Source of the DNA: Betaproteobacteria bacterium
GTDB taxonomy: Bacteria; Pseudomonadota; Gammaproteobacteria; Burkholderiales; Ga0077523
Length of the DNA stretch: 64,000 nt
Assembly (NCBI GenBank): GCA_016125475.1
Contig: WGLR01000011.1
Coordinates: 6,780-70,779, forward strand
Direction of reading: 5' to 3'
Shown here piece after piece: positions 1-64,000 of the stretch. Numbering within the stretch: the first letter of the stretch is position 1; each line of letters opens with the position of its first letter. The notes under the pieces are model-generated. The model was given only the letters and a program-made list of their open reading frames with translations. It was not told where the DNA came from and ran no database searches. The position numbers were made by a program, and so were the translations under genes.

Positions 1-261
1 TTCACGCCGGAGGCAGGCATGGTGGAGCGCGGCCGGAAGGTCGTCGAAGATGCGCTCTGCACGATGTGCCACCTGGGCGGCTTCTCGGGACAGAACGAGG
101 TACCTCGCGTGGCCGGGCAGCACCAGCAGTACATCTACAAGCAGCTCATGGCCTTCAAGAACGGCGAGCGGACGAACTTCCCGGACATGACGTCCTACGT
201 GAAATCCATACCCGAGAAGGACATCAAGGCCATCTCGGAATATATTGCGAACCTCAACTGA
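1..261 (+). CDS. class I c-type cytochrome, C-terminal part (5' end outside window)
   Basis: Frame 1 is open from nt 1. It has a CTMCH heme-binding CXXCH motif and a short cytochrome c4/c553-like tail. Confidence 0.75.
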   Translation, partial: FTPEAGMVERGRKVVEDALCTMCHLGGFSGQNEVPRVAGQHQQYIYKQLMAFKNGERTNFPDMTSYVKSIPEKDIKAISEYIANLN

Positions 262-293
262 TCGTCCGGCGACTGCCACGGAGAAGCGGGTCG

Positions 294-1139
294 ATGCACG
301 AAGCGCGTCTGAAATGCCTGGGCCCTCACGGGTTCCACTCGATCCGGTACTGCGAGTGGGGTGACGCGGCCGATCCGCACGTGGTCTTCTGCGTGCACGG
401 CCTCACGCGAAACGCGCACGATTTCGACGTGCTCGCCGAGCGCCTGTCCACCCGATGTCGGGTGATCTGCCCGGACATCGCAGGCCGCGGCGGCAGCGAC
501 TGGCTGCCCGAGAAGTCCGACTACGGCTACCCGCTGTATCTCGCCGACATGGCGGCGCTCTTCGCGCGGTCCGGTGCCGAGCGCATCGACTGGGTCGGAA
601 CTTCCATGGGAGGGCTGATCGGGATGCTTCTGGCAGCCCTGCCGGATGCACCCGTCCGGCGCCTCGTGGTGAACGACGTCGGGCCCTTCATCCCCCGTAG
701 CGCGCTCGAGCGCATCGCTGCGTACGTCGGCCGGGATCAGCGCTTCGTGAACATGGCCGAACTCGAGGCGTACCTGCGGCGCGTTCACGAGCCGTTCGGA
801 CCGCTCACCGACGCCCAGTGGACGCATCTCGCCACGCACTCTGCCCGCCCGGTCGATGGCGACAGGCTGGCGCTCGCCTACGATCCCGGCATTGCCGAAG
901 CTTTCCGGGGTGCCATCCAGGATGTGGACCTCTGGTCCCTCTGGGATCAGCTTCGCTGCCAGGTACTGGTCACGCGAGGGAAAGACTCCGACCTGCTGCT
1001 GCCCGACACTGCCGCGGACATGGTGAGGCGAGGCCCCCCGGGAACGCGGGTCGTCGAATTTCCGGGTGTCGGCCACGCACCGACGTTCATGGCCGACGAC
1101 CAGATCAGGGTCATCGAGGAATTTCTGTTCGACTCCTGA
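294..1139 (+). CDS. alpha/beta-fold hydrolase
   Basis: Internal ATG at 294 of ORF 66..1139. HGLTRNAHDF oxyanion region, GTSMGG nucleophile elbow (GXSXG) and a C-terminal GHAP histidine motif. The upstream part of the ORF overlaps the cytochrome gene and looks non-coding. Confidence 0.8.
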   Translation: MHEARLKCLGPHGFHSIRYCEWGDAADPHVVFCVHGLTRNAHDFDVLAERLSTRCRVICPDIAGRGGSDWLPEKSDYGYPLYLADMAALFARSGAERIDWVGTSMGGLIGMLLAALPDAPVRRLVVNDVGPFIPRSALERIAAYVGRDQRFVNMAELEAYLRRVHEPFGPLTDAQWTHLATHSARPVDGDRLALAYDPGIAEAFRGAIQDVDLWSLWDQLRCQVLVTRGKDSDLLLPDTAADMVRRGPPGTRVVEFPGVGHAPTFMADDQIRVIEEFLFDS

Positions 1140-1280
1140 TGGCCCTCCGCGCAGACGCCGTCCTTTTTCCCGCACTCGCCCCTCGTCGACACCGATCTGC
1201 GCGACGATGCTCGAGGGGGTCGATGACCTGCCTCGCGCTGCACACCCGACGAGCCTGCCTCCGCAACGCGCGCCGCGATC

Positions 1281-2168
1281 ATGCTGGCGATTGACTGGGG
1301 CACCTCTTCCCTGCGCGCATACCGCGTGGCGCGCGGCGGCGCGATCGAGGAACGCCGGGAAGCGCCTCTCGGCATCCTGGCCGTAAAGGACGGGGCGTTC
1401 GAGGAAGCACTGTCTTCGCTGGTGGGTGACTGGATCGCCGACGGCGTTCGCCCCATCGTGATGAGCGGCATGATCGGGAGCCGTCAGGGCTGGCGCGAGG
1501 TCCCTTACGTCGCGACGCCCGCCGGCCCCCTGGAACTTGCGGACGGTCTCCTCGAGGTCGCGTGCGGTTCTTCGGCATCCGCCTTCATCGTTCCGGGACT
1601 GACGACCGTCGGCGAGGAAGGCGTTCACGACGTGATGCGCGGCGAGGAAACGCAGATCATCGGCGCACTCGCTCGCCTCGGCGACGGTCGACACGTGATC
1701 TGCCTGCCCGGCACGCACCGCCAGTGGGCGGTCGTCGAACACGGAAAGATCACGGGCTTCCGTACGCACATGACCGGCGAGATGTACGCGGTCCTGCGCA
1801 CCCACAGCATCCTGGGCCGCACGATCACGCCCGGCCCGGGTTTCGACCGCACAGCCTTCGAATGCGGCGTGCGCCGATCCGCGGACGGCGGAGGCCTCCT
1901 CCATCAGCTTTTCGGTGTGCGGGCCGAGGCGCTGGCCGGCGTACTGGAGCCTCGCAGTTCGGCCGACTACCTTTCCGGTCTCCTCGTGGGCAGCGAACTG
2001 CGTGCGGAAGCCCCCTCCGGCACGGTACGTCTGCTCGGTGCCGCGGACCTCGTTGCGCGATATGCCGTGGCATGCGAGATTCTGAGCCTGTCGAGCCAGA
2101 CGCTCGACACCGACAGCGTGGTTCCGGGTCTGTACCGTGTCGCCTCCGCCCGGGGGCTCGTCACTTGA
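1281..2168 (+). CDS. dgoK: 2-dehydro-3-deoxygalactonokinase
   Basis: IDWGTSSLRAY, VMRGEETQIIGA, LPGTHRQW, FRTHMTGEMYAVL and QLFGVRAE blocks align with E. coli DgoK as I recall it. Confidence 0.85.
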   Translation: MLAIDWGTSSLRAYRVARGGAIEERREAPLGILAVKDGAFEEALSSLVGDWIADGVRPIVMSGMIGSRQGWREVPYVATPAGPLELADGLLEVACGSSASAFIVPGLTTVGEEGVHDVMRGEETQIIGALARLGDGRHVICLPGTHRQWAVVEHGKITGFRTHMTGEMYAVLRTHSILGRTITPGPGFDRTAFECGVRRSADGGGLLHQLFGVRAEALAGVLEPRSSADYLSGLLVGSELRAEAPSGTVRLLGAADLVARYAVACEILSLSSQTLDTDSVVPGLYRVASARGLVT

Positions 2169-2179
2169 AGGAGAACGCG

Positions 2180-2818
2180 ATGTCTTTCCGGGAATGGCTG
2201 GGACGCTGCCCCCTCGTGGCCATCCTGCGCGGCGTCAAGCCATCGGAAGTGGTGCGGATCGTGACAGCCCTGTACGAATCCGGAATACGCATCGTGGAAG
2301 TGCCGATGAACTCTCCCGATCCGCTCGCAAGCATCGCGCTGCTTGCCGGCCGGTTCGGCGACGACATGCTCGTCGGCGCGGGAACCGTGCTCGAGGCCAG
2401 ACAGGTCGAGCGCATCTCCGATGCGGGCGGCAAGCTGGTCGTCATGCCGCACGCCGACACGACCATCGTCGCGTCAGCCAGGGAACTGGGTCTGTTCGTC
2501 GTGCCCGGATTCAGCACCCCGACCGAGGCCTTCGCGTCTCTGGCTGCCGGCGCCGATGCACTGAAGCTGTTTCCTGCAGAAGCCAACCCGCCGGCGGTCC
2601 TGAAGGCCATGCGCGCCGTCCTTCCACCGGATGTCCCGGTACTCCCCGTCGGTTCGATATCTCCGACGAACATGGCCGAGTACTGGTCGGCAGGTGCGAG
2701 CGGTTTCGGCCTGGGTTCGTCGCTGTACCGACCCGGTGCGGACGTCGACACCGTCGCGGCCAACGCGACCACGTTCGTTTCCACGATCCGCCTGCTGGAA
2801 CGCCGGACGGCCGCCTGA
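2180..2818 (+). CDS. dgoA: 2-dehydro-3-deoxy-6-phosphogalactonate aldolase
   Basis: ATG at 2180 preceded by GAAGGAGA. KDPG/KDPGal aldolase-like sequence (PLVAILRG..., EVPMNSP, GAGTVL, KLFPA). Lies directly downstream of dgoK. Confidence 0.85.
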   Translation: MSFREWLGRCPLVAILRGVKPSEVVRIVTALYESGIRIVEVPMNSPDPLASIALLAGRFGDDMLVGAGTVLEARQVERISDAGGKLVVMPHADTTIVASARELGLFVVPGFSTPTEAFASLAAGADALKLFPAEANPPAVLKAMRAVLPPDVPVLPVGSISPTNMAEYWSAGASGFGLGSSLYRPGADVDTVAANATTFVSTIRLLERRTAA

Positions 2819-2893
2819 CGCGCGTAGCGGCCCTGCGGCTGTCTCACACGCCCGGGCGAGTGCACCGATGGCACGCCGCCCGCGCGCGCTTCC

Positions 2894-4375
2894 TCAGATG
2901 CCGCCCAGACAGACGTACTTCATCTCGAGAAACTCGTCGATGCCGTACCGCGAGCCCTCGCGACCCAGCCCGGACTGCTTCACGCCCCCGAAAGGGCCGA
3001 CCTCGTTCGAGATGATGCCCACGTTCACGCCGACGATGCCCGACTCGAGGCCCTCGGACACGCGCCACACGCGCGCGACGTCACGCGCGTAGAAGTAGGC
3101 GGCCAGCCCGAACTCCGTGTCGTTCGCCATCGCGATCGCTTCGTCGTCGGTCCTGAACTTGAAGACCGGTGCGACGGGACCGAAGGTCTCCTCGGACGAG
3201 ACCTTCATGTCGCGGGTCACGTTCGCGATCACGGTCGGCTCGTAGAACAGTCCTCCGAGGGCATGGCGCTTGCCGCCGACCACGACTCGCCCGCCCTTCT
3301 CCAGCGCATCGCTCACGTGTTCCTCGACCTTCGCGACGGCCGCCTCGTCGATGAGGGGTCCCGTGGTGATGCCCGCCTCCGCACCGTTGCCGACGGTCAG
3401 GGAGGACTTCACCTTGTCCGCAAGCCTGCTCACGAATGCGTCGTAGACGCCCTCCTGCACGATGAGGCGATTCGCACAGACACACGTCTGTCCGGCGTTG
3501 CGGTACTTCGAGGCCATCGCACCCTCGATAGCCGCATCGAGGTCGGCGTCGTCGAACACGATGAACGGAGCGTTGCCGCCGAGTTCCAGCGAGAGTTTCT
3601 TGATCGTCGGCGCGCACTGCGCCATGAGTTTCCGTCCGACCTCGGTGGAACCGGTGAACGTGAGCTTGCGCACGATCGGGTTGCCGGTCATCTCCGCACC
3701 GATCTCCGACGAACTTCCCGTGACGACACTGAAGACGCCCTTAGGAATGCCCGCACGGTCCGCGAGTTCGGCCAGTGCGAGTGCGGAGAACGGTGTCTGT
3801 GTCGCGGGCTTGAGCACCATCACGCACCCGGCCGCGAGCGCGGGACCGGCCTTGCGCGTGATCATCGCGGCAGGGAAGTTCCAGGGTGTTATCGCGGCGC
3901 ACACCCCGATGGGCTGCTTCATGACGACGATGCGCTTGTCCCCCTGTGGATGGGGCATGATGTCGCCGTAGATGCGCTTGCCTTCCTCGGCAAACCACTC
4001 GATGAACGAGGCCGCATAGGCGATTTCGCCCTTCGCTTCTGCGAGAGGCTTGCCCTGCTCCGCCGTCATGATGATTGCCAGATCGTCCTGATTGGCCATC
4101 ATGAGTTCGAACCACTTGCGCAGGACCAGCGCGCGCTCCTTGCCGGTCTTCGTCCGCCATGCGCGCCAGGCCGTCTCCGCGGCCTCGATCGCGCGGCGCG
4201 TCTCGGCCGCCGCCATGCGCGGGATGGTGCCGAGCAGCGATCCGTTGGCGGGGTTCACGACGGGAATCGTCGCGCCGCCGTCGGCGTCACACCACTGACC
4301 GTCGACGTAGCACTGCTGGCGCAACAGCGAAGGGTCTTTCAACTCGAGCTTCTGGGTGGACAGGGGCGCATTCAT
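2894..4375 (-). CDS. gabD: NAD(P)-dependent succinate-semialdehyde dehydrogenase / aldehyde dehydrogenase family
   Basis: 493 aa from the internal ATG at 4375 (MNAPLSTQKL...). ALDH signatures ITPWNFP, FTGST.VG, LELGGNAP and EETFGP, with the catalytic Cys in GQTCVCANR. Confidence 0.9.
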   Translation of the reverse strand: MNAPLSTQKLELKDPSLLRQQCYVDGQWCDADGGATIPVVNPANGSLLGTIPRMAAAETRRAIEAAETAWRAWRTKTGKERALVLRKWFELMMANQDDLAIIMTAEQGKPLAEAKGEIAYAASFIEWFAEEGKRIYGDIMPHPQGDKRIVVMKQPIGVCAAITPWNFPAAMITRKAGPALAAGCVMVLKPATQTPFSALALAELADRAGIPKGVFSVVTGSSSEIGAEMTGNPIVRKLTFTGSTEVGRKLMAQCAPTIKKLSLELGGNAPFIVFDDADLDAAIEGAMASKYRNAGQTCVCANRLIVQEGVYDAFVSRLADKVKSSLTVGNGAEAGITTGPLIDEAAVAKVEEHVSDALEKGGRVVVGGKRHALGGLFYEPTVIANVTRDMKVSSEETFGPVAPVFKFRTDDEAIAMANDTEFGLAAYFYARDVARVWRVSEGLESGIVGVNVGIISNEVGPFGGVKQSGLGREGSRYGIDEFLEMKYVCLGGI

Positions 4376-4448
4376 TGGCCGGACTCCTTTGACCGAAAGT
4401 GATGTCGATCGCGGCGGGACCGCTCTGCGCGAGCGGCCCGCCGCACTG

Positions 4449-5228
4449 TCAGAACGTACCCGGGTAGGCACCACCGTCTATCAGAAAGTTCTGCCCGGTC
4501 ACGTATGACGTATGTGCACTGCAGATGTACGCGCACATCGCGCCGAATTCGTCGGGGTCGCCGAACCGCCCGGCAGGCACGGTCTTCAGCCGGGCCGCCT
4601 TGGCGTCCTCGAACGACATCTTGCTGTTCCGGGCCGCGGCTTCCACCCGCGAGAACATCGTGTCGGTCGCAAACACCCCGGGCAGCAGATTGTTGATCGT
4701 GACGTTGTGCACGATGGTCTTCCGCGCGATGCCCGCCACGAAGCCGGTGAGGCCCGACCGCGCGCCGTTCGAGAGCCCCAGGATGTCGATCGGTGCCTTC
4801 ACGGCGCTCGACGTGATGTTCACGATGCGGCCGAACCTGCGCGCGATCATGCCGTCGACGGTTGCCTTGATCATCTCGATGGGCGTGAGCATGTTCGCGT
4901 CGAGCGCCTTGATCCAGATGTCGCGATCCCACTCGCGAAAGTCACCGGGAGGCGGGCCGCCCGCGTTGTTGATCAGGATGTCCGGTTCGGGACACGCGGC
5001 GAGCGCGGCCTGGCGCCCGTCCGGCGTCGTGATGTCGGCTGCGATGGTCGTCACGCGGACCCCGGTTTCCGAACGGATGTCCTCGGCGGTCTTCTCGAGA
5101 GCCTCGCGGCCCCGCGCAATGATGGTGACCTCGACCCCTTCCCGTGCGAGCGCCAGTGCACAGCCCCGTCCGAGGCCCTTGCTGCCTGCGCAAACGATCG
5201 CTTTCCTGCCCTTGATTCCCAGATCCAC
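4449..5228 (-). CDS. SDR-family oxidoreductase
   Basis: N-terminal GSKGLG Rossmann motif, NNAG motif and typical SDR length (259 aa). Confidence 0.85.
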   Translation of the reverse strand: MDLGIKGRKAIVCAGSKGLGRGCALALAREGVEVTIIARGREALEKTAEDIRSETGVRVTTIAADITTPDGRQAALAACPEPDILINNAGGPPPGDFREWDRDIWIKALDANMLTPIEMIKATVDGMIARRFGRIVNITSSAVKAPIDILGLSNGARSGLTGFVAGIARKTIVHNVTINNLLPGVFATDTMFSRVEAAARNSKMSFEDAKAARLKTVPAGRFGDPDEFGAMCAYICSAHTSYVTGQNFLIDGGAYPGTF

Positions 5229-5358
5229 GTTCGGTTCTCCTGATCGAATGCCGCGAAATTGTCACGACAGGGTAGTTAAATTACCTCGGCGAAGGGCCGT
5301 AATGCTGACTTAAGGATGACGGGTTTGCAAACGTCCCATGGTTATAATCCGGAGCTTC

Positions 5359-6147
5359 ATGGCCCAGGTTTCTGAAATCGCCAGCCTCCCCCGCGTGCGC
5401 TCGATGCTCTCGGTGTGCGTGGGCGCACTGCTCTCGTTCGGTTGCGCCACCAATCGACCGCCGACACCGGGCGACCCGTTCGAGCCGGTCAACCGCGCCA
5501 TCTACAAGTTCAACGACAAGGCCGACAAGTACGTCGCCAAGCCGGTCGCGAAGTTCTACGTTCACGTCGTCCCGCAGTTCGCGCGCACCGGAATCCACAA
5601 TTTCTTCAACAACCTCGGCGACGTCGTCGTACTCGTCAACGACCTGCTCCAGCTCAAGTTCACGGAGGCGTCGCGCGACAGCGTGCGCGTCGTCGCGAAC
5701 ACGACCTTCGGTGGGCTCGGTTTCGTCGACGTGGCAGGCATGAGGGGGTTGCGCCGCCGCGACGAGGATTTCGGTCAGACTCTGGGCTACTGGGGCGTCG
5801 GACCGGGTCCCTACCTCATTCTCCCGTTCCTCGGGCCCAGCACGGTGCGCGACGGCATCGGCACGTACGTGGACAGTTATCCCGACCTCCTCTGGAAGCT
5901 TCCGAACGTGCCCGTGCGCAATTCTGCTGCCGGGCTGCGGCTCGTCGACACGCGCGCGAGTCTTCTGCCGACGGAGCGCGTGTTCCGCCAGGCCGCGGTG
6001 GACCCTTACTCGTTCCTGCGGGATGCCTACCTGCAGCGGCGGATCAATCAGATCTACGACGGCAATCCTCCGCGATCGAGCGAGGAACTCGACGATCTCG
6101 AGGATCCGGGCGAAGGTTCGGCGGACGACCCCGCGCCGTCGAAATAG
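5359..6147 (+). CDS. mlaA: MlaA/VacJ-family outer-membrane lipoprotein
   Basis: Lipobox LSFGC, then DPFEPVNR..FN and GYWG.GPGPYLILPFLGPSTVRD blocks typical of VacJ/MlaA. Start chosen at the ATG with GGAG 4 nt upstream; 5338 and 5404 are alternatives. Confidence 0.85.
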   Translation: MAQVSEIASLPRVRSMLSVCVGALLSFGCATNRPPTPGDPFEPVNRAIYKFNDKADKYVAKPVAKFYVHVVPQFARTGIHNFFNNLGDVVVLVNDLLQLKFTEASRDSVRVVANTTFGGLGFVDVAGMRGLRRRDEDFGQTLGYWGVGPGPYLILPFLGPSTVRDGIGTYVDSYPDLLWKLPNVPVRNSAAGLRLVDTRASLLPTERVFRQAAVDPYSFLRDAYLQRRINQIYDGNPPRSSEELDDLEDPGEGSADDPAPSK

Positions 6148-6186
6148 CGAGGTCAGGCCGCCCGTCCCCTGGAAGCCGGGTGGCCC

Positions 6187-7137
6187 CTACCCGGCGCGCC
6201 TGATGCGCCAGCAGCGATGGATGCTCCGGTTCCGGAAATCCTCGGGGACCGTCCGATCGGTGATGTCCTCGACAGCGAGGCCGGGGAGGTCGGGCGAAAG
6301 CCGGAATCCGGTCAGATTGCACGAGAAGAACAGTTCTCCCCCGGGCGCGAGCAGGCTCGCAGCGGCACCGATGACACCCGGATGATCCCGCTGGACGTCG
6401 AACACGCCCACCATGCGCTTCGAACTCGAGTAGGCCGGAGGATCCAGGACGATGCAGTCGAACCGTCGACCTCCCGCCTGCGCCTCGGTCAACCATGTCC
6501 GGGCATCGGCACGAACGAGGCTGTGCCGATCGTCCAGCAGACCATTGGCCGCGAGATTGCGGCGCGCCCAGTCGAGGTAGGTTCTGGACAGGTCGACGCT
6601 CACGGTCGACGCTGCCCCGCCGGCCGCGGCGTGAACCGTGAAGCTGCCCGTGTAGCAGAAAAGGTTCAGGAAGTGTCCCCCGCGTACGCGCCCACCCACC
6701 AGCGCGCGAAGGGGCCGGTGATCGAGGAACAGCCCCGTGTCGAGGTACGTCTCGAGATTCACGAGAAAGCGCAGCCCGCCTTCCAGAACGCAGAATTCGC
6801 TCCCACCCGCTTCGCTGCGCTCGTGCTGCCCGGTCCTCCGGTCGACCTTTGCGCGTGTGCGCGCCACGACGTCCGACCGCGCGATGCCCACGGCATCCGC
6901 CGCGCACTGCGCAACCTCCTCCAGCCAGCCCGGCGCGACGTGCTCGCCGCGACGGACGTACTGCTGAAGCAGTGCCTTGGGACCGTAGACGTCCAGGGCA
7001 AATGCCATTTCCGGAATGTCGCGATCGTAGAGGCGGAAGCAGTCCGTCTGCGACTGACGTGCCCACCGGCGCAGGTGTCGATGGCGCTTCGCCACGCGAT
7101 TCCCGAAAGCGGCGAGGAGATCCCCGGATGCGGCCAT
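6187..7137 (-). CDS. class I SAM-dependent 23S rRNA methyltransferase, RlmK-like (C-terminal half of E. coli RlmKL)
   Basis: 316 aa from the ATG at 7137. CFRLYDRDIPE, VNL..YLDTGLFLDHR, FLNLF.YTGS.TVHAA, DPP..S.SKRM..FDVQRDH and IHRCW blocks match the m7G2069 methyltransferase half of RlmKL as I recall it. Confidence 0.8.
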   Translation of the reverse strand: MAASGDLLAAFGNRVAKRHRHLRRWARQSQTDCFRLYDRDIPEMAFALDVYGPKALLQQYVRRGEHVAPGWLEEVAQCAADAVGIARSDVVARTRAKVDRRTGQHERSEAGGSEFCVLEGGLRFLVNLETYLDTGLFLDHRPLRALVGGRVRGGHFLNLFCYTGSFTVHAAAGGAASTVSVDLSRTYLDWARRNLAANGLLDDRHSLVRADARTWLTEAQAGGRRFDCIVLDPPAYSSSKRMVGVFDVQRDHPGVIGAAASLLAPGGELFFSCNLTGFRLSPDLPGLAVEDITDRTVPEDFRNRSIHRCWRIRRAG

Positions 7138-8051
7138 CAGACAGCCGCGCGCCCGCGCTGGCGGGTCGCGAGAACGATGCCCGTGAAGATCAGGGCCATC
7201 CCGGCGTAGTGAAACGACCTCGGTGGCTCCGCGAGGAACACCGTCGACAGCAGGATGCCGAACACCGGAACGAGGTGAACGAAGACGCCGGCCCGCGTGG
7301 GACCGATCGCGGCCACGCCGCGGTTGTAGCAGACGAAAGCCACGACCGACGGAAAGACGCCGAAATATGCAATGGCGCCGGCCGTCGCAGGCGTCAGCGA
7401 GAGCCTGGCTCCCCCGGCGACTTCCACCAGATACCACGCGAGCAGCAACGGCCAGCCGAACATCAGGATCGTTGCGAGAAAGGGCACCATGCCCAGCCCC
7501 GCCGGGCGGAAGCGCAGCAGGACCGTGTAGAGCGCCCAGAGGACCATCGCCGCCAGCAGCCAGACATCGCCCTGGTTGAACGAGAACGCCGCGATCCGGC
7601 GCAGATCGCCATGCGCCACGATCACGACCACACCGAACAGGGAGCAGACGATGCCCACCACCTGTGCCGGCGTCGTCCGCTCCCCGATGAGCACCCACGC
7701 GATCGGGAGAATGAAGACAGGCACGATGGAATTGAACAGCGTGGCGTTCGTGGCGGTCGTCATCGTCAGCCCGATGTAGCACATCGTGTTGAAGCACCCT
7801 ATGCCGACGATGCCCATCGCGGCCAGCACGGGCCAGGCGCGCAGAATCTCCCGACGCTGCCGCCAGACCTGTTCCCACGCGAACGGCAGGATGAGTCCGA
7901 ACGCGATCGTCCAGCGCCAAAAAGCCATCGCGACGGGAGGAATGTCGCCGCGCATGCCGCGCCCGATGACCATGTTCCCGGCCCAGAACAGGCTCGCCAG
8001 GCACAGGAGCGCGTAGGGCGACCGGGAGGCCGCCCGCGTATGGGCACGCAT
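7137..8051 (-). CDS. DMT-superfamily (EamA-like) transporter
   Basis: 304 aa, about 10 hydrophobic segments, duplicated EamA-type architecture. The start at 8051 overlaps the upstream stop by 1 nt (TGATG). Confidence 0.8.
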   Translation of the reverse strand: MRAHTRAASRSPYALLCLASLFWAGNMVIGRGMRGDIPPVAMAFWRWTIAFGLILPFAWEQVWRQRREILRAWPVLAAMGIVGIGCFNTMCYIGLTMTTATNATLFNSIVPVFILPIAWVLIGERTTPAQVVGIVCSLFGVVVIVAHGDLRRIAAFSFNQGDVWLLAAMVLWALYTVLLRFRPAGLGMVPFLATILMFGWPLLLAWYLVEVAGGARLSLTPATAGAIAYFGVFPSVVAFVCYNRGVAAIGPTRAGVFVHLVPVFGILLSTVFLAEPPRSFHYAGMALIFTGIVLATRQRGRAAV

Positions 8052-8890
8052 CAGTTCAGACGCGCGGCGGCCTTGCGCATCTCCAGGACGCGATCGCGAA
8101 TGGGATCCGCATCGGAAGCGTCCGGCACGGCGCGAAGATAGGCCTCGAAGTCGCTCAGCGCGGCCCGGAAGCACTCGAGATCCTCGTAGACGAGCCCGCG
8201 GTCACGGAGCTCCTGCGGAACGTCGGGCACCAGGTGCACGAGCCACTCGATCACGTCGAGTGCTTCCACCGACTGTTTCGCCTTGAGATGGATCGCCTTC
8301 AGGTTGCGCAGCATGCGGGCCACGATCTCGCGAGAGGACGCCGCCTCGAGGAGTTCCACGAGGGAGTCGTTCGACACCTCCCCGGATTGCGAGCTGCGCA
8401 GGCGGTCGCCGAGTTCCTCGAGCGAGAGGGACACGCCGCGATGATAGGCGTCGATCACCACGACGCCCTGATCCACGTAGCACTTCAGCAGGAAGTGGCC
8501 TGGAAAGGAGACGCCCTCGACGTCCAGGTCGAGTCTGCGTCCGATCGCGATGTAGAGAATGGAGAGCGTGATCGGAATGCCGAGGCGACGGTCCATCACG
8601 TCGTTCAGGAAACTGTTGCGCGGATCGTAGTAGTTGTCTGCGTCGGGACCGAAGCCGAGCTCGCCGAAGAGGTAGTCGTTGATGCCCGCGAGCCGCTGCT
8701 GCTCGCTGCTTTCCTCCGGGATTCGATCGCGGATCGCCTCGGCCATCCTGTCGATCTCGGCGAGGTAACGGGCGATGTCGAGATCGGGATACCGGAGAGT
8801 CGCGACGAGCAGCGCGGCCTCCGCGAGATCCGTGGCCGCATTCTCTTCATCGACGAGCGCCAGTAGACGCTCCGGCATCGGCATCGGCAT
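8051..8890 (-). CDS. SirB1/YchA-family protein (transglutaminase-like N-terminal region plus TPR-like C-terminus)
   Basis: 279 aa from MPMPMPERLL. GIPITLSILY..IGRRLGL...GV.FPGHFLL block typical of the SirB1 family. The upstream extension of the ORF overlaps rhlE and is rejected. Confidence 0.75.
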   Translation of the reverse strand: MPMPMPERLLALVDEENAATDLAEAALLVATLRYPDLDIARYLAEIDRMAEAIRDRIPEESSEQQRLAGINDYLFGELGFGPDADNYYDPRNSFLNDVMDRRLGIPITLSILYIAIGRRLDLDVEGVSFPGHFLLKCYVDQGVVVIDAYHRGVSLSLEELGDRLRSSQSGEVSNDSLVELLEAASSREIVARMLRNLKAIHLKAKQSVEALDVIEWLVHLVPDVPQELRDRGLVYEDLECFRAALSDFEAYLRAVPDASDADPIRDRVLEMRKAAARLN

Positions 8891-8919
8891 GTCGGCGGCA
8901 GAGGAGTGTCGGAGGGTGG

Positions 8920-10365
8920 TCAGCTTCTCGAGGGTGAACTGCTGTCGGGCCTGGGCTTCAGCAATGCGGGCACCGGCCGTGCGGCCTGACCACGCACCGT
9001 CGGTTGCGTGTTGTTCCGGCTGGCCGTCGTCGTCGATGACGCGCGCGGCGCAGGCTCGTACGGCTTGCCGAACAGGGGATCCTGCTTCCCCTGCTGCTCG
9101 GCGGACCGGCCCGACCGGGGCGGCGTACCGCCCGATCCGGTTTCCGCGTGCCGCCGCGAGGGGCGCGAGCTCTGGCCGCCGCGCGGCCCGCGGGAAGGCC
9201 GGTCGTCGCGGCGCGACTCCGCCTGCGGGTCGAAGCCCGCGAGCGTATGGACCTCGATGGGCGTCTTCAGCAGTTTCTCGATCCGCTCGAGAAGTTCGCC
9301 CTCGGCGCTGCACACGAGAGAGATCGCCTGCCCTGTCTGACCCGCGCGGCCGGTGCGACCGATACGGTGAACGTAGTCCTCCGGTGTGTGGGGCAGTTCG
9401 TAGTTGATGACGCAGGGCAGCTGCTCGATATCCAGGCCCCGCGCCGCAATGTCCGTCGCGACGAGCACATTCACCTTGCCGGCCTTGAAGTCCTGGAGGG
9501 CTTCGGTACGTTCGGCCTGCGTCCGGTTGCTGTGGATCGCTGTCGCGTTCAGACCGTCGCGGACGAGCTGATGAGCCAGGCGGTTCGCACCGAATCGTGT
9601 GCGCACGAACACCAGCACCTGTTTCATGTCCTGATCGACGATGAGCTTGTGCAGCAGGTCGCGCTTCGCGGGCTCGGGAACCTTGTAGACCGCGTGGGAC
9701 ACGGTTTCCGTGACGGCGTTGCGACGCGCGACCTCGACGAGGACCGGCTGGTTCAGCATTCCGTCGGCGAGCTTGCGAATCTCCTCGGAGAACGTCGCCG
9801 AGAAAAGGAGACTCTGTCTGGTCTTCGGCAACAGTGACAGGATCCGCCGGATGTCGGGCATGAATCCCATGTCGAGCATCCGGTCCGCCTCGTCGAGGAC
9901 GAGGATCTCCACCAGGTTCAACTGCACCGTCTTCTGCTGCACGTGATCGAGGAGACGACCGGGCGTCGCGACGAGAATCTCGACACCGGCCCTGAGATCC
10001 CGGGTCTGGGGAGCGATGTCCACCCCGCCGTAGACGACGGTGTTGCGCAGGAGCAGGTACTTGGAATACGCCTGGACGCTTTCGTGGACCTGGGCGGCCA
10101 GTTCGCGTGTCGGCGTGAGGATCAGGGCACGTACGGGATGTCGCGCCGGCGACATGCTGGCGTTGCCATACCCCCGGAGCCGCTGGAGAAGGGGCAGCGT
10201 GAACCCGGCGGTCTTGCCCGTGCCTGTCTGCGCGGCACCCATGACGTCCTGGCCCAGCAGTACCGGCGGGATGGCCTTGGCTTGAATGGGGGTGGGCTCG
10301 GTATAGCCCTGGTCTGCGACGGCTCGCAACAACTCGTCCGCGAGCCCGAGGTCCTTAAACTGCAT
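8920..10365 (-). CDS. rhlE: DEAD-box ATP-dependent RNA helicase
   Basis: Q-motif (YTEPTPIQ), [15 protein letters not shown] and [10 protein letters not shown] motifs, plus an Arg/Ser/Gly-rich C-terminal tail. Confidence 0.92.
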
Positions 10366-10556
10366 GCGTGGGAGGTCTCAACGTTCGGGGGGGCGCCACT
10401 TGACACCGGTCTGGTGCAGGGCGGGAAGGTCGATTCGATCGAATATCCATTCCAACAAGATGTTACAGGACCAGCGCAGCGCGACAAAGCCCTTTTTCCT
10501 GGGAAATGGCGGAACGCCGACCGCCATCGGCCCGTTGACAGAGGACACGACGCCCG

Positions 10557-11360
10557 TCAGGCGGCACCTTCGGACGATGACGGGCGCGACACGCACTCGC
10601 GATACGCATGCCACGAGGCGTGACCCACCACGGGTGCGGTCACGACGAGGCCGACGTACCACGTGAAGAATCCGACCCCGACGAGCAGGACGATCGTCAC
10701 TGCCCAGAGCACCATCACGCCGAAGTTCGCGCGGAGTGCGTTGAAGCTCGTGATCATGGCGGTCAGCGTGTCCATGCCGTACCAGTCGCGGAGCATCGGA
10801 ATCGACACGACGGTGGTCGCGAACACGAACAGCGCGAATCCCGCGCCGGCCGCCGCGTACGAGGCCATGAACACCCACCCTTCGGGTGTCGACGCGAGAT
10901 GGGCCAGCAGACTCCCTTCGAAGGGCAGGTCGCCGGTGAAGAACAGTGCCACCACGACGACCGACACGCGGATCCACACCGCCAGCAGAAGCGCGAGGAT
11001 CAGCGCGTAGAAACCCACCGACGGAGCATTGCTCTGCCAGGCGACGAGTGTGTGCGCGAAAACGACGGGCTGACCGAGCTGTCGCTGCCGGCTGATGTCG
11101 TACAGACCCATCGCGAGGAACGGGGCAACGAGCAGGAAGCCCGTCACGAGCGCCAGTTCGAGTGCGGCCTCCCGGACGAACTGATCGATCAGGGCGCCCA
11201 TCACGGCGAAGACGGCGCCGTAGAAGAGGCTCGGTCCCGGCGCGGCACGCATGTCCGCCAGCCCCTGCGACAACCAGCGCCACGGGGCCCCTGGCGCCGC
11301 GACGTTCACCCTCGGCATCACGAACGGCCCGTCTTTGCGGGCATCGACCTGTTCGGTCAT
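10557..11360 (-). CDS. DUF2189-family integral membrane protein
   Basis: 267 aa from the ATG at 11360, preceded by GGGAGGAGGA. Multi-pass membrane protein resembling the cytochrome-oxidase-associated DUF2189 family. The family call is from memory only. Confidence 0.6.
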   Translation of the reverse strand: MTEQVDARKDGPFVMPRVNVAAPGAPWRWLSQGLADMRAAPGPSLFYGAVFAVMGALIDQFVREAALELALVTGFLLVAPFLAMGLYDISRQRQLGQPVVFAHTLVAWQSNAPSVGFYALILALLLAVWIRVSVVVVALFFTGDLPFEGSLLAHLASTPEGWVFMASYAAAGAGFALFVFATTVVSIPMLRDWYGMDTLTAMITSFNALRANFGVMVLWAVTIVLLVGVGFFTWYVGLVVTAPVVGHASWHAYRECVSRPSSSEGAA

Positions 11361-11427
11361 GTTGTTGTCCTCCTCCCACGGCAGGGGAGAAGAATACTCC
11401 AAGCCGCCGGGACCGCCGCGCGCTCCG

Positions 11428-13329
11428 CTAACCTGCGCCTGCCTTCTCCTCGAGGTCGGCCCACCGCTGATACGCCTGCGCAATCTCGGTCTCGAGCTGC
11501 CTGTAACGGTCACTGGAAGCCCGCACGCGTTCGGGGTCGGCGCGGTAGAGGTCACCGTCCGCGAGCAACTCGCCCAGCTCCCCCAGCTCGCGTTCGAGCG
11601 CCTCGATCCGGGCGGGCAATCCCTCGAGCTCCCGCTTCTCGTTGAACCCGAGACCCGCCTTCTGTGATCGAGGACGGGACGTACGCGATTCCTTCACGCG
11701 CTCCGCCTTGTCGACCGGGACGTCGGGGGGCGGACGCTGCCTGACCCAGTCGTCGTACCCTCCGGCATATTCCCTGAGCCTGCCCTCGCCCTCGAACGCG
11801 ATCACCTGCGTCACCGTGTTGTCGAGAAAGACCCGGTCGTGACTCACGAGCATGACCGTACCCGCGTATTCCGCCACGAGCGCCTCGAGCAGTTCGAGCG
11901 TCTCGATGTCGAGGTCGTTCGTGGGTTCGTCCAGCACGAGCAGGTTCGCCGGCCTCGCGAACAGCCGCGCGAGCAGCAGCCGGTTGCGTTCGCCCCCGCT
12001 CAGGGTCCTGACGGGAGATCGCGCGCGCTGCGGTGCGAACAGGAACTCGCCGAGGTAGCTCATGACGTGCTTGCGGGCGCCGCCGATCTCGACCCAGTCC
12101 GAGCCCGGACTGATGACCTCGACGACGGGCAGTTCCGGATCGAGCTGCTCGCGAAACTGGTCGTAGTAGGCGGGCGCGAGTCGCGTACCCTGCCGGATGC
12201 GACCCGAATCCGGTTGCAGTTCTCCCAGCAGCAACTTGATGAAGGTGCTCTTCCCTGCCCCGTTGGGGCCCACTAGACCGATCCGGTCGCCACGCATGAT
12301 GCGCGCGCTGAAGTCGCGGATCACGACCCGCTCCCCGAACGATTTGCTCACGTGCTCGAACTCGGCCACGAGCTGCCCCGAGCGCTCCCCCTGCTCGATC
12401 GCGAAGTTCACCTTGCCGAGACGCTCGCGACGCTGAGAGCGCGCCTCGCGCAACCCTTCGAGGCGTCGCACACGACCTTCGTTCCGCGTGCGACGCGCCT
12501 CGATCCCTCGCCGGATCCAGACCTCCTCCTGGGCAAGCAGCTTGTCGAACTTGGCATTCTCGACTGCTTCCTGCGCGAGCATGTCTTCCTTGCGCTGCCG
12601 ATACTCCGCGTACCGGCAATCGAACACGCGCAGCTTCCCGCGATCGAGTTCGAGGATCTTCGTGGCCACCCTGTCCAGGAACCGCCGATCGTGGGTGACG
12701 ACGACCACGGCACCGGTGAATTCGCCGATCACGGACTCGAGCCATTCGATGGACTGGATGTCCAGGTGATTCGTGGGCTCGTCGAGGAGCAGGAGCTCCG
12801 GATCCACCACCAGCGCCCGTGCGAGCGCCACGCGCTTGCGCTGCCCGCCGGACAGCGTCCCGGCCCTCGCGTCGGGATCGAGACCGAGCCGGGAGATCGT
12901 CGCCTCGACCCGTGCGTTCAGTCGCCAGCCGTCACCGGCCTCGAGTTCGGTCTGGAGCACCGACATCTGGCCGAGGAGCGCCTCGAGGCCGTCTGTTTCC
13001 ACCGCGGTCCGATGCGCCAGATGGTGATAACGGGTGATCGCGTCACGCAGGCCACCGAGGCCTTCCGCCACGGCCTCGAACACGGTGGCGTCCGCCGCGA
13101 GTTCGGGTTCCTGAGGAACGAACGCGACGTGACCCGCGTCCGGCCGGCGCACCTCGCCGTCGTCCGGGACGAGTTCGCCCGCCATCACGCGCATCAGCGT
13201 GGATTTCCCCTCGCCGTTGCGACCGATGAGCCCGAAACGGTCTCCCTTCTCCACGACGAGATCCACGTGGTCGAGGAGCGGGACGTGGCCATAGGCATGG
13301 CTGACGGATGCGAAAGTCAGAACGGGCAT
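11428..13329 (-). CDS. uup: ABC-F family ATPase Uup
   Basis: Two ABC cassettes (GRNGEGKST / GPNGAGKST, LSGGQRKR / LSGGERNR), the AKFDKLLAQEEVWIRRGIEARRTRNEGRVRRL linker and a C-terminal coiled coil, near-collinear with E. coli Uup. Start at ATG 13329. Confidence 0.9.
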   Translation of the reverse strand: MPVLTFASVSHAYGHVPLLDHVDLVVEKGDRFGLIGRNGEGKSTLMRVMAGELVPDDGEVRRPDAGHVAFVPQEPELAADATVFEAVAEGLGGLRDAITRYHHLAHRTAVETDGLEALLGQMSVLQTELEAGDGWRLNARVEATISRLGLDPDARAGTLSGGQRKRVALARALVVDPELLLLDEPTNHLDIQSIEWLESVIGEFTGAVVVVTHDRRFLDRVATKILELDRGKLRVFDCRYAEYRQRKEDMLAQEAVENAKFDKLLAQEEVWIRRGIEARRTRNEGRVRRLEGLREARSQRRERLGKVNFAIEQGERSGQLVAEFEHVSKSFGERVVIRDFSARIMRGDRIGLVGPNGAGKSTFIKLLLGELQPDSGRIRQGTRLAPAYYDQFREQLDPELPVVEVISPGSDWVEIGGARKHVMSYLGEFLFAPQRARSPVRTLSGGERNRLLLARLFARPANLLVLDEPTNDLDIETLELLEALVAEYAGTVMLVSHDRVFLDNTVTQVIAFEGEGRLREYAGGYDDWVRQRPPPDVPVDKAERVKESRTSRPRSQKAGLGFNEKRELEGLPARIEALERELGELGELLADGDLYRADPERVRASSDRYRQLETEIAQAYQRWADLEEKAGAG

Positions 13330-13414
13330 GAGCAGGATGATCCGTAGTACAGACAGGAAAGATCGAACATTCGGCGGGAGCGACCGCGGCAACGACCCGG
13401 AGGATGCCAGAGAG

Positions 13415-13963
13415 TCAGGATCCAGGCAGCTTCAGTGCGACCACCTCGAACGCGACGGCGGCGTCCCCGGCCGCGAACCAGACGTGTCCTTCCTGGATCG
13501 TGCACTGCAGGCTCATCGTCCTGGCAGCCAGCGCCGCGAGCGACGACGTCGCATCGGGCGGCAGCTCGAACACCGCGAGATTCCCGAGACGCGCGAGTTC
13601 GCTGCCGTTCTGCGACCACCACACGCCGACGGAGCGCCCACCGTAAGCGTACAGACTCACGCGTGGGGAACGTCCGCAGGCCTTCCGGATTTCCCGCGGG
13701 TCCGGCAGTCCCACCTCGATCCAGTCCTCGACCGCTCCGGTCAGATCCTTCCGCCAGAGGGCCGGCTCGCCCTCCGAACTCAGTCCCTTCCCGAAAGAAA
13801 GCATCTCGCGAGCGTGGAGCGCGAAAGCGACGATGCGCACCATCATGCGCTCGTCCGTCTCCGACGGATGGCGCGCGATCGTGAGCGCATGCGTGCCGTA
13901 ATGACCGCGGTCGAGGTCGGAGACCTGCAGTTCCGCCTTGAAGATCGTGGACTTGAGTGCCAT
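13415..13963 (-). CDS. yaeQ: YaeQ-family protein
   Basis: MALKSTIFKAELQVSDLDRGHY...HPSETDERMMVR signature of the YaeQ family. Start at ATG 13963. Confidence 0.85.
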   Translation of the reverse strand: MALKSTIFKAELQVSDLDRGHYGTHALTIARHPSETDERMMVRIVAFALHAREMLSFGKGLSSEGEPALWRKDLTGAVEDWIEVGLPDPREIRKACGRSPRVSLYAYGGRSVGVWWSQNGSELARLGNLAVFELPPDATSSLAALAARTMSLQCTIQEGHVWFAAGDAAVAFEVVALKLPGS

Positions 13964-14089
13964 GCAGCCGATACCTGGATGAACCCGCCCGGAGCGGGCG
14001 CGCCCGCACTTTGACGGGACGGACACCCGGACGCAAGGCCGAGAGGCACTCGGCTTGAGGGGACACCTCCGCTACAATCCGCGTCCGGA

Positions 14090-14165
14090 GCCCCGGTAGC
14101 TCAGTGGATAGAGCAACCCCCTCCTAAGGGGTAGGTCACACGTTCGATTCGTGTTCGGGGCGCCA
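14090..14165 (+). tRNA. tRNA-Arg (anticodon CCT)
   Basis: Hand-folded 76-nt cloverleaf: acceptor GCCCCGG/TCGGGGC, D arm GCTC/GAGC, anticodon stem ACCCC/GGGGT with loop CTCCTAA, T arm ACACG-TTCGATT-CGTGT, encoded CCA. Confidence 0.9.
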
Positions 14166-14348
14166 CTCGTACGTGTCCGTCAGGTCGTCCGACCCTCGAG
14201 GTTGCGCCAGCCCTCCGAGCGCCCACACTGCACCTACGTTGATCTCCTCTCACCCTTGCCCGCTCGATCAGTCACCGTGTCTCGGAACTGTGGTGGGGGG
14301 TGTCCGGCGCATTCATGCGGGTTTCCGCCGAAACGGATCCCGGGAGAC

Positions 14349-14381
14349 GGAAAAGACGATGGCCGCGCCAGGCACGGCCAT
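14349..14381 (-). terminator. candidate rho-independent terminator of the phosphoesterase gene
   Basis: On the minus strand, ATGGCCG-9 nt-CGGCCAT hairpin followed by CGTCTTTTCC, 25 nt downstream of the stop at 14406. Confidence 0.45.
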
Positions 14382-14405
14382 CTCCCTGGTTGAATGCGCT
14401 GCGCG

Positions 14406-15656
14406 TTACCGCCCGAACAGATCGTTCATCGTCGTGACGTTGCCGTCACAGGCGTGGTTCAGGCAATCGAGACCGAAGCCCGCTTCCAGCGTCTTCAGCA
14501 GCGAGAAGTGGTCGTATGGCCTGTCGCTCGAAACGCCCAGCTTGCCGTAGTTGATGTCGACGAGCGTCACGACGCGGTTCGGCGCGGTGCTGTAGTCGTT
14601 CTCGTCGAACACGATCACGATCGCGTTCTTCCCACGGCGCCACACCTTCGACTGCTTGATGGCGGTGACGAGTTCCCGCACCGCCGTGTCGCCCGCGGCG
14701 ATCAGCGCCGGATTGTCCTTCGGCGGCGCATCATCGTAATTGCAGTAGGTGTCGGATCCGCCCTTCCCGTGCATGTCATGGCACTGGTTGGGGGCAATGA
14801 ATGCCAGGTTGGGCACATGGCCCGTCGCGAGATCCGCATAGAGACCGTTCAGCCCGATGAAATCGGCGACGTTGCCGAAGCCGTTCTTCGGATCCGTGTT
14901 GGCCTGGACATTGGCGAAGTACACGAACGGATTGTGCTTGACCGCGTACTTGGCGACCGTCTTCTTCGGGTCCACCGGATTGGGATGCACTTCCGAGAAG
15001 CTGCCATCGGACCCGTTCACTCGGTCGACTCCATAAGGACCCAGGTCTTCCTGGTAGGACTTCCACGTCTTGTTGGCCTCGACGAGCTGGTCGGCGATCG
15101 TCTTGCCCGTGATCACGATGTCGGGCAGGAGCGCATCGTGGGAGCACGTCGTCGTGTCGTGCTTCTGCAGATAGACGGGGTCGAAGTTGTCCATCGGCGC
15201 GGACGCACTGCCTTCGTTGCTGTCGTCGCACACCGGGATGGGTGCCTCACGACCGACGTCGGCGATCGGGCACGTGTTCGACTGTGCGGACTCGTCGGCC
15301 GTCACGCCGCTCGCGAGATTCGGCTTGCAGGTATCGTTATGCCAGTCAGGCGAGTGGTCGTTGAGCACGCCGAAGTTCGACCCGCCCACGACCTCGAGAT
15401 AGTTGGTCAGGCTGGGGTGACCGACACCGTAATAGTTGGTGGCGAGATTCGCGGTCCTGGCCATCCCGTTCATGAACGGCGCATTCGCGTTGCCGATGAT
15501 CTGCCCGTATGCGTGGTTTTCCATCATGATCAGGAAAACGTGATCGAGATGGGGAATGCCGTTCACATGGTCGTCACGATCTGCGTGCTCGTGGGCCATG
15601 GCCACGCCGCAGGACAGGGTGGCGGCAATGGCGGCAGAAATCAGTTTTTTGGTCAT
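14406..15656 (-). CDS. secreted phosphoesterase-family protein (AcpA/PlcN-type acid phosphatase family)
   Basis: Signal peptide MTKKLISAAIAATLSCGVAMA, then HVFLIMMENHAY and C-terminal AIVIVFDEND..YDHFSLLKTLE blocks characteristic of the phosphoesterase family. ATG at 15656 with a GAGGA RBS. Confidence 0.8.
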   Translation of the reverse strand: MTKKLISAAIAATLSCGVAMAHEHADRDDHVNGIPHLDHVFLIMMENHAYGQIIGNANAPFMNGMARTANLATNYYGVGHPSLTNYLEVVGGSNFGVLNDHSPDWHNDTCKPNLASGVTADESAQSNTCPIADVGREAPIPVCDDSNEGSASAPMDNFDPVYLQKHDTTTCSHDALLPDIVITGKTIADQLVEANKTWKSYQEDLGPYGVDRVNGSDGSFSEVHPNPVDPKKTVAKYAVKHNPFVYFANVQANTDPKNGFGNVADFIGLNGLYADLATGHVPNLAFIAPNQCHDMHGKGGSDTYCNYDDAPPKDNPALIAAGDTAVRELVTAIKQSKVWRRGKNAIVIVFDENDYSTAPNRVVTLVDINYGKLGVSSDRPYDHFSLLKTLEAGFGLDCLNHACDGNVTTMNDLFGR

Positions 15657-16009
15657 TGGGATCCTCATTTCCTGAAGGACATCGTGAATGTATGGATCTC
15701 CCTTCGCCGCGCTGTGTAGACGTGGCCCGCCATCCTCGGAACGTCTTGTTCGCAACGGATGCGTTCTCGAAGCAGGACCTGCGCGTGTTACGCCGGCGCC
15801 ATTCTTGGCGCGCTCCGTTGCACGGGGATGAACCGGAACTTACACCAGCCCAACAAACGACCTCCGCCGGCCGCAGACCCGCTCAGGAGCGCGTGGTGCC
15901 AGGTCGGGCGCCGGTCTGCGCCGATGGTTGCCGGATGTCACCCCCTGCGTGTCGCGCGGTCGCACCCGCGAAGCGAGCGACCGCGAAACGGCCCGCCGTC
16001 GCCCCCGGG

Positions 16010-16762
16010 TCAAGGCGTTCGTGGCACCGCCCGCCGACGCAGGTTCGTGAATGCCGCGAGTTCCCACTCCCTCATGGCCAGCAGCAGCCCGACCCCACGC
16101 CGTTTCGCAAGTGGTGCGTCGAGACTCTCCTCGTGAAGCTCCGTCAGTCGCTGCCGCAACCTGCGCAGTTCCGAGCGCATCTTCGCGATGGCCGCATCCG
16201 TGAGCATCCCGTGGGAGAACGCAAGAATGTCGTCGGCTCCGACGAACGCGTGTCCCAGGAAGTCGCCCATTCCCTGCCGGAGGAAGTACGCCCGTATCGG
16301 GCCGTTCGGCAGCCAGTCGAAGTCGTGGGCGACGTTGAGGCGGATGCGGTCGCCCGGCAGCAGGTCGATCAGTCGCAACCGGTCGAGTCTCGCGAGTCTG
16401 CCGACGACCTCGGTCTCGGTCAGATCGTAGGCGCGCGTGATCTCGGCGGTCGTCCAGCGATTCAGAACGCACACCGCGACGAGCAGCGTCTTCGTATCTG
16501 CGACGAGTTCGCGCTCCTGCCTCTCGTCGAGCGTCGTCAGTCGACCGGCATGAGCGGCCGACTCCTCCACCAGCTCGACAAGCGTCAATCCGAGCGCCCG
16601 CGCGATCTCGACGAGCCGGTCGACGGTGAAACGTCCCGACGCGAACATCCGCTTCACCGTGGGCTCGGAGATGCCCAGGCTGCCGGACAGGTCCTGGTAC
16701 GTCATCCCGCGGGCTTTCAGCTGGCGCTTCAGGGTGGCGACGAGTCGTTCGATCTCGGACAT
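16010..16762 (-). CDS. XRE-family helix-turn-helix transcriptional regulator with uncharacterised C-terminal domain
   Basis: N-terminal HTH (MTYQDLSGSLGISEPTVKRMF). Divergent from the MFS::acyltransferase gene. Start 16762 or 16792. Confidence 0.7.
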   Translation of the reverse strand: MSEIERLVATLKRQLKARGMTYQDLSGSLGISEPTVKRMFASGRFTVDRLVEIARALGLTLVELVEESAAHAGRLTTLDERQERELVADTKTLLVAVCVLNRWTTAEITRAYDLTETEVVGRLARLDRLRLIDLLPGDRIRLNVAHDFDWLPNGPIRAYFLRQGMGDFLGHAFVGADDILAFSHGMLTDAAIAKMRSELRRLRQRLTELHEESLDAPLAKRRGVGLLLAMREWELAAFTNLRRRAVPRTP

Positions 16763-17060
16763 GGGGAAGGATCGTTTTTCGATACGCGGCATTCTACGAT
16801 CCGCGACTTCTCCGGCCCACGCTTCCGTTCCGGATGGCTTCGAAGCATGCTTGGCCTCGAACGCAGGGAGGAACGATGACGATGGTCACGACCATGCAGC
16901 GGGAAGCGGCAGGGGACATTCGGACGGGGTCGGACGATGGCCGGGAAGAGCCTGCCCCCCGGAGCACGACGGGTCCCACCGTGTCCGTCTGCGGTGGGCC
17001 GTTGCCCTCTACGAGGCCGAGCCCGCGCGCCGGGCGCGTCGATCACCGGGCAGACGAGCG

Positions 17061-18938
17061 ATGAGCTCCCAGTACCAGCTCGTCGGAACACGGCGTTTCG
17101 GTCCGTTCTTCGGCACACAGTTCCTCGGCGCCTTCAACGACAACCTCTTCAAGAACGCCCTCGTCGTGCTGCTGACGTTCCATTCCGCCCAGTGGACGTC
17201 AGTCAGACCCGAACTGCTTTCCAACCTCGCAGCCGGCGTCTTCATCCTCCCGTACTTCCTCTTCTCAGCCACGGCGGGACAGCTTGCGGACAAGTTCGAC
17301 AAGGCGCGACTCGCACGACTCCTGAAGCTTTTCGAGATCGGTATCGTCCTGATCGCAGGCCTCGGCTTCCACTTCCACCATCTCTGGCTGCTGATGACCT
17401 GCCTGTTCCTTCTCGGCATTCATTCGACGTTCTTCGGACCGGTCAAGTACGCGATCCTTCCGCAGCATCTGTCGGAGGAGGAACTCGTCGGCGGGAACGC
17501 TCTCGTCGAAGCCGGAACGTTCGTCGCCATCCTGCTCGGCACGCTCGCCGGCGGCCTGCTCGCGGGGGCGGGACACGGAAATTTCTGGGTTTCCGCGGCC
17601 TGTCTCGCCGTCGCCGCGGCCGGCTATCTCGCGAGCCGAGGCATTCCACCCGCTCCGGCTCCGGAACCGACGCTGCGCCTCAATCCGAATCCTTTCACGG
17701 AGACGTGGCACAACATAGGCTTCGCACGGGCGAACCGGACGGTGTTCCTGTCGATTCTCGGCATCTCGTGGTTCTGGCTCTATGGCGCCCTGTTCCTCGC
17801 GCAGTTCCCGGCGTACACGAAGTCCGTTCTGGGGGGCACGGAATCCAGCGTCACGCTGGTGCTGGCCACATTCACGCTCGGAATCGGCTTCGGTTCGATG
17901 CTGTGCGAGCGTCTGTCCGGCCGGCACGTCGAGATCGGGCTGGTGCCTTTCGGTTCGATCGGCCTCACGCTGTTCGGACTCGACCTCGCACTCGCCTCGC
18001 CGGCGATACCGTCCCCGGAACCCCTGGGCGCGCTCGCGCTGGTCGCGTCACCGGGCACATGGCGGGTGCTCGTCGACCTGTTCGGGATCGGCCTGTTCGG
18101 CGGATTCTTCATCGTTCCGCTCTACGCCCTGATCCAGCTTCGCTCGAACCGGGAGCATCGCGCACGCATCATTGCGGCAAACAACATCATGAATGCGCTG
18201 TTCATGGTCGGGGGAGCACTCGCGGCCGCAGGGCTTCTCTCTGCCGGCCTCACGATCCCCCAGATGTTCGGCGTCGCGGCGCTCTGCAATGCGGCGGTGG
18301 CGGTATACATCTACCGGCTCGTGCCGGAATTCCTGCTCCGGTTCATCGTCTGGCTGCTCGTCCACTCCGTCTACCGGCTCGAGAAGAACGGGATCGAGCA
18401 CATCCCGCACGAAGGCGCCGCGCTCCTCGTCTGCAATCACGTGAGCTTCGTCGACGCGCTCGTGATCATGGCCGCGAGCCCGCGACCCATCCGCTTCGTG
18501 ATGGACCACCGCATCTTCCGGTGGCCGGTCCTGTCCTTCGCGTTCCGGGCGAGCGGTGCCATTCCGATCGCTTCCGCCAGGGAAGACCATGCGGTGATGG
18601 AGAAAGCGCTGGGCGAAGCCGCGGCCGCTCTCGCGAACGGGGAACTCGTCGGCATCTTCCCTGAAGGCGCGATCACGACAGACGGCGAAATCGGCCCGTT
18701 TCGCCCCGGAACGACCCGCATTCTCGAGCGGTCACCAGTCCCGGTGATTCCCATCGGCCTGTCCGGCCTCTGGGGAAGCATCTTTTCGCGCAGCGGCGGC
18801 CGTGTCCTGTCCAGTCCCTGGCGTGCACGGCCGTTTCGTCGCGTGCGCCTGAATGCCGGCCGCCCCCTCCCCGCGCACGTTGCCGAACCGGAAGCACTCC
18901 GCCTCCAGGTGCTCGCATTGCGCGGACGGACGCCGTGA
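17061..18938 (+). CDS. MFS transporter (LplT-like) fused to PlsC-type acyltransferase domain
   Basis: 625 aa from the ATG at 17061. The N-terminal ~400 aa are a 12-TM MFS. The C-terminal ~200 aa carry the NHVSFVDA (HX4D) and FPEGAIT acyltransferase motifs. Confidence 0.85.
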   Translation: MSSQYQLVGTRRFGPFFGTQFLGAFNDNLFKNALVVLLTFHSAQWTSVRPELLSNLAAGVFILPYFLFSATAGQLADKFDKARLARLLKLFEIGIVLIAGLGFHFHHLWLLMTCLFLLGIHSTFFGPVKYAILPQHLSEEELVGGNALVEAGTFVAILLGTLAGGLLAGAGHGNFWVSAACLAVAAAGYLASRGIPPAPAPEPTLRLNPNPFTETWHNIGFARANRTVFLSILGISWFWLYGALFLAQFPAYTKSVLGGTESSVTLVLATFTLGIGFGSMLCERLSGRHVEIGLVPFGSIGLTLFGLDLALASPAIPSPEPLGALALVASPGTWRVLVDLFGIGLFGGFFIVPLYALIQLRSNREHRARIIAANNIMNALFMVGGALAAAGLLSAGLTIPQMFGVAALCNAAVAVYIYRLVPEFLLRFIVWLLVHSVYRLEKNGIEHIPHEGAALLVCNHVSFVDALVIMAASPRPIRFVMDHRIFRWPVLSFAFRASGAIPIASAREDHAVMEKALGEAAAALANGELVGIFPEGAITTDGEIGPFRPGTTRILERSPVPVIPIGLSGLWGSIFSRSGGRVLSSPWRARPFRRVRLNAGRPLPAHVAEPEALRLQVLALRGRTP

Positions 18939-19007
18939 TCGGGCGAGCCGCCGTCGACGTCACACTGCATTAAACCCATGGCGAAACCACACGAAGGAGC
19001 ATGGAAG

Positions 19008-19838
19008 ATGAGGAACACCATATCGGGAGCGCTCGTCGCGCTGACACTGCTGTTCGCCGGGTGCGTGTCGTGGTTCCCGCAGCAGGGCGCGAAGCAGACC
19101 GGCAGCGCCGTCGATTACCTGTATCCGGATGCGAAGCAGCCACCGAATCTGCAGCCGACCGTCACCTACATTCGCCCGCCGGTTCGCGTCGGGATCGCGT
19201 TCGTCCCGGGCGGCAACTGGGCCAAGGGCCTCACGGAAAAGGAGCGCATGGACCTTCTGGACCGTGTGAAGGAATCCTTCTCGGGATACGACTTCATCGG
19301 CGGCATCGAAGTCATTCCCGGTGAGTACATGCGCCCGCAGGGTGGATTCACCAACCTCGAACAGGTCGCACGCCTGCTCGACGTGGAAGTGGTCGCCCTG
19401 CTTTCCTTCGACCAGGTCCAGTTCAACGACTCGAACGCACTGTCCATGCTCTACTGGACGCTGGTCGGCGCCTACGTCATCCACGGTGACCGGTACGACA
19501 TCCAGACGATGGTCGACGCCGCCGTCTTCGACGTGAAGAGCCACAAGCTCCTGTTCCGTGCGGCGGGGACCAGCCAGGTGAAGGGATCTGCTTCGCTGGC
19601 AGGCTTCAACGAGCAGTCGAGGGCCGCGCGCACGCAGGGCTACGACCAGGCCGTGAACGAGCTCATACCGCACCTGAAATCGGCGCTGGAAACGTTCAGG
19701 GAACGAATCAGGACGGACTCGAACTATCGCGTCGAGAACAAGCCGGGTTACTCGGGCGGTGGCGACTTCGGCGCATTCGGCATCGTGCTCGCGCTGATCC
19801 TCGCGGGCATCGCGATCACGGTCCGCCGGGAGTCCTGA
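19008..19838 (+). CDS. rhombotarget lipoprotein with GlyGly-CTERM sorting signal
   Basis: Lipobox LLFAGC at the N-terminus. The C-terminus GYSGGGDFGAFGIVLALILAGIAITVRRES is Gly-Gly + TM helix + basic cluster. Lies immediately upstream of the rhombosortase gene. Confidence 0.8.
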   Translation: MRNTISGALVALTLLFAGCVSWFPQQGAKQTGSAVDYLYPDAKQPPNLQPTVTYIRPPVRVGIAFVPGGNWAKGLTEKERMDLLDRVKESFSGYDFIGGIEVIPGEYMRPQGGFTNLEQVARLLDVEVVALLSFDQVQFNDSNALSMLYWTLVGAYVIHGDRYDIQTMVDAAVFDVKSHKLLFRAAGTSQVKGSASLAGFNEQSRAARTQGYDQAVNELIPHLKSALETFRERIRTDSNYRVENKPGYSGGGDFGAFGIVLALILAGIAITVRRES

Positions 19839-19842
19839 TCCC

Positions 19843-20508
19843 GTGCGTACGACGATCACGCTCCTCATCGCTTGCGGTGCCCTCGCGTTCGCACCCGACA
19901 GCGTCATCGAGTCGCTCTCCTGGGATCGACTAGCCCTCATGCACGGGGAAGTCTGGCGCCTCTGGACAGGCCACGTGATCCATTTCTCATCGACACATGC
20001 TGCGACGGACATCTTCGCCCTCGCGATCGTCGGCGCGATTGCCGAGCGTGAACTGGGCTCGCGTGCGATACGGATCCTGTTGCTCGCGGGGGCACCGCTC
20101 ATCTCCCTGGCCCTCGTTGTCACGGCGCCCGGTCTCGCCGAGTATCGAGGTGCTTCGGCGATTGCGGCCCTTCTGGGTACCGCCGCCGGCCTGCAGCTTT
20201 GGCGGCGCGCTCCCGCCGCGCGAGTCCTCCTGGGATGCATCACCCTGCTCGCAATCGCCAAGACCGCCCTCGACTTCACCGGCCACCTCACACACGCGTC
20301 GAGTCTACCGGCCGGAATTCACGTCGCATGGCAGGCCCATCTGGCCGCCGTGATAGTGGCCGTGACCTTCGCGCAGAGAATGCAGTCGTCGCCATGGACA
20401 AGCCTTCCCGACGGATTCCCCATGCACCTGCAGCCCCCGACTACACTAACCAGCGACGACGGCCCCTCCCGTCGAGGAGACACTCATGCCCACTATCACC
20501 TCTCCTGA
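19843..20508 (+). CDS. rrtA: rhombosortase (rhomboid-family intramembrane serine protease)
   Basis: GTG start 4 nt after the lipoprotein stop. GEVWRLWTGHVIHFS motif, the GASA segment (in EYRGASAIAALLG) is the candidate rhomboid-type GxSG-like active-site motif, multi-TM, about 220 aa. Confidence 0.8.
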   Translation: MRTTITLLIACGALAFAPDSVIESLSWDRLALMHGEVWRLWTGHVIHFSSTHAATDIFALAIVGAIAERELGSRAIRILLLAGAPLISLALVVTAPGLAEYRGASAIAALLGTAAGLQLWRRAPAARVLLGCITLLAIAKTALDFTGHLTHASSLPAGIHVAWQAHLAAVIVAVTFAQRMQSSPWTSLPDGFPMHLQPPTTLTSDDGPSRRGDTHAHYHLS

Positions 20509-21301
20509 CAGCATCCTGCACTTCGCGGTCCACGATCTCGTCGCGCCGTGGGTCTCGAGCCCGCAGACGATCCTCTTCCATCACGGCCTCGGGGCCACCA
20601 GCGAAACCTGGGCCGGCTGGTTCCCGGCGCTGGCGGACAGGTATCGCATCGTCACCTTCGACATGCGCGGCCACGGTCGGTCGGACCACCCCCCGGCTGA
20701 CGCGCCCCTGACGCTCGAACTGCTCGCGCAAGACCTTTTCCGGGTGGCCGACGCCGCAGACGTCGGGCAGTTTCATCTGGTGGGAGAGTCGATCGGGGGC
20801 ACCATCGCGCTGCTGGCCGCGCTCGATCGGCCCGACCGTGTCCGGTCTCTCACGGTGAGCAACGGCGCGCACCTCGGCGGATCGATCCAGAATCTGGACG
20901 ACTGGAAGGAGACCATGGACCGGGGTGGCATGGCTGCCTGGTCCAGACACATGATGGGGCGACGCTTCTACGAAGACGCCATCGACCCCGCGATGTGGGC
21001 CTGGTACGAGCGGGAACAGGCAGGCGCCTCGCCCGAGTTCGTCCTGCGTGCCGTGAAGCTCCTGGTCGGTGCAGACCTCTCGTCCCGGCTACCCGCGCTG
21101 ACGCAACGGGCGTTGCTGCTGCACGGCGATTCGAGCCCGTTCATCCCGGTGAAGATCATGGCCGATCTTCACGCGAAGCTCCCGAACGCACGCCTGCAGA
21201 TCTTCCCGCATGCCAGACACGGGCTGCCGTTTTCACACGCCGCAGACTGTTCGCGGGCGCTCCGCCGTTTTCTGGATGAAGGGACGCTCTCCACGACCTG
21301 A
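20486..21301 (+). CDS. alpha/beta-fold hydrolase
   Basis: HHGLG oxyanion motif, GESIGG nucleophile elbow and C-terminal HARHG histidine. Confidence 0.85.
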   Translation: MPTITSPDSILHFAVHDLVAPWVSSPQTILFHHGLGATSETWAGWFPALADRYRIVTFDMRGHGRSDHPPADAPLTLELLAQDLFRVADAADVGQFHLVGESIGGTIALLAALDRPDRVRSLTVSNGAHLGGSIQNLDDWKETMDRGGMAAWSRHMMGRRFYEDAIDPAMWAWYEREQAGASPEFVLRAVKLLVGADLSSRLPALTQRALLLHGDSSPFIPVKIMADLHAKLPNARLQIFPHARHGLPFSHAADCSRALRRFLDEGTLSTT

Positions 21302-21361
21302 GAAGCCGTGATGCCCGCATCCCGGACGAGCAACCGCGCGTCCGGGATGCGGGCCGAAGGG

Positions 21362-21868
21362 TCAGAGCGAGACGTCGCCCGAAGCGGGCGTGAGGTCTGC
21401 GCCGTGGTGGCCCTTCTCCGTGCTGACCTGGACCTTGAGTTCCTCGAAACCGGGCAGAGTCTCGAAGATCCTGACGGCGAGCTTGCCGGAAGCGGGGCCG
21501 TCGCAGTGGAAGCGGTACATCGCCTGGATGTTTCCGTCTCCCTTCGTCGGACGACCCTGCGCATTGACCGTGAACGCGGCGACATAGTCCGAGCTGCACT
21601 TCGCTGCTTCCGGGAATGCGAACATCTTGTCGGCCGCCTTGAGCCGGTCGACGACCTCGGTAGGCGGAATGTTCTGCTTGTCCGCGGTTTCGGCCGTGGC
21701 TCTCGTCATCGGCAGACGCAGCTGCATGCTCACGTCACCACCTGAGACGTCGATCGACAGGCTCCCCTTGAGGTACTGGGCAGCCGCGGTGCCGTCGGCG
21801 CTGGCCGGGAGGGAACAGGCGAGCGTCGCGAGCACGGCGAGGGCATTGCGAATGGACGGGTGAATCAC
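21362..21868 (-). CDS. DUF2796 (ZrgA-like) periplasmic protein
   Basis: GTG start at 21868 gives a signal peptide (VIHPSIRNALAVLATLACSLPASA). The C-terminal YRFHC...L.V.IF..LPGFEELKVQV....G..GADLTP pattern resembles DUF2796. Family call from memory. Confidence 0.6.
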   Translation of the reverse strand: MIHPSIRNALAVLATLACSLPASADGTAAAQYLKGSLSIDVSGGDVSMQLRLPMTRATAETADKQNIPPTEVVDRLKAADKMFAFPEAAKCSSDYVAAFTVNAQGRPTKGDGNIQAMYRFHCDGPASGKLAVRIFETLPGFEELKVQVSTEKGHHGADLTPASGDVSL

Positions 21869-22013
21869 TTTCAGGCTCCGGATCGATTTGAAACCCGCGG
21901 AGTTTATCGCAACCGGCACGGCATCCGGGGGTACGACGATCCGGTGTCCCCAGTGCCGCCCGAGCCTCGACGGACTCCCCGCCCGACACCGCGCTGGCCG
22001 ACCCACCCCTCCT

Positions 22014-23303
22014 TCAGGCGGGGCCGGCCGCTCCCATCCGCGAGGACTCGATCTCTATCGGCGACCGGGTCATGGTGAGCATGATCGTCGCGCCCGTCAC
22101 GAGCAGCAGGCCTGCAATCCCGAACGCCCAGTTGTAGCTGCCGGTCCACTCGATCACGTAACCCGTCACGATCGGGGCGAGGATCCCGAAGACATTGCCG
22201 CCGACGATCAGGATCGACATCGCCTTGCCACTGTCCTCCGCGCTGCGAAGCAGGTCGTTCACGAGCGAGAAGTTGAGCGAGATCGCCGTCGCGATGCCTG
22301 TGAGCGACAGCGTGAACAGTGCGAGGATGACGATCGTGCTGTCGACGAACGGCGTGAACAGTATCACGGCCGACGACAGCATCATCACCACGTCCATCGA
22401 ACGTCGCCGCCCCTGCCCCACGGCGTCGTGCGTGAGGATCCTGTCACTCACACGGCCCAGCACGATGCCGAGCACGGCGGCCCCTGCGTACGGCACCGCC
22501 GTGAACAGGCCCGTCTTCACCACGTCCAGATGCCGGGTCTCCTGAAGGTAGCTCGGCAGCCACGTCAGGAAGAGATACTGCGTGTAGACCGCGCAGCCGT
22601 TCGCGAGCGCGAGGCCCCACATGGTCCGGGTACCGAGAAGGTCGAGCACGCGGCTCGAGCCGCTGCGTCGCGTGAGAGCCTCGGTGTCTGCGTCCCGCTC
22701 GCGCAGGATCTTGTCGCGCTCTTCGCGACCCAGCCAGCGAACGCGCTCGGGAACGTCGTACCAGACGAGCCACGCGACGAGCCAGACGAAGCCGACCGCC
22801 CCCACGACGAGAAACGAACCGCGCCAGCCCATCCGACTCACGATCCACGCGACGATCAGCGCACCGACGGCAGGCCCGGCCTGCGTGCCGGCCATGAAGA
22901 TCGCGTTGGTGAGACCTCGTTCGCGCGCCGGAATCCACTCGCGGACCACGCGCCCGCCCGTCGGGAACGTCGTCGCCTCGCCGACGCCCATCGCGAGCCG
23001 CGTGGCGATGAGCGTTCCGAAACTCCACGCGGCACCCGTCAGCATCGTGGCAGCGGACCAGACCGCGATCCCGACGGCGTTCAGGGCCCTGGAACCGAAA
23101 CGGTCGACGAGGATCCCCATCGGAAGCAGGCATAGCAGATACGTCCAGAGGAACGAGGAAAAGAGGTAGCCCATCGCGATCTTCGACAGACCGAACTCCT
23201 CGCTGATCGAATGGGACGCGACCGACAGCGCGACACGGTCGACGTAGTTGATCATGGCCAGCGTGAAAAGAAAGACACTGATCCACCCGCGTCGCCAGCT
23301 CAT
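22014..23303 (-). CDS. MFS transporter, anion:cation symporter (ACS) type, organic-acid/hexuronate-like
   Basis: 429 aa, 12 TM. INYVDRV..SVA and GILVDRFGSR motifs typical of the ACS subfamily (DgoT/ExuT/GudP-like). Confidence 0.85.
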   Translation of the reverse strand: MSWRRGWISVFLFTLAMINYVDRVALSVASHSISEEFGLSKIAMGYLFSSFLWTYLLCLLPMGILVDRFGSRALNAVGIAVWSAATMLTGAAWSFGTLIATRLAMGVGEATTFPTGGRVVREWIPARERGLTNAIFMAGTQAGPAVGALIVAWIVSRMGWRGSFLVVGAVGFVWLVAWLVWYDVPERVRWLGREERDKILRERDADTEALTRRSGSSRVLDLLGTRTMWGLALANGCAVYTQYLFLTWLPSYLQETRHLDVVKTGLFTAVPYAGAAVLGIVLGRVSDRILTHDAVGQGRRRSMDVVMMLSSAVILFTPFVDSTIVILALFTLSLTGIATAISLNFSLVNDLLRSAEDSGKAMSILIVGGNVFGILAPIVTGYVIEWTGSYNWAFGIAGLLLVTGATIMLTMTRSPIEIESSRMGAAGPA

Positions 23304-23408
23304 CGCGCTTCTCCTCCGTCGTCGTGCGGGGCGAGATCACGTGCCCCACGTTTCTCGATTCCTCCGCGAATGCGGGATACGGCTTTACGGCGATCCGTCC
23401 GCCGCCCG

Positions 23409-23768
23409 TCAGCGTGGCTGCCGGTGCGTCGGGACGCAATGTTCGGGAACGCGCACGACGATGTCACCGAGCAGCATGAACGACAGCGACTTCCCGTGAC
23501 CGTCGAGGCCCAGGCTGTAGTTGACGCCGCCTTCCAGCGCGTTGTCGATCACGAAATTCATGGCCGGCAGCCGTGGCAGCACGTAGCGCGAGCAGGCCGT
23601 GGCGCCCTTGTGCGCGAATACCTCCAGTACCCTGGCCTCCGTCACCTGGGCGAGCAGGTACGGGAACGCCTCGGGCAGGTACGGGATGACGCTCACGTTG
23701 GACCGGTTGCCCTTGTCGCCCGCTCGTGCGTGCGCGACGGCGTGCAAGGGGACGTCCACTTCGTTCAT
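23409..23768 (-). CDS. DUF4387-family small protein (AtuA partner)
   Basis: 119 aa from the ATG at 23768, overlapping the upstream stop (ATGA). AHARAGDKGN motif. Usual partner of DUF1446 proteins. Confidence 0.7.
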   Translation of the reverse strand: MNEVDVPLHAVAHARAGDKGNRSNVSVIPYLPEAFPYLLAQVTEARVLEVFAHKGATACSRYVLPRLPAMNFVIDNALEGGVNYSLGLDGHGKSLSFMLLGDIVVRVPEHCVPTHRQPR

Positions 23769-25135
23769 GATGCGTCCACCACGGTGATGCCCGGCGTGAC
23801 GTGCGCGCGATCCACCAGGATCGATGCCGTGCCGATCTGGGCCGTCACGTTCTGGCGCACGCCGGCGCCGGCGGCGGGACCGGAACAGTAGAGGCTCAGC
23901 ACTTCGTCCGCGACCTGCTGGGCGATGTGGCGATGGGCGCTGCGTGCCGCAGCGCGCACGCGGTACTCGCCGTCCGCGGGGAACTCTACTGTCGGGCGTC
24001 GTTGCGGGGCATCGCCGTCGAAGACCGCCTGCGTTCCGAGCACGTCCACGCGGACCCTTTCGGTGATGCCGATCTCCGTGCACCGCGTGCGCACGACGGA
24101 CGCGGCCAGACGGGCACGCGCGAGCGCGTTCGGCCCGGAATAGGTGATCTCGCCCTCGCCCAGCCATCCGGCATCGAAGCACACGGTGGCCTTGAGTGTC
24201 GCGGGGGGTTCCTTGCCGCGAGCGCCGCTCACCTGCACACGATTCAGGCCGACCTGGTCGACCGTGACTTCCCCCAGATCGAGCGTGACATCCGGCGTGA
24301 GATAGTTGCGCGGGTCGTGTACCTCGTAGAGCAGCTGCTCGATCACCGTTGCCCGGTCGACGAGACCGCCGGTATCCGCGGCCTTCGTGATCAGCAGTTC
24401 GCCGTGGGCATCCACCTCGGCAATCGGAAATCCCACGTGCGCGAGGTCGTCGACATCCTTGAACCCGGGATCGGCGAAATACGCACCCGTCACCTGCGCC
24501 CCGCATTCCAGCAGGTGTCCGCAAACGGTCCCCTGTGCGAGCAGGTCCAGGTCGTTCTCTCCCCAGCCGTGCACATGGACGAGGGGCCCGAGCGACAACG
24601 CCGCGTCGGTCGTGCGGCCGACCAGGACGACGTGGGCGCCCGTCGCAAGCGCCTCGGCGATCGGGCGTGCCCCCATGTAGGCGTTGGCCGCAACGAGCTT
24701 CCGTACTTCAGGGTCGAGACCTTCGATGCGCGGATGCGCGAGGATCTCCGCTTCGGACAGGGTGGCCAGCAGATCGTCACCCGTCACGGCGGCGACCCTG
24801 AGGCCGCGGACACCGAGTTCCGCCGCGAGCGCCTGCACGCGCTTCGCGGCCCCGAGCGGGTTCGCCGCGCCCATGTTGGTGACGATGCGAATCCCGTGCG
24901 CGTGACAGTCGGCCAGCACGCGAGAAAGGTAGGCGTCGAGAAACGGCGAATATCCCTTGTCGGGATCGTCGCGCCGGAGCTTCTGTGCAATCGCGAGCGT
25001 CCGCTCCGCCAGGACCTCGTAGATCAGGAACCGCTCCCCGTCCAGTCGCGAGAGTGTCCGGACGACGGGAACTGCCGCATCGATGCGGTCTCCCGAGAAC
25101 CCCGCGCCGCAGCCTATGAACACCTTCCGGCTCAT
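23765..25135 (-). CDS. acyclic-terpene-utilisation AtuA-family protein (DUF1446)
   Basis: 456 aa from the ATG at 25135. N-terminal IGCGAGFSGDR motif and overall AtuA/DUF1446 likeness. Confidence 0.75.
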   Translation of the reverse strand: MSRKVFIGCGAGFSGDRIDAAVPVVRTLSRLDGERFLIYEVLAERTLAIAQKLRRDDPDKGYSPFLDAYLSRVLADCHAHGIRIVTNMGAANPLGAAKRVQALAAELGVRGLRVAAVTGDDLLATLSEAEILAHPRIEGLDPEVRKLVAANAYMGARPIAEALATGAHVVLVGRTTDAALSLGPLVHVHGWGENDLDLLAQGTVCGHLLECGAQVTGAYFADPGFKDVDDLAHVGFPIAEVDAHGELLITKAADTGGLVDRATVIEQLLYEVHDPRNYLTPDVTLDLGEVTVDQVGLNRVQVSGARGKEPPATLKATVCFDAGWLGEGEITYSGPNALARARLAASVVRTRCTEIGITERVRVDVLGTQAVFDGDAPQRRPTVEFPADGEYRVRAAARSAHRHIAQQVADEVLSLYCSGPAAGAGVRQNVTAQIGTASILVDRAHVTPGITVVDAS

Positions 25136-25146
25136 GCTCGTCGGTC

Positions 25147-25914
25147 TCAGGTGATGGTCACGCCACCGTCGGCAACGATGCCCTGGCCGGTGATGAAGGA
25201 CCCTGCCTTCGAGGAGAGCAGCACCGCGATACCTGCAATCTCGTCGGGCTCGCCTATCCGCCGCAGGGGGGTCGTGCTCGTGTAGCGTGCGAGCGTCTCG
25301 GGGTTCTCCCAGAGTGCGCGCGCGAAGTCCGTCTTGATGAGCCCCGGCGCGATGCAGTTCACGCGGATGTTGTGCGGCCCGTACTCCACCGCGAGGTTGC
25401 GCGCGAGCTGGAAGTCGGCAGCCTTGGAGATGTTGTACGCCCCGATGACAGGCGAGCCCCGAAGGCCTCCGATGGACGAGACGATGATGATCGCGCCGTC
25501 CCTGCGCTCGATCATCTCGGGCGCCACCATCTGGATCAGCCAGTGATTCGCGATCACGTTGTTGTCGAGAATCTTCCGGAACTGGTCGTCCGAAATGCCC
25601 GCCAGCGGCCCGTAATAGGGATTCGAAGCCGCGTTGCACACCAGAACGTCGACACGTCCGAATGCATCGCGCGTCCTGGCGACGAGCGCCGCGAGATCGT
25701 CCTTCGAGGAGATGTTCGCCGGCACCGGAATGGCCGTTCCGTCGCCCCTGGCGCGGTTGATGGCGTCAGCGACCTCGCTGCAGGGGCCTGCCTTGCGCGA
25801 CGAGATCACCACTTTCGCACCGTGCTCGGCGAGCCTCTCGGCGATCGCGCGGCCTATGCCGCGCGACGACCCCGTCACGATGGCGACCTTGCCCCCCAGA
25901 TCGAACAGTGACAT
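25147..25914 (-). CDS. SDR-family oxidoreductase
   Basis: TGSSRGIG Rossmann motif, NAAS, and catalytic Y..SK (YNISKAA). 255 aa from the ATG at 25914. Confidence 0.88.
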   Translation of the reverse strand: MSLFDLGGKVAIVTGSSRGIGRAIAERLAEHGAKVVISSRKAGPCSEVADAINRARGDGTAIPVPANISSKDDLAALVARTRDAFGRVDVLVCNAASNPYYGPLAGISDDQFRKILDNNVIANHWLIQMVAPEMIERRDGAIIIVSSIGGLRGSPVIGAYNISKAADFQLARNLAVEYGPHNIRVNCIAPGLIKTDFARALWENPETLARYTSTTPLRRIGEPDEIAGIAVLLSSKAGSFITGQGIVADGGVTIT

Positions 25915-25940
25915 GCGAAACCTCCCTCCTGCGTGTCGTT

Positions 25941-26405
25941 TCAGAAGAATCCGGCCGTGAGCCACTCCGCGGAGATGGCCGGCCTGGATTCGTTCTCGAT
26001 CTCGATCGTGACGTCGTAGGTCGCCTGCCATCGGGACGCGCCGACCTCGAACGCCTTGAGGACGAAACGGCCACGAACGCGAGCGCCCTCGCGAACCGGC
26101 GCAACGAAACGAAGCCGGTTGAAGCCGTAGTTCACGCTCGTGTGGGAGCCCTCCACGGCGGGACACACCTCGTACGCCATGTTGGACAGGAGGGACAACG
26201 TGAGGAAGCCGTGTGCGATCGTGTGCCCGAACCGGGTACCTTCGGCTCGCGCCGGGTCGACGTGGATGAAGTAGGTGTCGAAGGTGAGGTTCGCGAAGTT
26301 GTCGATCATCGCCTGATCGATCCTCACCCATTCCGATACGCCGAGTTCGGTGCCGACCCGCGCCTTCAGCGATTCGACCGTCGCGGTACTGACAGGACCT
26401 TCCAT
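25941..26405 (-). CDS. MaoC-family (R-specific enoyl-CoA hydratase-like) dehydratase
   Basis: 154-aa hot-dog fold. The IHVDPARA....FGHTIAHG block is typical of the MaoC dehydratase domain. Confidence 0.85.
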   Translation of the reverse strand: MEGPVSTATVESLKARVGTELGVSEWVRIDQAMIDNFANLTFDTYFIHVDPARAEGTRFGHTIAHGFLTLSLLSNMAYEVCPAVEGSHTSVNYGFNRLRFVAPVREGARVRGRFVLKAFEVGASRWQATYDVTIEIENESRPAISAEWLTAGFF

Positions 26406-26496
26406 GCACTCCCCTCCCGTTCCGGTCTCGAACGGACCGTCCGGGACGATGATCGCACGGATCGCAGGTGTCGGGGGGAGCCCCGCGGAAGGGGGA

Positions 26497-26694
26497 TTAC
26501 GCGAACGTGTTCACGCGTGTGCCGAGCGTCCCGCTCGTAGCGAGAGCCGGCGCCTGGGGAATGAGACTCACGAGCCCCAGCGCAACCTGTGCCTGGGCAT
26601 CCATGGCCTTGCGCAGGACCGCGGTCTCGAGACGAGCACCGAACTGGGCCTGGGAAAGAGCCGGGGAAACAGCGGCAATCGCGTCAGCAGCCAT
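26497..26694 (-). CDS. YjfB-like small protein (putative motility protein family)
   Basis: 65 aa. The ALSQAQ........VLRKAMDAQAQ pattern matches the YjfB_motility family as I recall it. Confidence 0.55.
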   Translation of the reverse strand: MAADAIAAVSPALSQAQFGARLETAVLRKAMDAQAQVALGLVSLIPQAPALATSGTLGTRVNTFA

Positions 26695-26759
26695 GATGGT
26701 CGGAGCCTCCGGAGTTCATGTCCGGAGTAACGGGCGATTCCCCGGGATCTTGAGCACGA

Positions 26760-27845
26760 CTATTCCGCACGCTCGCCGGTGGCGGGTCCGGGACTGTCCG
26801 CGCCCGCGACGGATACCGCCCGTGCAGACCACTCGTCCAGCAGTCGATACGCGACCGCGAGCAGCGTGGGGCCGAGAAAGATCCCCACGAACCCGAACGC
26901 GATCACGCCGCCCAGCACGCCGGTGAAGACGAGTATGAACGGCAGCTTGGAACCCCGGCTGATCAGGAGAGGCTTCACCAGGTTGTCGACGCTGCTCACC
27001 ACCGCGGCGCCCCAGATGAACAGAAAGATGGCCCAGCCCACCCTGTCCTGCTGATAGAGCCAGAAGGCGGCGGGCCCCCAGATCAGCGGCGGTCCGATCG
27101 GAACCACCGAGAGGAAGAAGGTCGCGACGCCCAGCACCAGCGCCCCGGGCACGCCCGCGACGGCGAGCCCGACGGCGGCAAGGGCACCCTGAGCCATCGC
27201 GGTGCCGAGAATTCCGTACACGGTGCCGCGGACGGTGTTTCGCACGATCTCGGCCAGCTGGAACGCACGCTCGCCGACCACGCGTTCCGCAATGCGGCTC
27301 ACACGGCTCGCGAGTTCCTCGCCGTCCCGCCAGAGGAAGAAGACGATCATCGCACTGAGCAGAAGCGTGAAGACACTCTCCCCCAGGCTTCTACCTGCCG
27401 AGATGGCCCACTTCTTGGCCGGCTCGAGCAGGGGCTTCAGTTCGCGAATGGCGTTGCCACCGTCACTGGCGAGCCCCTGCCACTTCTCGTGTAGCCACTG
27501 CCCGGCGAGGGGGATGCCCGCCACCCAGTCCGGCGGCTGGGGCAGTCCGCGGTCGAGCCAGTGTTTCGCGCCCTCAAGCCAGGGTTCCGCGCTCTGCGCG
27601 AGTGCGATCCCTCCGAACGTGAGTGGTATGACGAGAACGAGGATGACGCCTATCGTCATCACGAACGCAGCGATCGACGCCCGCCCGCCGAGCGCCTGAC
27701 GCAGCCGGCAGAACAGCGGCCAGGTGGTGAGCGCGAGGATCGCCGCCCAGAGGGTCGCCGACAGGAACGGCCTCAAGACGAGAAAACACGCGACGACGAG
27801 CAGTGCCAGCGCCGCGATCAGGACGGTTCGTTCGATTCGTTCCAA
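26760..27845 (-). CDS. AI-2E family transporter (PerM/TqsA-like)
   Basis: 361 aa, about 8 TM, with the conserved C-terminal region (VPGALVLGVATFFLSVVPIGPPLIW...). Confidence 0.85.
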   Translation of the reverse strand: MERIERTVLIAALALLVVACFLVLRPFLSATLWAAILALTTWPLFCRLRQALGGRASIAAFVMTIGVILVLVIPLTFGGIALAQSAEPWLEGAKHWLDRGLPQPPDWVAGIPLAGQWLHEKWQGLASDGGNAIRELKPLLEPAKKWAISAGRSLGESVFTLLLSAMIVFFLWRDGEELASRVSRIAERVVGERAFQLAEIVRNTVRGTVYGILGTAMAQGALAAVGLAVAGVPGALVLGVATFFLSVVPIGPPLIWGPAAFWLYQQDRVGWAIFLFIWGAAVVSSVDNLVKPLLISRGSKLPFILVFTGVLGGVIAFGFVGIFLGPTLLAVAYRLLDEWSARAVSVAGADSPGPATGERAE

Positions 27846-27896
27846 GGTTCCGCCTCCCGGAGTCTCGCGGGCCCGCAGGGGGACAGCGAAGCGCCC

Positions 27897-27930
27897 AAAA
27901 AAAACCCGCGGGAGGATTCTCCCACGGGTT
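27897..27930 (-). terminator. rho-independent terminator downstream of htpX
   Basis: Minus strand: CCCGTGGGA-GAATCC-TCCCGCGGG hairpin (one G-T pair) followed by T8. Confidence 0.75.
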
Positions 27931-27957
27931 TCGACCTGGTCGGGGCCGGGGGCCGAA

Positions 27958-28845
27958 TCAGCCCGTCGTCGCCGCGGACCTCAGGGCGGCGATCCTCTGC
28001 TCCAGTGGTGGATGCGACATCATGAGAACCTTGAGTCCTCCCCCGAGGCCCCCGGCGATGCCGAATGCCTGCATGCCCTCGGGCAGCGTCGACGGCTCGT
28101 GGATCTGCTTCAGCCGCTCCAGGGCCGCGATCATCTTGTCACGGCCGGCCAGCCCCGCGCCCCCCGCATCCGCCCGGAACTCCCGTTGGCGGCTGAACCA
28201 CATTACGATGATGCTCGCGAGCAGCCCGAGCACGACTTCCGACACCATCGTGGCCACGAAGAAACCGATTCCATAGCCACGCTCGTTCTTCAGGATGACG
28301 CGGTCGACGACGTAGCCCACGATCCTCGACAGGAAGATCACGAAGGTGTTGACGACCCCCTGAATGAGGGTCAGCGTGACCATGTCGCCGTTGGCGACGT
28401 GACTCACCTCGTGTCCGAGGACCGCCTCGGCCTCGTCCCGGCTCATGTTGCGAAGAAGCCCCGTGCTGACGGCGACGAGGGCTTCGTTGCGATTCATGCC
28501 GGTGGCAAACGCGTTGATTTCGGGAGCGTCGTAGATCGCGACTTCCGGCATGCCGATACCGGCCCGTTCGGCCTGACGGCGCACGGTCTCGACCAGCCAC
28601 CGCTCGGCGGGATCGCGCGGATTCTCGATCACGACTGCCCCCGTCGAGCGCTTGGCCATCCACTTGGACATCGCGAGCGAGATGAACGCACCGCCGAAGC
28701 CGAACAGGGACGCGAACACGAGGAGACCGCCGAGGTTGAGCCCGTTGGCAGTCAGCCAACGGTTCACACCGAGCACCTGCGCCGTGATGGAAAGCAGGAC
28801 GATGACTGCGAGGTTGGTCGACAGGAACAGGAACACACGCTTCAC
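27958..28845 (-). CDS. htpX: zinc metalloprotease HtpX
   Basis: HEVSH (HEXXH) motif, 4 TM, and an N-terminus [16 protein letters not shown] typical of HtpX. Confidence 0.93.
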
Positions 28846-28957
28846 GAGAACACTCCCGACAAGGACGAAGTGAGATACCGCGCTTTAGAAGGGCCGGACG
28901 GTCGCGAGTTCCGGAACCGGCCTCGGCAAGGTCGGTCGGACGGTGGGCAACCGCCCC

Positions 28958-30853
28958 TCAGCCGGAGACGACGGCCTCGAGCTTCTCATGCAGCGCCAGC
29001 CATTCTTCCTCCAGCGCCTCGAGTTCGCGTCGGACGTCCGACTGCTCCAGCAGGCCGGCCTTGAGTTCGTCCTTCCGCTGCGCATCGTAGATATCGGGGG
29101 CCGCAAGGCGCGCTTCAAGTGCCCGGAGCCGTTCCTCGTGACGGCTCATCGCGCTTTCGACCTGCTTCAGTCGCTGCTCGATGGGCTTCCGTGCACTCGC
29201 CGCGCGTTGCCGGGCTTCTGCCTCGACACGCTTCTGCTCCTTCCGCGTCGTGCCATCCGGCGCGCGTCCGGCCGGGTCCCGCTCCGGGGCGGCGGCGGCT
29301 TCCAGCCAGGCGCGGTACTCGTCCAGGTCGCCGTCGAAGGGCCGCACCTTCCGATCCGCCACGAGCCAGAGATCGTCGACAGTCGTTCGCAGCAGCGCAC
29401 GGTCGTGGGAAACGAGCACCATGGCTCCCGTGAACGACTGGAGAGCGAGCGCGAGCGCGTTTCGCATCTCCATGTCCAGATGGTTCGTGGGCTCGTCGAG
29501 CAACAGGAGGTGCGGCCTGGAGTAGGTGATCAGGGCGAGCGCGAGGCGAGCTCTTTCACCCCCGGACATCGTGTCGACGGCCGCGAGGACGGCGTCGCCA
29601 CGGAAGTTGAAGCCTCCCAGGAAGTCCCGCAAGTCCTGCTCGCGCGCCCTGGGGTCGAGTCGTGCAAGGTGTCCGAGTGCGGAGTCGTCCGACCGCAGCT
29701 GTTCCACCTGATGCTGCGCGAAATACCCGATGCGCACGTCGCGCCCGAGAAGGCGCTGTCCACCGGTCGGGGTCAGGGTGCCCGCGATGAGCCGCACGAG
29801 GGTGGACTTCCCTGCGCCGTTTCTCCCCAGCAGCCCTATCCGCGCGCCCGGGCGGATCACGCAGTCGACCGCCTCGAGCACGACACTCTCGCCGTAGGCC
29901 GCCCCCACCTTCTCGAGCGACAGCAGCGGGTCCGCGAACCCGCCCGGATCCGCAAACTCGAATTCGAACGGTGTCGTCGCCTGGACCTGTGCGATGACGC
30001 TCATGCGGTCGAGCGCCTTCAGCCGGCTCTGCGCCTGACGGGCCTTCGTCGCCTTCGCACGGAAACGGCGCACGAACGCCTCCAGATGCTCGATCTGCCG
30101 CTGCTGCTTCTCGTAGAGTGCCTGCTGGTGCGAGAGCACTTCGGCGCGCGTGCGTTCGAATGCCGAGTACCCGCCCGCGTAGCTCCGCAGGGTCCCCTGA
30201 TCGAAGTGACAGATGCCCTGGACGACGTTGTCGAGGAATTCACGATCGTGCGAGATCACGAGCAGCGTGCCCCGGTAGGCCCTGAGCCAGGACTCCAGCC
30301 AGAAGACCGCGTCGAGATCGAGGTGGTTGGTGGGTTCGTCGAGAAGCAACAGGTCCGAGCGGCACATGAGCGCGCGGGCGAGCTGCAGCCTGACACGCCA
30401 TCCACCCGAGAACTCCCTGACGCTCCGGTCATGATCGTCGGGCGAGAACCCGAGACCAGCCATCAGGGATGCGGCTCTCGAACGGGCCGAGTGGCCCTCG
30501 ATGTCCGCGATGCGCGCATGGAGTTCGCCGATGCGGTGACCGTCGGCGTCCTCCCGGGCGAGATCCGACTCCAGTTGCCGAAGTTCGGCATCCCCGTCGA
30601 TCACGAAGTCCAGGGATCCGCGCTCGAGGTCCGGGACCTCCTGGGCGACGTGTGCCAGCACCCAGTCACGCGGAAGATCGATTTCGCCGGCGTCCGGCAG
30701 CAGTTCACCGCGCAACAGGGCGAACAGGCTGGACTTGCCGGAACCGTTGGGCCCCACGATGCCGATCTTCTGGCCCGGAAACACCGAGAGCGATGCGCTC
30801 TCCAGGAGCAGTTTCGTGCCTCTGCGGAGAGTCAGACCCTGGAGGCGAAGCAT
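28958..30853 (-). CDS. yheS: ABC-F family ATPase YheS-like
   Basis: 631 aa from the ATG at 30853. Two ABC cassettes, FRAKATKARQAQSR linker and C-terminal coiled coil, collinear with E. coli YheS. The ORF extension to 30931 runs into tRNA-His and is rejected. Confidence 0.9.
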   Translation of the reverse strand: MLRLQGLTLRRGTKLLLESASLSVFPGQKIGIVGPNGSGKSSLFALLRGELLPDAGEIDLPRDWVLAHVAQEVPDLERGSLDFVIDGDAELRQLESDLAREDADGHRIGELHARIADIEGHSARSRAASLMAGLGFSPDDHDRSVREFSGGWRVRLQLARALMCRSDLLLLDEPTNHLDLDAVFWLESWLRAYRGTLLVISHDREFLDNVVQGICHFDQGTLRSYAGGYSAFERTRAEVLSHQQALYEKQQRQIEHLEAFVRRFRAKATKARQAQSRLKALDRMSVIAQVQATTPFEFEFADPGGFADPLLSLEKVGAAYGESVVLEAVDCVIRPGARIGLLGRNGAGKSTLVRLIAGTLTPTGGQRLLGRDVRIGYFAQHQVEQLRSDDSALGHLARLDPRAREQDLRDFLGGFNFRGDAVLAAVDTMSGGERARLALALITYSRPHLLLLDEPTNHLDMEMRNALALALQSFTGAMVLVSHDRALLRTTVDDLWLVADRKVRPFDGDLDEYRAWLEAAAAPERDPAGRAPDGTTRKEQKRVEAEARQRAASARKPIEQRLKQVESAMSRHEERLRALEARLAAPDIYDAQRKDELKAGLLEQSDVRRELEALEEEWLALHEKLEAVVSG

Positions 30854-30898
30854 GACGCGCGGACGAAGGTGGGCAATGCGGGGCGAGGAGCGGAGGTC

Positions 30899-30975
30899 TG
30901 GGGTGGCGGATGGGACTCGAACCCACGACAACCGGAATCACAATCCGGGACTCTACCAACTGAGCTACCGCCACC
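30899..30975 (-). tRNA. tRNA-His (anticodon GTG)
   Basis: 77 nt with the extra 5' G(-1). Anticodon stem CCGGA/TCCGG, loop TTGTGAT, discriminator C, encoded CCA. Confidence 0.92.
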
Positions 30976-31075
30976 ATCGAAGGACACTGCTGCGAGCAGC
31001 CCCGTCGAGGGCGCGGAGTATGACCAAAACCCCGGTCGCTGTAAACCGATCCTGCAACGGAACGTCGGGAGCGGC

Positions 31076-31152
31076 TGGCGTGCCCGGAGGGGATCGAACC
31101 CCCAACCCCCGGCTTAGAAGGCCGGTGCTCTATCCGATTGAGCTACGGGCAC
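31076..31152 (-). tRNA. tRNA-Arg (anticodon TCT)
   Basis: 77-nt cloverleaf. Acceptor GTGCCCG/CGGGCAC, anticodon stem CCGGC/GCCGG, loop CTTCTAA, encoded CCA. Confidence 0.92.
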
Positions 31153-31180
31153 CGTGCGCGCCCCTCGCACAGCGGGACGG

Positions 31181-31260
<80 letters not shown>

Positions 31261-31271
31261 ACTAAACGAGC

Positions 31272-31301
31272 ACTATAGCGCCCCCGGGGAAAACGGGTCA
31301 A
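31272..31301 (-). promoter_or_regulatory. sigma70-type promoter of the Pro-Arg-His tRNA operon
   Basis: Minus strand: TTGACC (31301-31296), 18-nt spacer, TATAGT (31277-31272), then a GC-rich discriminator GCTCG about 11 nt before the tRNA-Pro 5' end. Confidence 0.6.
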
Positions 31302-31673
31302 ACGGACCGCGACAGGCGACATCGCGACCCGGGGAAGCTCTCCGCGGGAGGGCCCGTGTCGGAAATTCATGCAGGCTGGCTAACCATTCAGGATATGCCG
31401 GCGGCTTCGCAAAAGCTTGACAGCCCAGCCATGGAATGCCAGTTGCAACCATCGCCCGTCAGGAAGTGAGGACACGTCGATGAAGGCCGTCTCGACCCCA
31501 TCCGAACGTTTCCGGATGCCGTCGTACTTGCTCCGGGATGCTCGTCTCATCGATCTGTCGCAGCCTCCAGAGTCGTGCGCCATCTCGCCGGATCACCCGG
31601 CGCGGCGCACATCACCAGGCAAAACGTGCGACGACGTACCGCGTTCGAAGCGTATACAGGCAATGAGGTAAGC

Positions 31674-32024
31674 ATGAAGAACCAAGGCAAGATCTCCAAC
31701 CCGCGCGACATCCGTCACCGGCTGGGGCTGAATCAACAGCAGTTCTGGGGCATGATCGGTGTCACCCAGAGCGGCGGCTCGCGCTACGAGAGCGGCCGCA
31801 GCATGCCGAAGCCCGTGCAGCAGCTTCTGCGGCTCGTCCACGTCGATCGCATCGACATCGCGCGCCTCACGAAGGCCGACTACGAAGTCATTTCGTTCCT
31901 CAAGAACGCCAAGCCCGACCTTTACCGCCGGCTGCGTACGGAAGCGTCCGGAAGCGGCACCCGTTCCACACGGTCAACGGCCGCCACATCGCGTCGCACC
32001 GCAGTCGCTGCGCGGCACGTCTGA
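31674..32024 (+). CDS. small XRE-like helix-turn-helix protein
   Basis: 116 aa from the ATG at 31674, with GAGG 7 nt upstream. HTH core LGLNQQQFWGMIGVTQSGGSRYESGRSMPKPV. Ser/Thr/Arg-rich tail. Followed by a strong terminator. Confidence 0.7.
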   Translation: MKNQGKISNPRDIRHRLGLNQQQFWGMIGVTQSGGSRYESGRSMPKPVQQLLRLVHVDRIDIARLTKADYEVISFLKNAKPDLYRRLRTEASGSGTRSTRSTAATSRRTAVAARHV

Positions 32025-32065
32025 CGCACGTGCGTATCGGGCCACTCGTCCGAACACGCAAATCT

Positions 32066-32101
32066 GAAAAACGGCTGCCTCGAGGCAGCCGTTTTTCTTT
32101 T
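32066..32101 (+). terminator. rho-independent terminator
   Basis: ACGGCTGCC-TCGA-GGCAGCCGT perfect 9-bp stem followed by TTTTTCTTTT. An A-run upstream would also allow bidirectional use. Confidence 0.85.
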
Positions 32102-32514
32102 CGCATCCGAAAATAAGTGCTGTCGGTCCGCCTTTCACACGGATCGCCCCGAACCTCCCGCCGCGAGGTAGGTGTATATCCCTACAGTCGTGTCGCGAAC
32201 ACGGTCACCGCGACCGCGCGCGGCGAGACATGCCGAATTTCCGAAGACCGGATTGGACGCTTTGCGGCAGGATCCGGCCTGTCTGCCGTGCACCCCGTCC
32301 TGTCCAAGGACCTGGCAGCGCCCGTTGACGCCATGCTTCGGAACCCTGCCTGGTGTCGGTCAGGATCACACATGCTCGGGAGGGCCTTGCGCCGACCGCT
32401 CGCGCCCTGCCGCCACTCCGGCAAGCGACACTGACACGAGTTCCCGTCAAGCCACACGCGACAGCCTCGATATCGCCCGCTCACGGCGCTCCCGCAACGC
32501 CCGGTCGATGCTGA

Positions 32515-34968
<2,454 letters not shown>

Positions 34969-35333
34969 TCGTTCAATCTTGGGGTAGCTTCCCGTTCATG
35001 TACCGTCGCTACCCGGCGCCAGCCAAATAGGGCTCCGGGAAGCGGCGGCCCTGAGTTCATGCCGCCGTAGGGATGCCTCCCGGAGGCTTCCGGGTGACTG
35101 CGTCAGCTCCGGGACCGCTAACACATGGGGCCATGGGTTGCGGCGCCACCGGTACGCTGGGCATACGTCACTGCTGTAGGTGAGCAGCCCGCCCCGATGT
35201 CAAGTGCGTGAACAAGCACAAAACGGCAACTGCGACTTCTTGTAATTCCTTCGTTCGCGTGCCCGACTCTCCCACCTCATTTCTGTCACGAAGGCATCAC
35301 GTCGGACACGCGTGAAGGCTGCGCAAGCGCTTC

Positions 35334-35375
35334 AGCCGTTCGCACCTGATCCAAAAGGATCAGGTGCGAACGGCT
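35334..35375. repeat. perfect 19-bp inverted repeat (hairpin) with 4-nt loop
   Basis: AGCCGTTCGCACCTGATCC-AAAA-GGATCAGGTGCGAACGGCT. No flanking T-tract. Lies in the AT-richer spacer between katG and the island operon. Confidence 0.9.
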
Positions 35376-35619
35376 TCATAGACCGGGCATGCCGTCCTGC
35401 GACATGCCTCATTCCGGAACTGCCATCAAGGCGAACCCGATCTGCCAGAAAACACGGCGCGATTCATCATTCAAATTGGTGATGCCCGTGCCGTTCGCCG
35501 CACCTAATCTCACCAACGCGGCTTCCTGACATTCGCTGAACGGCGTCTGCGCAGCATCGCGAAAGTGGATTGCCTAGCTGAAGACAACATGTCCTGCCGC
35601 CCACCGTGGAAGCAGCCGC

Positions 35620-36549
35620 ATGGAACAACCATCGACACCAGAGAAACGAGTCATGAACGCCGCATACGCTGATCTCTCGGAATTCACTTCCCCCTCCGTC
35701 GACGCGACTCCGGGTTTCATGGGCGCACTGGAGCAATTCCGGTCGCGAAGCGCCGAAGCCTCCTGGAAGGAGTTCGTGAGAACGTCGCCGCTCGTCAGAC
35801 AGTGGCGCTTCTTTCTATCGCACGATCCATACACGCGCTGGGGTCTGGTCAAGCCACGAGGTTATCCCGGCGACGCGACGCTCATGGACTTCGCGTACCG
35901 GCACCCTTCGGTCGAACGCCATGTCGCGGACGCGAGCACGCTGGGCCGTTCGATATATGAAATCACCCAGGGTGCGCCGCAGTCCAGGTCCGCCCGTGAT
36001 CGGGTCGACATGATGAGAAAGAGGCTGGTCGAAGCGGACTCCCGCGGGCCCGTGCACGTCGTCTCGCTCGCTTGCGGTCATGCGCGCGAACTCGAGAACC
36101 TTGATAACGAAGACATCGAGTTTGGCAGCATCACGTTCCTGGACAACGACCCTCTGTCCCTGTCGATCGCGTCGACTGCGCACGACGCCGCGGTGACTCG
36201 CCCCATCAGAATCAATGTCGTCAAGGAACCTCTGCCGCGCCTTCCCGAGGCACATATCGTATATGCCATGGGGCTCTTCGACTACCTGACGGACACCTAC
36301 GCAACGGACGTCACGAGGAAGATGCTCGCCCTGCTGAAGCCCGGTGGATCCTGCATCATCGGCAATCTCGATCCCGGTGCCGCCAACCTCGGCTACTGCG
36401 AGGCCATGATGGACTGGTGGATGATCGTTCGCGACAGCCAGGCACTGCTCGATCTGGGCAAAACCGCGGCGAGCGCGGTGGCAGGAACGTTCAGTTGCAC
36501 CGTCGAAAGATCAGGATGTTTCAATTACCTGACGATTGCACGCACGTGA
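35620..36549 (+). CDS. class I SAM-dependent methyltransferase with ~130-aa N-terminal extension
   Basis: Rossmann-type SAM motif VVSLACGHARE, acidic FLDNDP, and a post-motif GGSCIIGN. The N-terminal region contains KPRGYPGDATLMDFAY. Alternative start 35653. Confidence 0.75.
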   Translation: MEQPSTPEKRVMNAAYADLSEFTSPSVDATPGFMGALEQFRSRSAEASWKEFVRTSPLVRQWRFFLSHDPYTRWGLVKPRGYPGDATLMDFAYRHPSVERHVADASTLGRSIYEITQGAPQSRSARDRVDMMRKRLVEADSRGPVHVVSLACGHARELENLDNEDIEFGSITFLDNDPLSLSIASTAHDAAVTRPIRINVVKEPLPRLPEAHIVYAMGLFDYLTDTYATDVTRKMLALLKPGGSCIIGNLDPGAANLGYCEAMMDWWMIVRDSQALLDLGKTAASAVAGTFSCTVERSGCFNYLTIART

Positions 36550-36599
36550 ATTGACCCGAGAAGCCTGATCTGGAACGCGCACGCGCCCCCTGTCCGCCC

Positions 36600-38273
36600 A
36601 TGCTCCTCCCCCATCTCCTCGCGTCCCGCACAGCCGCGGTGAACCTGTGGCACGGACGGAACACACTCGAAACCTGGGATGCATCCCACCTGCGCGGCCG
36701 CGTCGCCCAATGGGCGACGGGACTCTACGACCTTGGCGTCCGACCTGGGTCGGTCGTGGCAACCGCCGCTCCGACGTCTCTCGAACTGATCGCCTCGCTG
36801 ATTGCCGCCTGGTACTGCGGCGCTGCAGTCACCGTCCTCCCGGAGCCTGTCGGCGCCGGCACGGCCGGCGAGCATCGCTTCCTCGAGGGCTTGGAAGCTA
36901 CCGAGCCGGAATTCCTGATCACATCAAAGGACTTCGGCGCCGTCGTCCCGGAATCGGTCACCGTCGCCGACCTTGCCCGGGTACCGTCCGTTGCCTCCGC
37001 ACCGCACCAGACTGGCCCCCGGGGCCCATGTCTGCCGGTAATCACCGGCTCCAGGTCCGTCGCCCTCCTGCAACTGACTTCGGGTAGTACCGGGCGATCG
37101 AAAGTCGTTCCCGTCACCCACGAGATGCTCCTCGCGAACTGCCAGGCGTCCTCCCGTCGCGCCGCGATCAACAGCGCTGACCACATGGTGAGCTGGCTGC
37201 CGTTGACTCACGACATGGGATTCTCCGGCGCCTTCGTTCACGCTCTCGTGAACGACATCGAACTCACGCTCATCCCCACGGAGCAATTCGCCCGATTTCC
37301 ACTCTGCCTTCTTCAGGCAATTTCACACACTCGAGCGACGCTTTCCCCAAACCCGCCCTCTGCCTACGGCATCCTTGCAAGATTTTCAGGAAGGGCGATC
37401 GCGGAGAACCTCGACCTCTCCACCTGGCGTTATGCATGGGTCGGCGCCGAGCCAGTCTTCGCCAACATTCTCGAGCGGTTCGAGACTTCGATGCGGCCCG
37501 TCGGCCTCCGCTCCAACACGCTCAAACCATCGTACGGCATGGCGGAAGCGGTCGTCGCGATCACGGCGCCGGCCTCCGGACCACCGTGGCAAGGATTGTC
37601 CATAAGAGCCGACGCGCTGCGTATGCAAGGCCTTGCGATCCCGTGTGACCGCGGGTCTCCCGACGCAATCGTGCTTGTCTCCAACGGCCCCCCCCTCGAC
37701 GGAATCGACGTCAAGGTCTGCGACGACTCCGGCACGCCCCTACCAGATGGTCATCAGGGTGTGCTGTGGGCGCGGGGCGCGTCCGTCCTCACGAGGTATC
37801 TGAATGGCGAAGATGGCTCCCGATTCGTGAACGGCTGGTACGAAACCGGCGACATCGGCTTCCTGTGGCAAGGAGAGGTGTACGTGTCGGGGCGCGCCAA
37901 GGATCTGATCGCAAGAGGCGGCATCAAGATCGGGGCAAGAGAAATCGAATGTGTCGTGGAGGAGGTACTCGGCCTGCACTACGGTCGAGTGGCGGCCTTT
38001 TCCTATTGCGACCACGTCATCTCACGAGAACGCGTCATCGTCCTGATTTCACGAAACTCCGGGGGTAGTGACGCAGCCGGGAGCCGCGAGATCGCCGAGA
38101 TCATCACTCGAACCTGCGGAATCCAGATCGATGAGGTGTCTTTTTGTGGTCCCGGACATTTTCCGAGAACCACCAGCGGGAAACTGCGCCGCAGCGAAAT
38201 TCGCCAGCGGTGGGAATGTGGCGAGTTTCGTACGCGATCGTCAGCACACCAATATGACACACTCGCTCTTTGA
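36600..38273 (+). CDS. fatty-acyl-AMP ligase (FAAL) / acyl-ACP synthetase-like adenylating enzyme
   Basis: AMP-binding motifs LQLTSGSTGRSK, SYGMAEA, YETGDIGF, GRAKDLI and C-terminal SGKLRR. The pattern resembles FadD32-type FAALs rather than CoA ligases (inference). Confidence 0.85.
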   Translation: MLLPHLLASRTAAVNLWHGRNTLETWDASHLRGRVAQWATGLYDLGVRPGSVVATAAPTSLELIASLIAAWYCGAAVTVLPEPVGAGTAGEHRFLEGLEATEPEFLITSKDFGAVVPESVTVADLARVPSVASAPHQTGPRGPCLPVITGSRSVALLQLTSGSTGRSKVVPVTHEMLLANCQASSRRAAINSADHMVSWLPLTHDMGFSGAFVHALVNDIELTLIPTEQFARFPLCLLQAISHTRATLSPNPPSAYGILARFSGRAIAENLDLSTWRYAWVGAEPVFANILERFETSMRPVGLRSNTLKPSYGMAEAVVAITAPASGPPWQGLSIRADALRMQGLAIPCDRGSPDAIVLVSNGPPLDGIDVKVCDDSGTPLPDGHQGVLWARGASVLTRYLNGEDGSRFVNGWYETGDIGFLWQGEVYVSGRAKDLIARGGIKIGAREIECVVEEVLGLHYGRVAAFSYCDHVISRERVIVLISRNSGGSDAAGSREIAEIITRTCGIQIDEVSFCGPGHFPRTTSGKLRRSEIRQRWECGEFRTRSSAHQYDTLAL

Positions 38274-38520
38274 TCAACTCGTCGCCAGGATCCGAGAAGA
38301 CGCAACACATGGCGCCTTGCCTGCATTTCTTCAGGTCGCATCCATTTCTCCGGACATGACGCTTGACGAACTGGGCATGGACTCCCTGGGACGCATGTAT
38401 CTTCTGACGATGCTCCTGGAACTGAGCGACGCCCCCCTTTCGGAAGAAGCGTTCCTGCCGCAACGAACGCTCCGGGAGATCGTTGAATTCGTCGACACCG
38501 CGATGCACGTGCCCAGGTGA
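38254..38520 (+). CDS. acyl carrier protein
   Basis: 88 aa. LDELGMDSLGRMYL contains the DSL phosphopantetheine-attachment serine. The ATG lies 20 nt inside the 3' end of the FAAL gene. Confidence 0.8.
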   Translation: MTHSLFDQLVARIREDATHGALPAFLQVASISPDMTLDELGMDSLGRMYLLTMLLELSDAPLSEEAFLPQRTLREIVEFVDTAMHVPR

Positions 38521-39584
38521 ACACTTCCCCCGAGACGACCGTCCAGCATCCCCAGCGCAGCGCTCTCCGCGCCGCACTGGCCCAGTACGCGAGCCCGAGT
38601 ACAACGCTTGCTCTCTTCTGGGTCGCCGTCGATTCGACGGCGTTCATTCTGGCGAGCGCAGCAGCGGTCTCTGCATCGAGTCTAGTCTGGAAATCATTGG
38701 CCTCTGTCGGCGTCGGCATCATGATCGCCCGCCTGTTCATCATCGGCCATGATGCGTGCCACCATGCCCTGACACGGCACCGGGCATTGAACAGACTCGT
38801 GGGGCGTTTGACCTTCCTCCCCTCGTTGACGCCATTCAGCCTCTGGGATCTCGGCCACAATCAGGCACATCACGGGTTCACGAACCTGAATCCCCGAGAC
38901 GCCGTCTGGGCGCCACTCTCGGCCGATGACTTTGGAGCGCTCTCTCCCCGGAGAAGACGGATGGAATGCCTCTACAGGAGCGGATGGGCACCCGCCGTCT
39001 ACTACGTCATGGAGATCTGGTGGAAGAAACTCATCTTCCCCCGGGTCGACCAAATCGGCAGCTACCGCAGCATTTACGGGAGAGACAGTCTCCTGGTTTC
39101 AGCCTTTGCCGTGGCTTGGGTGACACTGGTGGCCGTGTCGGCATACGGCTCGAATGGGTCGATCACCGAGGCGCTGTTCTTCGCCTGCTTCCTTCCGCTG
39201 CTGTTCTGGAGCTGGCTGATGGGTTTCATCATCTATATCCACCATACCGATCCATCCATTGCGTGGTTCAGGGACGTGACAGCCTGGGCAGCATCGCAGC
39301 CGTACCTTACCGCTACGCTATATGTGGAGTGCCCGATACTGGACAGTCTCCTTCACAACATCCTTCAGCATCCCGCGCACCATCTGAACATGACGATCCC
39401 ATTTTACCGTCTGAAGGCCGCGCAGAAACGATTGCAGGACATCGTTCCAGAGTATATTCGAACCAGGCGGCTGACCTGGTCGTACTACTGGCGGGTCGCG
39501 GAGCAGTGCAAACTCTACGATTACGACAATCGTCGATGGCAGCCGTTTTCCGCAATAACGCGTGAGCATCACGAAAGCGCCTGA
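38517..39584 (+). CDS. membrane fatty-acid desaturase-family di-iron enzyme
   Basis: GTG start overlapping the ACP stop (GTGA). Three histidine boxes, HDACHH, HNQAHH and HPAHH, with TM segments between them. Confidence 0.85.
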   Translation: MNTSPETTVQHPQRSALRAALAQYASPSTTLALFWVAVDSTAFILASAAAVSASSLVWKSLASVGVGIMIARLFIIGHDACHHALTRHRALNRLVGRLTFLPSLTPFSLWDLGHNQAHHGFTNLNPRDAVWAPLSADDFGALSPRRRRMECLYRSGWAPAVYYVMEIWWKKLIFPRVDQIGSYRSIYGRDSLLVSAFAVAWVTLVAVSAYGSNGSITEALFFACFLPLLFWSWLMGFIIYIHHTDPSIAWFRDVTAWAASQPYLTATLYVECPILDSLLHNILQHPAHHLNMTIPFYRLKAAQKRLQDIVPEYIRTRRLTWSYYWRVAEQCKLYDYDNRRWQPFSAITREHHESA

Positions 39585-39922
39585 TGTCCGACTGCCGATC
39601 CTCCGGGGCCCGGGCTCTCGCTCCGTCGAAACACCGCAATGCACGGGCGAGGTCTTGGCTCACGCGCCGACGTCAATGCAGGCACGCTCCCGCCTTGAGA
39701 CGTGTTGCGTGAACACGGTCGACTCCGCTCTTTTGGATGGATGCCCCCGAAAGCTTGTAATGATTTCCCGAAAAATATTCAGTAACGCGCGCCGCCGCAC
39801 CGAACCTGTCATTTCGCCGGCGGGCGGAGTCGGCCCGCCTTCGGTGGTCGGAGCCAAAGGGCTTTTCCGAGACGGCTCGCACGACGAATCCGGGACAGCC
39901 CAGACGGATCCAGATCGTTAGA

Positions 39923-41047
39923 TCAGGTGATCCGAGACGCAGGAAGGCTCACCAACAGTCGTACGAGTTCCGACTGTCTGTTGGTAGAAGTCTTTTCAAG
40001 AACCTTACGCAATTGCGATCGAGCGGTGGCAACCGAAATGCCCGTTTCGCTCGCGCAGTCCTCGACGGTCTTCCCATGTGCAAGTCTCCGCGCGAGTCTC
40101 GCCTCGGCCGGCGACAAACCAAAGAGCTGGCGCAACTGGGATTCGGTCAACATGCGTTGATGGTTTCGTCGCCGCAAGAGAATGATGGCAGACGGGCGGC
40201 AAAGCAGGGACGGCAGAGTCGCGGACTCCTGGATGGGTGCAACTGTCAGGTACAGGTCTTCTCCACGACCACTGCGATCCAGGACGGGAATACTCGAGGA
40301 ATGTCCCCGGCGTGCGGCACGCTGCAACGCTTCGCGCAAGGAATGCGCGATGTTCCCGTCGCTTGCCGTGAACACTCCCTGTTTGACGGCAACCTCGGCT
40401 GAAGACCGGACAATTGCCTCAGCTTGGCGGTTCGCATACAGCACGCGCCCCTGCCCGTCCAGTGCGAGCACCGCGATCTCCATCTGATCGAGGCCACTTT
40501 CACCGAGAACCGCTCGACGTCTGAGTTGCTCGGTCTGTACGAACAAGGCGTTCGCCCGGGTGAAATGCCCCCAGACACGACGCGCCCGCTCCAGTTCTTC
40601 CCTCGAATATCCGCCTCGGTCATGCGCCCGAAGCATTCCCAGAACCGTATGGACGCCTTCCTCGACGGGTGCGGTCCCGCCGATTGACCAGCAGACACCG
40701 TTTCGGATCAGAAAATCTTGGAAGAACTCGTTCTTCTCCACGAATGGGCGATCGAAATGTTCCTGTACGACGAAGAACTGCCCTGGCGCTACCGCAACGG
40801 CCTTCGGCCGGATCGGATCCACCTTGCTGTAATACGCCTCCCATTGCTGCATGGTATCGAGATAGTGATCGTTCGACACCAGTGACACTCTGGCGCGACC
40901 CTCGTTCTGATCCCACGCATAGAAGTGGAATTCTGACGAGCCTATCCATCGCCCGAAATCAAGCAGTGCCGGCCGCCATAGGTCAGGATTGATGGCCGCC
41001 TCATAGATCTGCCCCACGATGCGGTCCAGCTCGTCGTTTTCATTCAT
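39923..41047 (-). CDS. LuxR-family transcriptional regulator with ~300-aa non-receiver N-terminal sensor region
   Basis: C-terminal GerE/LuxR HTH (LSPAEARLARRLAHGKTVEDCASETGISVATARSQLRKVLEKT). The N-terminus shows neither a phospho-acceptor pattern nor an obvious AHL-binding signature. Confidence 0.85.
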   Translation of the reverse strand: MNENDELDRIVGQIYEAAINPDLWRPALLDFGRWIGSSEFHFYAWDQNEGRARVSLVSNDHYLDTMQQWEAYYSKVDPIRPKAVAVAPGQFFVVQEHFDRPFVEKNEFFQDFLIRNGVCWSIGGTAPVEEGVHTVLGMLRAHDRGGYSREELERARRVWGHFTRANALFVQTEQLRRRAVLGESGLDQMEIAVLALDGQGRVLYANRQAEAIVRSSAEVAVKQGVFTASDGNIAHSLREALQRAARRGHSSSIPVLDRSGRGEDLYLTVAPIQESATLPSLLCRPSAIILLRRRNHQRMLTESQLRQLFGLSPAEARLARRLAHGKTVEDCASETGISVATARSQLRKVLEKTSTNRQSELVRLLVSLPASRIT

Positions 41048-41930
41048 CGCCTGGTGGTCCTCATCGAGAGAATTGTCATCGACCTTAGGAGACGCACGCC
41101 TTGCGCAAGCCTGCTATTCCGTTGTCACTTTCCGAATCTGCGCACGAACGGTTCGTACGTTCGAGTTCTCGGAGTTCATCGCAGAGGTTTGTCATATTCC
41201 GTCATGTCACACTTAAGAACTCATGGCGTGACCAAGACCGCGCGCGAAACATGCAAAACATTCACGATGACCTTGTCTGTCACGCTTGATCCACCTTGCC
41301 CTCGGATTCAACCTGCACAAGAAATCTGTCCGAACGTCAGTTCAGTCGCACCTGCTCTCCTCTATATTCATTAAAACCAAAAACGGCTCTGTCCGCGTCA
41401 TCCATTTTGATTAGATGAAATGTCCTCAGAGACACTCTGGCGATCATCTTTAAGCGCGATTCACCGTGGGTCACCTCCCTGTTACGACGAACACGAACTC
41501 GGACGACAGGAAAGTCCTTCCAAGCGTGTCATCCGCAATGTTGACGATTCGCAAAGTTTTCGTCCCGGATAATTTCCGGGACGTAGCCAACCTTTCTGCA
41601 TGAACTGGCCCGATGACACCGATTCCTTCCAGAACGAAAGACATGTCATGAATCTTTCTGCAGCATGCGCCTGCGACCATCCTCCCGAAGCAGGTGAGAC
41701 CACGCGAATCGAGGGTCTCATTCGCCCGATCTGGACAACGCAAAGGAATGGCCAGTTTCATCGCCCCAATTCGCTTCGCAGTCGGCCTCCGTTAACCGCG
41801 TCCGCCATGAGATCAGGCAGCTTTATCCTGAAGACGCGATCACATCCGTTGTCATCTTCGAGGCATGTCACTCCGCCTCCCCACTAATTTCCGGTGTAGC
41901 GCCCAGAAGATTCACCGAGCGAGAAGTCCA

Positions 41931-44297
41931 ATGCAGGCCATAGATTCCCGTCTCTCTTCACTTTCCGAATACACAGATTCCGATGACCCTGATCTGTTCA
42001 GGAAGGCGGAGGTTCTTGCCAGCTTCCATGAGGACGCTTCGACACGCGTATTTCTCAAGTACCTGGTTTCAATCAGCCGCCACAACGGCGGTCGCGCCGT
42101 CGTTCGGGATCCGACCGACGAGCGGGAGGTACTCGTCTTCTGCCTCGCCGACTACCTGGACCTTGCCCGGGACCCACGAACCATAGAAGCAGCGTGCAAA
42201 GCGACGGTCGAGAAAGGTCTGGGCGTCTACTCGGTACCGTGCATCGCCGGTTCCACCGACTTCCATCGCGAACTCGAGCGCGAGATCGCCGCTTTCGTCG
42301 GCGCTGAGGACTGCATCGTCTTTCCAACGGGCCAGGCGGCAAATTCGGCATCGATCACGGCCCTGTGCGGTGCCCGGGACTACATAGTCATCGACAAGCA
42401 GGTTCACGCAAGCGTTCTGGAAGGCGCGAGGCTCTCGGGTGCGAAGTTGCGGACGTTTCGCCACTCCGATCCTGACCATCTCGACGGGGTGCTCGGTGCC
42501 ATCCGGAATCGCGGCCACCGTCGGGGAATTCTCGTCATTGCCGAGGGTGTATACGGCCTGGATGGCGATGTGTCACCAGTCTCGACTCTCCACCACGTTT
42601 GCCATCGTCACGGCGCGCGGCTGTTCGTGGATGACGCCCACGGCACTGGCGTTCTCGGAGGCCGGGGGGCCGGCACCCACGACTTCTTCGGGACAAGGTG
42701 TCCGGACATTCTCAAGGGCTCGCTGAGCAAGAGCTTCGGCAGTGTCGGCGGGTGGATCGCAGCGAACCGCGAGGTGGTGTCCTATCTGAGGTTCTACTGC
42801 GACAGGCTGGTCTTGTCCGTGGGAGCAACTTTGGGTGCCGTCGCAGCCGCTAAGGCTTCTCTTCGCATCGTGGAGGGCGAACCCGCGAGGCGCCGGCGCC
42901 TACAGGAAAACGCCCGATATCTTCGTGACAGCCTGATCGCCATCGGAGTACCCAATGCGGCGATATCTTCGTCCGCGATCGTATCAATCCGAATCGACGA
43001 TGAACCCGCGCTTCGCGACCTGGTGAAGGAAGCCTACGACGCCGGACTGTGGATCGAAGGATTGCCGCATCCGGCCACAATGCTCGGTCAGGAACGCATT
43101 CGCCTGCGGGTGCGAGCATCCCACACCCGTGACGATATCTTCGATGCAGTCAGAATACTCGAGCGTTGCCTGGGTGCACGAGCTATGCTCGGTTCCAGAA
43201 AGCACACGATCCCTTCTACACCGGTCTCCAGGGAACCCGACGCGGCAGGCATCGTATCGCTGGTAATTCGCGAGGCTGATGCGAAGACGCTGAGACTCCC
43301 CTGGGCGACGATCGATTCCTTTTCAAAGATCGTCCACGCCGCGGGTTTCTGGAAAGATGCCATCGGCAACCACAAGTGGTTTACCGCGTCGACGCAGGGT
43401 CAGTTCAGCGCATGTCTGTGCGCTTCAATTCTGAAAATGGACGATGGCTTGCCGGTCGGCGCCCTCGGCCACATGCACTGGCTACCGGAGTGCGAAAACC
43501 TCATCAACAGACTGGTGGACGACGCATCGGGCTGGCTCTTCGCGAATGGGCCTCGCCGCATTATCGGACCGGCTCAGGTCCCGATTCAGGTGCTTGGCGC
43601 CGGCGTCTCCACGTCCATCCGCAACGACCTGCCATTCCTGGAGCCTTCCCTCGATCCACGGGTTCGCGAGGTACTGGAAAGGAAAGGATTCAAAACGGAG
43701 CTTCGACATACATATCGTCTGGTGAGCCTTGAAGGCTCTTCCATCCCGGACGATGCCGACACGCTGACGGACATTACATTCAGGCCGATCAGGCGGGAAT
43801 ATCTGACTGACGACACGCGCGCCCTCGCGAATGCCTTCAACCATGGCATTTCACGGTTGGGATACTGCAGCCGGCTCTCCGCGGATGTTCTGATAGGCGC
43901 CGCATACGAAATGCGCGAACTCGTCCTGCCGGACCTGTGGTGCCTGGCGATTGACGGACGAGGCGATGTCGTAGGCTTCGCGGGCGGCTTTCCCGATCTG
44001 CGCGTAGCCTTCCAGGATATCGGCGGAGCGGGCAAAATCTCGGACATCGATTACCTGAGGACCGCTACGGACAGTTGCACGCGTGGCTTCCTCGCATGGG
44101 CCAGCACCTCGGATCGCCCCGGCCACAGTGGCGCCGGCCGAGCAGCGTGTGCGCGTGTACTCCGTGCCATGAAAGCCCGCGGGTTCCGGGAAGCATGGAT
44201 CTCCTGGGAACTCGTAGATGGCGGACCGATTCAGTTCGACCATCTACCGACCCTGTCCACAATCACTCTGGACATCCTGAGCCGCAAGGCAGGTTAG
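41931..44297 (+). CDS. PLP-dependent alpha-oxoamine synthase (AONS/Spt/CqsA family) fused to ~370-aa C-terminal GNAT-like domain
   Basis: The N-terminal ~420 aa have class-II aminotransferase blocks: FPTGQAANSA, DDAHGTG, and the PLP-lysine context GSLSKSFG (K codon 42729-42731). The C-terminal part (about 43200-44297) has an RPGHSGAGRAACARVLRAMKARGF segment reminiscent of GNAT motif A. Alternative start 41865. Confidence 0.8.
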   Translation: MQAIDSRLSSLSEYTDSDDPDLFRKAEVLASFHEDASTRVFLKYLVSISRHNGGRAVVRDPTDEREVLVFCLADYLDLARDPRTIEAACKATVEKGLGVYSVPCIAGSTDFHRELEREIAAFVGAEDCIVFPTGQAANSASITALCGARDYIVIDKQVHASVLEGARLSGAKLRTFRHSDPDHLDGVLGAIRNRGHRRGILVIAEGVYGLDGDVSPVSTLHHVCHRHGARLFVDDAHGTGVLGGRGAGTHDFFGTRCPDILKGSLSKSFGSVGGWIAANREVVSYLRFYCDRLVLSVGATLGAVAAAKASLRIVEGEPARRRRLQENARYLRDSLIAIGVPNAAISSSAIVSIRIDDEPALRDLVKEAYDAGLWIEGLPHPATMLGQERIRLRVRASHTRDDIFDAVRILERCLGARAMLGSRKHTIPSTPVSREPDAAGIVSLVIREADAKTLRLPWATIDSFSKIVHAAGFWKDAIGNHKWFTASTQGQFSACLCASILKMDDGLPVGALGHMHWLPECENLINRLVDDASGWLFANGPRRIIGPAQVPIQVLGAGVSTSIRNDLPFLEPSLDPRVREVLERKGFKTELRHTYRLVSLEGSSIPDDADTLTDITFRPIRREYLTDDTRALANAFNHGISRLGYCSRLSADVLIGAAYEMRELVLPDLWCLAIDGRGDVVGFAGGFPDLRVAFQDIGGAGKISDIDYLRTATDSCTRGFLAWASTSDRPGHSGAGRAACARVLRAMKARGFREAWISWELVDGGPIQFDHLPTLSTITLDILSRKAG

Positions 44298-44651
44298 CCG
44301 GCGATACTCAGTTCTCGCAGACCGCGCTTACCGTCGCTCCGACACGATTCGGGCCGATCTGCGAGTACATGGCCCGGGTTGCAGGCCGAAAGGGTGTTGC
44401 TGCGGCTTTGACCACTCGACTGGTCCGGTTGTCGCGGAGAGTCGGTACGCTGCCTGAAGTGAAATTCCGCATTACACCGTGGTCAGTCTAACCGGCACGG
44501 GCCGACCAGTTCACTGCCCATGTCGTGGTCAGGCCACTTGTTCGCTTTCCAGCCATACAAGAAGAGCACGAACCGGAGGAACTCTTTCCTACGCTCCCGG
44601 CGAACACTTTGAATGAACGCTCGAGAATACCGCGTAAGCGACTGTTTTTAC

Positions 44652-44739
44652 TGGCGGAGGCGGTGAGATTCGAACTCACGAACGGTTGCCCGTTGCCGGT
44701 TTTCAAGACCGGTGCAATCGACCACTCTGCCACGCCTCC
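44652..44739 (-). tRNA. tRNA-Ser (anticodon TGA)
   Basis: 88-nt class II tRNA. Acceptor GGAGGCG/CGCCTCC, anticodon stem CCGGT/ACCGG, loop CTTGAAA, 16-nt variable arm, encoded CCA. Confidence 0.9.
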
Positions 44740-44981
44740 AGATGCACTCTTCCTGACCGGCGCGCACCCTGCCCCGCTTCCGGAGACCATCCCCAGCCTT
44801 CGGCGCCCCTCTCAATGCGCAGGGTTTCGGCGCACGTCGTCGGGCCACCCGTCGGCCGACAGGCTTGAATCGTTCCGGGCCGCCACCACCTTCGACGCCG
44901 GCAGGGTCAGCCAACGTTTCACACCCTCGGGGAGTCGGGGATGATACCTGTACGCATCCTTCTGAGAAACAAGACCATTGA

Positions 44982-45010
44982 TTGAAACTCTGACCGGGTT
45001 TGCGTAGTCT
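44982..45010 (+). promoter_or_regulatory. candidate sigma70 promoter of the BI-1/YccA gene
   Basis: TTGAAA, 17 nt, TAGTCT, 40 nt upstream of the ATG at 45050. The -10 element is weak. Confidence 0.3.
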
Positions 45011-45049
45011 TAAGCCGTGTGTCCAATTTCATCCGTTGGGAGATCGGCA

Positions 45050-45736
45050 ATGCAACCAGAAGTCCAAGTAATCACCGGCGCACGAGCGCGTGGGGCTGCC
45101 CAGAACAAGGTTCTGCGCAATACCTACATGCTGCTGGCCCTGACGATGGTCCCCACCGTCATCGGTGCCTTCGTCGGCATGTCCACCGCCGGGATCATCC
45201 TGCAGCACCCGATCATGATGAGTCTCGTCATGCTGGGTGCCGTGATCGGTCTGCAGTTCGCCATCTCGGCCAACCGCAACAGCAGCCTGGGCGTGGTTCT
45301 GCTGCTGGGAATGACCTTCATCCTTGGATGGTGGCTCGGCCCGATGCTCAACTTCGCGCTCGCGCTGCGCAATGGTCCGCAGCTGATCGGCCTTGCCGCG
45401 GCGGGGACGGGCGGCATCCTGCTCGCCATGAGTGCGATCGCGACCACCTCGAAGCGTGATTTCAGCTTCCTGGGCAAGTTCCTGTTCGTGGGCATGATCA
45501 TCCTGCTGATCGCGGCGTTCGCGAACATGTTCCTGCACCTGCCGGCGCTCATGCTGACGGTGTCGTGCCTCGCGATCGGCGTGTTCTCCCTGTTCCTGCT
45601 TTACGACGTGAGCAGGATCGTGAACGGCGGAGAAACGAACTACATCATGGCAGCCACGGGTGTCTACATCAGCCTGTTCAACATCTTCGTGAACCTGCTG
45701 CAGCTGCTCATGGCGTTTGCCGGCGAGCGGGACTGA
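45050..45736 (+). CDS. Bax-inhibitor-1/YccA-family membrane protein
   Basis: 228 aa, 7 TM. NKVLRNTYMLLALTM and YDVSRIVNGGETNYI blocks. GGGAGA RBS upstream. Confidence 0.9.
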   Translation: MQPEVQVITGARARGAAQNKVLRNTYMLLALTMVPTVIGAFVGMSTAGIILQHPIMMSLVMLGAVIGLQFAISANRNSSLGVVLLLGMTFILGWWLGPMLNFALALRNGPQLIGLAAAGTGGILLAMSAIATTSKRDFSFLGKFLFVGMIILLIAAFANMFLHLPALMLTVSCLAIGVFSLFLLYDVSRIVNGGETNYIMAATGVYISLFNIFVNLLQLLMAFAGERD

Positions 45737-45760
45737 CGATCCGAGCGTTCCAGCCCATCA

Positions 45761-45792
45761 GAAAAAAGCGGCCCTTCCGGCCGCTTTTTTTC
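45761..45792. terminator. bidirectional rho-independent terminator
   Basis: A6-GCGGCC-CTTCC-GGCCGC-T7 between the convergent BI-1 and rlmD genes. Confidence 0.8.
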
Positions 45793-45810
45793 ATGGTTGC
45801 AGGCCCGGCG

Positions 45811-47124
45811 CTAGCCTCGTTCGAACAGGGCGATCGATTCGACGTGCGCCGTGTGAGGAAACATGTTCGCGATGCCGGCGCCCCTCATGCGATAGCCGTG
45901 GACGTTCACGAGCACGGCCGCATCGCGTGCGAGCGTGGAGGGGCTGCACGACACGTAGACGAGACGACCGGGCGGCGAGTCAGGGAAGCTCTTGATGAGT
46001 TCCATGGCGCCGTCCCGAGGTGGATCGAGCAGGGCCGCGTCCAGTCTCCCCAGCGCGGATACCGAATCGGGCGTTGCCCTGAAAAGATCGGCGACAGCGA
46101 AGTGCGCGCGGTCCGCCAGCCCGTTGAACGCGGCATTGTCGCGGGCGCGTGACACCAGTTCCTGGCTGCCCTCCAGACCGACGACTTCAGCCCCGAGCTT
46201 CGCGATGGGGAGCGAGAAATTGCCGAGTCCACAGAAGAAGTCCGCGATGCGCTCGCCGCTGCGAGGTTGCAGCAGCGCCATCGCCCGACTGACCAGCGTG
46301 CGGTTCATCGCCGCGTTCACCTGAGTGAATTCGGTCGGCGAAAAGCGGTAGGTGATACCGAAATCCGGCAGACCGTACGACAGATCGGGCCAGGGCACCG
46401 GGTGGAACGGAACGACGCTCGCCGGCCCTTTCGGTTGCAGCGCGATCGCCACCCGATGCCGTTCGGCGAAAGCGCGGATCCGCGCCTCATCTTGCCTGGA
46501 GAGCGGTTCCAGGATCCTCAGCACGAACACGTCGGCACTGTCGCCGATTGCGACTTCGATCTGCGGGAGGCGATCCCGCACCGACAGGCCATCGACTAGT
46601 TTTCGCATGTCCGGGAGCAGGTCCGAGATCCGCGCAGGGAGCACGGAACACTCGGTCATGTCCGCGACGTAGCTGCTGCGCCGTTCGTGGAATCCCACGA
46701 GGACACCGCCCTTCTTCACCACGTTGCGCACCGAGAGCCGGGCGCGATGCCGATAATGCCAGGCCGGACCGTGGATGGCCGGGTAGATCTGTTCAGGTTC
46801 AACGCCCCCGATCCGTTCGAGGCAATCCTCGAGCACCCGCTGCTTCGCTGCGACCTGCGCCGACGCGGCGAGGTGCTGCATGCTGCAACCCCCGCAGGTT
46901 CCGAAATTCGGGCACCGCGGGACCACGCGTTGACTGCTTTCCCTGTGGATGATTTCGGCCACCGCGACCGCGTACGACGGCTTGCTGCGGATCATGCGAA
47001 CCGCGGCAGTCTCGCCGGGCAACGCCCCTTCGACGAACACGACCTTGCCTTCGTGACGTGCGACGCCACGTCCCTCGTGATCGAGCGACTCGATCACGAC
47101 GTCGAACTCCTTGTCGAAGCTCAC
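45811..47124 (-). CDS. rlmD: 23S rRNA (uracil1939-C5)-methyltransferase
   Basis: TRAM domain, Fe-S cysteines (CPNFGTCGGCSMQH) and a C-terminal SAM methyltransferase (DPPR.G, YVSC.P.TLARD). GTG start at 47124 overlaps the upstream stop (GTGA). Confidence 0.88.
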   Translation of the reverse strand: MSFDKEFDVVIESLDHEGRGVARHEGKVVFVEGALPGETAAVRMIRSKPSYAVAVAEIIHRESSQRVVPRCPNFGTCGGCSMQHLAASAQVAAKQRVLEDCLERIGGVEPEQIYPAIHGPAWHYRHRARLSVRNVVKKGGVLVGFHERRSSYVADMTECSVLPARISDLLPDMRKLVDGLSVRDRLPQIEVAIGDSADVFVLRILEPLSRQDEARIRAFAERHRVAIALQPKGPASVVPFHPVPWPDLSYGLPDFGITYRFSPTEFTQVNAAMNRTLVSRAMALLQPRSGERIADFFCGLGNFSLPIAKLGAEVVGLEGSQELVSRARDNAAFNGLADRAHFAVADLFRATPDSVSALGRLDAALLDPPRDGAMELIKSFPDSPPGRLVYVSCSPSTLARDAAVLVNVHGYRMRGAGIANMFPHTAHVESIALFERG

Positions 47125-47900
47125 GTGCGCTCCCAGCCGCCGAGAAACTGTCGCCAGTGCTCGCCGGGAAGCCTCTCCAGCACCTGGGCCACGAGGTCGC
47201 ATTCCGCCCGATGCGAGTCGATCGTCAGCATCCCGCGCATGAGCTGGAAACGAAGATAGACGAGATAGGTGTTCACGACGTCCGTTTCACAGTAGCTCCG
47301 GATGCCGCCGATGTTCCCTGCCTGGAATTCGGACCATACGCGCGCGCCCGCCATGCCGACTTTGCCGGGCAGTCCCAGCATCTGCGAAAACTCGTCCAGC
47401 GGCGCATTGGCTCGCGGCTGATACATCGCGAGCAGATCCATGAGATCCAGATGACGTGTGTGGTAACGGCTGATGTAATTGTTCCATTTGAAGTCCCGGT
47501 CATCCTCGCCGAGATCCCAGTACTTCGCCGCGTGCACGCCGTGCCGCAAGCCTCGATAGTGAAGGACGGGAAGGTCGAAGCCGCCCCCGTTCCAGGACAC
47601 CAGCTGGGGCCGGAGGCGCTCGATGCCGTCGAAGAAACGCTGGATCAGGGCACCTTCGGGCTCCTCGGGATCCCCCAGGGACCAGACCCGAAAGGTCTCA
47701 CGGTCCCTGAGCGCGCAGGAAATCGCCACGATCCTGTGAAGGTAATGCGGCAGGAATTCGGAGCCCGTCGCCTCCTTTCGCGCCTGGAAGGCCGCGTCCG
47801 CCACGTCGTGGTCGCTCATCGCCGGATCGAAGTCCCTCAGACGCCGCAGCGCCGCGACGTCCGGAACGGTCTCGATGTCGAATACGAGTACGGGAATCAT
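47121..47900 (-). CDS. 3'-5' exonuclease, PolB-exonuclease-like (RNase H fold)
   Basis: VFDIETVPD (ExoI), WNGGGFDLPVL (ExoII) and YCETDV (ExoIII) motifs. Confidence 0.8.
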   Translation of the reverse strand: MIPVLVFDIETVPDVAALRRLRDFDPAMSDHDVADAAFQARKEATGSEFLPHYLHRIVAISCALRDRETFRVWSLGDPEEPEGALIQRFFDGIERLRPQLVSWNGGGFDLPVLHYRGLRHGVHAAKYWDLGEDDRDFKWNNYISRYHTRHLDLMDLLAMYQPRANAPLDEFSQMLGLPGKVGMAGARVWSEFQAGNIGGIRSYCETDVVNTYLVYLRFQLMRGMLTIDSHRAECDLVAQVLERLPGEHWRQFLGGWERT

Positions 47901-48089
47901 CGTGGGAGTCTCCGGCCGACCTCGTGGCCCCGGCCCAAAAGGCCCGAAGTGTATCCCGGGTACGTCGCTTGCGTCCCTGTCGGCGGGGAATTCCCTCCGG
48001 GCTCCACGCGTACGGGCTGACGCCCGAGTTTGCCGGTGCTAGCATGACCAGACGGAAGGAATGACAAAAGCTGTCGCACAGTCAGGGAG

Positions 48090-49970
48090 ATGCAGACATT
48101 GAAGATCGAGAAACTCAGGAGACCCGAAGTCGAACTCAACGCGCCCGTCTGGGTCACGAATCAGGCACTGAAGGACTGGGTCGCCCAGGTTGCCGGGCTG
48201 ACACGGCCCGACACGATCGTGTGGTGCGACGGTAGTCAGCATGAGTACGACAGGTTCTGCGGCGAGCTGGTGGACGCGGGGACCCTCCGCCGCCTGAATC
48301 CGGAGAAGCGTCCCGGGAGCTTCGCCTGCTTTTCGGATCCGAGCGACGTGGCCCGGGTCGAAGACCGGACCTTCATCTGCTCCGTGCACCGCCACGACGC
48401 CGGCCCGACGAACAACTGGGTCGCCCCGGACGAAATGAAGTCGCGCCTGATCGAGCTGTTCGACGGATGCATGCGTGGCAGGACCATGTACGTGGTTCAG
48501 TTCAGCATGGGGCCCATCGGTTCCCCGCTCTCCCATATCGGTGTCGAGATCACGGATTCGGCTTACGTTGCGGTGAGCATGCGCGTGATGACGCGCATGG
48601 GCCGCGCTGCCCTGGAAGCCCTTGGTGCCACCGGCGACTTTGTGCCGTGCCTGCATTCGGTCGGTGCCCCGCTCGCCCCGGGTCAGGCGGACGTGCCCTG
48701 GCCGTGCAACAAGGACCAGAAGTACATCGTGCATTTCCCCGAAGAGAACGCCATCTGGTCCTTCGGGAGCGGGTATGGCGGCAACGCGCTGCTCGGCAAG
48801 AAGTGCTTCGCACTGCGCATCGCGTCCAGCATGGGACGGGAGCAGGGCTGGCTCGCCGAGCACATGCTGATCCTCGGCGTGCAGTCACCACAGGGAGACA
48901 AGAGCTACGTCGCCGCAGCCTTCCCGAGTGCCTGCGGCAAGACGAACTTCGCGATGCTGATCCCGCCACCGGCCTTCGATGGCTGGAAGGTCACGACGAT
49001 CGGTGACGACATCGCCTGGATCAAGCCGGGTCCGGACGGCCGGCTCTACGCGATCAATCCGGAATTCGGATTCTTCGGCGTCGCACCGGGGACGTCCTAT
49101 CAGTCGAACCCGAATGCCATGGACACGCTTCGGGCGAACTGCATCTTCACGAACGTCGCACTCACGGACGACGGCGACGTCTGGTGGGAAGGCATGACCG
49201 AGCAGGCCCCTGCCCACCTCATCGACTGGCAGGGCAACGACTGGACGCCGGACTGCGGGCGCAAGGCAGCCCATCCGAATGCCCGGTTCACCGCACCGGC
49301 GAACCAGTGCCCTTCCCTGGATCCCGACTGGGAAGATCCGTCCGGCGTGCCGATCTCCGCATTCATCTTCGGTGGCCGCCGCAGTACGACCATGCCGCTC
49401 GTGGTCGAGAGCTTCAATTGGACCGACGGCGTGTACATGGCCGCGACGATGGGTTCCGAGACGACGGCCGCGGCCGCGCACAAGGTCGGAGAAGTACGGC
49501 GCGACCCGTTCGCGATGCTGCCCTTCTGCGGCTATCACATCGGCGACTACTTCGATCACTGGCTCGAAATGGGCCACAGGGCCGCGAAGGCACCGCGCAT
49601 CTTCTGCGTGAACTGGTTCCGCAAAGGGGACGACGGCAGGTTTCTCTGGCCGGGCTACGGGGAAAACATGCGAGTGCTGAAGTGGATCGTCGATCGCTGC
49701 GCGGGTCGCGCGAATGCCGTCGAAAGCCTGCTCGGCTGGACCCCCTCGGAATCGGACATCGTCTGGGACGGCCTTCCCGAGACCGTGCGCGAGGCTTTCC
49801 GTCAGTGCATGACCCTGAGCCGTGACGACTGGCTGCGGGAACTGCTTCTGCACGAAGAACTCTTCGTGAAACTCTACGACCGCTTGCCCAAGGAGTTCGT
49901 CCTGAAGCGGGAGCTGTTGCTCGCAGGCCTCTGGCGTGCCCCTGAAACATGGGTTCCGCACGCGGCCTGA
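48090..49970 (+). CDS. pckG: phosphoenolpyruvate carboxykinase (GTP)
   Basis: 626 aa. The P-loop/kinase-1a region [10 protein letters not shown], plus WMRF-type and FGGRR blocks of GTP-PEPCK. Confidence 0.95.
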
Positions 49971-50143
49971 TCGTCCTGGATCGTGGAACTGCCGGCCTAA
50001 CTTGGCCGGAGCGTGGTTCGACGTGAATCACCATGCGGTGACCGGGCGCCCGTGAGGACAGGTGCCCGGGCCCGCAACGGCGTTCGTGTGCGTGAAGCGT
50101 CCGGGCAACGTGCCGTCGCGGGTCCGCGGCCCGCGACGCTGTC

Positions 50144-51031
50144 TCAGCCGAACAGCCCCGTCGAGAGATACCGGTCGCCGCGGTCGCACACGATGGTCAC
50201 GATCACCGCGTTCTCGACCTCGCGGCTGATCTGAAGCGCCGCCCACAACGCCCCGCCGGACGAGACACCACCGAAAATGCCTTCTTCGCGCGCAAGTCGG
50301 CGAGCGGTCTCCTCCGCATCGCCCTGCGTGACCTCCACGACCTTGTCCACGCGAGTGCGATCGAAGATCTTCGGAAGGTAGGCTTCCGGCCACTTCCGGA
50401 TTCCCGGAATGCGTGAGCCTTCCGACGGCTGGCAACCCACGATCTGGACGTCGGGATTCTGCTCCTTGAGGTAACGCGAGCAACCCATGATCGTGCCGGT
50501 CGTCCCCATGCTGCTCACGAAGTGCGTGACACGTCCCTGCGTGTCCCGCCAGATCTCGGGGCCCGTTCCACGATAGTGCGCCAGCGGATTGTCCGGATTC
50601 GCGAACTGGTCGAGGATGCGCCCCTCCCCTCGCGCCTCCATTTCCAGGGCCACGTCGCGGGCCGCCTCCATGCCTCCGGTCTTCGGCGTGAGCACGAAAG
50701 CAGCGCCGTAAGCCGCCATCGTCTGGCGGCGTTCGACCGAGAGATCCTCCGGCATCACGAGCACCATCCTGTACCCGCGCATCGCGGCGACCATTGCGAG
50801 CGCGATCCCGGTGTTGCCGCTCGTGGGCTCGATCAGCGTGTCCCCCGGCCTGATTTCTCCGCGCGCCTCTGCACCAAGGATCATCGAGAGCGCCGGACGA
50901 TCCTTCACCGACCCCGCCGGATTGTTGCCCTCGAGCTTGGCCAGTACTGCATTCGTCGACACGCCCGGCATGCGCTTCAACCGCACGAGCGGTGTGTTGC
51001 CGACAAAATCGTCCAGGAACGCGTCAGTCAT
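50144..51031 (-). CDS. cysM: cysteine synthase B-like (PLP-dependent O-acetylserine sulfhydrylase)
   Basis: [11 protein letters not shown] (PLP lysine), [11 protein letters not shown] and GTTGT motifs. 295 aa. Confidence 0.9.
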
Positions 51032-52023
51032 CCCATGTTCTCCAGCAACCAGTCCACATAACGCGAGACGCCCTGCTCGACGGTCAGGAACGGTGCTTCG
51101 TAGCCGGCGTCACGCAACTGTGCGAGGTCCGCCTGGGTGTAACTCTGATACTTGTCCTTCAGGCCTTCGTGAAACCGGACGTACTCGATGACGCCGTGCG
51201 CCTGCATGTCCGCGAGGGTCATGGGATCCTTGCCTTCCGCGCGCCGCAGGGTGTTCACGGCCGTCGACGCCACTTCGTTGAACGTCTGCGCCCGGCCGGT
51301 CCCGAGATTGAAGATACCCGACACGTCGGGACGTTCGAGCAACCAGAGGTTCACGCGAACGACGTCCTCCACCGAGACGAAATCACGCCGCTGCTCGCCG
51401 GCCGAATAGCCACCGCTGCCCTCGAACAGCTTCACCGTACCCTCGGCGCGAAACTGGTTGAAGCAGTGAAAGGCAACGGAAGCCATGCGTCCCTTGTGCG
51501 CCTCTCGCGGCCCGTAGACATTGAAATAGCGCAGGCCGACGACCTGGCCCGCCAGCGTCGGACGCCGACGACGCACCACCTGGTCGGCGAGAAACTTGGA
51601 ATAGCCATACACGTTCAGCGGTCGTTCGCACGCCCGGTCTTCACGAAACACTGGCCCTGCACCGTAGACGGCGGCCGACGAGGCATAGATGAATCGCGAA
51701 CCGTTGGCCTGACACCAGTCGAGCAACGACATCGAGTACCGATAGTTGTTCTCCATCATGTACCTTCCGTCGCCGCCCATGGTGTCCGAACACGCGCCAT
51801 TGTGATACACGACCTCGAACTGGCCGTCGAACTTCCCCGCGGCCATCGCCTCGAGAAAGTCGACCTTGTCCCAGTAGTCGGCGATATCGCAATCCGCGAG
51901 GTTTCGGAACTTGTCGGCCTTGGTGAGGTTGTCCACCGCGAGGATGTCCGTGCGACCAATGGCATTGAGGCCCTTGACCAGATTGGCGCCGATGAAGCCG
52001 GCAGCTCCGGTTACCAGAATCAT
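51028..52023 (-). CDS. hldD: ADP-glyceromanno-heptose 6-epimerase
   Basis: [12 protein letters not shown] Rossmann start and overall RfaD/HldD likeness. The stop overlaps the cysM start (ATGA). Confidence 0.9.
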
Positions 52024-52146
52024 TCAATTCCCCTTGCTAGATGCTCGCGAACCTGCGGAGCCGACCCGCGTCGCGACGTTCGCCGATTGCTCCGCTCCGC
52101 TGCACGGCCTGCCTCGCTCCGACGCTGCAATCCAGTGGCCGGAAAC

Positions 52147-53115
52147 TCAACCCAGCGCACCGAGCAGTTCCTCCGGCGATGCAACGGCGGTACCGAGCTT
52201 GCCGACAACGACACCGGCCGCCGCATTCGCCCATCTCACGGCGTCGTCTACCGGGTATCCGGCCGCGAGCACGGCACCCAGCGTCGCGATCACGGTGTCA
52301 CCGGCTCCGCTCACGTCGAACACCTCCTTGGCCACAGTCGGAACGTGCAGCACCCCGCTCTCCCGATAGAGGGTCATGCCCTCCTCGCTCCTGGTGATGA
52401 GAAGTCCGTCGAGATCGAGCTCGCGCCGCAGGCGCTGCGCCTTGTCGGCAAGTTCAGATTCCGACGACCAGTTTCCGGCAACCTGGCGGAACTCCGAGCG
52501 ATTCGGCGTGAGGAGCGTCGCGCCACGGTATCGGGAGTAGTCGTCGCCCTTCGGGTCGACCAGCACCGGCTTTCCGATCGCCACCGCCGCCTCGATCATG
52601 CGCGCAATGTGCCGGAGCCCCCCTTTACCGTAATCGGACAGCACCACGACGTCATGCTCGGAGACACGCCGCTCGAACTCCGACAGCTTCGAGGCAAGCG
52701 ACTCCGGCCCGGGCATCGTCTCGAAATCGATTCGCAGGAGTTGCTGCTGGCGACCGATCACGCGCAGCTTGACGGTCGTGGCTATGGCACTGTCCTTCTG
52801 GAGCGTCGCGCGGATGCCGGCCTCGACGAGCATCGCTTCCACTCGCATGCCGGCCTCGTCGTCACCGACGATGCTCAGCAGTTCGACCGATGCGCCGAGG
52901 GCGTGCGCGTTCCGCGCAACGTTTGCCGCTCCCCCCAGCCGTTCCTCCGATCGCTCCACCTTCACGACCGGCACTGGCGCTTCAGGCGAAATCCGGCTCA
53001 CGTCGCCGAACCAGTAACGATCCAGCATGACGTCTCCCACGACGAGCATTCTCGCCTTGCCGATCAGCGCCAGCGTCTCGCGATCGCGGGTCGTACCCTG
53101 GTCGTCCGTGCTCAC
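52147..53115 (-). CDS. hldA: D-glycero-beta-D-manno-heptose-7-phosphate kinase (RfaE domain I type)
   Basis: [12 protein letters not shown]...[11 protein letters not shown] and C-terminal GAGDTV ribokinase-family motifs. GTG start at 53115 overlaps the ugd stop (GTGA). No adenylyltransferase domain is attached. Confidence 0.85.
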
Positions 53116-54434
53116 GGTCGTCCTATTGCGTGGTATTCCAACCCGTACGAACGCACGATCGAGGGGTCGTACATGTTGCGCCCGTCGAAGATCACCGGCG
53201 CACGCAGGCCTTCCCGAATGGATTCGAAATCCGGACTCCGGAACTCCTTCCACTCGGTGACGATGAGGAGCGCATCCGCGTCGTGAATGGCAGCCATCGG
53301 CGATGTCGCAAACGAAATGTCGTGCATGCCCGCGAACACCTTCTGCGCTTCTTCCTCTGCGACCGGATCGTAGGCGATGATCTTCGCTCCGCGCTCGATG
53401 AGCCCGCGCACGATCACCCGGCTGGGTGCCTCACGCATGTCGTCCGTGTTGGGCTTGAAGGCAAGACCCCAGAGTGCGAAGCACCGCCCGGACAGATCCG
53501 CACCGAACCTCGCCTCGACCTTATCGATGAGTCTCGATTTCTGCTGCTCGTTCACGCGTTCGACGGCCTCGAGTATGTGCAGGTTCGCGCCATACTCGTT
53601 GGCGGTCCGCTGCAGCGCCTTCACGTCCTTCGGAAAGCACGAACCGCCGTAGCCGGTGCCCGCGTAGAGGAAGTGATATCCGATGCGCGGATCCGAACCG
53701 ATGCCGCGACGAACGAGTTCGATGTCCGCATCGAGCTTCTCCGCGAGGTTCGCGAGCTCGTTCATGAACGAGATGCGGGTCGCAAGCATCGCGTTGGCGG
53801 CGTACTTGGTGAGTTCCGCCGAGCGGACGTCCATCACGATCATCCGGTCGTGATTGCGCTGAAACGGGAGGTAGAGTTCGCGCATGACCCGCGTCGCGCG
53901 CTCGTCGTCGGATCCGACGACGATCCTGTCCGGCTTGAGAAAATCGTCGATCGCCGCGCCTTCCTTCAGGAACTCCGGGTTCGACACGACCGCGAACTCG
54001 TGACTCGCGCCGCGCTTCTTCAGTTCCTCGGCGATGGCAGCCCGGACCCTGTCGGCGGTCCCGACGGGAACGGTGGACTTGTCCACGACCACACAGTAGC
54101 CGTCGAGGTGACGGCCGATGTTGCGCGCAGCCGCCACGACGTGCGAAAGGTCGGCGGATCCGTCTTCCCCGGGCGGTGTCCCGACGGCGATGAACTGCAC
54201 GCTTCCGTGACGCACGCTGTCCTCGATGTCCGTGGTGAAGCGGAGACGACCCGCCGCGCTGTTTCTCTGGATGAGTGCATCGAGGCCCGGCTCGAAAATC
54301 GGTACCCGGCCTTCGCGAAGCATGTCGATCTTGCGCGCGTCGAGGTCGAAGCACAGAACATCATTGCCCATGTCGGCGAGACACGCCCCCGAGACGAGTC
54401 CCACATAGCCGCTGCCTACCACCGTAATCTTCAT
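53112..54434 (-). CDS. ugd: UDP-glucose 6-dehydrogenase
   Basis: [14 protein letters not shown] Rossmann start and the catalytic GGSCFPKD motif. 440 aa. Confidence 0.93.
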
Positions 54435-55168
54435 TCGGAGGGTCCTTCTTGTCGCATCCGTGAAATTTCTGCGTTGATCGATTCGAGTGCGGACGCCGGG
54501 TCCGCAGCACGGGTGATGGGTCGTCCGATGACCAGGTAGCTCGCACCGTCCCGAATTGCGGAGCCTGGCGTGGCGACACGTACCTGGTCGTCGGTCCCCG
54601 ACCCGGCGGGCCGGATGCCGGGTGTCACGAGGAGGAATTCCGGACCGAGCCGCTCGCGCATGAGAACCACCTCACGCGCGGAACACACGACGCCGTCCAG
54701 GCCACAGTTCCGAGCAAGCGACGCCAGTCGGACCGCTGCGTCGGCAGGAGTGGGCCCGGCGAGACCGATCTGCGCCAGGTCATCGGCACCGAGGCTCGTA
54801 AGGACCGTGACACCGATCAGCAAGGGACGATGCCGTGCTCGCTGGATGGCATCTCGCGCCGCCTCCATCATTCGTGCGCCCCCGGACGCGTGCACGTTCA
54901 CCATCCACACACCCAGCTTTGCCGCAACCGCGCAGGCCTGTGCGACCGTGTTGGGAATGTCGTGAAACTTGAGATCCAGGAACACTTCGAAACCTTCCCT
55001 CTGCAGGGATTCCACCAGCGGTGGCCCCGCGCTCACGAAGAGTTCCTTCCCGACCTTCAAGCGACAGGCGCCACGCGGCAGCCTGGCCACGAAGGCAAGC
55101 GCCTCCGCGGCCGAATCGAAATCCAGTGCGACCACAACGACGGGGCCGGCCCCGGTTCCTGAAATCAT
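54431..55168 (-). CDS. pyrF: orotidine-5'-phosphate decarboxylase
   Basis: [17 protein letters not shown] and LVIGRPI motifs. The ATG at 55168 overlaps the lapB stop (ATGA). Confidence 0.9.
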
Positions 55169-56343
55169 CCCATCGACTCCCGTTCCTCCGCTCGCCGCGG
55201 AATGTATGTCTCCCAGCCGTGGCACGCCGGACAATGCCAGTAGAACTGTCGTGCGCGGAACCCGCAATTGTCGCAGCGATACAGCGAGAGACTGCGGGAG
55301 TGCTGTTCGATCAGCCCCCGTATCAGTTCGAGATCGTGTCTGCGCTCTGCGGGAGCTTCGGAGATCTGCATTTCAATCAGTCGATTCAGCCCGATCAGCG
55401 TCGGACTCCGGCGGAGTTCCTCTCTGAGCAGTTCGTACGCGGGACCCGCTCCCTGGGACGTGAGCGTGGCCTGGAACACGGTGTTGAGAAGGTCGAGAGA
55501 CGGGTAGGTCCGGAGGTAGCCGACTAGCAGTTGAAGGCCCTGCGCCTCACGACCGAGCCGCCTGTAGGCTCCCAGAAGCTTGTCCGCCACGAGGGGCAGA
55601 TAGACCGGGTTCTGGGCCTCGATGCGGATCCATGCCTCGATCGCGGCCTCCGGATTTTCGTCCGCGAGTTCGATGTCCCCCTGGATGAGGTTCGCGCGCG
55701 TGCACCGCCGATTCACCGACAGCGCGCTTTCGATGTACTCGCGCGCCGTCTTCAATCTGTGGTGCACGAGTTCACCTGCGGCGAGCTCGCAGTAGAAGTG
55801 CGCGATGTCCCTGGCGCTGGATTCCCCGGTGATCGCATCCATCTGTCTCGACGTCTCGATCGCCTTGGGCCAGTCCTTCTCCTGCTCGTAGATCTCCAGA
55901 AGATAGCGAAGGCCCTGCTGCTCGAACGCCGTTCCGCGAAGTTTCGCGAACAACTCCTCCGCCCGGTCGAGCAAACCTGCCTTGAGATAGTCCTGCGCGA
56001 GTTCGAACAGCGCACTCAGCCGTTGCTCGGGTGCCAGATCCTCGCGATCCAGAATGTTCTGATGCATGCGGATGGCACGTTCCAGCTCACCACGACGACG
56101 AAAGAGGTTACCGAGTGCGAAGTGCAGTTCGACCGTTTCCGGCTCGACCTTGACGACTTCGATGAACGCCTCGATGGCCTTGTCCGGCTGCTCGTTCAGC
56201 AGAAAATTCAGGCCCCGGAAGTACGAGTGCGGCAGCCGCCGCGACTCCGTGACAAGCTGTTTGATGTCGATGCGGGCCGCGAACCAGCCGAGCGCGAAGA
56301 ACAGCGGCAACGCGAGCAGCCACCAGGTCTCGAACACCATCAA
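55165..56343 (-). CDS. lapB: lipopolysaccharide assembly protein LapB (YciM)
   Basis: N-terminal TM, TPR repeats and a C-terminal rubredoxin-like YRCDNCGF....WHCPACHGW. Confidence 0.92.
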
Positions 56344-56515
56344 CCGACTCCGGAAGGGCCTGCGGTCCTCACGACCGCCTCGTGGTCATTCGTCGTGCCG
56401 CTCGCCTGCCGATGTCGGCCGGTCGATGACACGGGGCACACGCGGAAAAGCGCCTCATGCTCCGGCCTCAGCGCCCCGGGAATGCACGCGCTGGTAGTGG
56501 ACGGAGTAAATGGCG

Positions 56516-56797
56516 TCACGACTCGTCCGGGGAACCGGAAGATCCGGGGCTCCGCCGGAGCTCCAGCTGCCTGCGCAGACCTGCGATTTCCCGGCGCTGG
56601 CGAATGATGTGACCGAGGGTGCCGAAGATCCCTGCAGCGGCCCCCAGGGCGAACACCGCGAGGAGCACCACGACAAGAGGTGCCTGCCACGAGGAACCGA
56701 AGTAATACCTCACCGTGACCGGTGATGTGTTCTTGAGCGCGAATCCGAGCAGTGCCGCGAAAAGCAGCACCTTCAGGACCCAGCCGATCACTCGCAT
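56516..56797 (-). CDS. lapA: LapA-family (DUF1049) inner-membrane protein
   Basis: 93 aa, two TM helices, then a basic coiled segment. Lies between ihfB and lapB as in many proteobacteria. Confidence 0.8.
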   Translation of the reverse strand: MRVIGWVLKVLLFAALLGFALKNTSPVTVRYYFGSSWQAPLVVVLLAVFALGAAAGIFGTLGHIIRQRREIAGLRRQLELRRSPGSSGSPDES

Positions 56798-56828
56798 TCA
56801 GCGCTCTCGAACGTCGAAGCCTCCCCGA

Positions 56829-57218
56829 TCAGGAGGCCGAGGGGGACGGTACCACCTGAGCCGTGGTAGCGCCCCCCCCAGGAGATGCGTTGTCTCCGGA
56901 AAGGGCCATGCCCTCCCCGGACGCAGATGGATGACTGTTGCGGACGTCCACCCTTTCCCGCAATTCCTTTCCCGCCTTGAAATGAGGCACGTACTTCGCC
57001 GGCACATGAACCTTCTCGCCCGACTTCGGATTGCGCCCGACGCGCGGGGGGCGGTAGTTGAGACCGAAGCTTCCGAAGCCCCGGATCTCTATCCGCTCCC
57101 CCTGCGACAGACTCTTCGCCATGGCGTCGAGGATCATCTTTACCGCCAGCTCGGCATCGGCCGCACCCAGTTGCGGGAAGTGCGCCGCCAGCTTGGCGAT
57201 GAGTTCCGACTTTGTCAT
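56829..57218 (-). CDS. ihfB: integration host factor subunit beta, with ~35-aa low-complexity C-terminal tail
   Basis: MTKSELI...[10 protein letters not shown]....[23 protein letters not shown] is canonical IHF-beta. The tail is Ser/Pro/Gly/Ala-rich. Confidence 0.92.
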
Positions 57219-57227
57219 TGCACCCCC

Positions 57228-58946
57228 TTATTGGGCGGCGTTCTTGTTGTCCAGCTTGGCCTTGAGCAGAGCACCGAGATTCGTCGTACCCGCATTGGAC
57301 GGGCTCTCGGAGGCAACGCGCTGAATGGCTTCGGACTCGTCGGCGAGGTCCTTGGCCTTGATCGAGAGATTGATCGTGCGGTTCTTCCGATCGATGTTGA
57401 TGATCATGGCGTTCACGCGGTCGCCTTCCTTGAGATGGGTGCGGATGTCCTCGACCCGGTCGCGGGAAACCTCGGATGCGCGCAGATAACCCTCGACCTC
57501 ACCTTCGAGAGACACGACCGCCCCTTTCGGGTCGATCGACTTGACCGTACCTTCCACGACGGAGTTCTTGTCGTGCGCGGAGACGTAATTCGTGAACGGA
57601 TCTCCTTCGAGCTGCTTGATGCCGAGCGAGATGCGCTCGCGCTCGACGTCGATGCCGAGAACGACCGCCTCCACTTCCTCCCCCTTCTTGTAATTGCGAA
57701 CGGCCTCTTCTCCGGGAACGTTCCACGAGAGATCCGAGAGATGGACAAGGCCGTCGATGCCACCGGGCAATCCGATGAACACACCGAAATCGGTGATCGA
57801 CTTGATCTGGCCACGCACCCGGTCGCCCTTCTTGTAGTTGGCGGAAAAGTCTTCCCACGGATTCGCCATGCACTGCTTCATGCCGAGGGAAATACGACGA
57901 CGGTCTTCGTCGATCTCGAGGATCATCACCTCGACCTCGTCGCCGAGCTGGACGACCTTCGAGGGGTGGACGTTCTTGTTGGTCCAGTCCATCTCGGACA
58001 CGTGCACCAGGCCTTCGATTCCGGACTCGATCTCCACGAACGCACCGTAGTCCGTGAGGTTCGTGACCTTGCCGAACAGTCGCGTCCCGGTCGGGTAACG
58101 GCGTCCGAGACCCACCCACGGATCTTCGCCAAGCTGCTTGAGGCCGAGCGAGACACGATTCTTCTCCTGGTCGAACTTGAGGACTTTCGCCTCGAGTTCG
58201 TCGCCGACGGCGAGGACCTCAGTGGGATGCTTCACACGGCGCCAGGCGAGGTCGGTGATGTGCAGGAGGCCGTCGATACCGCCCAGGTCCACGAACGCAC
58301 CGTAGTCGGTGATGTTCTTGACGATCCCCTTGACGACGGCGCCTTCCTGCAGCGTCTCGAGGAGCTTCTGACGCTCCTCGCCCTGGGTGGCCTCGACCAC
58401 GGCACGGCGAGAGACCACGACGTTGTTGCGCTTGCGATCGAGCTTGATGACCTTGAAGTCGAGCTGTTTGCCCTCGTACGGAGAGGTGTCCTTCACGGGA
58501 CGCGTATCCACGAGAGAGCCCGGCAGGAATGCGCGGATGCCGTTGATCATGACGGTCAGCCCGCCTTTCACCTTGCCGGTAATGAGACCCTGAACGAGGG
58601 TGCCATCCTCGAGCGCCTGCTCGAGCTGTGTCCATGCCGCCAGACGCTTGGCCTTGTCACGCGACAGGCGCGTCTCGCCGTAACCGTCCTCGAGAGCCTC
58701 GATCGCCACGGACACGAAGTCGCCCGACTTGACTTCGACTTCACCGCGGTCGTTGCGGAACTCCTCGATGGGAATGAAGCTCTCGGATTTCAGGCCTGCG
58801 TTCACGACGACGTGATTCGCATCCACCCTCACCACTTCGGCGGTGATCACCTCCCCGGTTCGCATCTCCTGACGAGTCAGGCTCTCCTCGAACATGGCGG
58901 CGAAGGTTTCAACGGGGGAAGTGGCAGGTTGGGTTGAGGTAGTCAT
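57228..58946 (-). CDS. rpsA: 30S ribosomal protein S1
   Basis: Six S1 repeats. [10 protein letters not shown]-terminus. 572 aa. Confidence 0.96.
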
Positions 58947-59071
58947 AGGTAAGGTTGATGGAAGTAAGCCCTGGCCGGACTGGCTGTATCCGCCAGGAAA
59001 TTTAAGAAGAACAAAGCCGGTCGCAAGCCGCCCTTCCGGACGCGCGAGCTGTCACCGACATCCAGGTTGCC

Positions 59072-61045
59072 TTAGTGGCAAGTGCGCGACCGAAACCAGC
59101 CCAGAATCCTGTCTCGCACCTCCTCCGGGCTCAGACCGCTACTGTCCAGCACGAGCGAGTCACCCGATTGCATCATTGGCGCAACGGGCCGCGTACTGTC
59201 ACGCGAATCCCGATCGGCAATTTCCTGCAGAAGGCTTGCAAGGCTAGCATGCATTCCTTTTTCTATCAACTGTTTATGGCGGCGACGAGCCCGTTCCTCG
59301 GCACTGGCCGTCAGATAGACCTTCAGGACGGCCTCCGGGAACACCACGCGCCCCATGTCACGGCCCTCGGCGACGAGTCCGGGCAACGCCCGGAAGGATC
59401 GCTGGTGCCACATGAGCAGCGCCCGCACGCGCGGCAGGGTCGCGACGGCGGAGGCAGCGCGGGATACGCGCTCGTCCCGGATCTCGCCAGTCACGTCCTC
59501 TCCGTCCAGAAGCAGGCGGTGGTCTTCCATGGCGATGGAACACGCCTCACCCACTCCCATCACCGCAGCTTCGTCGTCCAGGTTCACGCCCTTGCGCAGC
59601 GCAGCAAGGCCCATCGCACGATAAAGCGCTCCGCTGTCCAGATACCGGAATCCGAGCGCGTCCGCGACGAGGCGCGCGACGGTGCCCTTCCCCGATGCGG
59701 CGGGTCCGTCGATCGCTATGACAGGAACCTCGGCCTGCTGTGTGACCGCCGACAGCCGCTGGAAGAAATCGGGAAAGGTCTTTGCAACGCATCCGGGGTC
59801 CAGGATGCGAAGCGGCACGCCACCGAGCGTCGCGAGCGCGAGGCACATGGCCATCCGGTGATCGTCGTAGGTTTCGATCACGCCCGAACGCAGCCGACCG
59901 GGCGGCGTGACCACGAGCTGGTCGGCCCCTTCCTCGACGGTCGCCCCCACTTTCCGCAGTTCGTTGGCCATCGCGGCCAGACGGTCGGTTTCCTTCACCC
60001 GCCAGCTCGCGATATTGCGCAACGTGCAGGGACCGTCCGCGAACAGTGCGAGAACGGCAAGCGTCATGGCGGCATCCGGGATGTGGTTGAGATCCAGATC
60101 GAATGCGCGAGGCCTCTGCCCTTCCGAGGGGCCGGAAGCTTCGATCCAGTTTTTGCCCCACGTCACGACCCCGCCGACAGACTCGAGTGCGTCGGCGAAC
60201 CGCACGTCGCCCTGGATGCTCGCGCGCCCGACCCCTTCCACGCGCACGGGTCCGCCCCCGATCACGCCGGCCGCGAGAAAGTAGGATGCGCCCGATGCGT
60301 CGCCTTCCACGTGAATGCTGCCCGGGCTGCGGTAACGGTTCTGCCCCGAGAGCCGGAAGCGCGTCCAGTCCGTCCGCTCGACATCGACCCCGAACCGCGC
60401 CATCAGATTCAGCGTGATGTCGACGTAAGGCCTGGAGATGAGCTCGCCCTCCACCACCATCTCGACCGGCTGCGCCAGCAGCGGCATCGCGAGCAGCAGA
60501 GACGTCAGGAACTGGCTGGATACATCACCCCGCACGCGCACCGGCGCCGTGACGCTGATGCGCCCGGCCCCGATACGTAACGGCGGATAGCCTTCGTTGG
60601 CGGTACAGGCAATGTCCGCCCCGAGGGCGCGCAACGCATTCACGAGATCACCGATGGGTCGCTCGTGCATGCGCGCGACACCGGAAAGCACGAAGGAACC
60701 GCCGGAAAGCGCCAGTACCGCTGTAAGCGGCCGGATCGCGGTGCCCGCGTTGCCGAGGAAGAGATCCGCCGAACGCTGCGGAAATTTCCCGCCGCAGCCG
60801 TGTACCGTGAGCCGTCCCGATGCAAGGTCGCCCTCGACCTTCACGCCCAGCGCGACCAGTGCCTCGAGCATCCGCCTCGTGTCATCGGAGTCCAGCAAGT
60901 CGTGGATGTCAGTCGACCCCTCGCTCAATGCGGCGAGCAGCAACGTCCGGTTCGAGATGCTCTTGGACCCGGGAAGCCGCACGGTTCCACGGGCGCCCGA
61001 CAACGGTGGCAGGTCGAGGAATTCGGGAAAGTCGCCCCGGGACAT
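59072..61045 (-). CDS. aroA: bifunctional 3-phosphoshikimate 1-carboxyvinyltransferase / cytidylate kinase
   Basis: N-terminal EPSP synthase ([17 protein letters not shown]) joined in frame to a C-terminal Cmk ([14 protein letters not shown]-loop). One uninterrupted 657-aa ORF. Confidence 0.9.
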
Positions 61046-61923
61046 CAGCCATTCTCCTGGGTTCGAAGCCAGTCGTTCCTGGCACTGCGTGCCTGCTCGA
61101 AGGCATGCGACAGCGCAACGCCATCGCCGCGGGCAATCGCCTCTCTCAGCGCCGCAAGGGTCTCCGTGTAACGATCGATCTCGGCAACGAGCAGATCACC
61201 GTTCGCGAGCGCGATGTCGCGCCACATCTCGGGAGAACTGGACGCGATGCGCGTGAAATCGCGAAATCCGCCGGCAGCGTATCCAAGGTACAGATCCGCG
61301 TCGGAGCGCGACGCGATCATGTTCACGAGGGCGTAGGCGAGCACGTGCGGAAGATGACTCACTGCCGCGAATACGGCATCGTGCTGGGGCGCCGGCAGGC
61401 GGGACAGCTTCGCGCCGCAGGCGAGCCAGAACGCCTCGACGCGCTCCACGGCATCCGTGGCCGTTTCAGCACACGGTGTGAGGACCACGTGACGCCCGGC
61501 AAACAGGTCGGCTCGGGCCGCCTCGACCCCTGATTTTTCCGCGCCCGCGATGGGGTGTGCAGGCACGAATCGTGCGAACGCGTCGCCGAGCGCTTCGCGA
61601 GCCGCCAGGACGACATCCCGCTTCGTGCTGCCGCCGTCGGTGATGACGGTAGACGGACCGAGAGCGGGTTCCGCTTCGGCAAGGACTCGCCCGAACTGCC
61701 CCACCGGCGTCGAAACGAGCACCGCGTCGGCACCGTCCACCCCTGCACGCACGGAGTCGCACACTTCGTCCACGACACCGAGCTCGAGCGCCTTGTCCAG
61801 ATTGGCCCGACTGCGTCCGACACCCACTACCCGACCGACACTGCCATTCGCCTTCAGCGCGAGGGCACAGGAGCCCCCGATGAGACCGACCCCGATGATC
61901 GCAATCCGGTGAAACCGTTGCAC
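61045..61923 (-). CDS. tyrA: prephenate/arogenate dehydrogenase
   Basis: [12 protein letters not shown] Rossmann motif and PAHPIAG(AEKSG) catalytic block. The stop overlaps the aroA start by 1 nt. Confidence 0.88.
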
Positions 61924-61935
61924 GAACAGGGACGC

Positions 61936-63054
61936 TCAGCGATGACGGCCGGAGCCGCCCGAGGCCTCACGGAGCGCACTCAGAAACCGTTCGTTCTCTT
62001 CGGGCAGCCCGATGGACACTCGCAGCCATTCCGGCATGGCGTATCCACCGATCGGGCGGACGATCACACCCAGCCTCAGGAGTTTCTGGTACATGTCCGA
62101 ACCCGCCCCGACGCGGACGCAGACGAAATTCCCTCGCGAGGGCAGAACCTCGAAACCCTGAGCCGCCACGCCGTCGGCAACCTGCTTCATTCCCTCGAGG
62201 TTTAGGGCGCGACTCCGTGCGACGTAATCGTCATCGCCAAGGCACGCGATCGCGCCCGCCTGCGCCACCGAATTGACGTTGAAGGGCTGACGCACGCGGT
62301 TCATGAGGTCCGCCACGTCGGGATGCGCAAGCGCAAAACCGACGCGCATGCCCGCGAGACCGAAGGCCTTCGAGAACGTGCGCGTGACGACGAGGTTCGG
62401 GAACTCGCGGATCCAGGGAATGCTGTCGTACCGATCCTGATCGCCGAGGTACTCGGTGTACGCCTCGTCCAGCACGACGGTCACACGCTTCGGCACCTTT
62501 GCGAGAAAGACTCGCAGCGCTTCGCCGGAAACGAATGTCCCGGTGGGATTGTTCGGATTCGCGATGAACACGATCGCGGTGTCGTCGCGGATCGCACCCA
62601 GCATTGCGTCGAGGTCGTGCCCGAAGTCCACGGCCGGCGTTTCGATGTGGATCGCCCCCACGCTCTGCACCGACAGCGCGTACACCGCGAATGCGTGTCG
62701 GGAGTAGACCCCGCTGCGTCCGGGGGCGAGAAAGGTGCGTGCGGCCAGTTCGAGGACGTCGTTCGATCCGTTTCCGAGCACGATCTGCGTCATGTCGACG
62801 CCGTACTTCGTCGAGATCGCGCGCTTCAGCTCGAAACCGTTCCCGTCGGGATATCTGGCGATGTCACGGAGCGCGCCCCGCATCGCCTCGAGGGCTCGTT
62901 CACTGGGTCCGAGCGGATTCTCGTTGGACGCGAGCTTGACGATGCCGGCTTCGTCCAGCCCCATCTCCCGCGCCAGCTCCTGGGCGGGCTTGCCCGGGAT
63001 GTACGGTGCGATGGAACGGATCCACGACGGTGCGGATTCACAGGGATCGATCAT
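61936..63054 (-). CDS. hisC: histidinol-phosphate/aromatic aminotransferase
   Basis: PY.PGKP, NENP.G, LDEAY and TFSKAFGLAGMR (PLP lysine) motifs. ATG at 63054 preferred over the TTG at 63063. Confidence 0.88.
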   Translation of the reverse strand: MIDPCESAPSWIRSIAPYIPGKPAQELAREMGLDEAGIVKLASNENPLGPSERALEAMRGALRDIARYPDGNGFELKRAISTKYGVDMTQIVLGNGSNDVLELAARTFLAPGRSGVYSRHAFAVYALSVQSVGAIHIETPAVDFGHDLDAMLGAIRDDTAIVFIANPNNPTGTFVSGEALRVFLAKVPKRVTVVLDEAYTEYLGDQDRYDSIPWIREFPNLVVTRTFSKAFGLAGMRVGFALAHPDVADLMNRVRQPFNVNSVAQAGAIACLGDDDYVARSRALNLEGMKQVADGVAAQGFEVLPSRGNFVCVRVGAGSDMYQKLLRLGVIVRPIGGYAMPEWLRVSIGLPEENERFLSALREASGGSGRHR

Positions 63055-63059
63055 GTTTT

Positions 63060-64000
63060 TCAACCTGCGGCAGCGGGGTAAGACCCGAGTATCTTCAGGA
63101 AGGCGGTCTGGCGTTTCAGCTCGGCGATTGCCTGGGCGACACGCTCGTCCTGCTCGTGGCCTTCCACGTCCAGATAGAACACGTACTCCCAGAGACCGGT
63201 GCGCGACGGGCGGGACTCGAGCCGGGAAAGGCTCACCTGATGCTGGGCAATCGGGCCAAGGAGTTCGTGCAATCCACCCGGCCGGTTCGGCGCGCTCATC
63301 ACGATGGACGTCTTGTCGCGGCCCGAGGGCGCGACTTCCTGATCCCCGATGACGAGAAATCGCGTCGTGTTCGAGGGCTCATCCTCGATGTTCGAGGCGT
63401 GAACGCGTACGCCGTACAGTTCTCCCGCCGCACGCGACGCGATCGCGGCCGCGGCCGCCTCACTGCCGGCCCGTCTCGCCGCCTCGCCATTGCTGGCGAC
63501 GGCAATGCGCTCCACGCCGGGGAGGTGACGCGACAGCCATGCATTGCACTGTGCCAGTGCCTGCGCGTGTCCGTAGACCGCCGACACGTCCTGGGCGGTT
63601 TCCGCGTTGGTCAGCAGGCAATGGTGAATCGGAAGCAGGACTTCGCCGCAGATGCGCAGGTTCGTGGCGAACAGCAGGTCCAGCGTGACGCCGATCCCCC
63701 CTTCCGTCGAGTTCTCCACGGGCACCACGCCATAGCCGGCGAACGAAGATTCCACCCGATGGAACACTTCCGGAATCGACGCACACGCCTCCAGCTCGGT
63801 ACCGGCCCCGAACTGCTTGAGGGTGGCTTCCTCGCTGTACGTGCCGCGGGGACCGAGAAACGCCACGCGCATCGTGCTTTCGAGCGCCCGGCACGCCGAG
63901 ATGATCTCGACGAACAGGTGTTGCACCGCGGAAGCCGGCAGCGGGCCACGGTTCAGGTCCGTGAGCCGGCGCAGGACCTGTGCCTCGCGTTCGGGCCGGT
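63060..64000 (-). CDS. pheA: chorismate mutase/prephenate dehydratase (P-protein), N-terminus outside window
   Basis: PDT domain (VAFLGP.GTYSE), TRF motif and ACT domain (ESRPS). The frame stays open upstream of 63926 through a chorismate-mutase-like segment (REAQVLRRL...) to the window edge. Confidence 0.9.
   Translation of the reverse strand, partial: RPEREAQVLRRLTDLNRGPLPASAVQHLFVEIISACRALESTMRVAFLGPRGTYSEEATLKQFGAGTELEACASIPEVFHRVESSFAGYGVVPVENSTEGGIGVTLDLLFATNLRICGEVLLPIHHCLLTNAETAQDVSAVYGHAQALAQCNAWLSRHLPGVERIAVASNGEAARRAGSEAAAAAIASRAAGELYGVRVHASNIEDEPSNTTRFLVIGDQEVAPSGRDKTSIVMSAPNRPGGLHELLGPIAQHQVSLSRLESRPSRTGLWEYVFYLDVEGHEQDERVAQAIAELKRQTAFLKILGSYPAAAG

Follow-up and report, generated by a model that had tools for sequence, protein, structure and literature searches.

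A six-gene islet with an alpha-oxoamine synthase::GNAT fusion: a possible route to an N-acylated aminoketone lipid

What would be made by a group of genes that combines a SAM-dependent methyltransferase (MT), a fatty acyl-AMP ligase (FAAL), an acyl carrier protein (ACP), a membrane desaturase (DES), a LuxR-type regulator and an alpha-oxoamine synthase fused to a GNAT-like region (AOS::GNAT), and do these genes belong together? They lie in a stretch of 64,000 nucleotides, here called the window, and the ORF check of this 64-kb window recovered all six where they had originally been predicted (Table 1). The six domain assignments were borne out by Pfam and NCBIfam profiles, PDB matches and AF2/Foldseek. 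The genes form an islet flanked by katG on the left and by a tRNA-Ser gene on the right. Their GC3 is 0.66-0.73, versus 0.78-0.84 in the flanking genes, and this low GC3 is uniform and confined to the six. Since it is common to all of them and sub-combinations recur in other lineages, the six genes appear to be more than a chance juxtaposition; most likely, they represent a small horizontally acquired cluster. The 3ʹ end of the tRNA gene points toward the cluster and the gene forms the right-hand boundary of the low-GC3 islet; a search for a direct repeat derived from this tRNA found none. The hairpin on the opposite side may act as a terminator or mark the left-hand boundary. The islet contains no PPTase, thioesterase or exporter, as the original prediction had observed.

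Table 1. Features of the islet and its borders (window coordinates)
Feature	Position	Strand	Evidence or remark
Perfect 19-bp hairpin	35334..35375	.	Between katG and MT gene
Class-I SAM methyltransferase, helical N-terminal cap	35620..36549	+	Weak Pfam, AF2 model, Foldseek
Fatty acyl-AMP ligase (FAAL) / acyl-ACP synthetase	36600..38273	+	Pfam AMP-binding, NCBIfam, PDB
Stand-alone ACP, 88 aa, DSL serine	38254..38520	+	PP-binding
Membrane fatty-acid desaturase (DES)	38517..39584	+	FA_desaturase, three His boxes
Regulator: uncharacterised N-terminal region + PAS_4 + LuxR/GerE-type HTH	39923..41047	-	Pfam
Divergent control region, 883 nt, GC 0.525	41048..41930	.	TGTCA[CT]-enriched
Composite site TTGTCAT-N8-ATGTCAC	41189..41210	+	~140 nt upstream of regulator start
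Composite site copy 2, TTGTCAT-N9-ATGTCAC	41849..41871	+	~60 nt upstream of likely AOS start
Alpha-oxoamine synthase (AOS) domain, PLP-dependent	41931..43211	+	Aminotran_1_2, catalytic motifs
C-terminal tandem-GNAT N-acyltransferase domain, same polypeptide (predicted)	43212..44297	+	AF2 model, Foldseek
tRNA-Ser(TGA)	44652..44739	-	ARAGORN + Rfam

The FAAL matched Pfam AMP-binding (3.8e-49), its top NCBIfam models included the fatty acyl-AMP ligase PRK09192 (9e-94) and MbtM, and its closest solved structure was the E. coli FAAL 3pbk (3.4e-59). The ACP scored 32.2 bits against PP-binding (cut-off 20.8), and the desaturase matched FA_desaturase (7.8e-29), with the His boxes HDACHH, HNQAHH and HPAHH. 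The ACP is translationally coupled to both neighbours, with an overlap of 20 nt between FAAL stop and ACP start and of 4 nt between ACP stop and desaturase start; both overlaps are kept identically in another locus, L178. The same three protein families, FAAL, ACP and membrane desaturase, make up JamABC, an ACP-dependent desaturation cassette (PMC8406139), and also stand side by side in TtuABC and in polyyne clusters. By analogy, the substrate of the window desaturase would be an ACP-bound chain, the likeness being one of protein family. The window differs from these cassettes in its gene order (FAAL-ACP-DES) and in its downstream partner, an AOS rather than a PKS/NRPS. As such cassettes supply alkyne and polyyne antibiotics, the cluster is mobile, and exporter genes stand beside AOS::GNAT in one related locus (L001), the product could act as an antibiotic or a toxin: a myriocin/sphingofungin-type mimic of sphingoid bases, or else a lipid that bears an alkyne. 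We consider this improbable, because the window has a single desaturase, lacks the thioesterase and rubredoxin of the polyyne cassettes, and holds neither a resistance gene nor an exporter in the islet.

For the MT, Pfam gave class-I SAM methyltransferase matches only, all of them weak (Methyltransf_25 at 24.4 bits; cut-off 27). The AF2 model (pLDDT 94) showed the Rossmann fold of methyltransferases, capped N-terminally by helices, and Foldseek placed 3ocj first, followed by small-molecule O- and C-methyltransferases. Several of its approximately 100 homologues (40-66% identity) carry the JGI name '3-hydroxypalmitic acid methyl ester biosynthesis protein', a PhcB-type KO, and these KO-derived names are the sole basis of the link with PhcB of Ralstonia solanacearum (Phc quorum sensing). 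Both PhcB and the window enzyme are SAM-dependent methyltransferases associated with regulatory genes; however, the latter has no PhcS/PhcR neighbours and shares its operon with the FAAL, ACP and desaturase genes.

The longest ORF of the AOS fusion spans 41865-44297 on the plus strand, and translation probably starts from the ATG at 41931 (788 aa), since gene callers use this codon and the homologues begin there. The AOS domain matched Aminotran_1_2 (1.2e-39), its HAS, DDAH and SLSK (Lys) motifs are intact, and the catalytic His, Asp-x-x-His and Lys fall in invariant alignment columns. Its scores were 272 for the bioF model (cut-off 426), 255 for Kbl (460), 240 bits for the beta-proteobacterial Spt model (500) and 157.6 bits for the CqsA-type model (428); lying under every curated subfamily cut-off, they point to no particular amino-acid substrate. 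The PDB matches to KBL and SPT (~1e-54 to 1e-56) were far stronger than that to CqsA (1e-29). The top NCBIfam and PDB scores, to bioF and Kbl, would suit a plain BioF, Kbl or HemA paralogue of primary metabolism, placed near lipid genes by chance. This explanation is hardly credible, given how far the scores fall below the cut-offs, the conservation of the C-terminal tandem GNAT throughout the AOS::GNAT family, and the absence of biotin, threonine or haem genes near the AOS gene. The autoinducer synthases CqsA, LqsA and JqsA are likewise AOS-family enzymes that yield a lipid-like molecule, and several AOS::GNAT genes adjoin sensor kinases (L006, L097). The window enzyme differs from them, apart from the low CqsA scores, in its N-acyltransferase domain and ACP supply line and in having no adjoining CqsS-type kinase.

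Residues ~450-810 of the fusion had no Pfam or PDB sequence match. The confident AF2 model (pLDDT 86) retrieved the tandem GNATs 3tt2, 7q3a, MshD and Eis with Foldseek (E ~1e-12), so that the C-terminal domain is predicted to be a tandem GNAT N-acyltransferase, in agreement with the GNAT-like C-terminus proposed before. Homologues of this domain exceed the Pfam Acetyltransf_1 cut-off; in the window, the second GNAT half has a degenerate acyl-CoA loop compared with theirs, a point against the reading preferred below. With hhalign, the domain matched stand-alone GNATs adjoining Spt or AOS genes with probabilities of 96.9-98.9%. Some of these stand-alone relatives adjoin Spt (serine palmitoyltransferase) and KdsR genes, others AOS and CDP-alcohol phosphatidyltransferase genes. 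In the alaremycin pathway, the ALAS-like AOS AlmA is followed by the N-acetyltransferase AlmB, a GNAT-type enzyme that N-acylates the AOS product at once (PMC9356726); there, however, AOS and N-acetyltransferase are two proteins, short-chain succinyl-CoA serves as substrate, and FAAL, ACP and desaturase genes are absent from the cluster. By description, a likeness in architecture is offered by BioF2 (Rv0032) of Mycobacterium tuberculosis, a protein of unknown function in which an N-acyltransferase-like region of the acyltransferase superfamily is fused to an AOS (PMC6923341). Among our weak homologue matches, the acyltransferase domain paired with an AOS is PF13480 and not a tandem Acetyltransf_1-type GNAT. 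We take the domain order of BioF2 to be the reverse of that in the window, with the acyltransferase region N-terminal, and its neighbours presumably include acpA and fadD34.

The AOS::GNAT fusion is rare and patchy, and other lineages also have it. The order AOS::GNAT-FAAL-ACP recurs in L094, and in four clusters (L006, P0161, P0163 and P0164) FAAL, ACP, AOS and GNAT form single proteins of 1500-1670 aa, which supports the product chemistry first suggested. The linkage of AOS::GNAT with the remaining genes is supported by L001, where the gene immediately downstream is an MT homologue and exporter genes (MacB/HlyD) are present as well, and by L003, where a regulator homologue lies near it. The window locus is nevertheless modular, because MT-FAAL-ACP-DES and the regulator are also found elsewhere without AOS::GNAT: L178 contains the four genes with a convergent regulator, at 58-66% identity to the window genes, and no AOS::GNAT within 6 kb. 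The MT operon can thus work without AOS::GNAT.

Alternatively, two independent modules may simply lie side by side, the MT operon and regulator making, for instance, a PhcB-type unsaturated fatty-acid methyl ester or an alkene/alkyne fatty acid, and AOS::GNAT working separately on acyl-CoA. To this we assign a minority, though appreciable, share of the probability. Besides L178, it agrees with MT-desaturase adjacency in 8 of 80 genome loci from many phyla, without FAAL or AOS, and with the divergent pair of MT and regulator homologue in Aquabacterium; regulator homologues lie near the MT operon in L178 and L184. It agrees also with the AOS::GNAT genes of L095 and L003, which have no FAAL or ACP nearby and may use acyl-CoA. 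Two modules are harder to reconcile with the low GC3 shared by all six genes, with AOS::GNAT adjacent to or fused with FAAL and ACP in at least five clusters, and with the neighbours of AOS::GNAT in L001 and L003; moreover, the MT operon has no thioesterase for freeing an ACP-bound acid.

The reading we prefer, tentatively and at slightly less than an even chance, is that the six genes are one acquired, self-regulated unit whose product is an N-acylated long-chain alpha-aminoketone, a 3-keto-ceramide-like lipid. The FAAL would adenylate a free fatty acid and load it on the dedicated ACP, with the enzyme families identified and a fatty acid as the presumed substrate. The desaturase would then, judging from context, unsaturate the ACP-bound chain in the manner of JamB. 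The AOS, with its catalytic residues in place, would join the acyl-ACP to an amino acid in a decarboxylative Claisen condensation, and the fused tandem GNAT, as its fold and the Spt-locus link suggest, would N-acylate the reactive amine at once, in the Spt-then-bCerS order of bacterial ceramide synthesis. The PhcB-like MT would add a methyl group; no reductase or head-group enzyme is encoded in the islet. A carrier-bound, desaturated, possibly methylated fatty acid condensed with an amino acid is thus retained from the original prediction, but the GNAT domain makes an N-acylated aminoketone the probable outcome and the free aminoketone or alpha-hydroxyketone less likely.

The locus had been said to fit neither of two known paradigms cleanly. 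It does lack CerR and a CqsS-type kinase, but it stands nearer to known systems than claimed, since its FAAL, ACP, AOS and N-acyltransferase correspond to four of the five functions (AasR, AcpR, Spt, bCerS and CerR) of the proteobacterial ceramide pathway (PMC11324152, PMC11087976), and its FAAL, ACP and membrane desaturase to a JamABC-type cassette (PMC8406139). In the ceramide pathway AasR/AcpR supply acyl-ACP, Spt acts and bCerS follows (PMC11087976, PMC11324152). In Caulobacter crescentus as in our scheme, a dedicated adenylating enzyme charges an ACP reserved for the pathway, the acyl-ACP and an amino acid are condensed by an AOS, and a soluble N-acyltransferase takes the keto intermediate directly; relatives of the window GNAT domain adjoin Spt genes, and the domain itself resembles Caulobacter bCerS in its proposed role. 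The window differs in that a single polypeptide carries both AOS and N-acyltransferase, the AOS is no Spt equivalog, CerR and KdsR are missing, and further genes encode a desaturase, a PhcB-like MT and a PAS-LuxR regulator. The chemical logic is familiar, whereas the AOS::GNAT fusion and the gene combination are undescribed, and none of these families has a member with a known product.

The ceramide-like gene set would also suit a structural envelope lipid, namely an atypical (keto-/deoxy-)ceramide of the outer membrane under stress control and not a signal. GNAT-domain relatives in Spt-KdsR loci and beside head-group transferases point the same way, and PKS/AOS sphingolipid clusters have recently been found in Pseudomonas and Burkholderia (PMC12134224). 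We regard it as unlikely, because the islet lacks a reductase, a head-group transferase and a lipid transporter, the AOS remains far below the Spt cut-off, the genes are mobile and occur rarely and patchily, and the neighbours are mainly signalling proteins. These include a PAS-HK (L006), a PilZ fusion with a GAF-HK (L097) and a TonB receptor with HK/RR (L003), while FadL-type channels occur in L095 and L007. As sensor kinases, PilZ, FadL-type channels and exporters are recurrent neighbours of the relatives, the N-acylated aminoketone is more likely to be secreted or to diffuse as a lipid mediator than to serve as bulk lipid of the membrane; we infer both the product and its role as signal or envelope lipid.

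The regulator gene is convergent with the MT-FAAL-ACP-DES operon and divergent from AOS::GNAT. Its PAS_4 domain scored 30.9 bits (cut-off 23.1), and its HTH (residues 300-365) gave weak GerE/LuxR, TraR and sigma-70-r4 matches, with full-length homologues in L184 and L237 exceeding the GerE cut-off. The domain search found no autoinducer (AHL)-binding domain, so that an AHL-type LuxR was rejected; the convergent gene and the LuxR-type HTH of the original prediction stand, now with a PAS domain. The control region between the divergent genes holds 10 copies of TGTCA, 9 of them on the same strand, where 0.95 per 883 nt is the mean for the window; none of 2000 shuffles reached 10 copies. In the preferred reading the regulator would control the divergent AOS::GNAT gene, possibly through the composite TTGTCAT-N8/9-ATGTCAC, a candidate operator proposed from the sequence and not conserved in related loci. 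Only two matches to it occur in the 64 kb window, and both are located in this region.

The six genes expected between katG and tRNA-Ser were recovered by ORF listing and translation, and the Pfam and NCBIfam searches supported the earlier assignments of the fatty-acyl-AMP ligase (FAAL), the ACP, the desaturase and the alpha-oxoamine synthase (AOS). The last of these genes is an 810-codon ORF whose N-terminal 440 residues form the AOS. On the basis of homologue N-termini and independent gene calls we set its start at ATG 41931, which gives a protein of 788 aa. The domain scored 137 bits with Aminotran_1_2 (Pfam), and its motifs HAS, DDAH and SLSKSFG, aligned to the KBL and SPT structures, were invariant in 12 homologues. 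By this alignment, the protein carries the PLP-binding lysine, the stacking histidine and the Asp-x-x-His of alpha-oxoamine synthases. It passed no curated subfamily cut-off of NCBIfam, and we rejected the identities Spt (244 bits vs 640 for the CFB equivalog, 240.7 vs 500 for Beta and 182 vs 670 for Alpha), BioF/Kbl of primary metabolism (272 vs 426 for TIGR00858 and 255 vs 460 for NF005394) and CqsA/LqsA-type autoinducer synthase (157.6 vs 428 for NF005526). The original prediction had remarked on the lack of a CqsS/LqsS-type sensor kinase here, and indeed no kinase gene was found between 35 and 45 kb.

The remaining part of the fusion, residues ~450-810, was kept in every full-length homologue and had no Pfam match and no PDB sequence match. 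A confident AlphaFold model of this tail, built on homologues (pLDDT 86, pTM 0.85), was matched by Foldseek along its whole length to two-domain GNATs with E values of 1e-8 to 1e-12, among them 3tt2, 7q3a, 2c27, MAB_4324, the clavulanate tandem GNAT, mycothiol synthase MshD and Eis. The tail, formerly described only as GNAT-like, is thus two GNAT folds in tandem according to the predicted structure and the Foldseek matches. The Acetyltransf_1 model did not match the window protein; it matched the homologous proteins P0150, P0157, P0161 and P0163 with 30-46 bits (cut-off 20.7), in the second half of the tail. In the SxtA-type MT-GNAT-ACP-AONS megasynthase a single decarboxylating GNAT precedes the ACP and AONS within one polypeptide, whereas in the window the tandem GNAT is C-terminal to the AOS, and the methyltransferase (MT) and ACP are separate proteins.

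Features discussed, with positions in the window or, for loci in other genomes and metagenomes (L numbers), in the locus named
Feature	Position	Strand	Remarks
Spurious long ORF	28943-31117	+	over tRNA cluster
Spurious long ORF	28958-30931	-	its end over tRNA cluster
tRNA cluster	30899-31260	-	tRNA-His, tRNA-Arg(TCT), tRNA-Pro(TGG)
RsaL-like HTH protein	31575-32024		orphan; PF22495, 4.9e-25
Perfect 19-bp inverted repeat	35334-35375		4-nt loop; between katG and MT; no following T-tract
MT	35620-36549	+	309 aa
FAAL	36600-38273	+	557 aa
ACP	38254-38520	+	88 aa
Desaturase	38517-39584	+	355 aa
PAS-LuxR-type regulator	39923-41047	-	374 aa
Regulator-AOS intergenic region	41048-41930		883 nt, GC 0.525
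TTGTCAT-N8/9-ATGTCAC, copy 1	41189-41210		before regulator gene
TTGTCAT-N8/9-ATGTCAC, copy 2	41849-41871		before AOS gene
AOS::GNAT fusion	41931-44297	+
sRNA sX4 match	44583-44748		overlaps tRNA-Ser; 32 bits vs gathering score 70
L094			AOS::GNAT-FAAL-ACP, divergent regulator
L006			PAS histidine kinase, then four-domain fusion
L097	2448-5249		HD-GYP response regulator, PilZ::AOS::GNAT, then GAF kinase and hybrid kinase
L095, L007			FadL/Toluene_X outer-membrane channel adjoins fusion gene
L003			TonB receptor, full-length homologue of window regulator (27% identity, 2.5e-24), kinase/response-regulator pair
L001			AOS::GNAT, window-MT homologue, PlsC-type acyltransferases, HAD protein, MacB/HlyD exporter; mobile element
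L001/L002	3139-10721		split PlsC, MacB/ABC/HlyD exporter
L069, Ca. Limimorpha MAG	8741-11883		GNAT, Spt (SerpalmtaseCFB, 609 bits), KdsR 3-ketodihydrosphingosine reductase (329 bits)
L027, Chthoniobacterales MAG			fatty-acid-hydroxylase-like, AOS, CDP-alcohol phosphatidyltransferase, GNAT, second CDP-alcohol transferase
L200, L209, L210, L212, L230, L248, L256, L259			adjacent MT-desaturase pair
L233, Azospirillaceae bacterium CCP2-SC5	3377-19498		dense lipid-type region

The third-position GC content was 0.66-0.73 in all six genes vs 0.78-0.84 in the flanking genes (ABC-F, RsaL-like HTH, katG, Bax1-I-family, RlmD-like, exonuclease and PEPCK), consistent with acquisition of the six as a single islet. 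Its right edge is a tRNA-Ser(TGA) with the 3' end towards the cluster; no direct repeat of this 3' end was found and no integrase is present. The inverted repeat upstream of the MT gene may represent the left edge.

Within the islet, MT, FAAL, ACP and desaturase form one operon, in which MT lies 51 nt upstream of FAAL, the end of FAAL overlaps the start of ACP by 20 nt, and ACP in turn overlaps the start of the desaturase gene by 4 nt. The FAAL is an adenylating enzyme with fatty acyl-AMP ligase and MbtM among its top NCBIfam models, and its best relative of solved structure is the E. coli FAAL 3pbk (3e-59). The ACP has a DSL serine and scored over the cut-off for PP-binding (Pfam). The desaturase (FA_desaturase) has the His boxes HDACHH, HNQAHH and HPAHH; its top NCBIfam match was DesA delta-5, at 73.8 bits vs a cut-off of 500, and its closest genome relatives (42-44% identity; Ramlibacter, Alcaligenaceae, Polaromonas and a Paraburkholderia plasmid) occurred without other cluster genes. 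The MT gave only weak class-I SAM-methyltransferase matches in Pfam (Methyltransf_25, 24.4 bits, under the cut-off) and none in NCBIfam. Its predicted structure (pLDDT 94) was nearest to an uncharacterised Bordetella protein, 3ocj, followed by small-molecule O-/C-methyltransferases. Several MT homologues of 42-50% identity are named in JGI as 'extracellular factor 3-hydroxypalmitic acid methyl ester biosynthesis protein', the PhcB KO, and these names provide a lead to a PhcB-like enzyme. In the PhcB system the PhcS/PhcR two-component genes lie downstream; the window MT instead precedes FAAL, ACP and desaturase.

FAAL, ACP and a membrane desaturase together constitute a JamABC-type cassette, in which desaturation is ACP-dependent (PMC8406139). 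In the window the three genes are contiguous and overlapping, and L178, a locus on another contig, shows this arrangement too. The polyyne cassette, with a desaturase triad, a thioesterase and a rubredoxin (PMC8406139), was rejected, as the islet contains a single desaturase and lacks the other two components.

The closest MT homologue (66% identity) belongs to L178, where MT, FAAL, ACP and desaturase occur with the same gene overlaps at 58-66% identity. The regulator homologue there is convergent and split into two ORFs, and there is no AOS::GNAT gene within 6 kb. The locus is therefore modular. This module also keeps in play, as less likely than a single pathway, a two-module reading of the islet. 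All partners of AOS::GNAT in the window but the desaturase recur with AOS::GNAT in some other lineage, and this recurrence argues for functional linkage. The MT family is large. A desaturase homologue was directly adjacent to the MT in 8 of 80 genome loci from several phyla (Planctomycetota, Chloroflexota, Acidobacteriota and one cyanobacterium); no other part of the cluster is as widely conserved as this MT-desaturase pair. A regulator homologue was near the MT in two of the 80, one of them a divergent pair in Aquabacterium, and both of these homologues exceeded the GerE cut-off. Besides three AOS and two FAAL genes, the region of L233 contained two MT genes, one of them PhcB-like, together with genes for a FeeM-like N-acyl amino acid synthase and an acyl-CoA dehydrogenase; this cultured isolate could be an experimental entry point.

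A search of 5.8 billion proteins revealed ~14 full-length AOS::GNAT proteins with 30-50% identity. With a profile of the GNAT domain, 1.84 billion representatives yielded ~15 AOS::GNAT clusters, four clusters of 1500-1670-aa FAAL-ACP-AOS-GNAT proteins (confirmed with Pfam) and more than 1000 stand-alone proteins of ~370 aa; a metagenome scan with this domain returned five loci only, short or degenerate. The genes around the fusion in other lineages are listed in the table. The L001/L002 version is mobile and widespread, as indicated by the relaxase and primase genes on its element and by the occurrence of its AOS::GNAT protein in 58 blocks of the collection (24 contigs read). We also noticed PilZ fused N-terminally in members of both the AOS::GNAT and the PhcB-like MT families (L097, proteins P0142 and P0143), and an MT homologue divergent from a GGDEF-EAL gene on Rhizobium plasmids (L180). 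Together, the PilZ fusions and the plasmid arrangement suggest c-di-GMP control of both kinds of enzyme.

When every ORF of the fetched loci was searched with the GNAT profile, stand-alone relatives turned up beside AOS genes, and in two Bacteroidales MAGs (L069 and L081) the GNAT gene lay immediately upstream of the AOS gene. In hhalign the fusion GNAT domain matched the stand-alone GNATs with probabilities of 96.9% and 98.9%. The tandem GNAT of L069, encoded at 8741-9868 and with no NCBIfam model, is by its position beside Spt and KdsR a candidate for the ceramide synthase of Bacteroidales. In proteobacteria, ceramide synthesis has its own acyl-ACP synthetase (AasR) and its own ACP (AcpR) besides Spt, bCerS and CerR; bCerS is a cytoplasmic N-acyltransferase whose proposed substrate is the keto intermediate, and CerR is a periplasmic reductase (PMC11324152, PMC11087976). 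The window is predicted to have four of these five functions, two of them fused, and the reductase is missing; FAAL and ACP are in the same islet within 4 kb of the AOS, their equivalence to AasR and AcpR being at the family level only. The absence of a CerR-type reductase, already remarked on in the original prediction, was confirmed, as the six proteins include no SDR or epimerase, and the nearest SDR lies 10 kb off, outside the islet.

The GNAT relatives in sphingolipid loci keep alive the alternative that the product is an envelope lipid. We nevertheless favour a secreted lipid mediator: a reductase and a head-group enzyme are absent, these small elements are mobile, and signalling and transport proteins are encoded alongside; this role is less certain than the chemistry. 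With the protein families and folds, the catalytic motifs, the coupling of the genes and their co-occurrence established, we infer the substrates, tailoring order and product as follows. FAAL would load a fatty acid onto the ACP, the desaturase would act on the ACP-bound chain, and the AOS domain would join this chain to an amino acid. The fused tandem GNAT would then cap the reactive amine by acylation or acetylation, and the MT would add a methyl group. Every single step has a known precedent; that for an AOS followed by an N-acetyltransferase is alaremycin synthesis (PMC9356726).

Bacterial sphingolipid-like lipids are a fast-moving field, and to our knowledge the enzymes known so far for making them are separate proteins. 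PKS/AOS sphingolipid clusters of Pseudomonas and Burkholderia were reported in 2025 (PMC12134224). A full-text search of open-access papers found no description of the AOS::tandem-GNAT fusion, the four-domain megasynthases or the six-gene set, and a 2025 FAAL review gives no PLP or AOS partner. The fused enzymes would be compact makers of N-acyl aminoketones, and a fusion of Spt-like and CerS-like parts, together with the four-domain megasynthases, would give genetic backing to the disputed view that bacteria make ceramide in the order 'acylate first, reduce later'. If the product is an ordinary modified ceramide, the cluster does no more than add one member to a known family of pathways. The repeated neighbours (sensor kinases, PilZ, LuxR-type regulators and channels for hydrophobic compounds) point to a possible new class of lipid signals. 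In its full form, to which we assign a rather low probability, this idea says that FAAL-ACP-AOS-tandem-GNAT enzymes make a new class of lipid autoinducers, N-acyl alpha-aminoketones or 'keto-ceramide' signals. In the islet, such a signal would be tailored by the desaturase and PhcB-like MT and sensed by the PAS-LuxR-type receptor; in other lineages, the synthase would be wired to histidine kinases, FadL/TonB uptake channels and, via PilZ fusions, c-di-GMP.

The regulator scored over the cut-off for PAS_4 (Pfam). Its C-terminal HTH matched GerE with 16.4 bits vs a cut-off of 23.5, the TraR DNA-binding domain with E 0.015 and sigma-70-r4 weakly, while two full-length homologues scored 33.1 and 24.2 bits for GerE, both over the cut-off. 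An AHL-type LuxR receptor was rejected, since PAS_4 takes the place of the autoinducer-binding domain PF03472. The intergenic region between the regulator and AOS genes contains 10 TGTCA pentamers, nine of them on the same strand, compared with a window mean of 0.95, and 0 of 2000 shuffles reached 10; TGTCA[CT] was strongly enriched on one strand. The composite site TTGTCAT-N8/9-ATGTCAC has exactly two copies in the 64 kb window, one ahead of each divergent gene, and on this pattern both are candidate operators. The window shared no motif with the homologous loci L178, L003, L184 or L237, where the composite site is not conserved, and a promoter/terminator consensus scan of the control regions gave nothing over chance.

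As for the surroundings, the window region had no match among plasmids, and the proteins of the cluster were found elsewhere only on one other identical short contig. Among the genome matches listed for KatG, identities were 67-78% and the sources were spread over many phyla. A defence system was rejected, as PADLOC returned no matches. Rfam detected tRNA plus sub-threshold noise only, and the sX4 match is probably due to chance. In Pseudomonas, RsaL is normally located between lasR and lasI; an AHL quorum-sensing locus at the RsaL-like gene of the window was rejected, as LuxI and LuxR genes are absent for several kb around it. Near this gene, spurious long ORFs run over the tRNA cluster on both strands.

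What the first reader, a model, noticed from the sequence alone, without database searches (positions are those of the whole stretch)
41931..44297. Unusual fusion protein: alpha-oxoamine synthase domain joined to a ~370-aa GNAT-like C-terminal domain
Seen:
- Residues about 60-440 (ORF numbering from 41865) carry class-II aminotransferase/AOS blocks, including DDAHGTG and the PLP-lysine context GSLSKSFG (Lys codon 42729-42731).
- After a short linker (about nt 43185-43260) the ORF continues for about 365 aa with no AOS similarity.
- The tail ends in RPGHSGAGRAACARVLRAMKARGF-REAWISWE, which resembles the GNAT acyl-CoA-binding motif A (R/Q-x-x-G-x-G/A).

Established:
- Stand-alone AONS, Spt, CqsA and LqsA are about 380-420 aa.
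- In bacterial ceramide synthesis as described for Caulobacter, Spt is followed by a GNAT-related N-acyltransferase (bCerS) that acts before the keto-reduction step. This is my recollection and needs verifying.

Inference: a covalent Spt-like::N-acyltransferase fusion would channel the aminoketone straight into N-acylation, giving an oxidised ceramide-like or N-acyl-aminoketone product. Alternatively the tail could be a regulatory or substrate-delivery domain.
Basis: partly seen in the sequence, partly recalled or inferred. Interest (0 to 1): 0.85.

Follow-up and report, generated by a model that had tools for sequence, protein, structure and literature searches.

The report
Fused aminoketone synthase and ceramide-synthase-like acyltransferase
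One 788-residue protein joins the enzyme type that starts bacterial sphingolipid synthesis to a relative of the bacterial ceramide synthase that does the next step, so it probably makes a ceramide-like keto-lipid on its own, and it gives genomic support for a disputed order of steps in bacterial ceramide synthesis.

Summary
The gene at 41931-44297 (+) encodes a 788-aa protein. Its N-terminal half is a complete alpha-oxoamine synthase (AOS) domain. A roughly 14-residue flexible linker joins it to a 352-aa tail. The tail models as a tandem GNAT fold.

The tail is homologous over its full length to E. coli BL21 YghO, the orthologue of Caulobacter ceramide synthase bCerS/CC_1154 (profile-profile probability 99.9%, E 1.9e-33). 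130 of the proteins in the set retrieved with the tail profile, chiefly its free-standing ~365-390-aa relatives, match YghO.

The fusion is not an artefact. About 25 diverged relatives share the architecture, and their AOS domains form one clade (bootstrap 86%).

The gene lies in a low-GC island next to tRNA-Ser. The island also holds a fatty acyl-AMP ligase, an 88-aa carrier protein, a desaturase, a methyltransferase and a divergent PAS/LuxR-type regulator. The ligase and carrier protein recur beside or fused to the enzyme elsewhere. No ceramide-reductase homologue lies in any locus.

The most likely function is activation of a fatty acid onto the carrier protein, condensation with an amino acid to an aminoketone, and immediate N-acylation to an oxidised-ceramide-like lipid.

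The AOS domain is not a recognised Spt. The amino acid, the acyl donor and the product's role are unknown.

I rate it a new variant of a known kind.

The parts
41931..44297 (+). Gene for the 788-aa fusion protein (AOS domain, linker, YghO/bCerS-like tandem-GNAT domain). The alternative upstream ATG is at 41865.
42111..43166 (+). Alpha-oxoamine synthase domain (residues 61-412). It holds His159, Asp234/Asp235, His237, the PLP-binding Lys267 (codon 42729-42731) and Arg389/391/393.
43188..43238 (+). Interdomain linker (residues 420-436). It is variable among relatives and has pLDDT below 50.
43239..44294 (+). Tandem-GNAT tail (residues 437-788), homologous over both halves to YghO/bCerS. Motif-A loop GHSGAG lies within 44115-44186, FPD at 43989-44012 and WISWEL at 44193-44213. 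An invariant loop, GPAQVPIQVLGAGV, lies at 43566-43607.
36600..38273 (+). Fatty acyl-AMP ligase / acyl-ACP synthetase-like enzyme (557 aa). It is 28.5% identical over 554 aa to the E. coli BL21 ligase in the AasR position of the spt cluster.
38254..38520 (+). Dedicated acyl carrier protein (88 aa, motif LGMDSL). The gene overlaps the ligase stop codon and the desaturase start codon.
38517..39584 (+). Membrane fatty-acid desaturase family protein (355 aa), probably a tailoring enzyme for the acyl chain.
35620..36549 (+). SAM-dependent methyltransferase-like protein (309 aa). The Pfam hits are weak and below the cut-off. It is the first gene of the low-GC block.
39923..41047 (-). PAS_4 plus LuxR/GerE-type HTH regulator (374 aa), divergent from the fusion gene. 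Homologues lie near the fusion gene in two other loci.
44652..44739 (-). tRNA-Ser(tga) 355 bp downstream of the fusion gene, probably the boundary of the low-GC island.

Best explanation
The protein is a two-step lipid synthase on one polypeptide.

Proposed steps (all inferred from homology and context):
1. The neighbouring fatty acyl-AMP ligase loads a fatty acid onto the dedicated 88-aa carrier protein.
2. The desaturase possibly modifies the chain.
3. The N-terminal PLP-dependent alpha-oxoamine synthase domain condenses the acyl-thioester with an amino acid. This is a decarboxylative Claisen reaction, as in Spt, and gives a long-chain alpha-aminoketone.
4. The C-terminal tandem-GNAT domain, a divergent member of the YghO/bCerS ceramide-synthase family, N-acylates the new amine. 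This happens before any keto-reduction and gives an N-acyl-aminoketone, that is an 'oxidised ceramide'-like two-chain lipid.

Shown here: domain identities, homology to YghO, conservation of the fusion, and recurrence of the ligase and carrier protein.

Inferred only: substrate flow, chain lengths, the amino acid, the acyl donor, and the product's role. The role may be a specialised envelope lipid or a signal under control of the adjacent LuxR-type regulator.
For: AOS half:
- It is complete, with the catalytic His, Asp..His, Lys and Arg residues invariant across 11 relatives.

Tail:
- The model is a tandem GNAT.
- 8 of 11 relatives hit Pfam GNAT.
- The tail profile finds 1379 proteins. 130 of the proteins in the BLAST set of retrieved sequences match E. 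coli YghO, the best at 30-49% identity over the full length.
- hhalign of the tail family against the YghO family gives 99.9%, E 1.9e-33, over 288 columns.
- yghO is listed with CC_1154 as the N-acyltransferase gene of the cluster (PMC9386255), and CC_1154 is the ceramide N-acyltransferase CerS (PMC11324152).
- bCerS is placed before CerR in the pathway (PMC11087976).

Ligase and carrier protein:
- The window ligase is 28.5% identical to the E. coli BL21 ligase in the AasR position, E 4e-60.
- The carrier protein hits PP-binding at E 1.3e-7.
- The same ligase and carrier protein follow the fusion gene in L016/L017.
- They are fused N-terminally to it in Pirellulaceae proteins of 1500-1670 aa.
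- This mirrors the aasR-acpR-spt linkage of proteobacterial sphingolipid synthesis.

Unit inheritance:
- AOS domains of all tail-bearing proteins form one clade, bootstrap 86%. The two domains have therefore been inherited together.

No reductase:
- No CerR homologue lies in the window or in any related locus.
Against: - The AOS domain is not an Spt by NCBIfam cut-offs. Spt models score 182-244 bits against cut-offs of 500-670, and bioF scores highest at 272. It branches apart from E. coli Spt.
- Identity between the tail and YghO is only about 21%.
- Motif A is degenerate in part of the family.
- The nearest solved structures all use acetyl-CoA, so a short acyl group cannot be excluded.
- The full-length model shows a flexible linker and pTM 0.58, so there is no structural evidence for channelling.
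- A reductase could be encoded elsewhere in the genome.
- No biochemical data exist for any member.
Confidence: 0.6

Rival explanations
1. The tail N-acetylates, or adds another short acyl group to, the aminoketone. The product would then be a single-chain N-acetyl-aminoketone, stabilised against dimerisation. It would act as a diffusible signal or antibiotic, following alaremycin AlmA/AlmB logic, and might be sensed by the adjacent PAS/LuxR-type regulator.
For: - The best Foldseek matches are acetyl-CoA-dependent tandem GNATs: GlcN N-acetyltransferase 5kf1, MshD and Eis.
- The window copy has a near-canonical pyrophosphate loop, GHSGAG.
- An AOS followed by an N-acetyltransferase is proven for alaremycin (PMC12006855).
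- Regulators or sensor kinases lie next to several family members.
Against: - The tail's specific relatives are the YghO/bCerS family. The held papers call this family an acyl-CoA N-acyltransferase; that its donor is long-chain is my recollection.
- No bCerS structure is in the PDB, so the Foldseek ranking is uninformative about the donor.
- Close homologues of the regulator occur without the enzyme.
Confidence: 0.2
2. The tail is not a catalyst acting on the AOS product. It could be a degenerate GNAT that serves as a docking, membrane-association or regulatory module, or it could acylate an unrelated acceptor.
For: - Motif A is degenerate in P0005-P0009 and P0011.
- The window copy gives no Pfam hit.
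- There is no confident interface with the AOS domain.
- bCerS is peripherally membrane-associated.
Against: - 34 invariant tail positions are kept across relatives that are 29-41% identical in the tail.
- Motifs are shared with the YghO family.
- YghO itself has a degenerate motif A, yet the held papers treat its family as the ceramide N-acyltransferase.
- AOS and tail have been co-inherited through three different architectures.
Confidence: 0.12
3. The tail transfers an aminoacyl group, as Fem-type enzymes do. The resulting N-aminoacyl-aminoketone would cyclise to an alkyl-pyrazinone signal, analogous to DPO, which would be read by the PAS/LuxR-type regulator.
For: - FemX and L-PGS appear among the Foldseek matches (ranks 41 and 44).
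- A PAS plus LuxR-HTH regulator lies adjacent.
- The DPO/VqmA analogy is from my own knowledge and was not checked in papers.
Against: - TM-scores to the Fem-type folds are only 0.36-0.37, against about 0.6 for CoA-dependent tandem GNATs.
- The specific homology is to YghO/bCerS.
- The regulator shows no sequence match to VqmA structures.
Confidence: 0.04
4. The long ORF is an assembly or frameshift artefact that joins two genes.
For: None was found.
Against: - The sequence is identical in a second assembly.
- The codon-position GC pattern is continuous across the junction.
- About 25 relatives at 37-58% AOS identity have the same order of domains, from different samples and phyla.
Confidence: 0.01

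Closest known systems
Proteobacterial dihydroceramide pathway: AasR, AcpR, Spt, bCerS (CC_1154 / E. coli BL21 YghO) and CerR
   Same: - Both have a fatty acyl-AMP ligase-type activator, a dedicated carrier protein, an AOS condensing enzyme and a YghO-family tandem-GNAT N-acyltransferase.
- In both, N-acylation is proposed to act on the keto-amine.
- The E. coli BL21 cluster (L026) has the same four functions within 6 kb.
   Different: - Here the AOS and the acyltransferase are one polypeptide.
- The AOS is outside the Spt models and clade.
- The tail is a divergent branch, about 21% identical to YghO.
- No CerR reductase lies nearby.
- A desaturase, a methyltransferase and a LuxR-type regulator are present instead.
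- The locus is a rare accessory island rather than part of an envelope gene cluster with lptFG.
Alaremycin AlmA (ALA-synthase-like AOS) plus AlmB (N-acetyltransferase)
   Same: An AOS makes an alpha-aminoketone that is N-acylated in the next step (PMC12006855).
   Different: - The alaremycin enzymes are separate proteins.
- The substrates there are succinyl-CoA and serine, and the donor is acetyl-CoA.
- No ligase or carrier protein is involved.
- Homology between AlmB and the tail was not tested.
CqsA/LqsA alpha-hydroxyketone autoinducer synthases
   Same: They are AOS-family enzymes that make fatty aminoketone-derived signals, and they are encoded next to their sensors.
   Different: - The NCBIfam CqsA model scores 157.7 bits against a cut-off of 428.
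- CqsA and LqsA have no acyltransferase domain.
- Their partner is a histidine kinase, not a LuxR-type regulator.
SxtA-type loading modules (MT-GNAT-ACP-AONS) of saxitoxin synthesis (from my own knowledge)
   Same: A GNAT and an AOS are on one polypeptide, with a methyltransferase and a carrier protein in the same system.
   Different: - The domain order is reversed.
- SxtA has a single GNAT that primes the carrier protein by decarboxylation, upstream of the AOS.
- Here a tandem GNAT of the bCerS family lies downstream of the AOS.

Membership tests
Alpha-oxoamine synthase (class II aminotransferase, PF00155) | Significant match to the family model over the whole domain | tested here: met
   PF00155 matches at E 1.1e-39 over residues 66-408. 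bioF, Kbl and Spt models match at E 1e-81 to 1e-72. PDB KBL, SPT and AONS match at E 1e-56 to 1e-47.
Alpha-oxoamine synthase (class II aminotransferase, PF00155) | PLP lysine, stacking His, Asp-x-x-His and carboxylate-binding Arg | tested here: met
   K267, H159, D234/D235, H237 and R389/R391/R393 are invariant in 11 relatives and align with the KBL residues.
Serine palmitoyltransferase (Spt) | Score above the curated equivalog cut-off of an Spt model | tested here: not met
   SerpalmtaseCFB scores 244 bits (cut-off 640), BetaP 241 (500) and AlphaP 182 (670). bioF scores higher, at 272. E. coli BL21 Spt scores 599 on BetaP as a positive control.
Serine palmitoyltransferase (Spt) | Phylogenetic grouping with known Spt | tested here: not met
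   In the NJ tree the tail-bearing AOS domains form their own clade (86%). E. coli Spt groups with other stand-alone proteins. Only one reference Spt was available.
Serine palmitoyltransferase (Spt) | Use of L-serine and a long-chain acyl thioester | not testable with these tools
   No specificity-determining residues could be assigned. The linkage to a ligase and a carrier protein suggests a fatty acyl-ACP substrate.
YghO / bCerS bacterial ceramide synthase family | Full-length homology to YghO/CC_1154-type proteins (both GNAT halves) | tested here: met
   hhalign gives 99.9%, E 1.9e-33, over 288 columns against the YghO-family alignment, and 98.0% against YghO alone. YghO matches 130 of the proteins in the set retrieved with the tail profile. 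The tail is a divergent branch.
YghO / bCerS bacterial ceramide synthase family | N-acylation of 3-ketosphinganine or a long-chain base with an acyl-CoA | not testable with these tools
   An enzyme assay is required.
YghO / bCerS bacterial ceramide synthase family | Genomic association with spt, acpR, aasR and cerR | tested here: inconclusive
   An AOS (fused), a ligase and a carrier protein are present. No cerR homologue lies in the window or in any related locus. The rest of the genome was not available.
GNAT superfamily | GNAT fold | tested here: met
   The AF2 model has pLDDT 80.6. Foldseek finds tandem GNATs at E 2e-12 to 1e-8 with TM about 0.6.
GNAT superfamily | Motif A pyrophosphate loop Q/R-x-x-G-x-G/A | tested here: inconclusive
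   The window copy has G-H-S-G-A-G and P0010 has Q-G-Q-G-V-G. The loop is degenerate in P0005-P0009 and P0011, and in YghO. The window copy alone gives no Pfam GNAT hit, but 8 of 11 relatives do.
CqsA/LqsA autoinducer synthase | Score above the cut-off of NF005526 | tested here: not met
   157.7 bits against a cut-off of 428.

The most novel reading that the evidence does not exclude
The fusion enzyme, with its ligase, carrier protein, desaturase and methyltransferase, makes a previously unknown class of keto-ceramide-like or N-acyl-aminoketone lipid. This lipid would act as a cell-cell or envelope-stress signal rather than a bulk membrane lipid. The co-located 374-aa PAS/LuxR-type regulator would sense it, and in relatives PilZ/c-di-GMP and sensor kinases would take that role. 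Together these would form a new lipid-based signalling module carried on a mobile island.
Probability: 0.15. Interest if true: 0.85.

Novelty: new variant of a known kind. Interest (0 to 1): 0.66.

Why it matters
- Two groups disagree on whether bacterial ceramide synthase acylates the 3-keto product of Spt directly, or acts only after reduction. A natural, conserved fusion of an Spt-type condensing enzyme to a bCerS-type acyltransferase, in loci without a reductase, is independent comparative evidence for acylation before reduction.
- The fusion offers a single soluble protein on which the coupled reaction could be studied.
- It defines a rare, unnamed clade of AOS enzymes and links the poorly characterised YghO family to aminoketone chemistry beyond classical sphingolipids.
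- It points to a small portable gene set (35620-44297) for making modified ceramide-like lipids.

Tried and rejected
- A word-indexed search with the tail alone found nothing. This was a sensitivity limit; the full-length query and the exhaustive profile search both worked.
- Pfam and NCBIfam on the window tail gave no hits.
- A PDB sequence profile search gave only marginal RimI-type hits, E 0.05.
- tblastn of the tail against plasmids gave no match.
- Scans of genome contigs and metagenome contigs yielded only 3 loci each, so a statistical neighbourhood analysis was not possible.
- The primary bCerS paper (PMC8891067) is not held, and searches for 'bCerS' plus 'GNAT' returned false positives for BceRS.
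- I tested the idea that the LuxR-type regulator is a dedicated receptor. Homologues lie near the enzyme in 3 loci, but the closest homologues, P0233 and P0236, lie in unrelated contexts. The link is therefore suggestive only.
- No att-type direct repeat of the tRNA-Ser was found.
- The 883-bp upstream region shows no promoter-like site, terminator or inverted repeat.
- The full-length AF2 model did not give a confident domain arrangement.
- The source organism could not be identified. Core proteins have no relatives above 90% identity.
Full report
**1.

The + strand is open from 41865 to 44297. The protein on record in public collections starts at ATG 41931 and has 788 aa (P0001). The N-termini of relatives align with that start.

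Residues 61-412 are a complete alpha-oxoamine synthase (AOS) domain:
- Pfam PF00155 matches at E 1.1e-39.
- NCBIfam models score bioF 272 bits, Kbl 255, Spt 244/241, ALAS 207 and CqsA 158.
- PDB KBL, SPT and AONS match at E 1e-56 to 1e-47.

His159, Asp234/235, His237, Lys267 and Arg389/391/393 are invariant in 11 relatives.

A variable linker (residues 420-436) follows, and then a 352-aa tail. Taken alone, the tail hits nothing in Pfam or NCBIfam.

**2. The fusion is real**

- An independent assembly (Logan SRR10063241, L004) is identical over 6588 nt.
- The GC1/GC2/GC3 pattern stays in frame across the junction.
- Ten further protein clusters of 690-833 aa are 38-50% identical over 84-99% of the length.
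- The exhaustive profile search adds more.

**3. What the tail is**

- The AF2 model of the tail (11-sequence alignment, pLDDT 80.6, pTM 0.81) has two GNAT halves.
- Foldseek's best PDB matches are tandem GNATs: GlcN N-acetyltransferase 5kf1, MAB_4324, MshD, CBG and Eis, at E 2e-12 to 1e-8 and TM about 0.6.
- 8 of 11 family tails hit Pfam PF00583 in the C-terminal half.
- The quoted RPGHSGAG...KARGF stretch sits on beta4-loop-alpha3 of that half, which is the motif-A position.

A profile of the tail, searched against 1.84 billion representative proteins, found 1379 proteins at E of 1e-3 or better. Among them are many free-standing proteins of 365-390 aa named only 'GNAT family N-acetyltransferase'.

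The key to the tail came from PMC9386255. E. coli BL21(DE3) carries the five dihydroceramide genes, and the paper lists yghO with Caulobacter CC_1154 under the N-acyltransferase gene ('aca'). PMC11324152 identifies CC_1154 as the N-acyltransferase CerS.

I fetched that BL21 region as L026. It holds yghO (380 aa), a fatty acyl-AMP ligase, an epimerase-family reductase, a carrier protein and spt. The comparisons were:
- hhalign of the tail family against YghO alone gives 98.0%, E 2.6e-13, over 305 columns.
- hhalign against an alignment of YghO plus 19 free-standing relatives gives 99.9%, E 1.9e-33, over 288 columns spanning both halves.
- BLASTP of YghO hits 130 of the proteins in the set of retrieved sequences, the best at 30-49% identity over the full length.
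- tblastn of YghO directly matches the tail of the PilZ-type relative at E 2.6e-20.

By contrast, the same tail profile reaches only E 0.05 against any solved structure. The tail is therefore a divergent member of the YghO/bCerS family, at about 21% identity, and not merely 'a GNAT'.

**4. The AOS half**

It passes no curated family cut-off. The closest AOS proteins without a tail, P0019/20/25/30, lean towards Spt models but are also below cut-off.

In a neighbour-joining tree (66 domains, 363 columns, 300 bootstraps):
- Every tail-bearing AOS, plus one tail-less derivative (P0012), forms one clade with 86% support, or 92% without the PilZ pair.
- E. coli Spt, BioF and Kbl all fall outside that clade.

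Identity to the window protein is 37-58% in the AOS half and 21-42% in the tail. The pair has been inherited as a unit.

**5. Architectures and neighbours**

Three architectures share the AOS-tail core:
- the plain form of about 800 aa;
- ligase-carrier protein-AOS-tail proteins of 1500-1670 aa in Pirellulaceae MAGs (L002/L003, P0066, P0070, P0074);
- PilZ-AOS-tail proteins of 919-933 aa.

In the window, upstream on the same strand, the genes are:
- a methyltransferase-like gene (35620-36549);
- a fatty acyl-AMP ligase (36600-38273), whose best NCBIfam models are FAAL/MbtM-type, and which is 28.5% identical to the BL21 ligase in the AasR position at E 4e-60;
- an 88-aa carrier protein that ORF lists had missed (38254-38520, LGMDSL, PP-binding E 1.3e-7), overlapping both of its neighbours;
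- a membrane desaturase (38517-39584).

A PAS_4/LuxR-HTH regulator (39923-41047, minus strand) is divergent from the fusion gene.

In other loci:
- In L016/L017 the order is LuxR-type regulator, fusion gene, ligase, carrier protein. Two further paralogues of the window regulator (47-48% identity) lie upstream.
- The Burkholderiales MAG locus L001 has a 27%-identical regulator.
- Other loci carry a FadL-type channel with an XRE regulator, an overlapping methyltransferase, an OmpR/TPR regulator, or GAF kinases with GGDEF-EAL.
- The nearest regulator homologues elsewhere are not next to the enzyme. The regulator link is therefore only suggestive.

No CerR-type reductase lies in the window or in any related locus.

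The whole block 35620-44297 has GC 0.57-0.63 against 0.64-0.66 in the flanks. It ends 355 bp from tRNA-Ser. This points to an accessory island, although no att repeat was found.

**6. Mechanism**

The best-supported reading has three steps:
1. The ligase loads a fatty acid onto the dedicated carrier protein, as AasR does with AcpR. The desaturase may act on the carrier-bound chain, as JamB does (PMC10088813).
2. The AOS domain condenses the acyl thioester with an amino acid to give an alpha-aminoketone.
3. The bCerS-like tail N-acylates the aminoketone at the keto stage.

This matches the 'acylation before reduction' order proposed for Caulobacter. AOS followed by N-acylation also has a biochemical precedent in alaremycin.

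Several points are not shown:
- the amino acid;
- the donor, whether long-chain acyl or acetyl;
- channelling, because the full-length model has a disordered linker and pTM 0.58;
- the biological role.

**7. Comparison and novelty**

The parts are known kinds: an AOS, a YghO/bCerS-type acyltransferase, and a ligase/carrier-protein pair.

These features are new:
- the covalent fusion;
- a separate AOS clade;
- a divergent tail;
- loss of the reductase;
- different tailoring and regulatory partners.

No held paper combines 'oxoamine synthase', 'GNAT' and 'fusion'. No listed paper links 'bacterial ceramide synthase' with 'fused' or 'bifunctional'. The ISME survey of Spt/bCerS/CerR does not mention fusions. 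The primary bCerS paper could not be read, so prior mention there cannot be excluded.

**Verdict**

This is a new variant of a known kind. It is rare, with about 30 representative clusters at E of 1e-30 or better, fragments included, among 1.84 billion. It is of real interest to bacterial sphingolipid biochemistry.

Noticed in passing
window 35620-44739: The whole gene block has lower GC (0.57-0.63) than the flanks (0.64-0.66). It abuts tRNA-Ser(tga) at 44652-44739 (-). It is likely a horizontally acquired island, but no direct repeat of the tRNA end was found.
   Followed up: partly
window 38254-38520: An 88-aa acyl carrier protein gene is hidden in the overlap between the ligase and desaturase genes. 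Its ATG lies 20 nt before the ligase stop, and its own stop overlaps the GTG start of the desaturase. Length-filtered ORF selection misses it.
   Followed up: yes
L002 530-5272; L003; P0066, P0070, P0074: Pirellulaceae MAGs encode single proteins of 1500-1670 aa with the order fatty acyl-AMP ligase, carrier protein, AOS, YghO-like tail. This puts the whole pathway in one chain.
   Followed up: partly
L015 808-3609 (P0080); P0082: PilZ (c-di-GMP-binding) domain fused in front of the AOS-tail core. Downstream are a GAF histidine kinase, a hybrid kinase and a GGDEF-EAL protein.
   Followed up: partly
P0049 (799 aa): A different AOS-acyltransferase fusion: the AOS is joined to PF13480 (Acetyltransf_6, FemAB-like) instead of the YghO-like tail.
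   Followed up: no
P0087 (784 aa): Two YghO-like tandem-GNAT units in one protein. The C-terminal unit is 35% identical to E. coli YghO over its full length.
   Followed up: no
L024 1096-2586 (P0012): An AOS that belongs to the fused clade (50% identity) but lacks the tail. Only a doubtful remnant (E 0.028) lies about 1.4 kb downstream. This may be a decayed or split locus.
   Followed up: partly
L012 6653-9140 (P0094): A free-standing YghO-like protein overlaps the end of a class-III aminotransferase gene and precedes 7TM-HisKA sensor kinases. It is another pairing of an amine-forming PLP enzyme with this acyltransferase family.
   Followed up: no
window 39923-41047 (-); L016 739-1860, 1927-3054, 3491-4663; L001 5075-6196: A family of LuxR/CsgD-type regulators of about 370-390 aa. 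The N-terminal ~180 residues match no known domain or solved structure. Three paralogues sit in one AOS-tail locus, but close homologues also occur next to trypsin-like proteases and Fic proteins.
   Followed up: partly
window 41048-41930: The 883-bp divergent intergenic region has the lowest GC in the block (0.525). Simple scans find no sigma-70-like promoter, terminator or inverted repeat. Other gene callers annotate small ORFs there.
   Followed up: partly
window 30899-31260 and 14090-14165: A cluster of tRNA-His, tRNA-Arg(tct) and tRNA-Pro genes lies on the minus strand, and a separate tRNA-Arg(cct) on the plus strand. KatG (32773-34968) and a GTP-dependent PEPCK (48090-49970) flank the island.
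   Followed up: no
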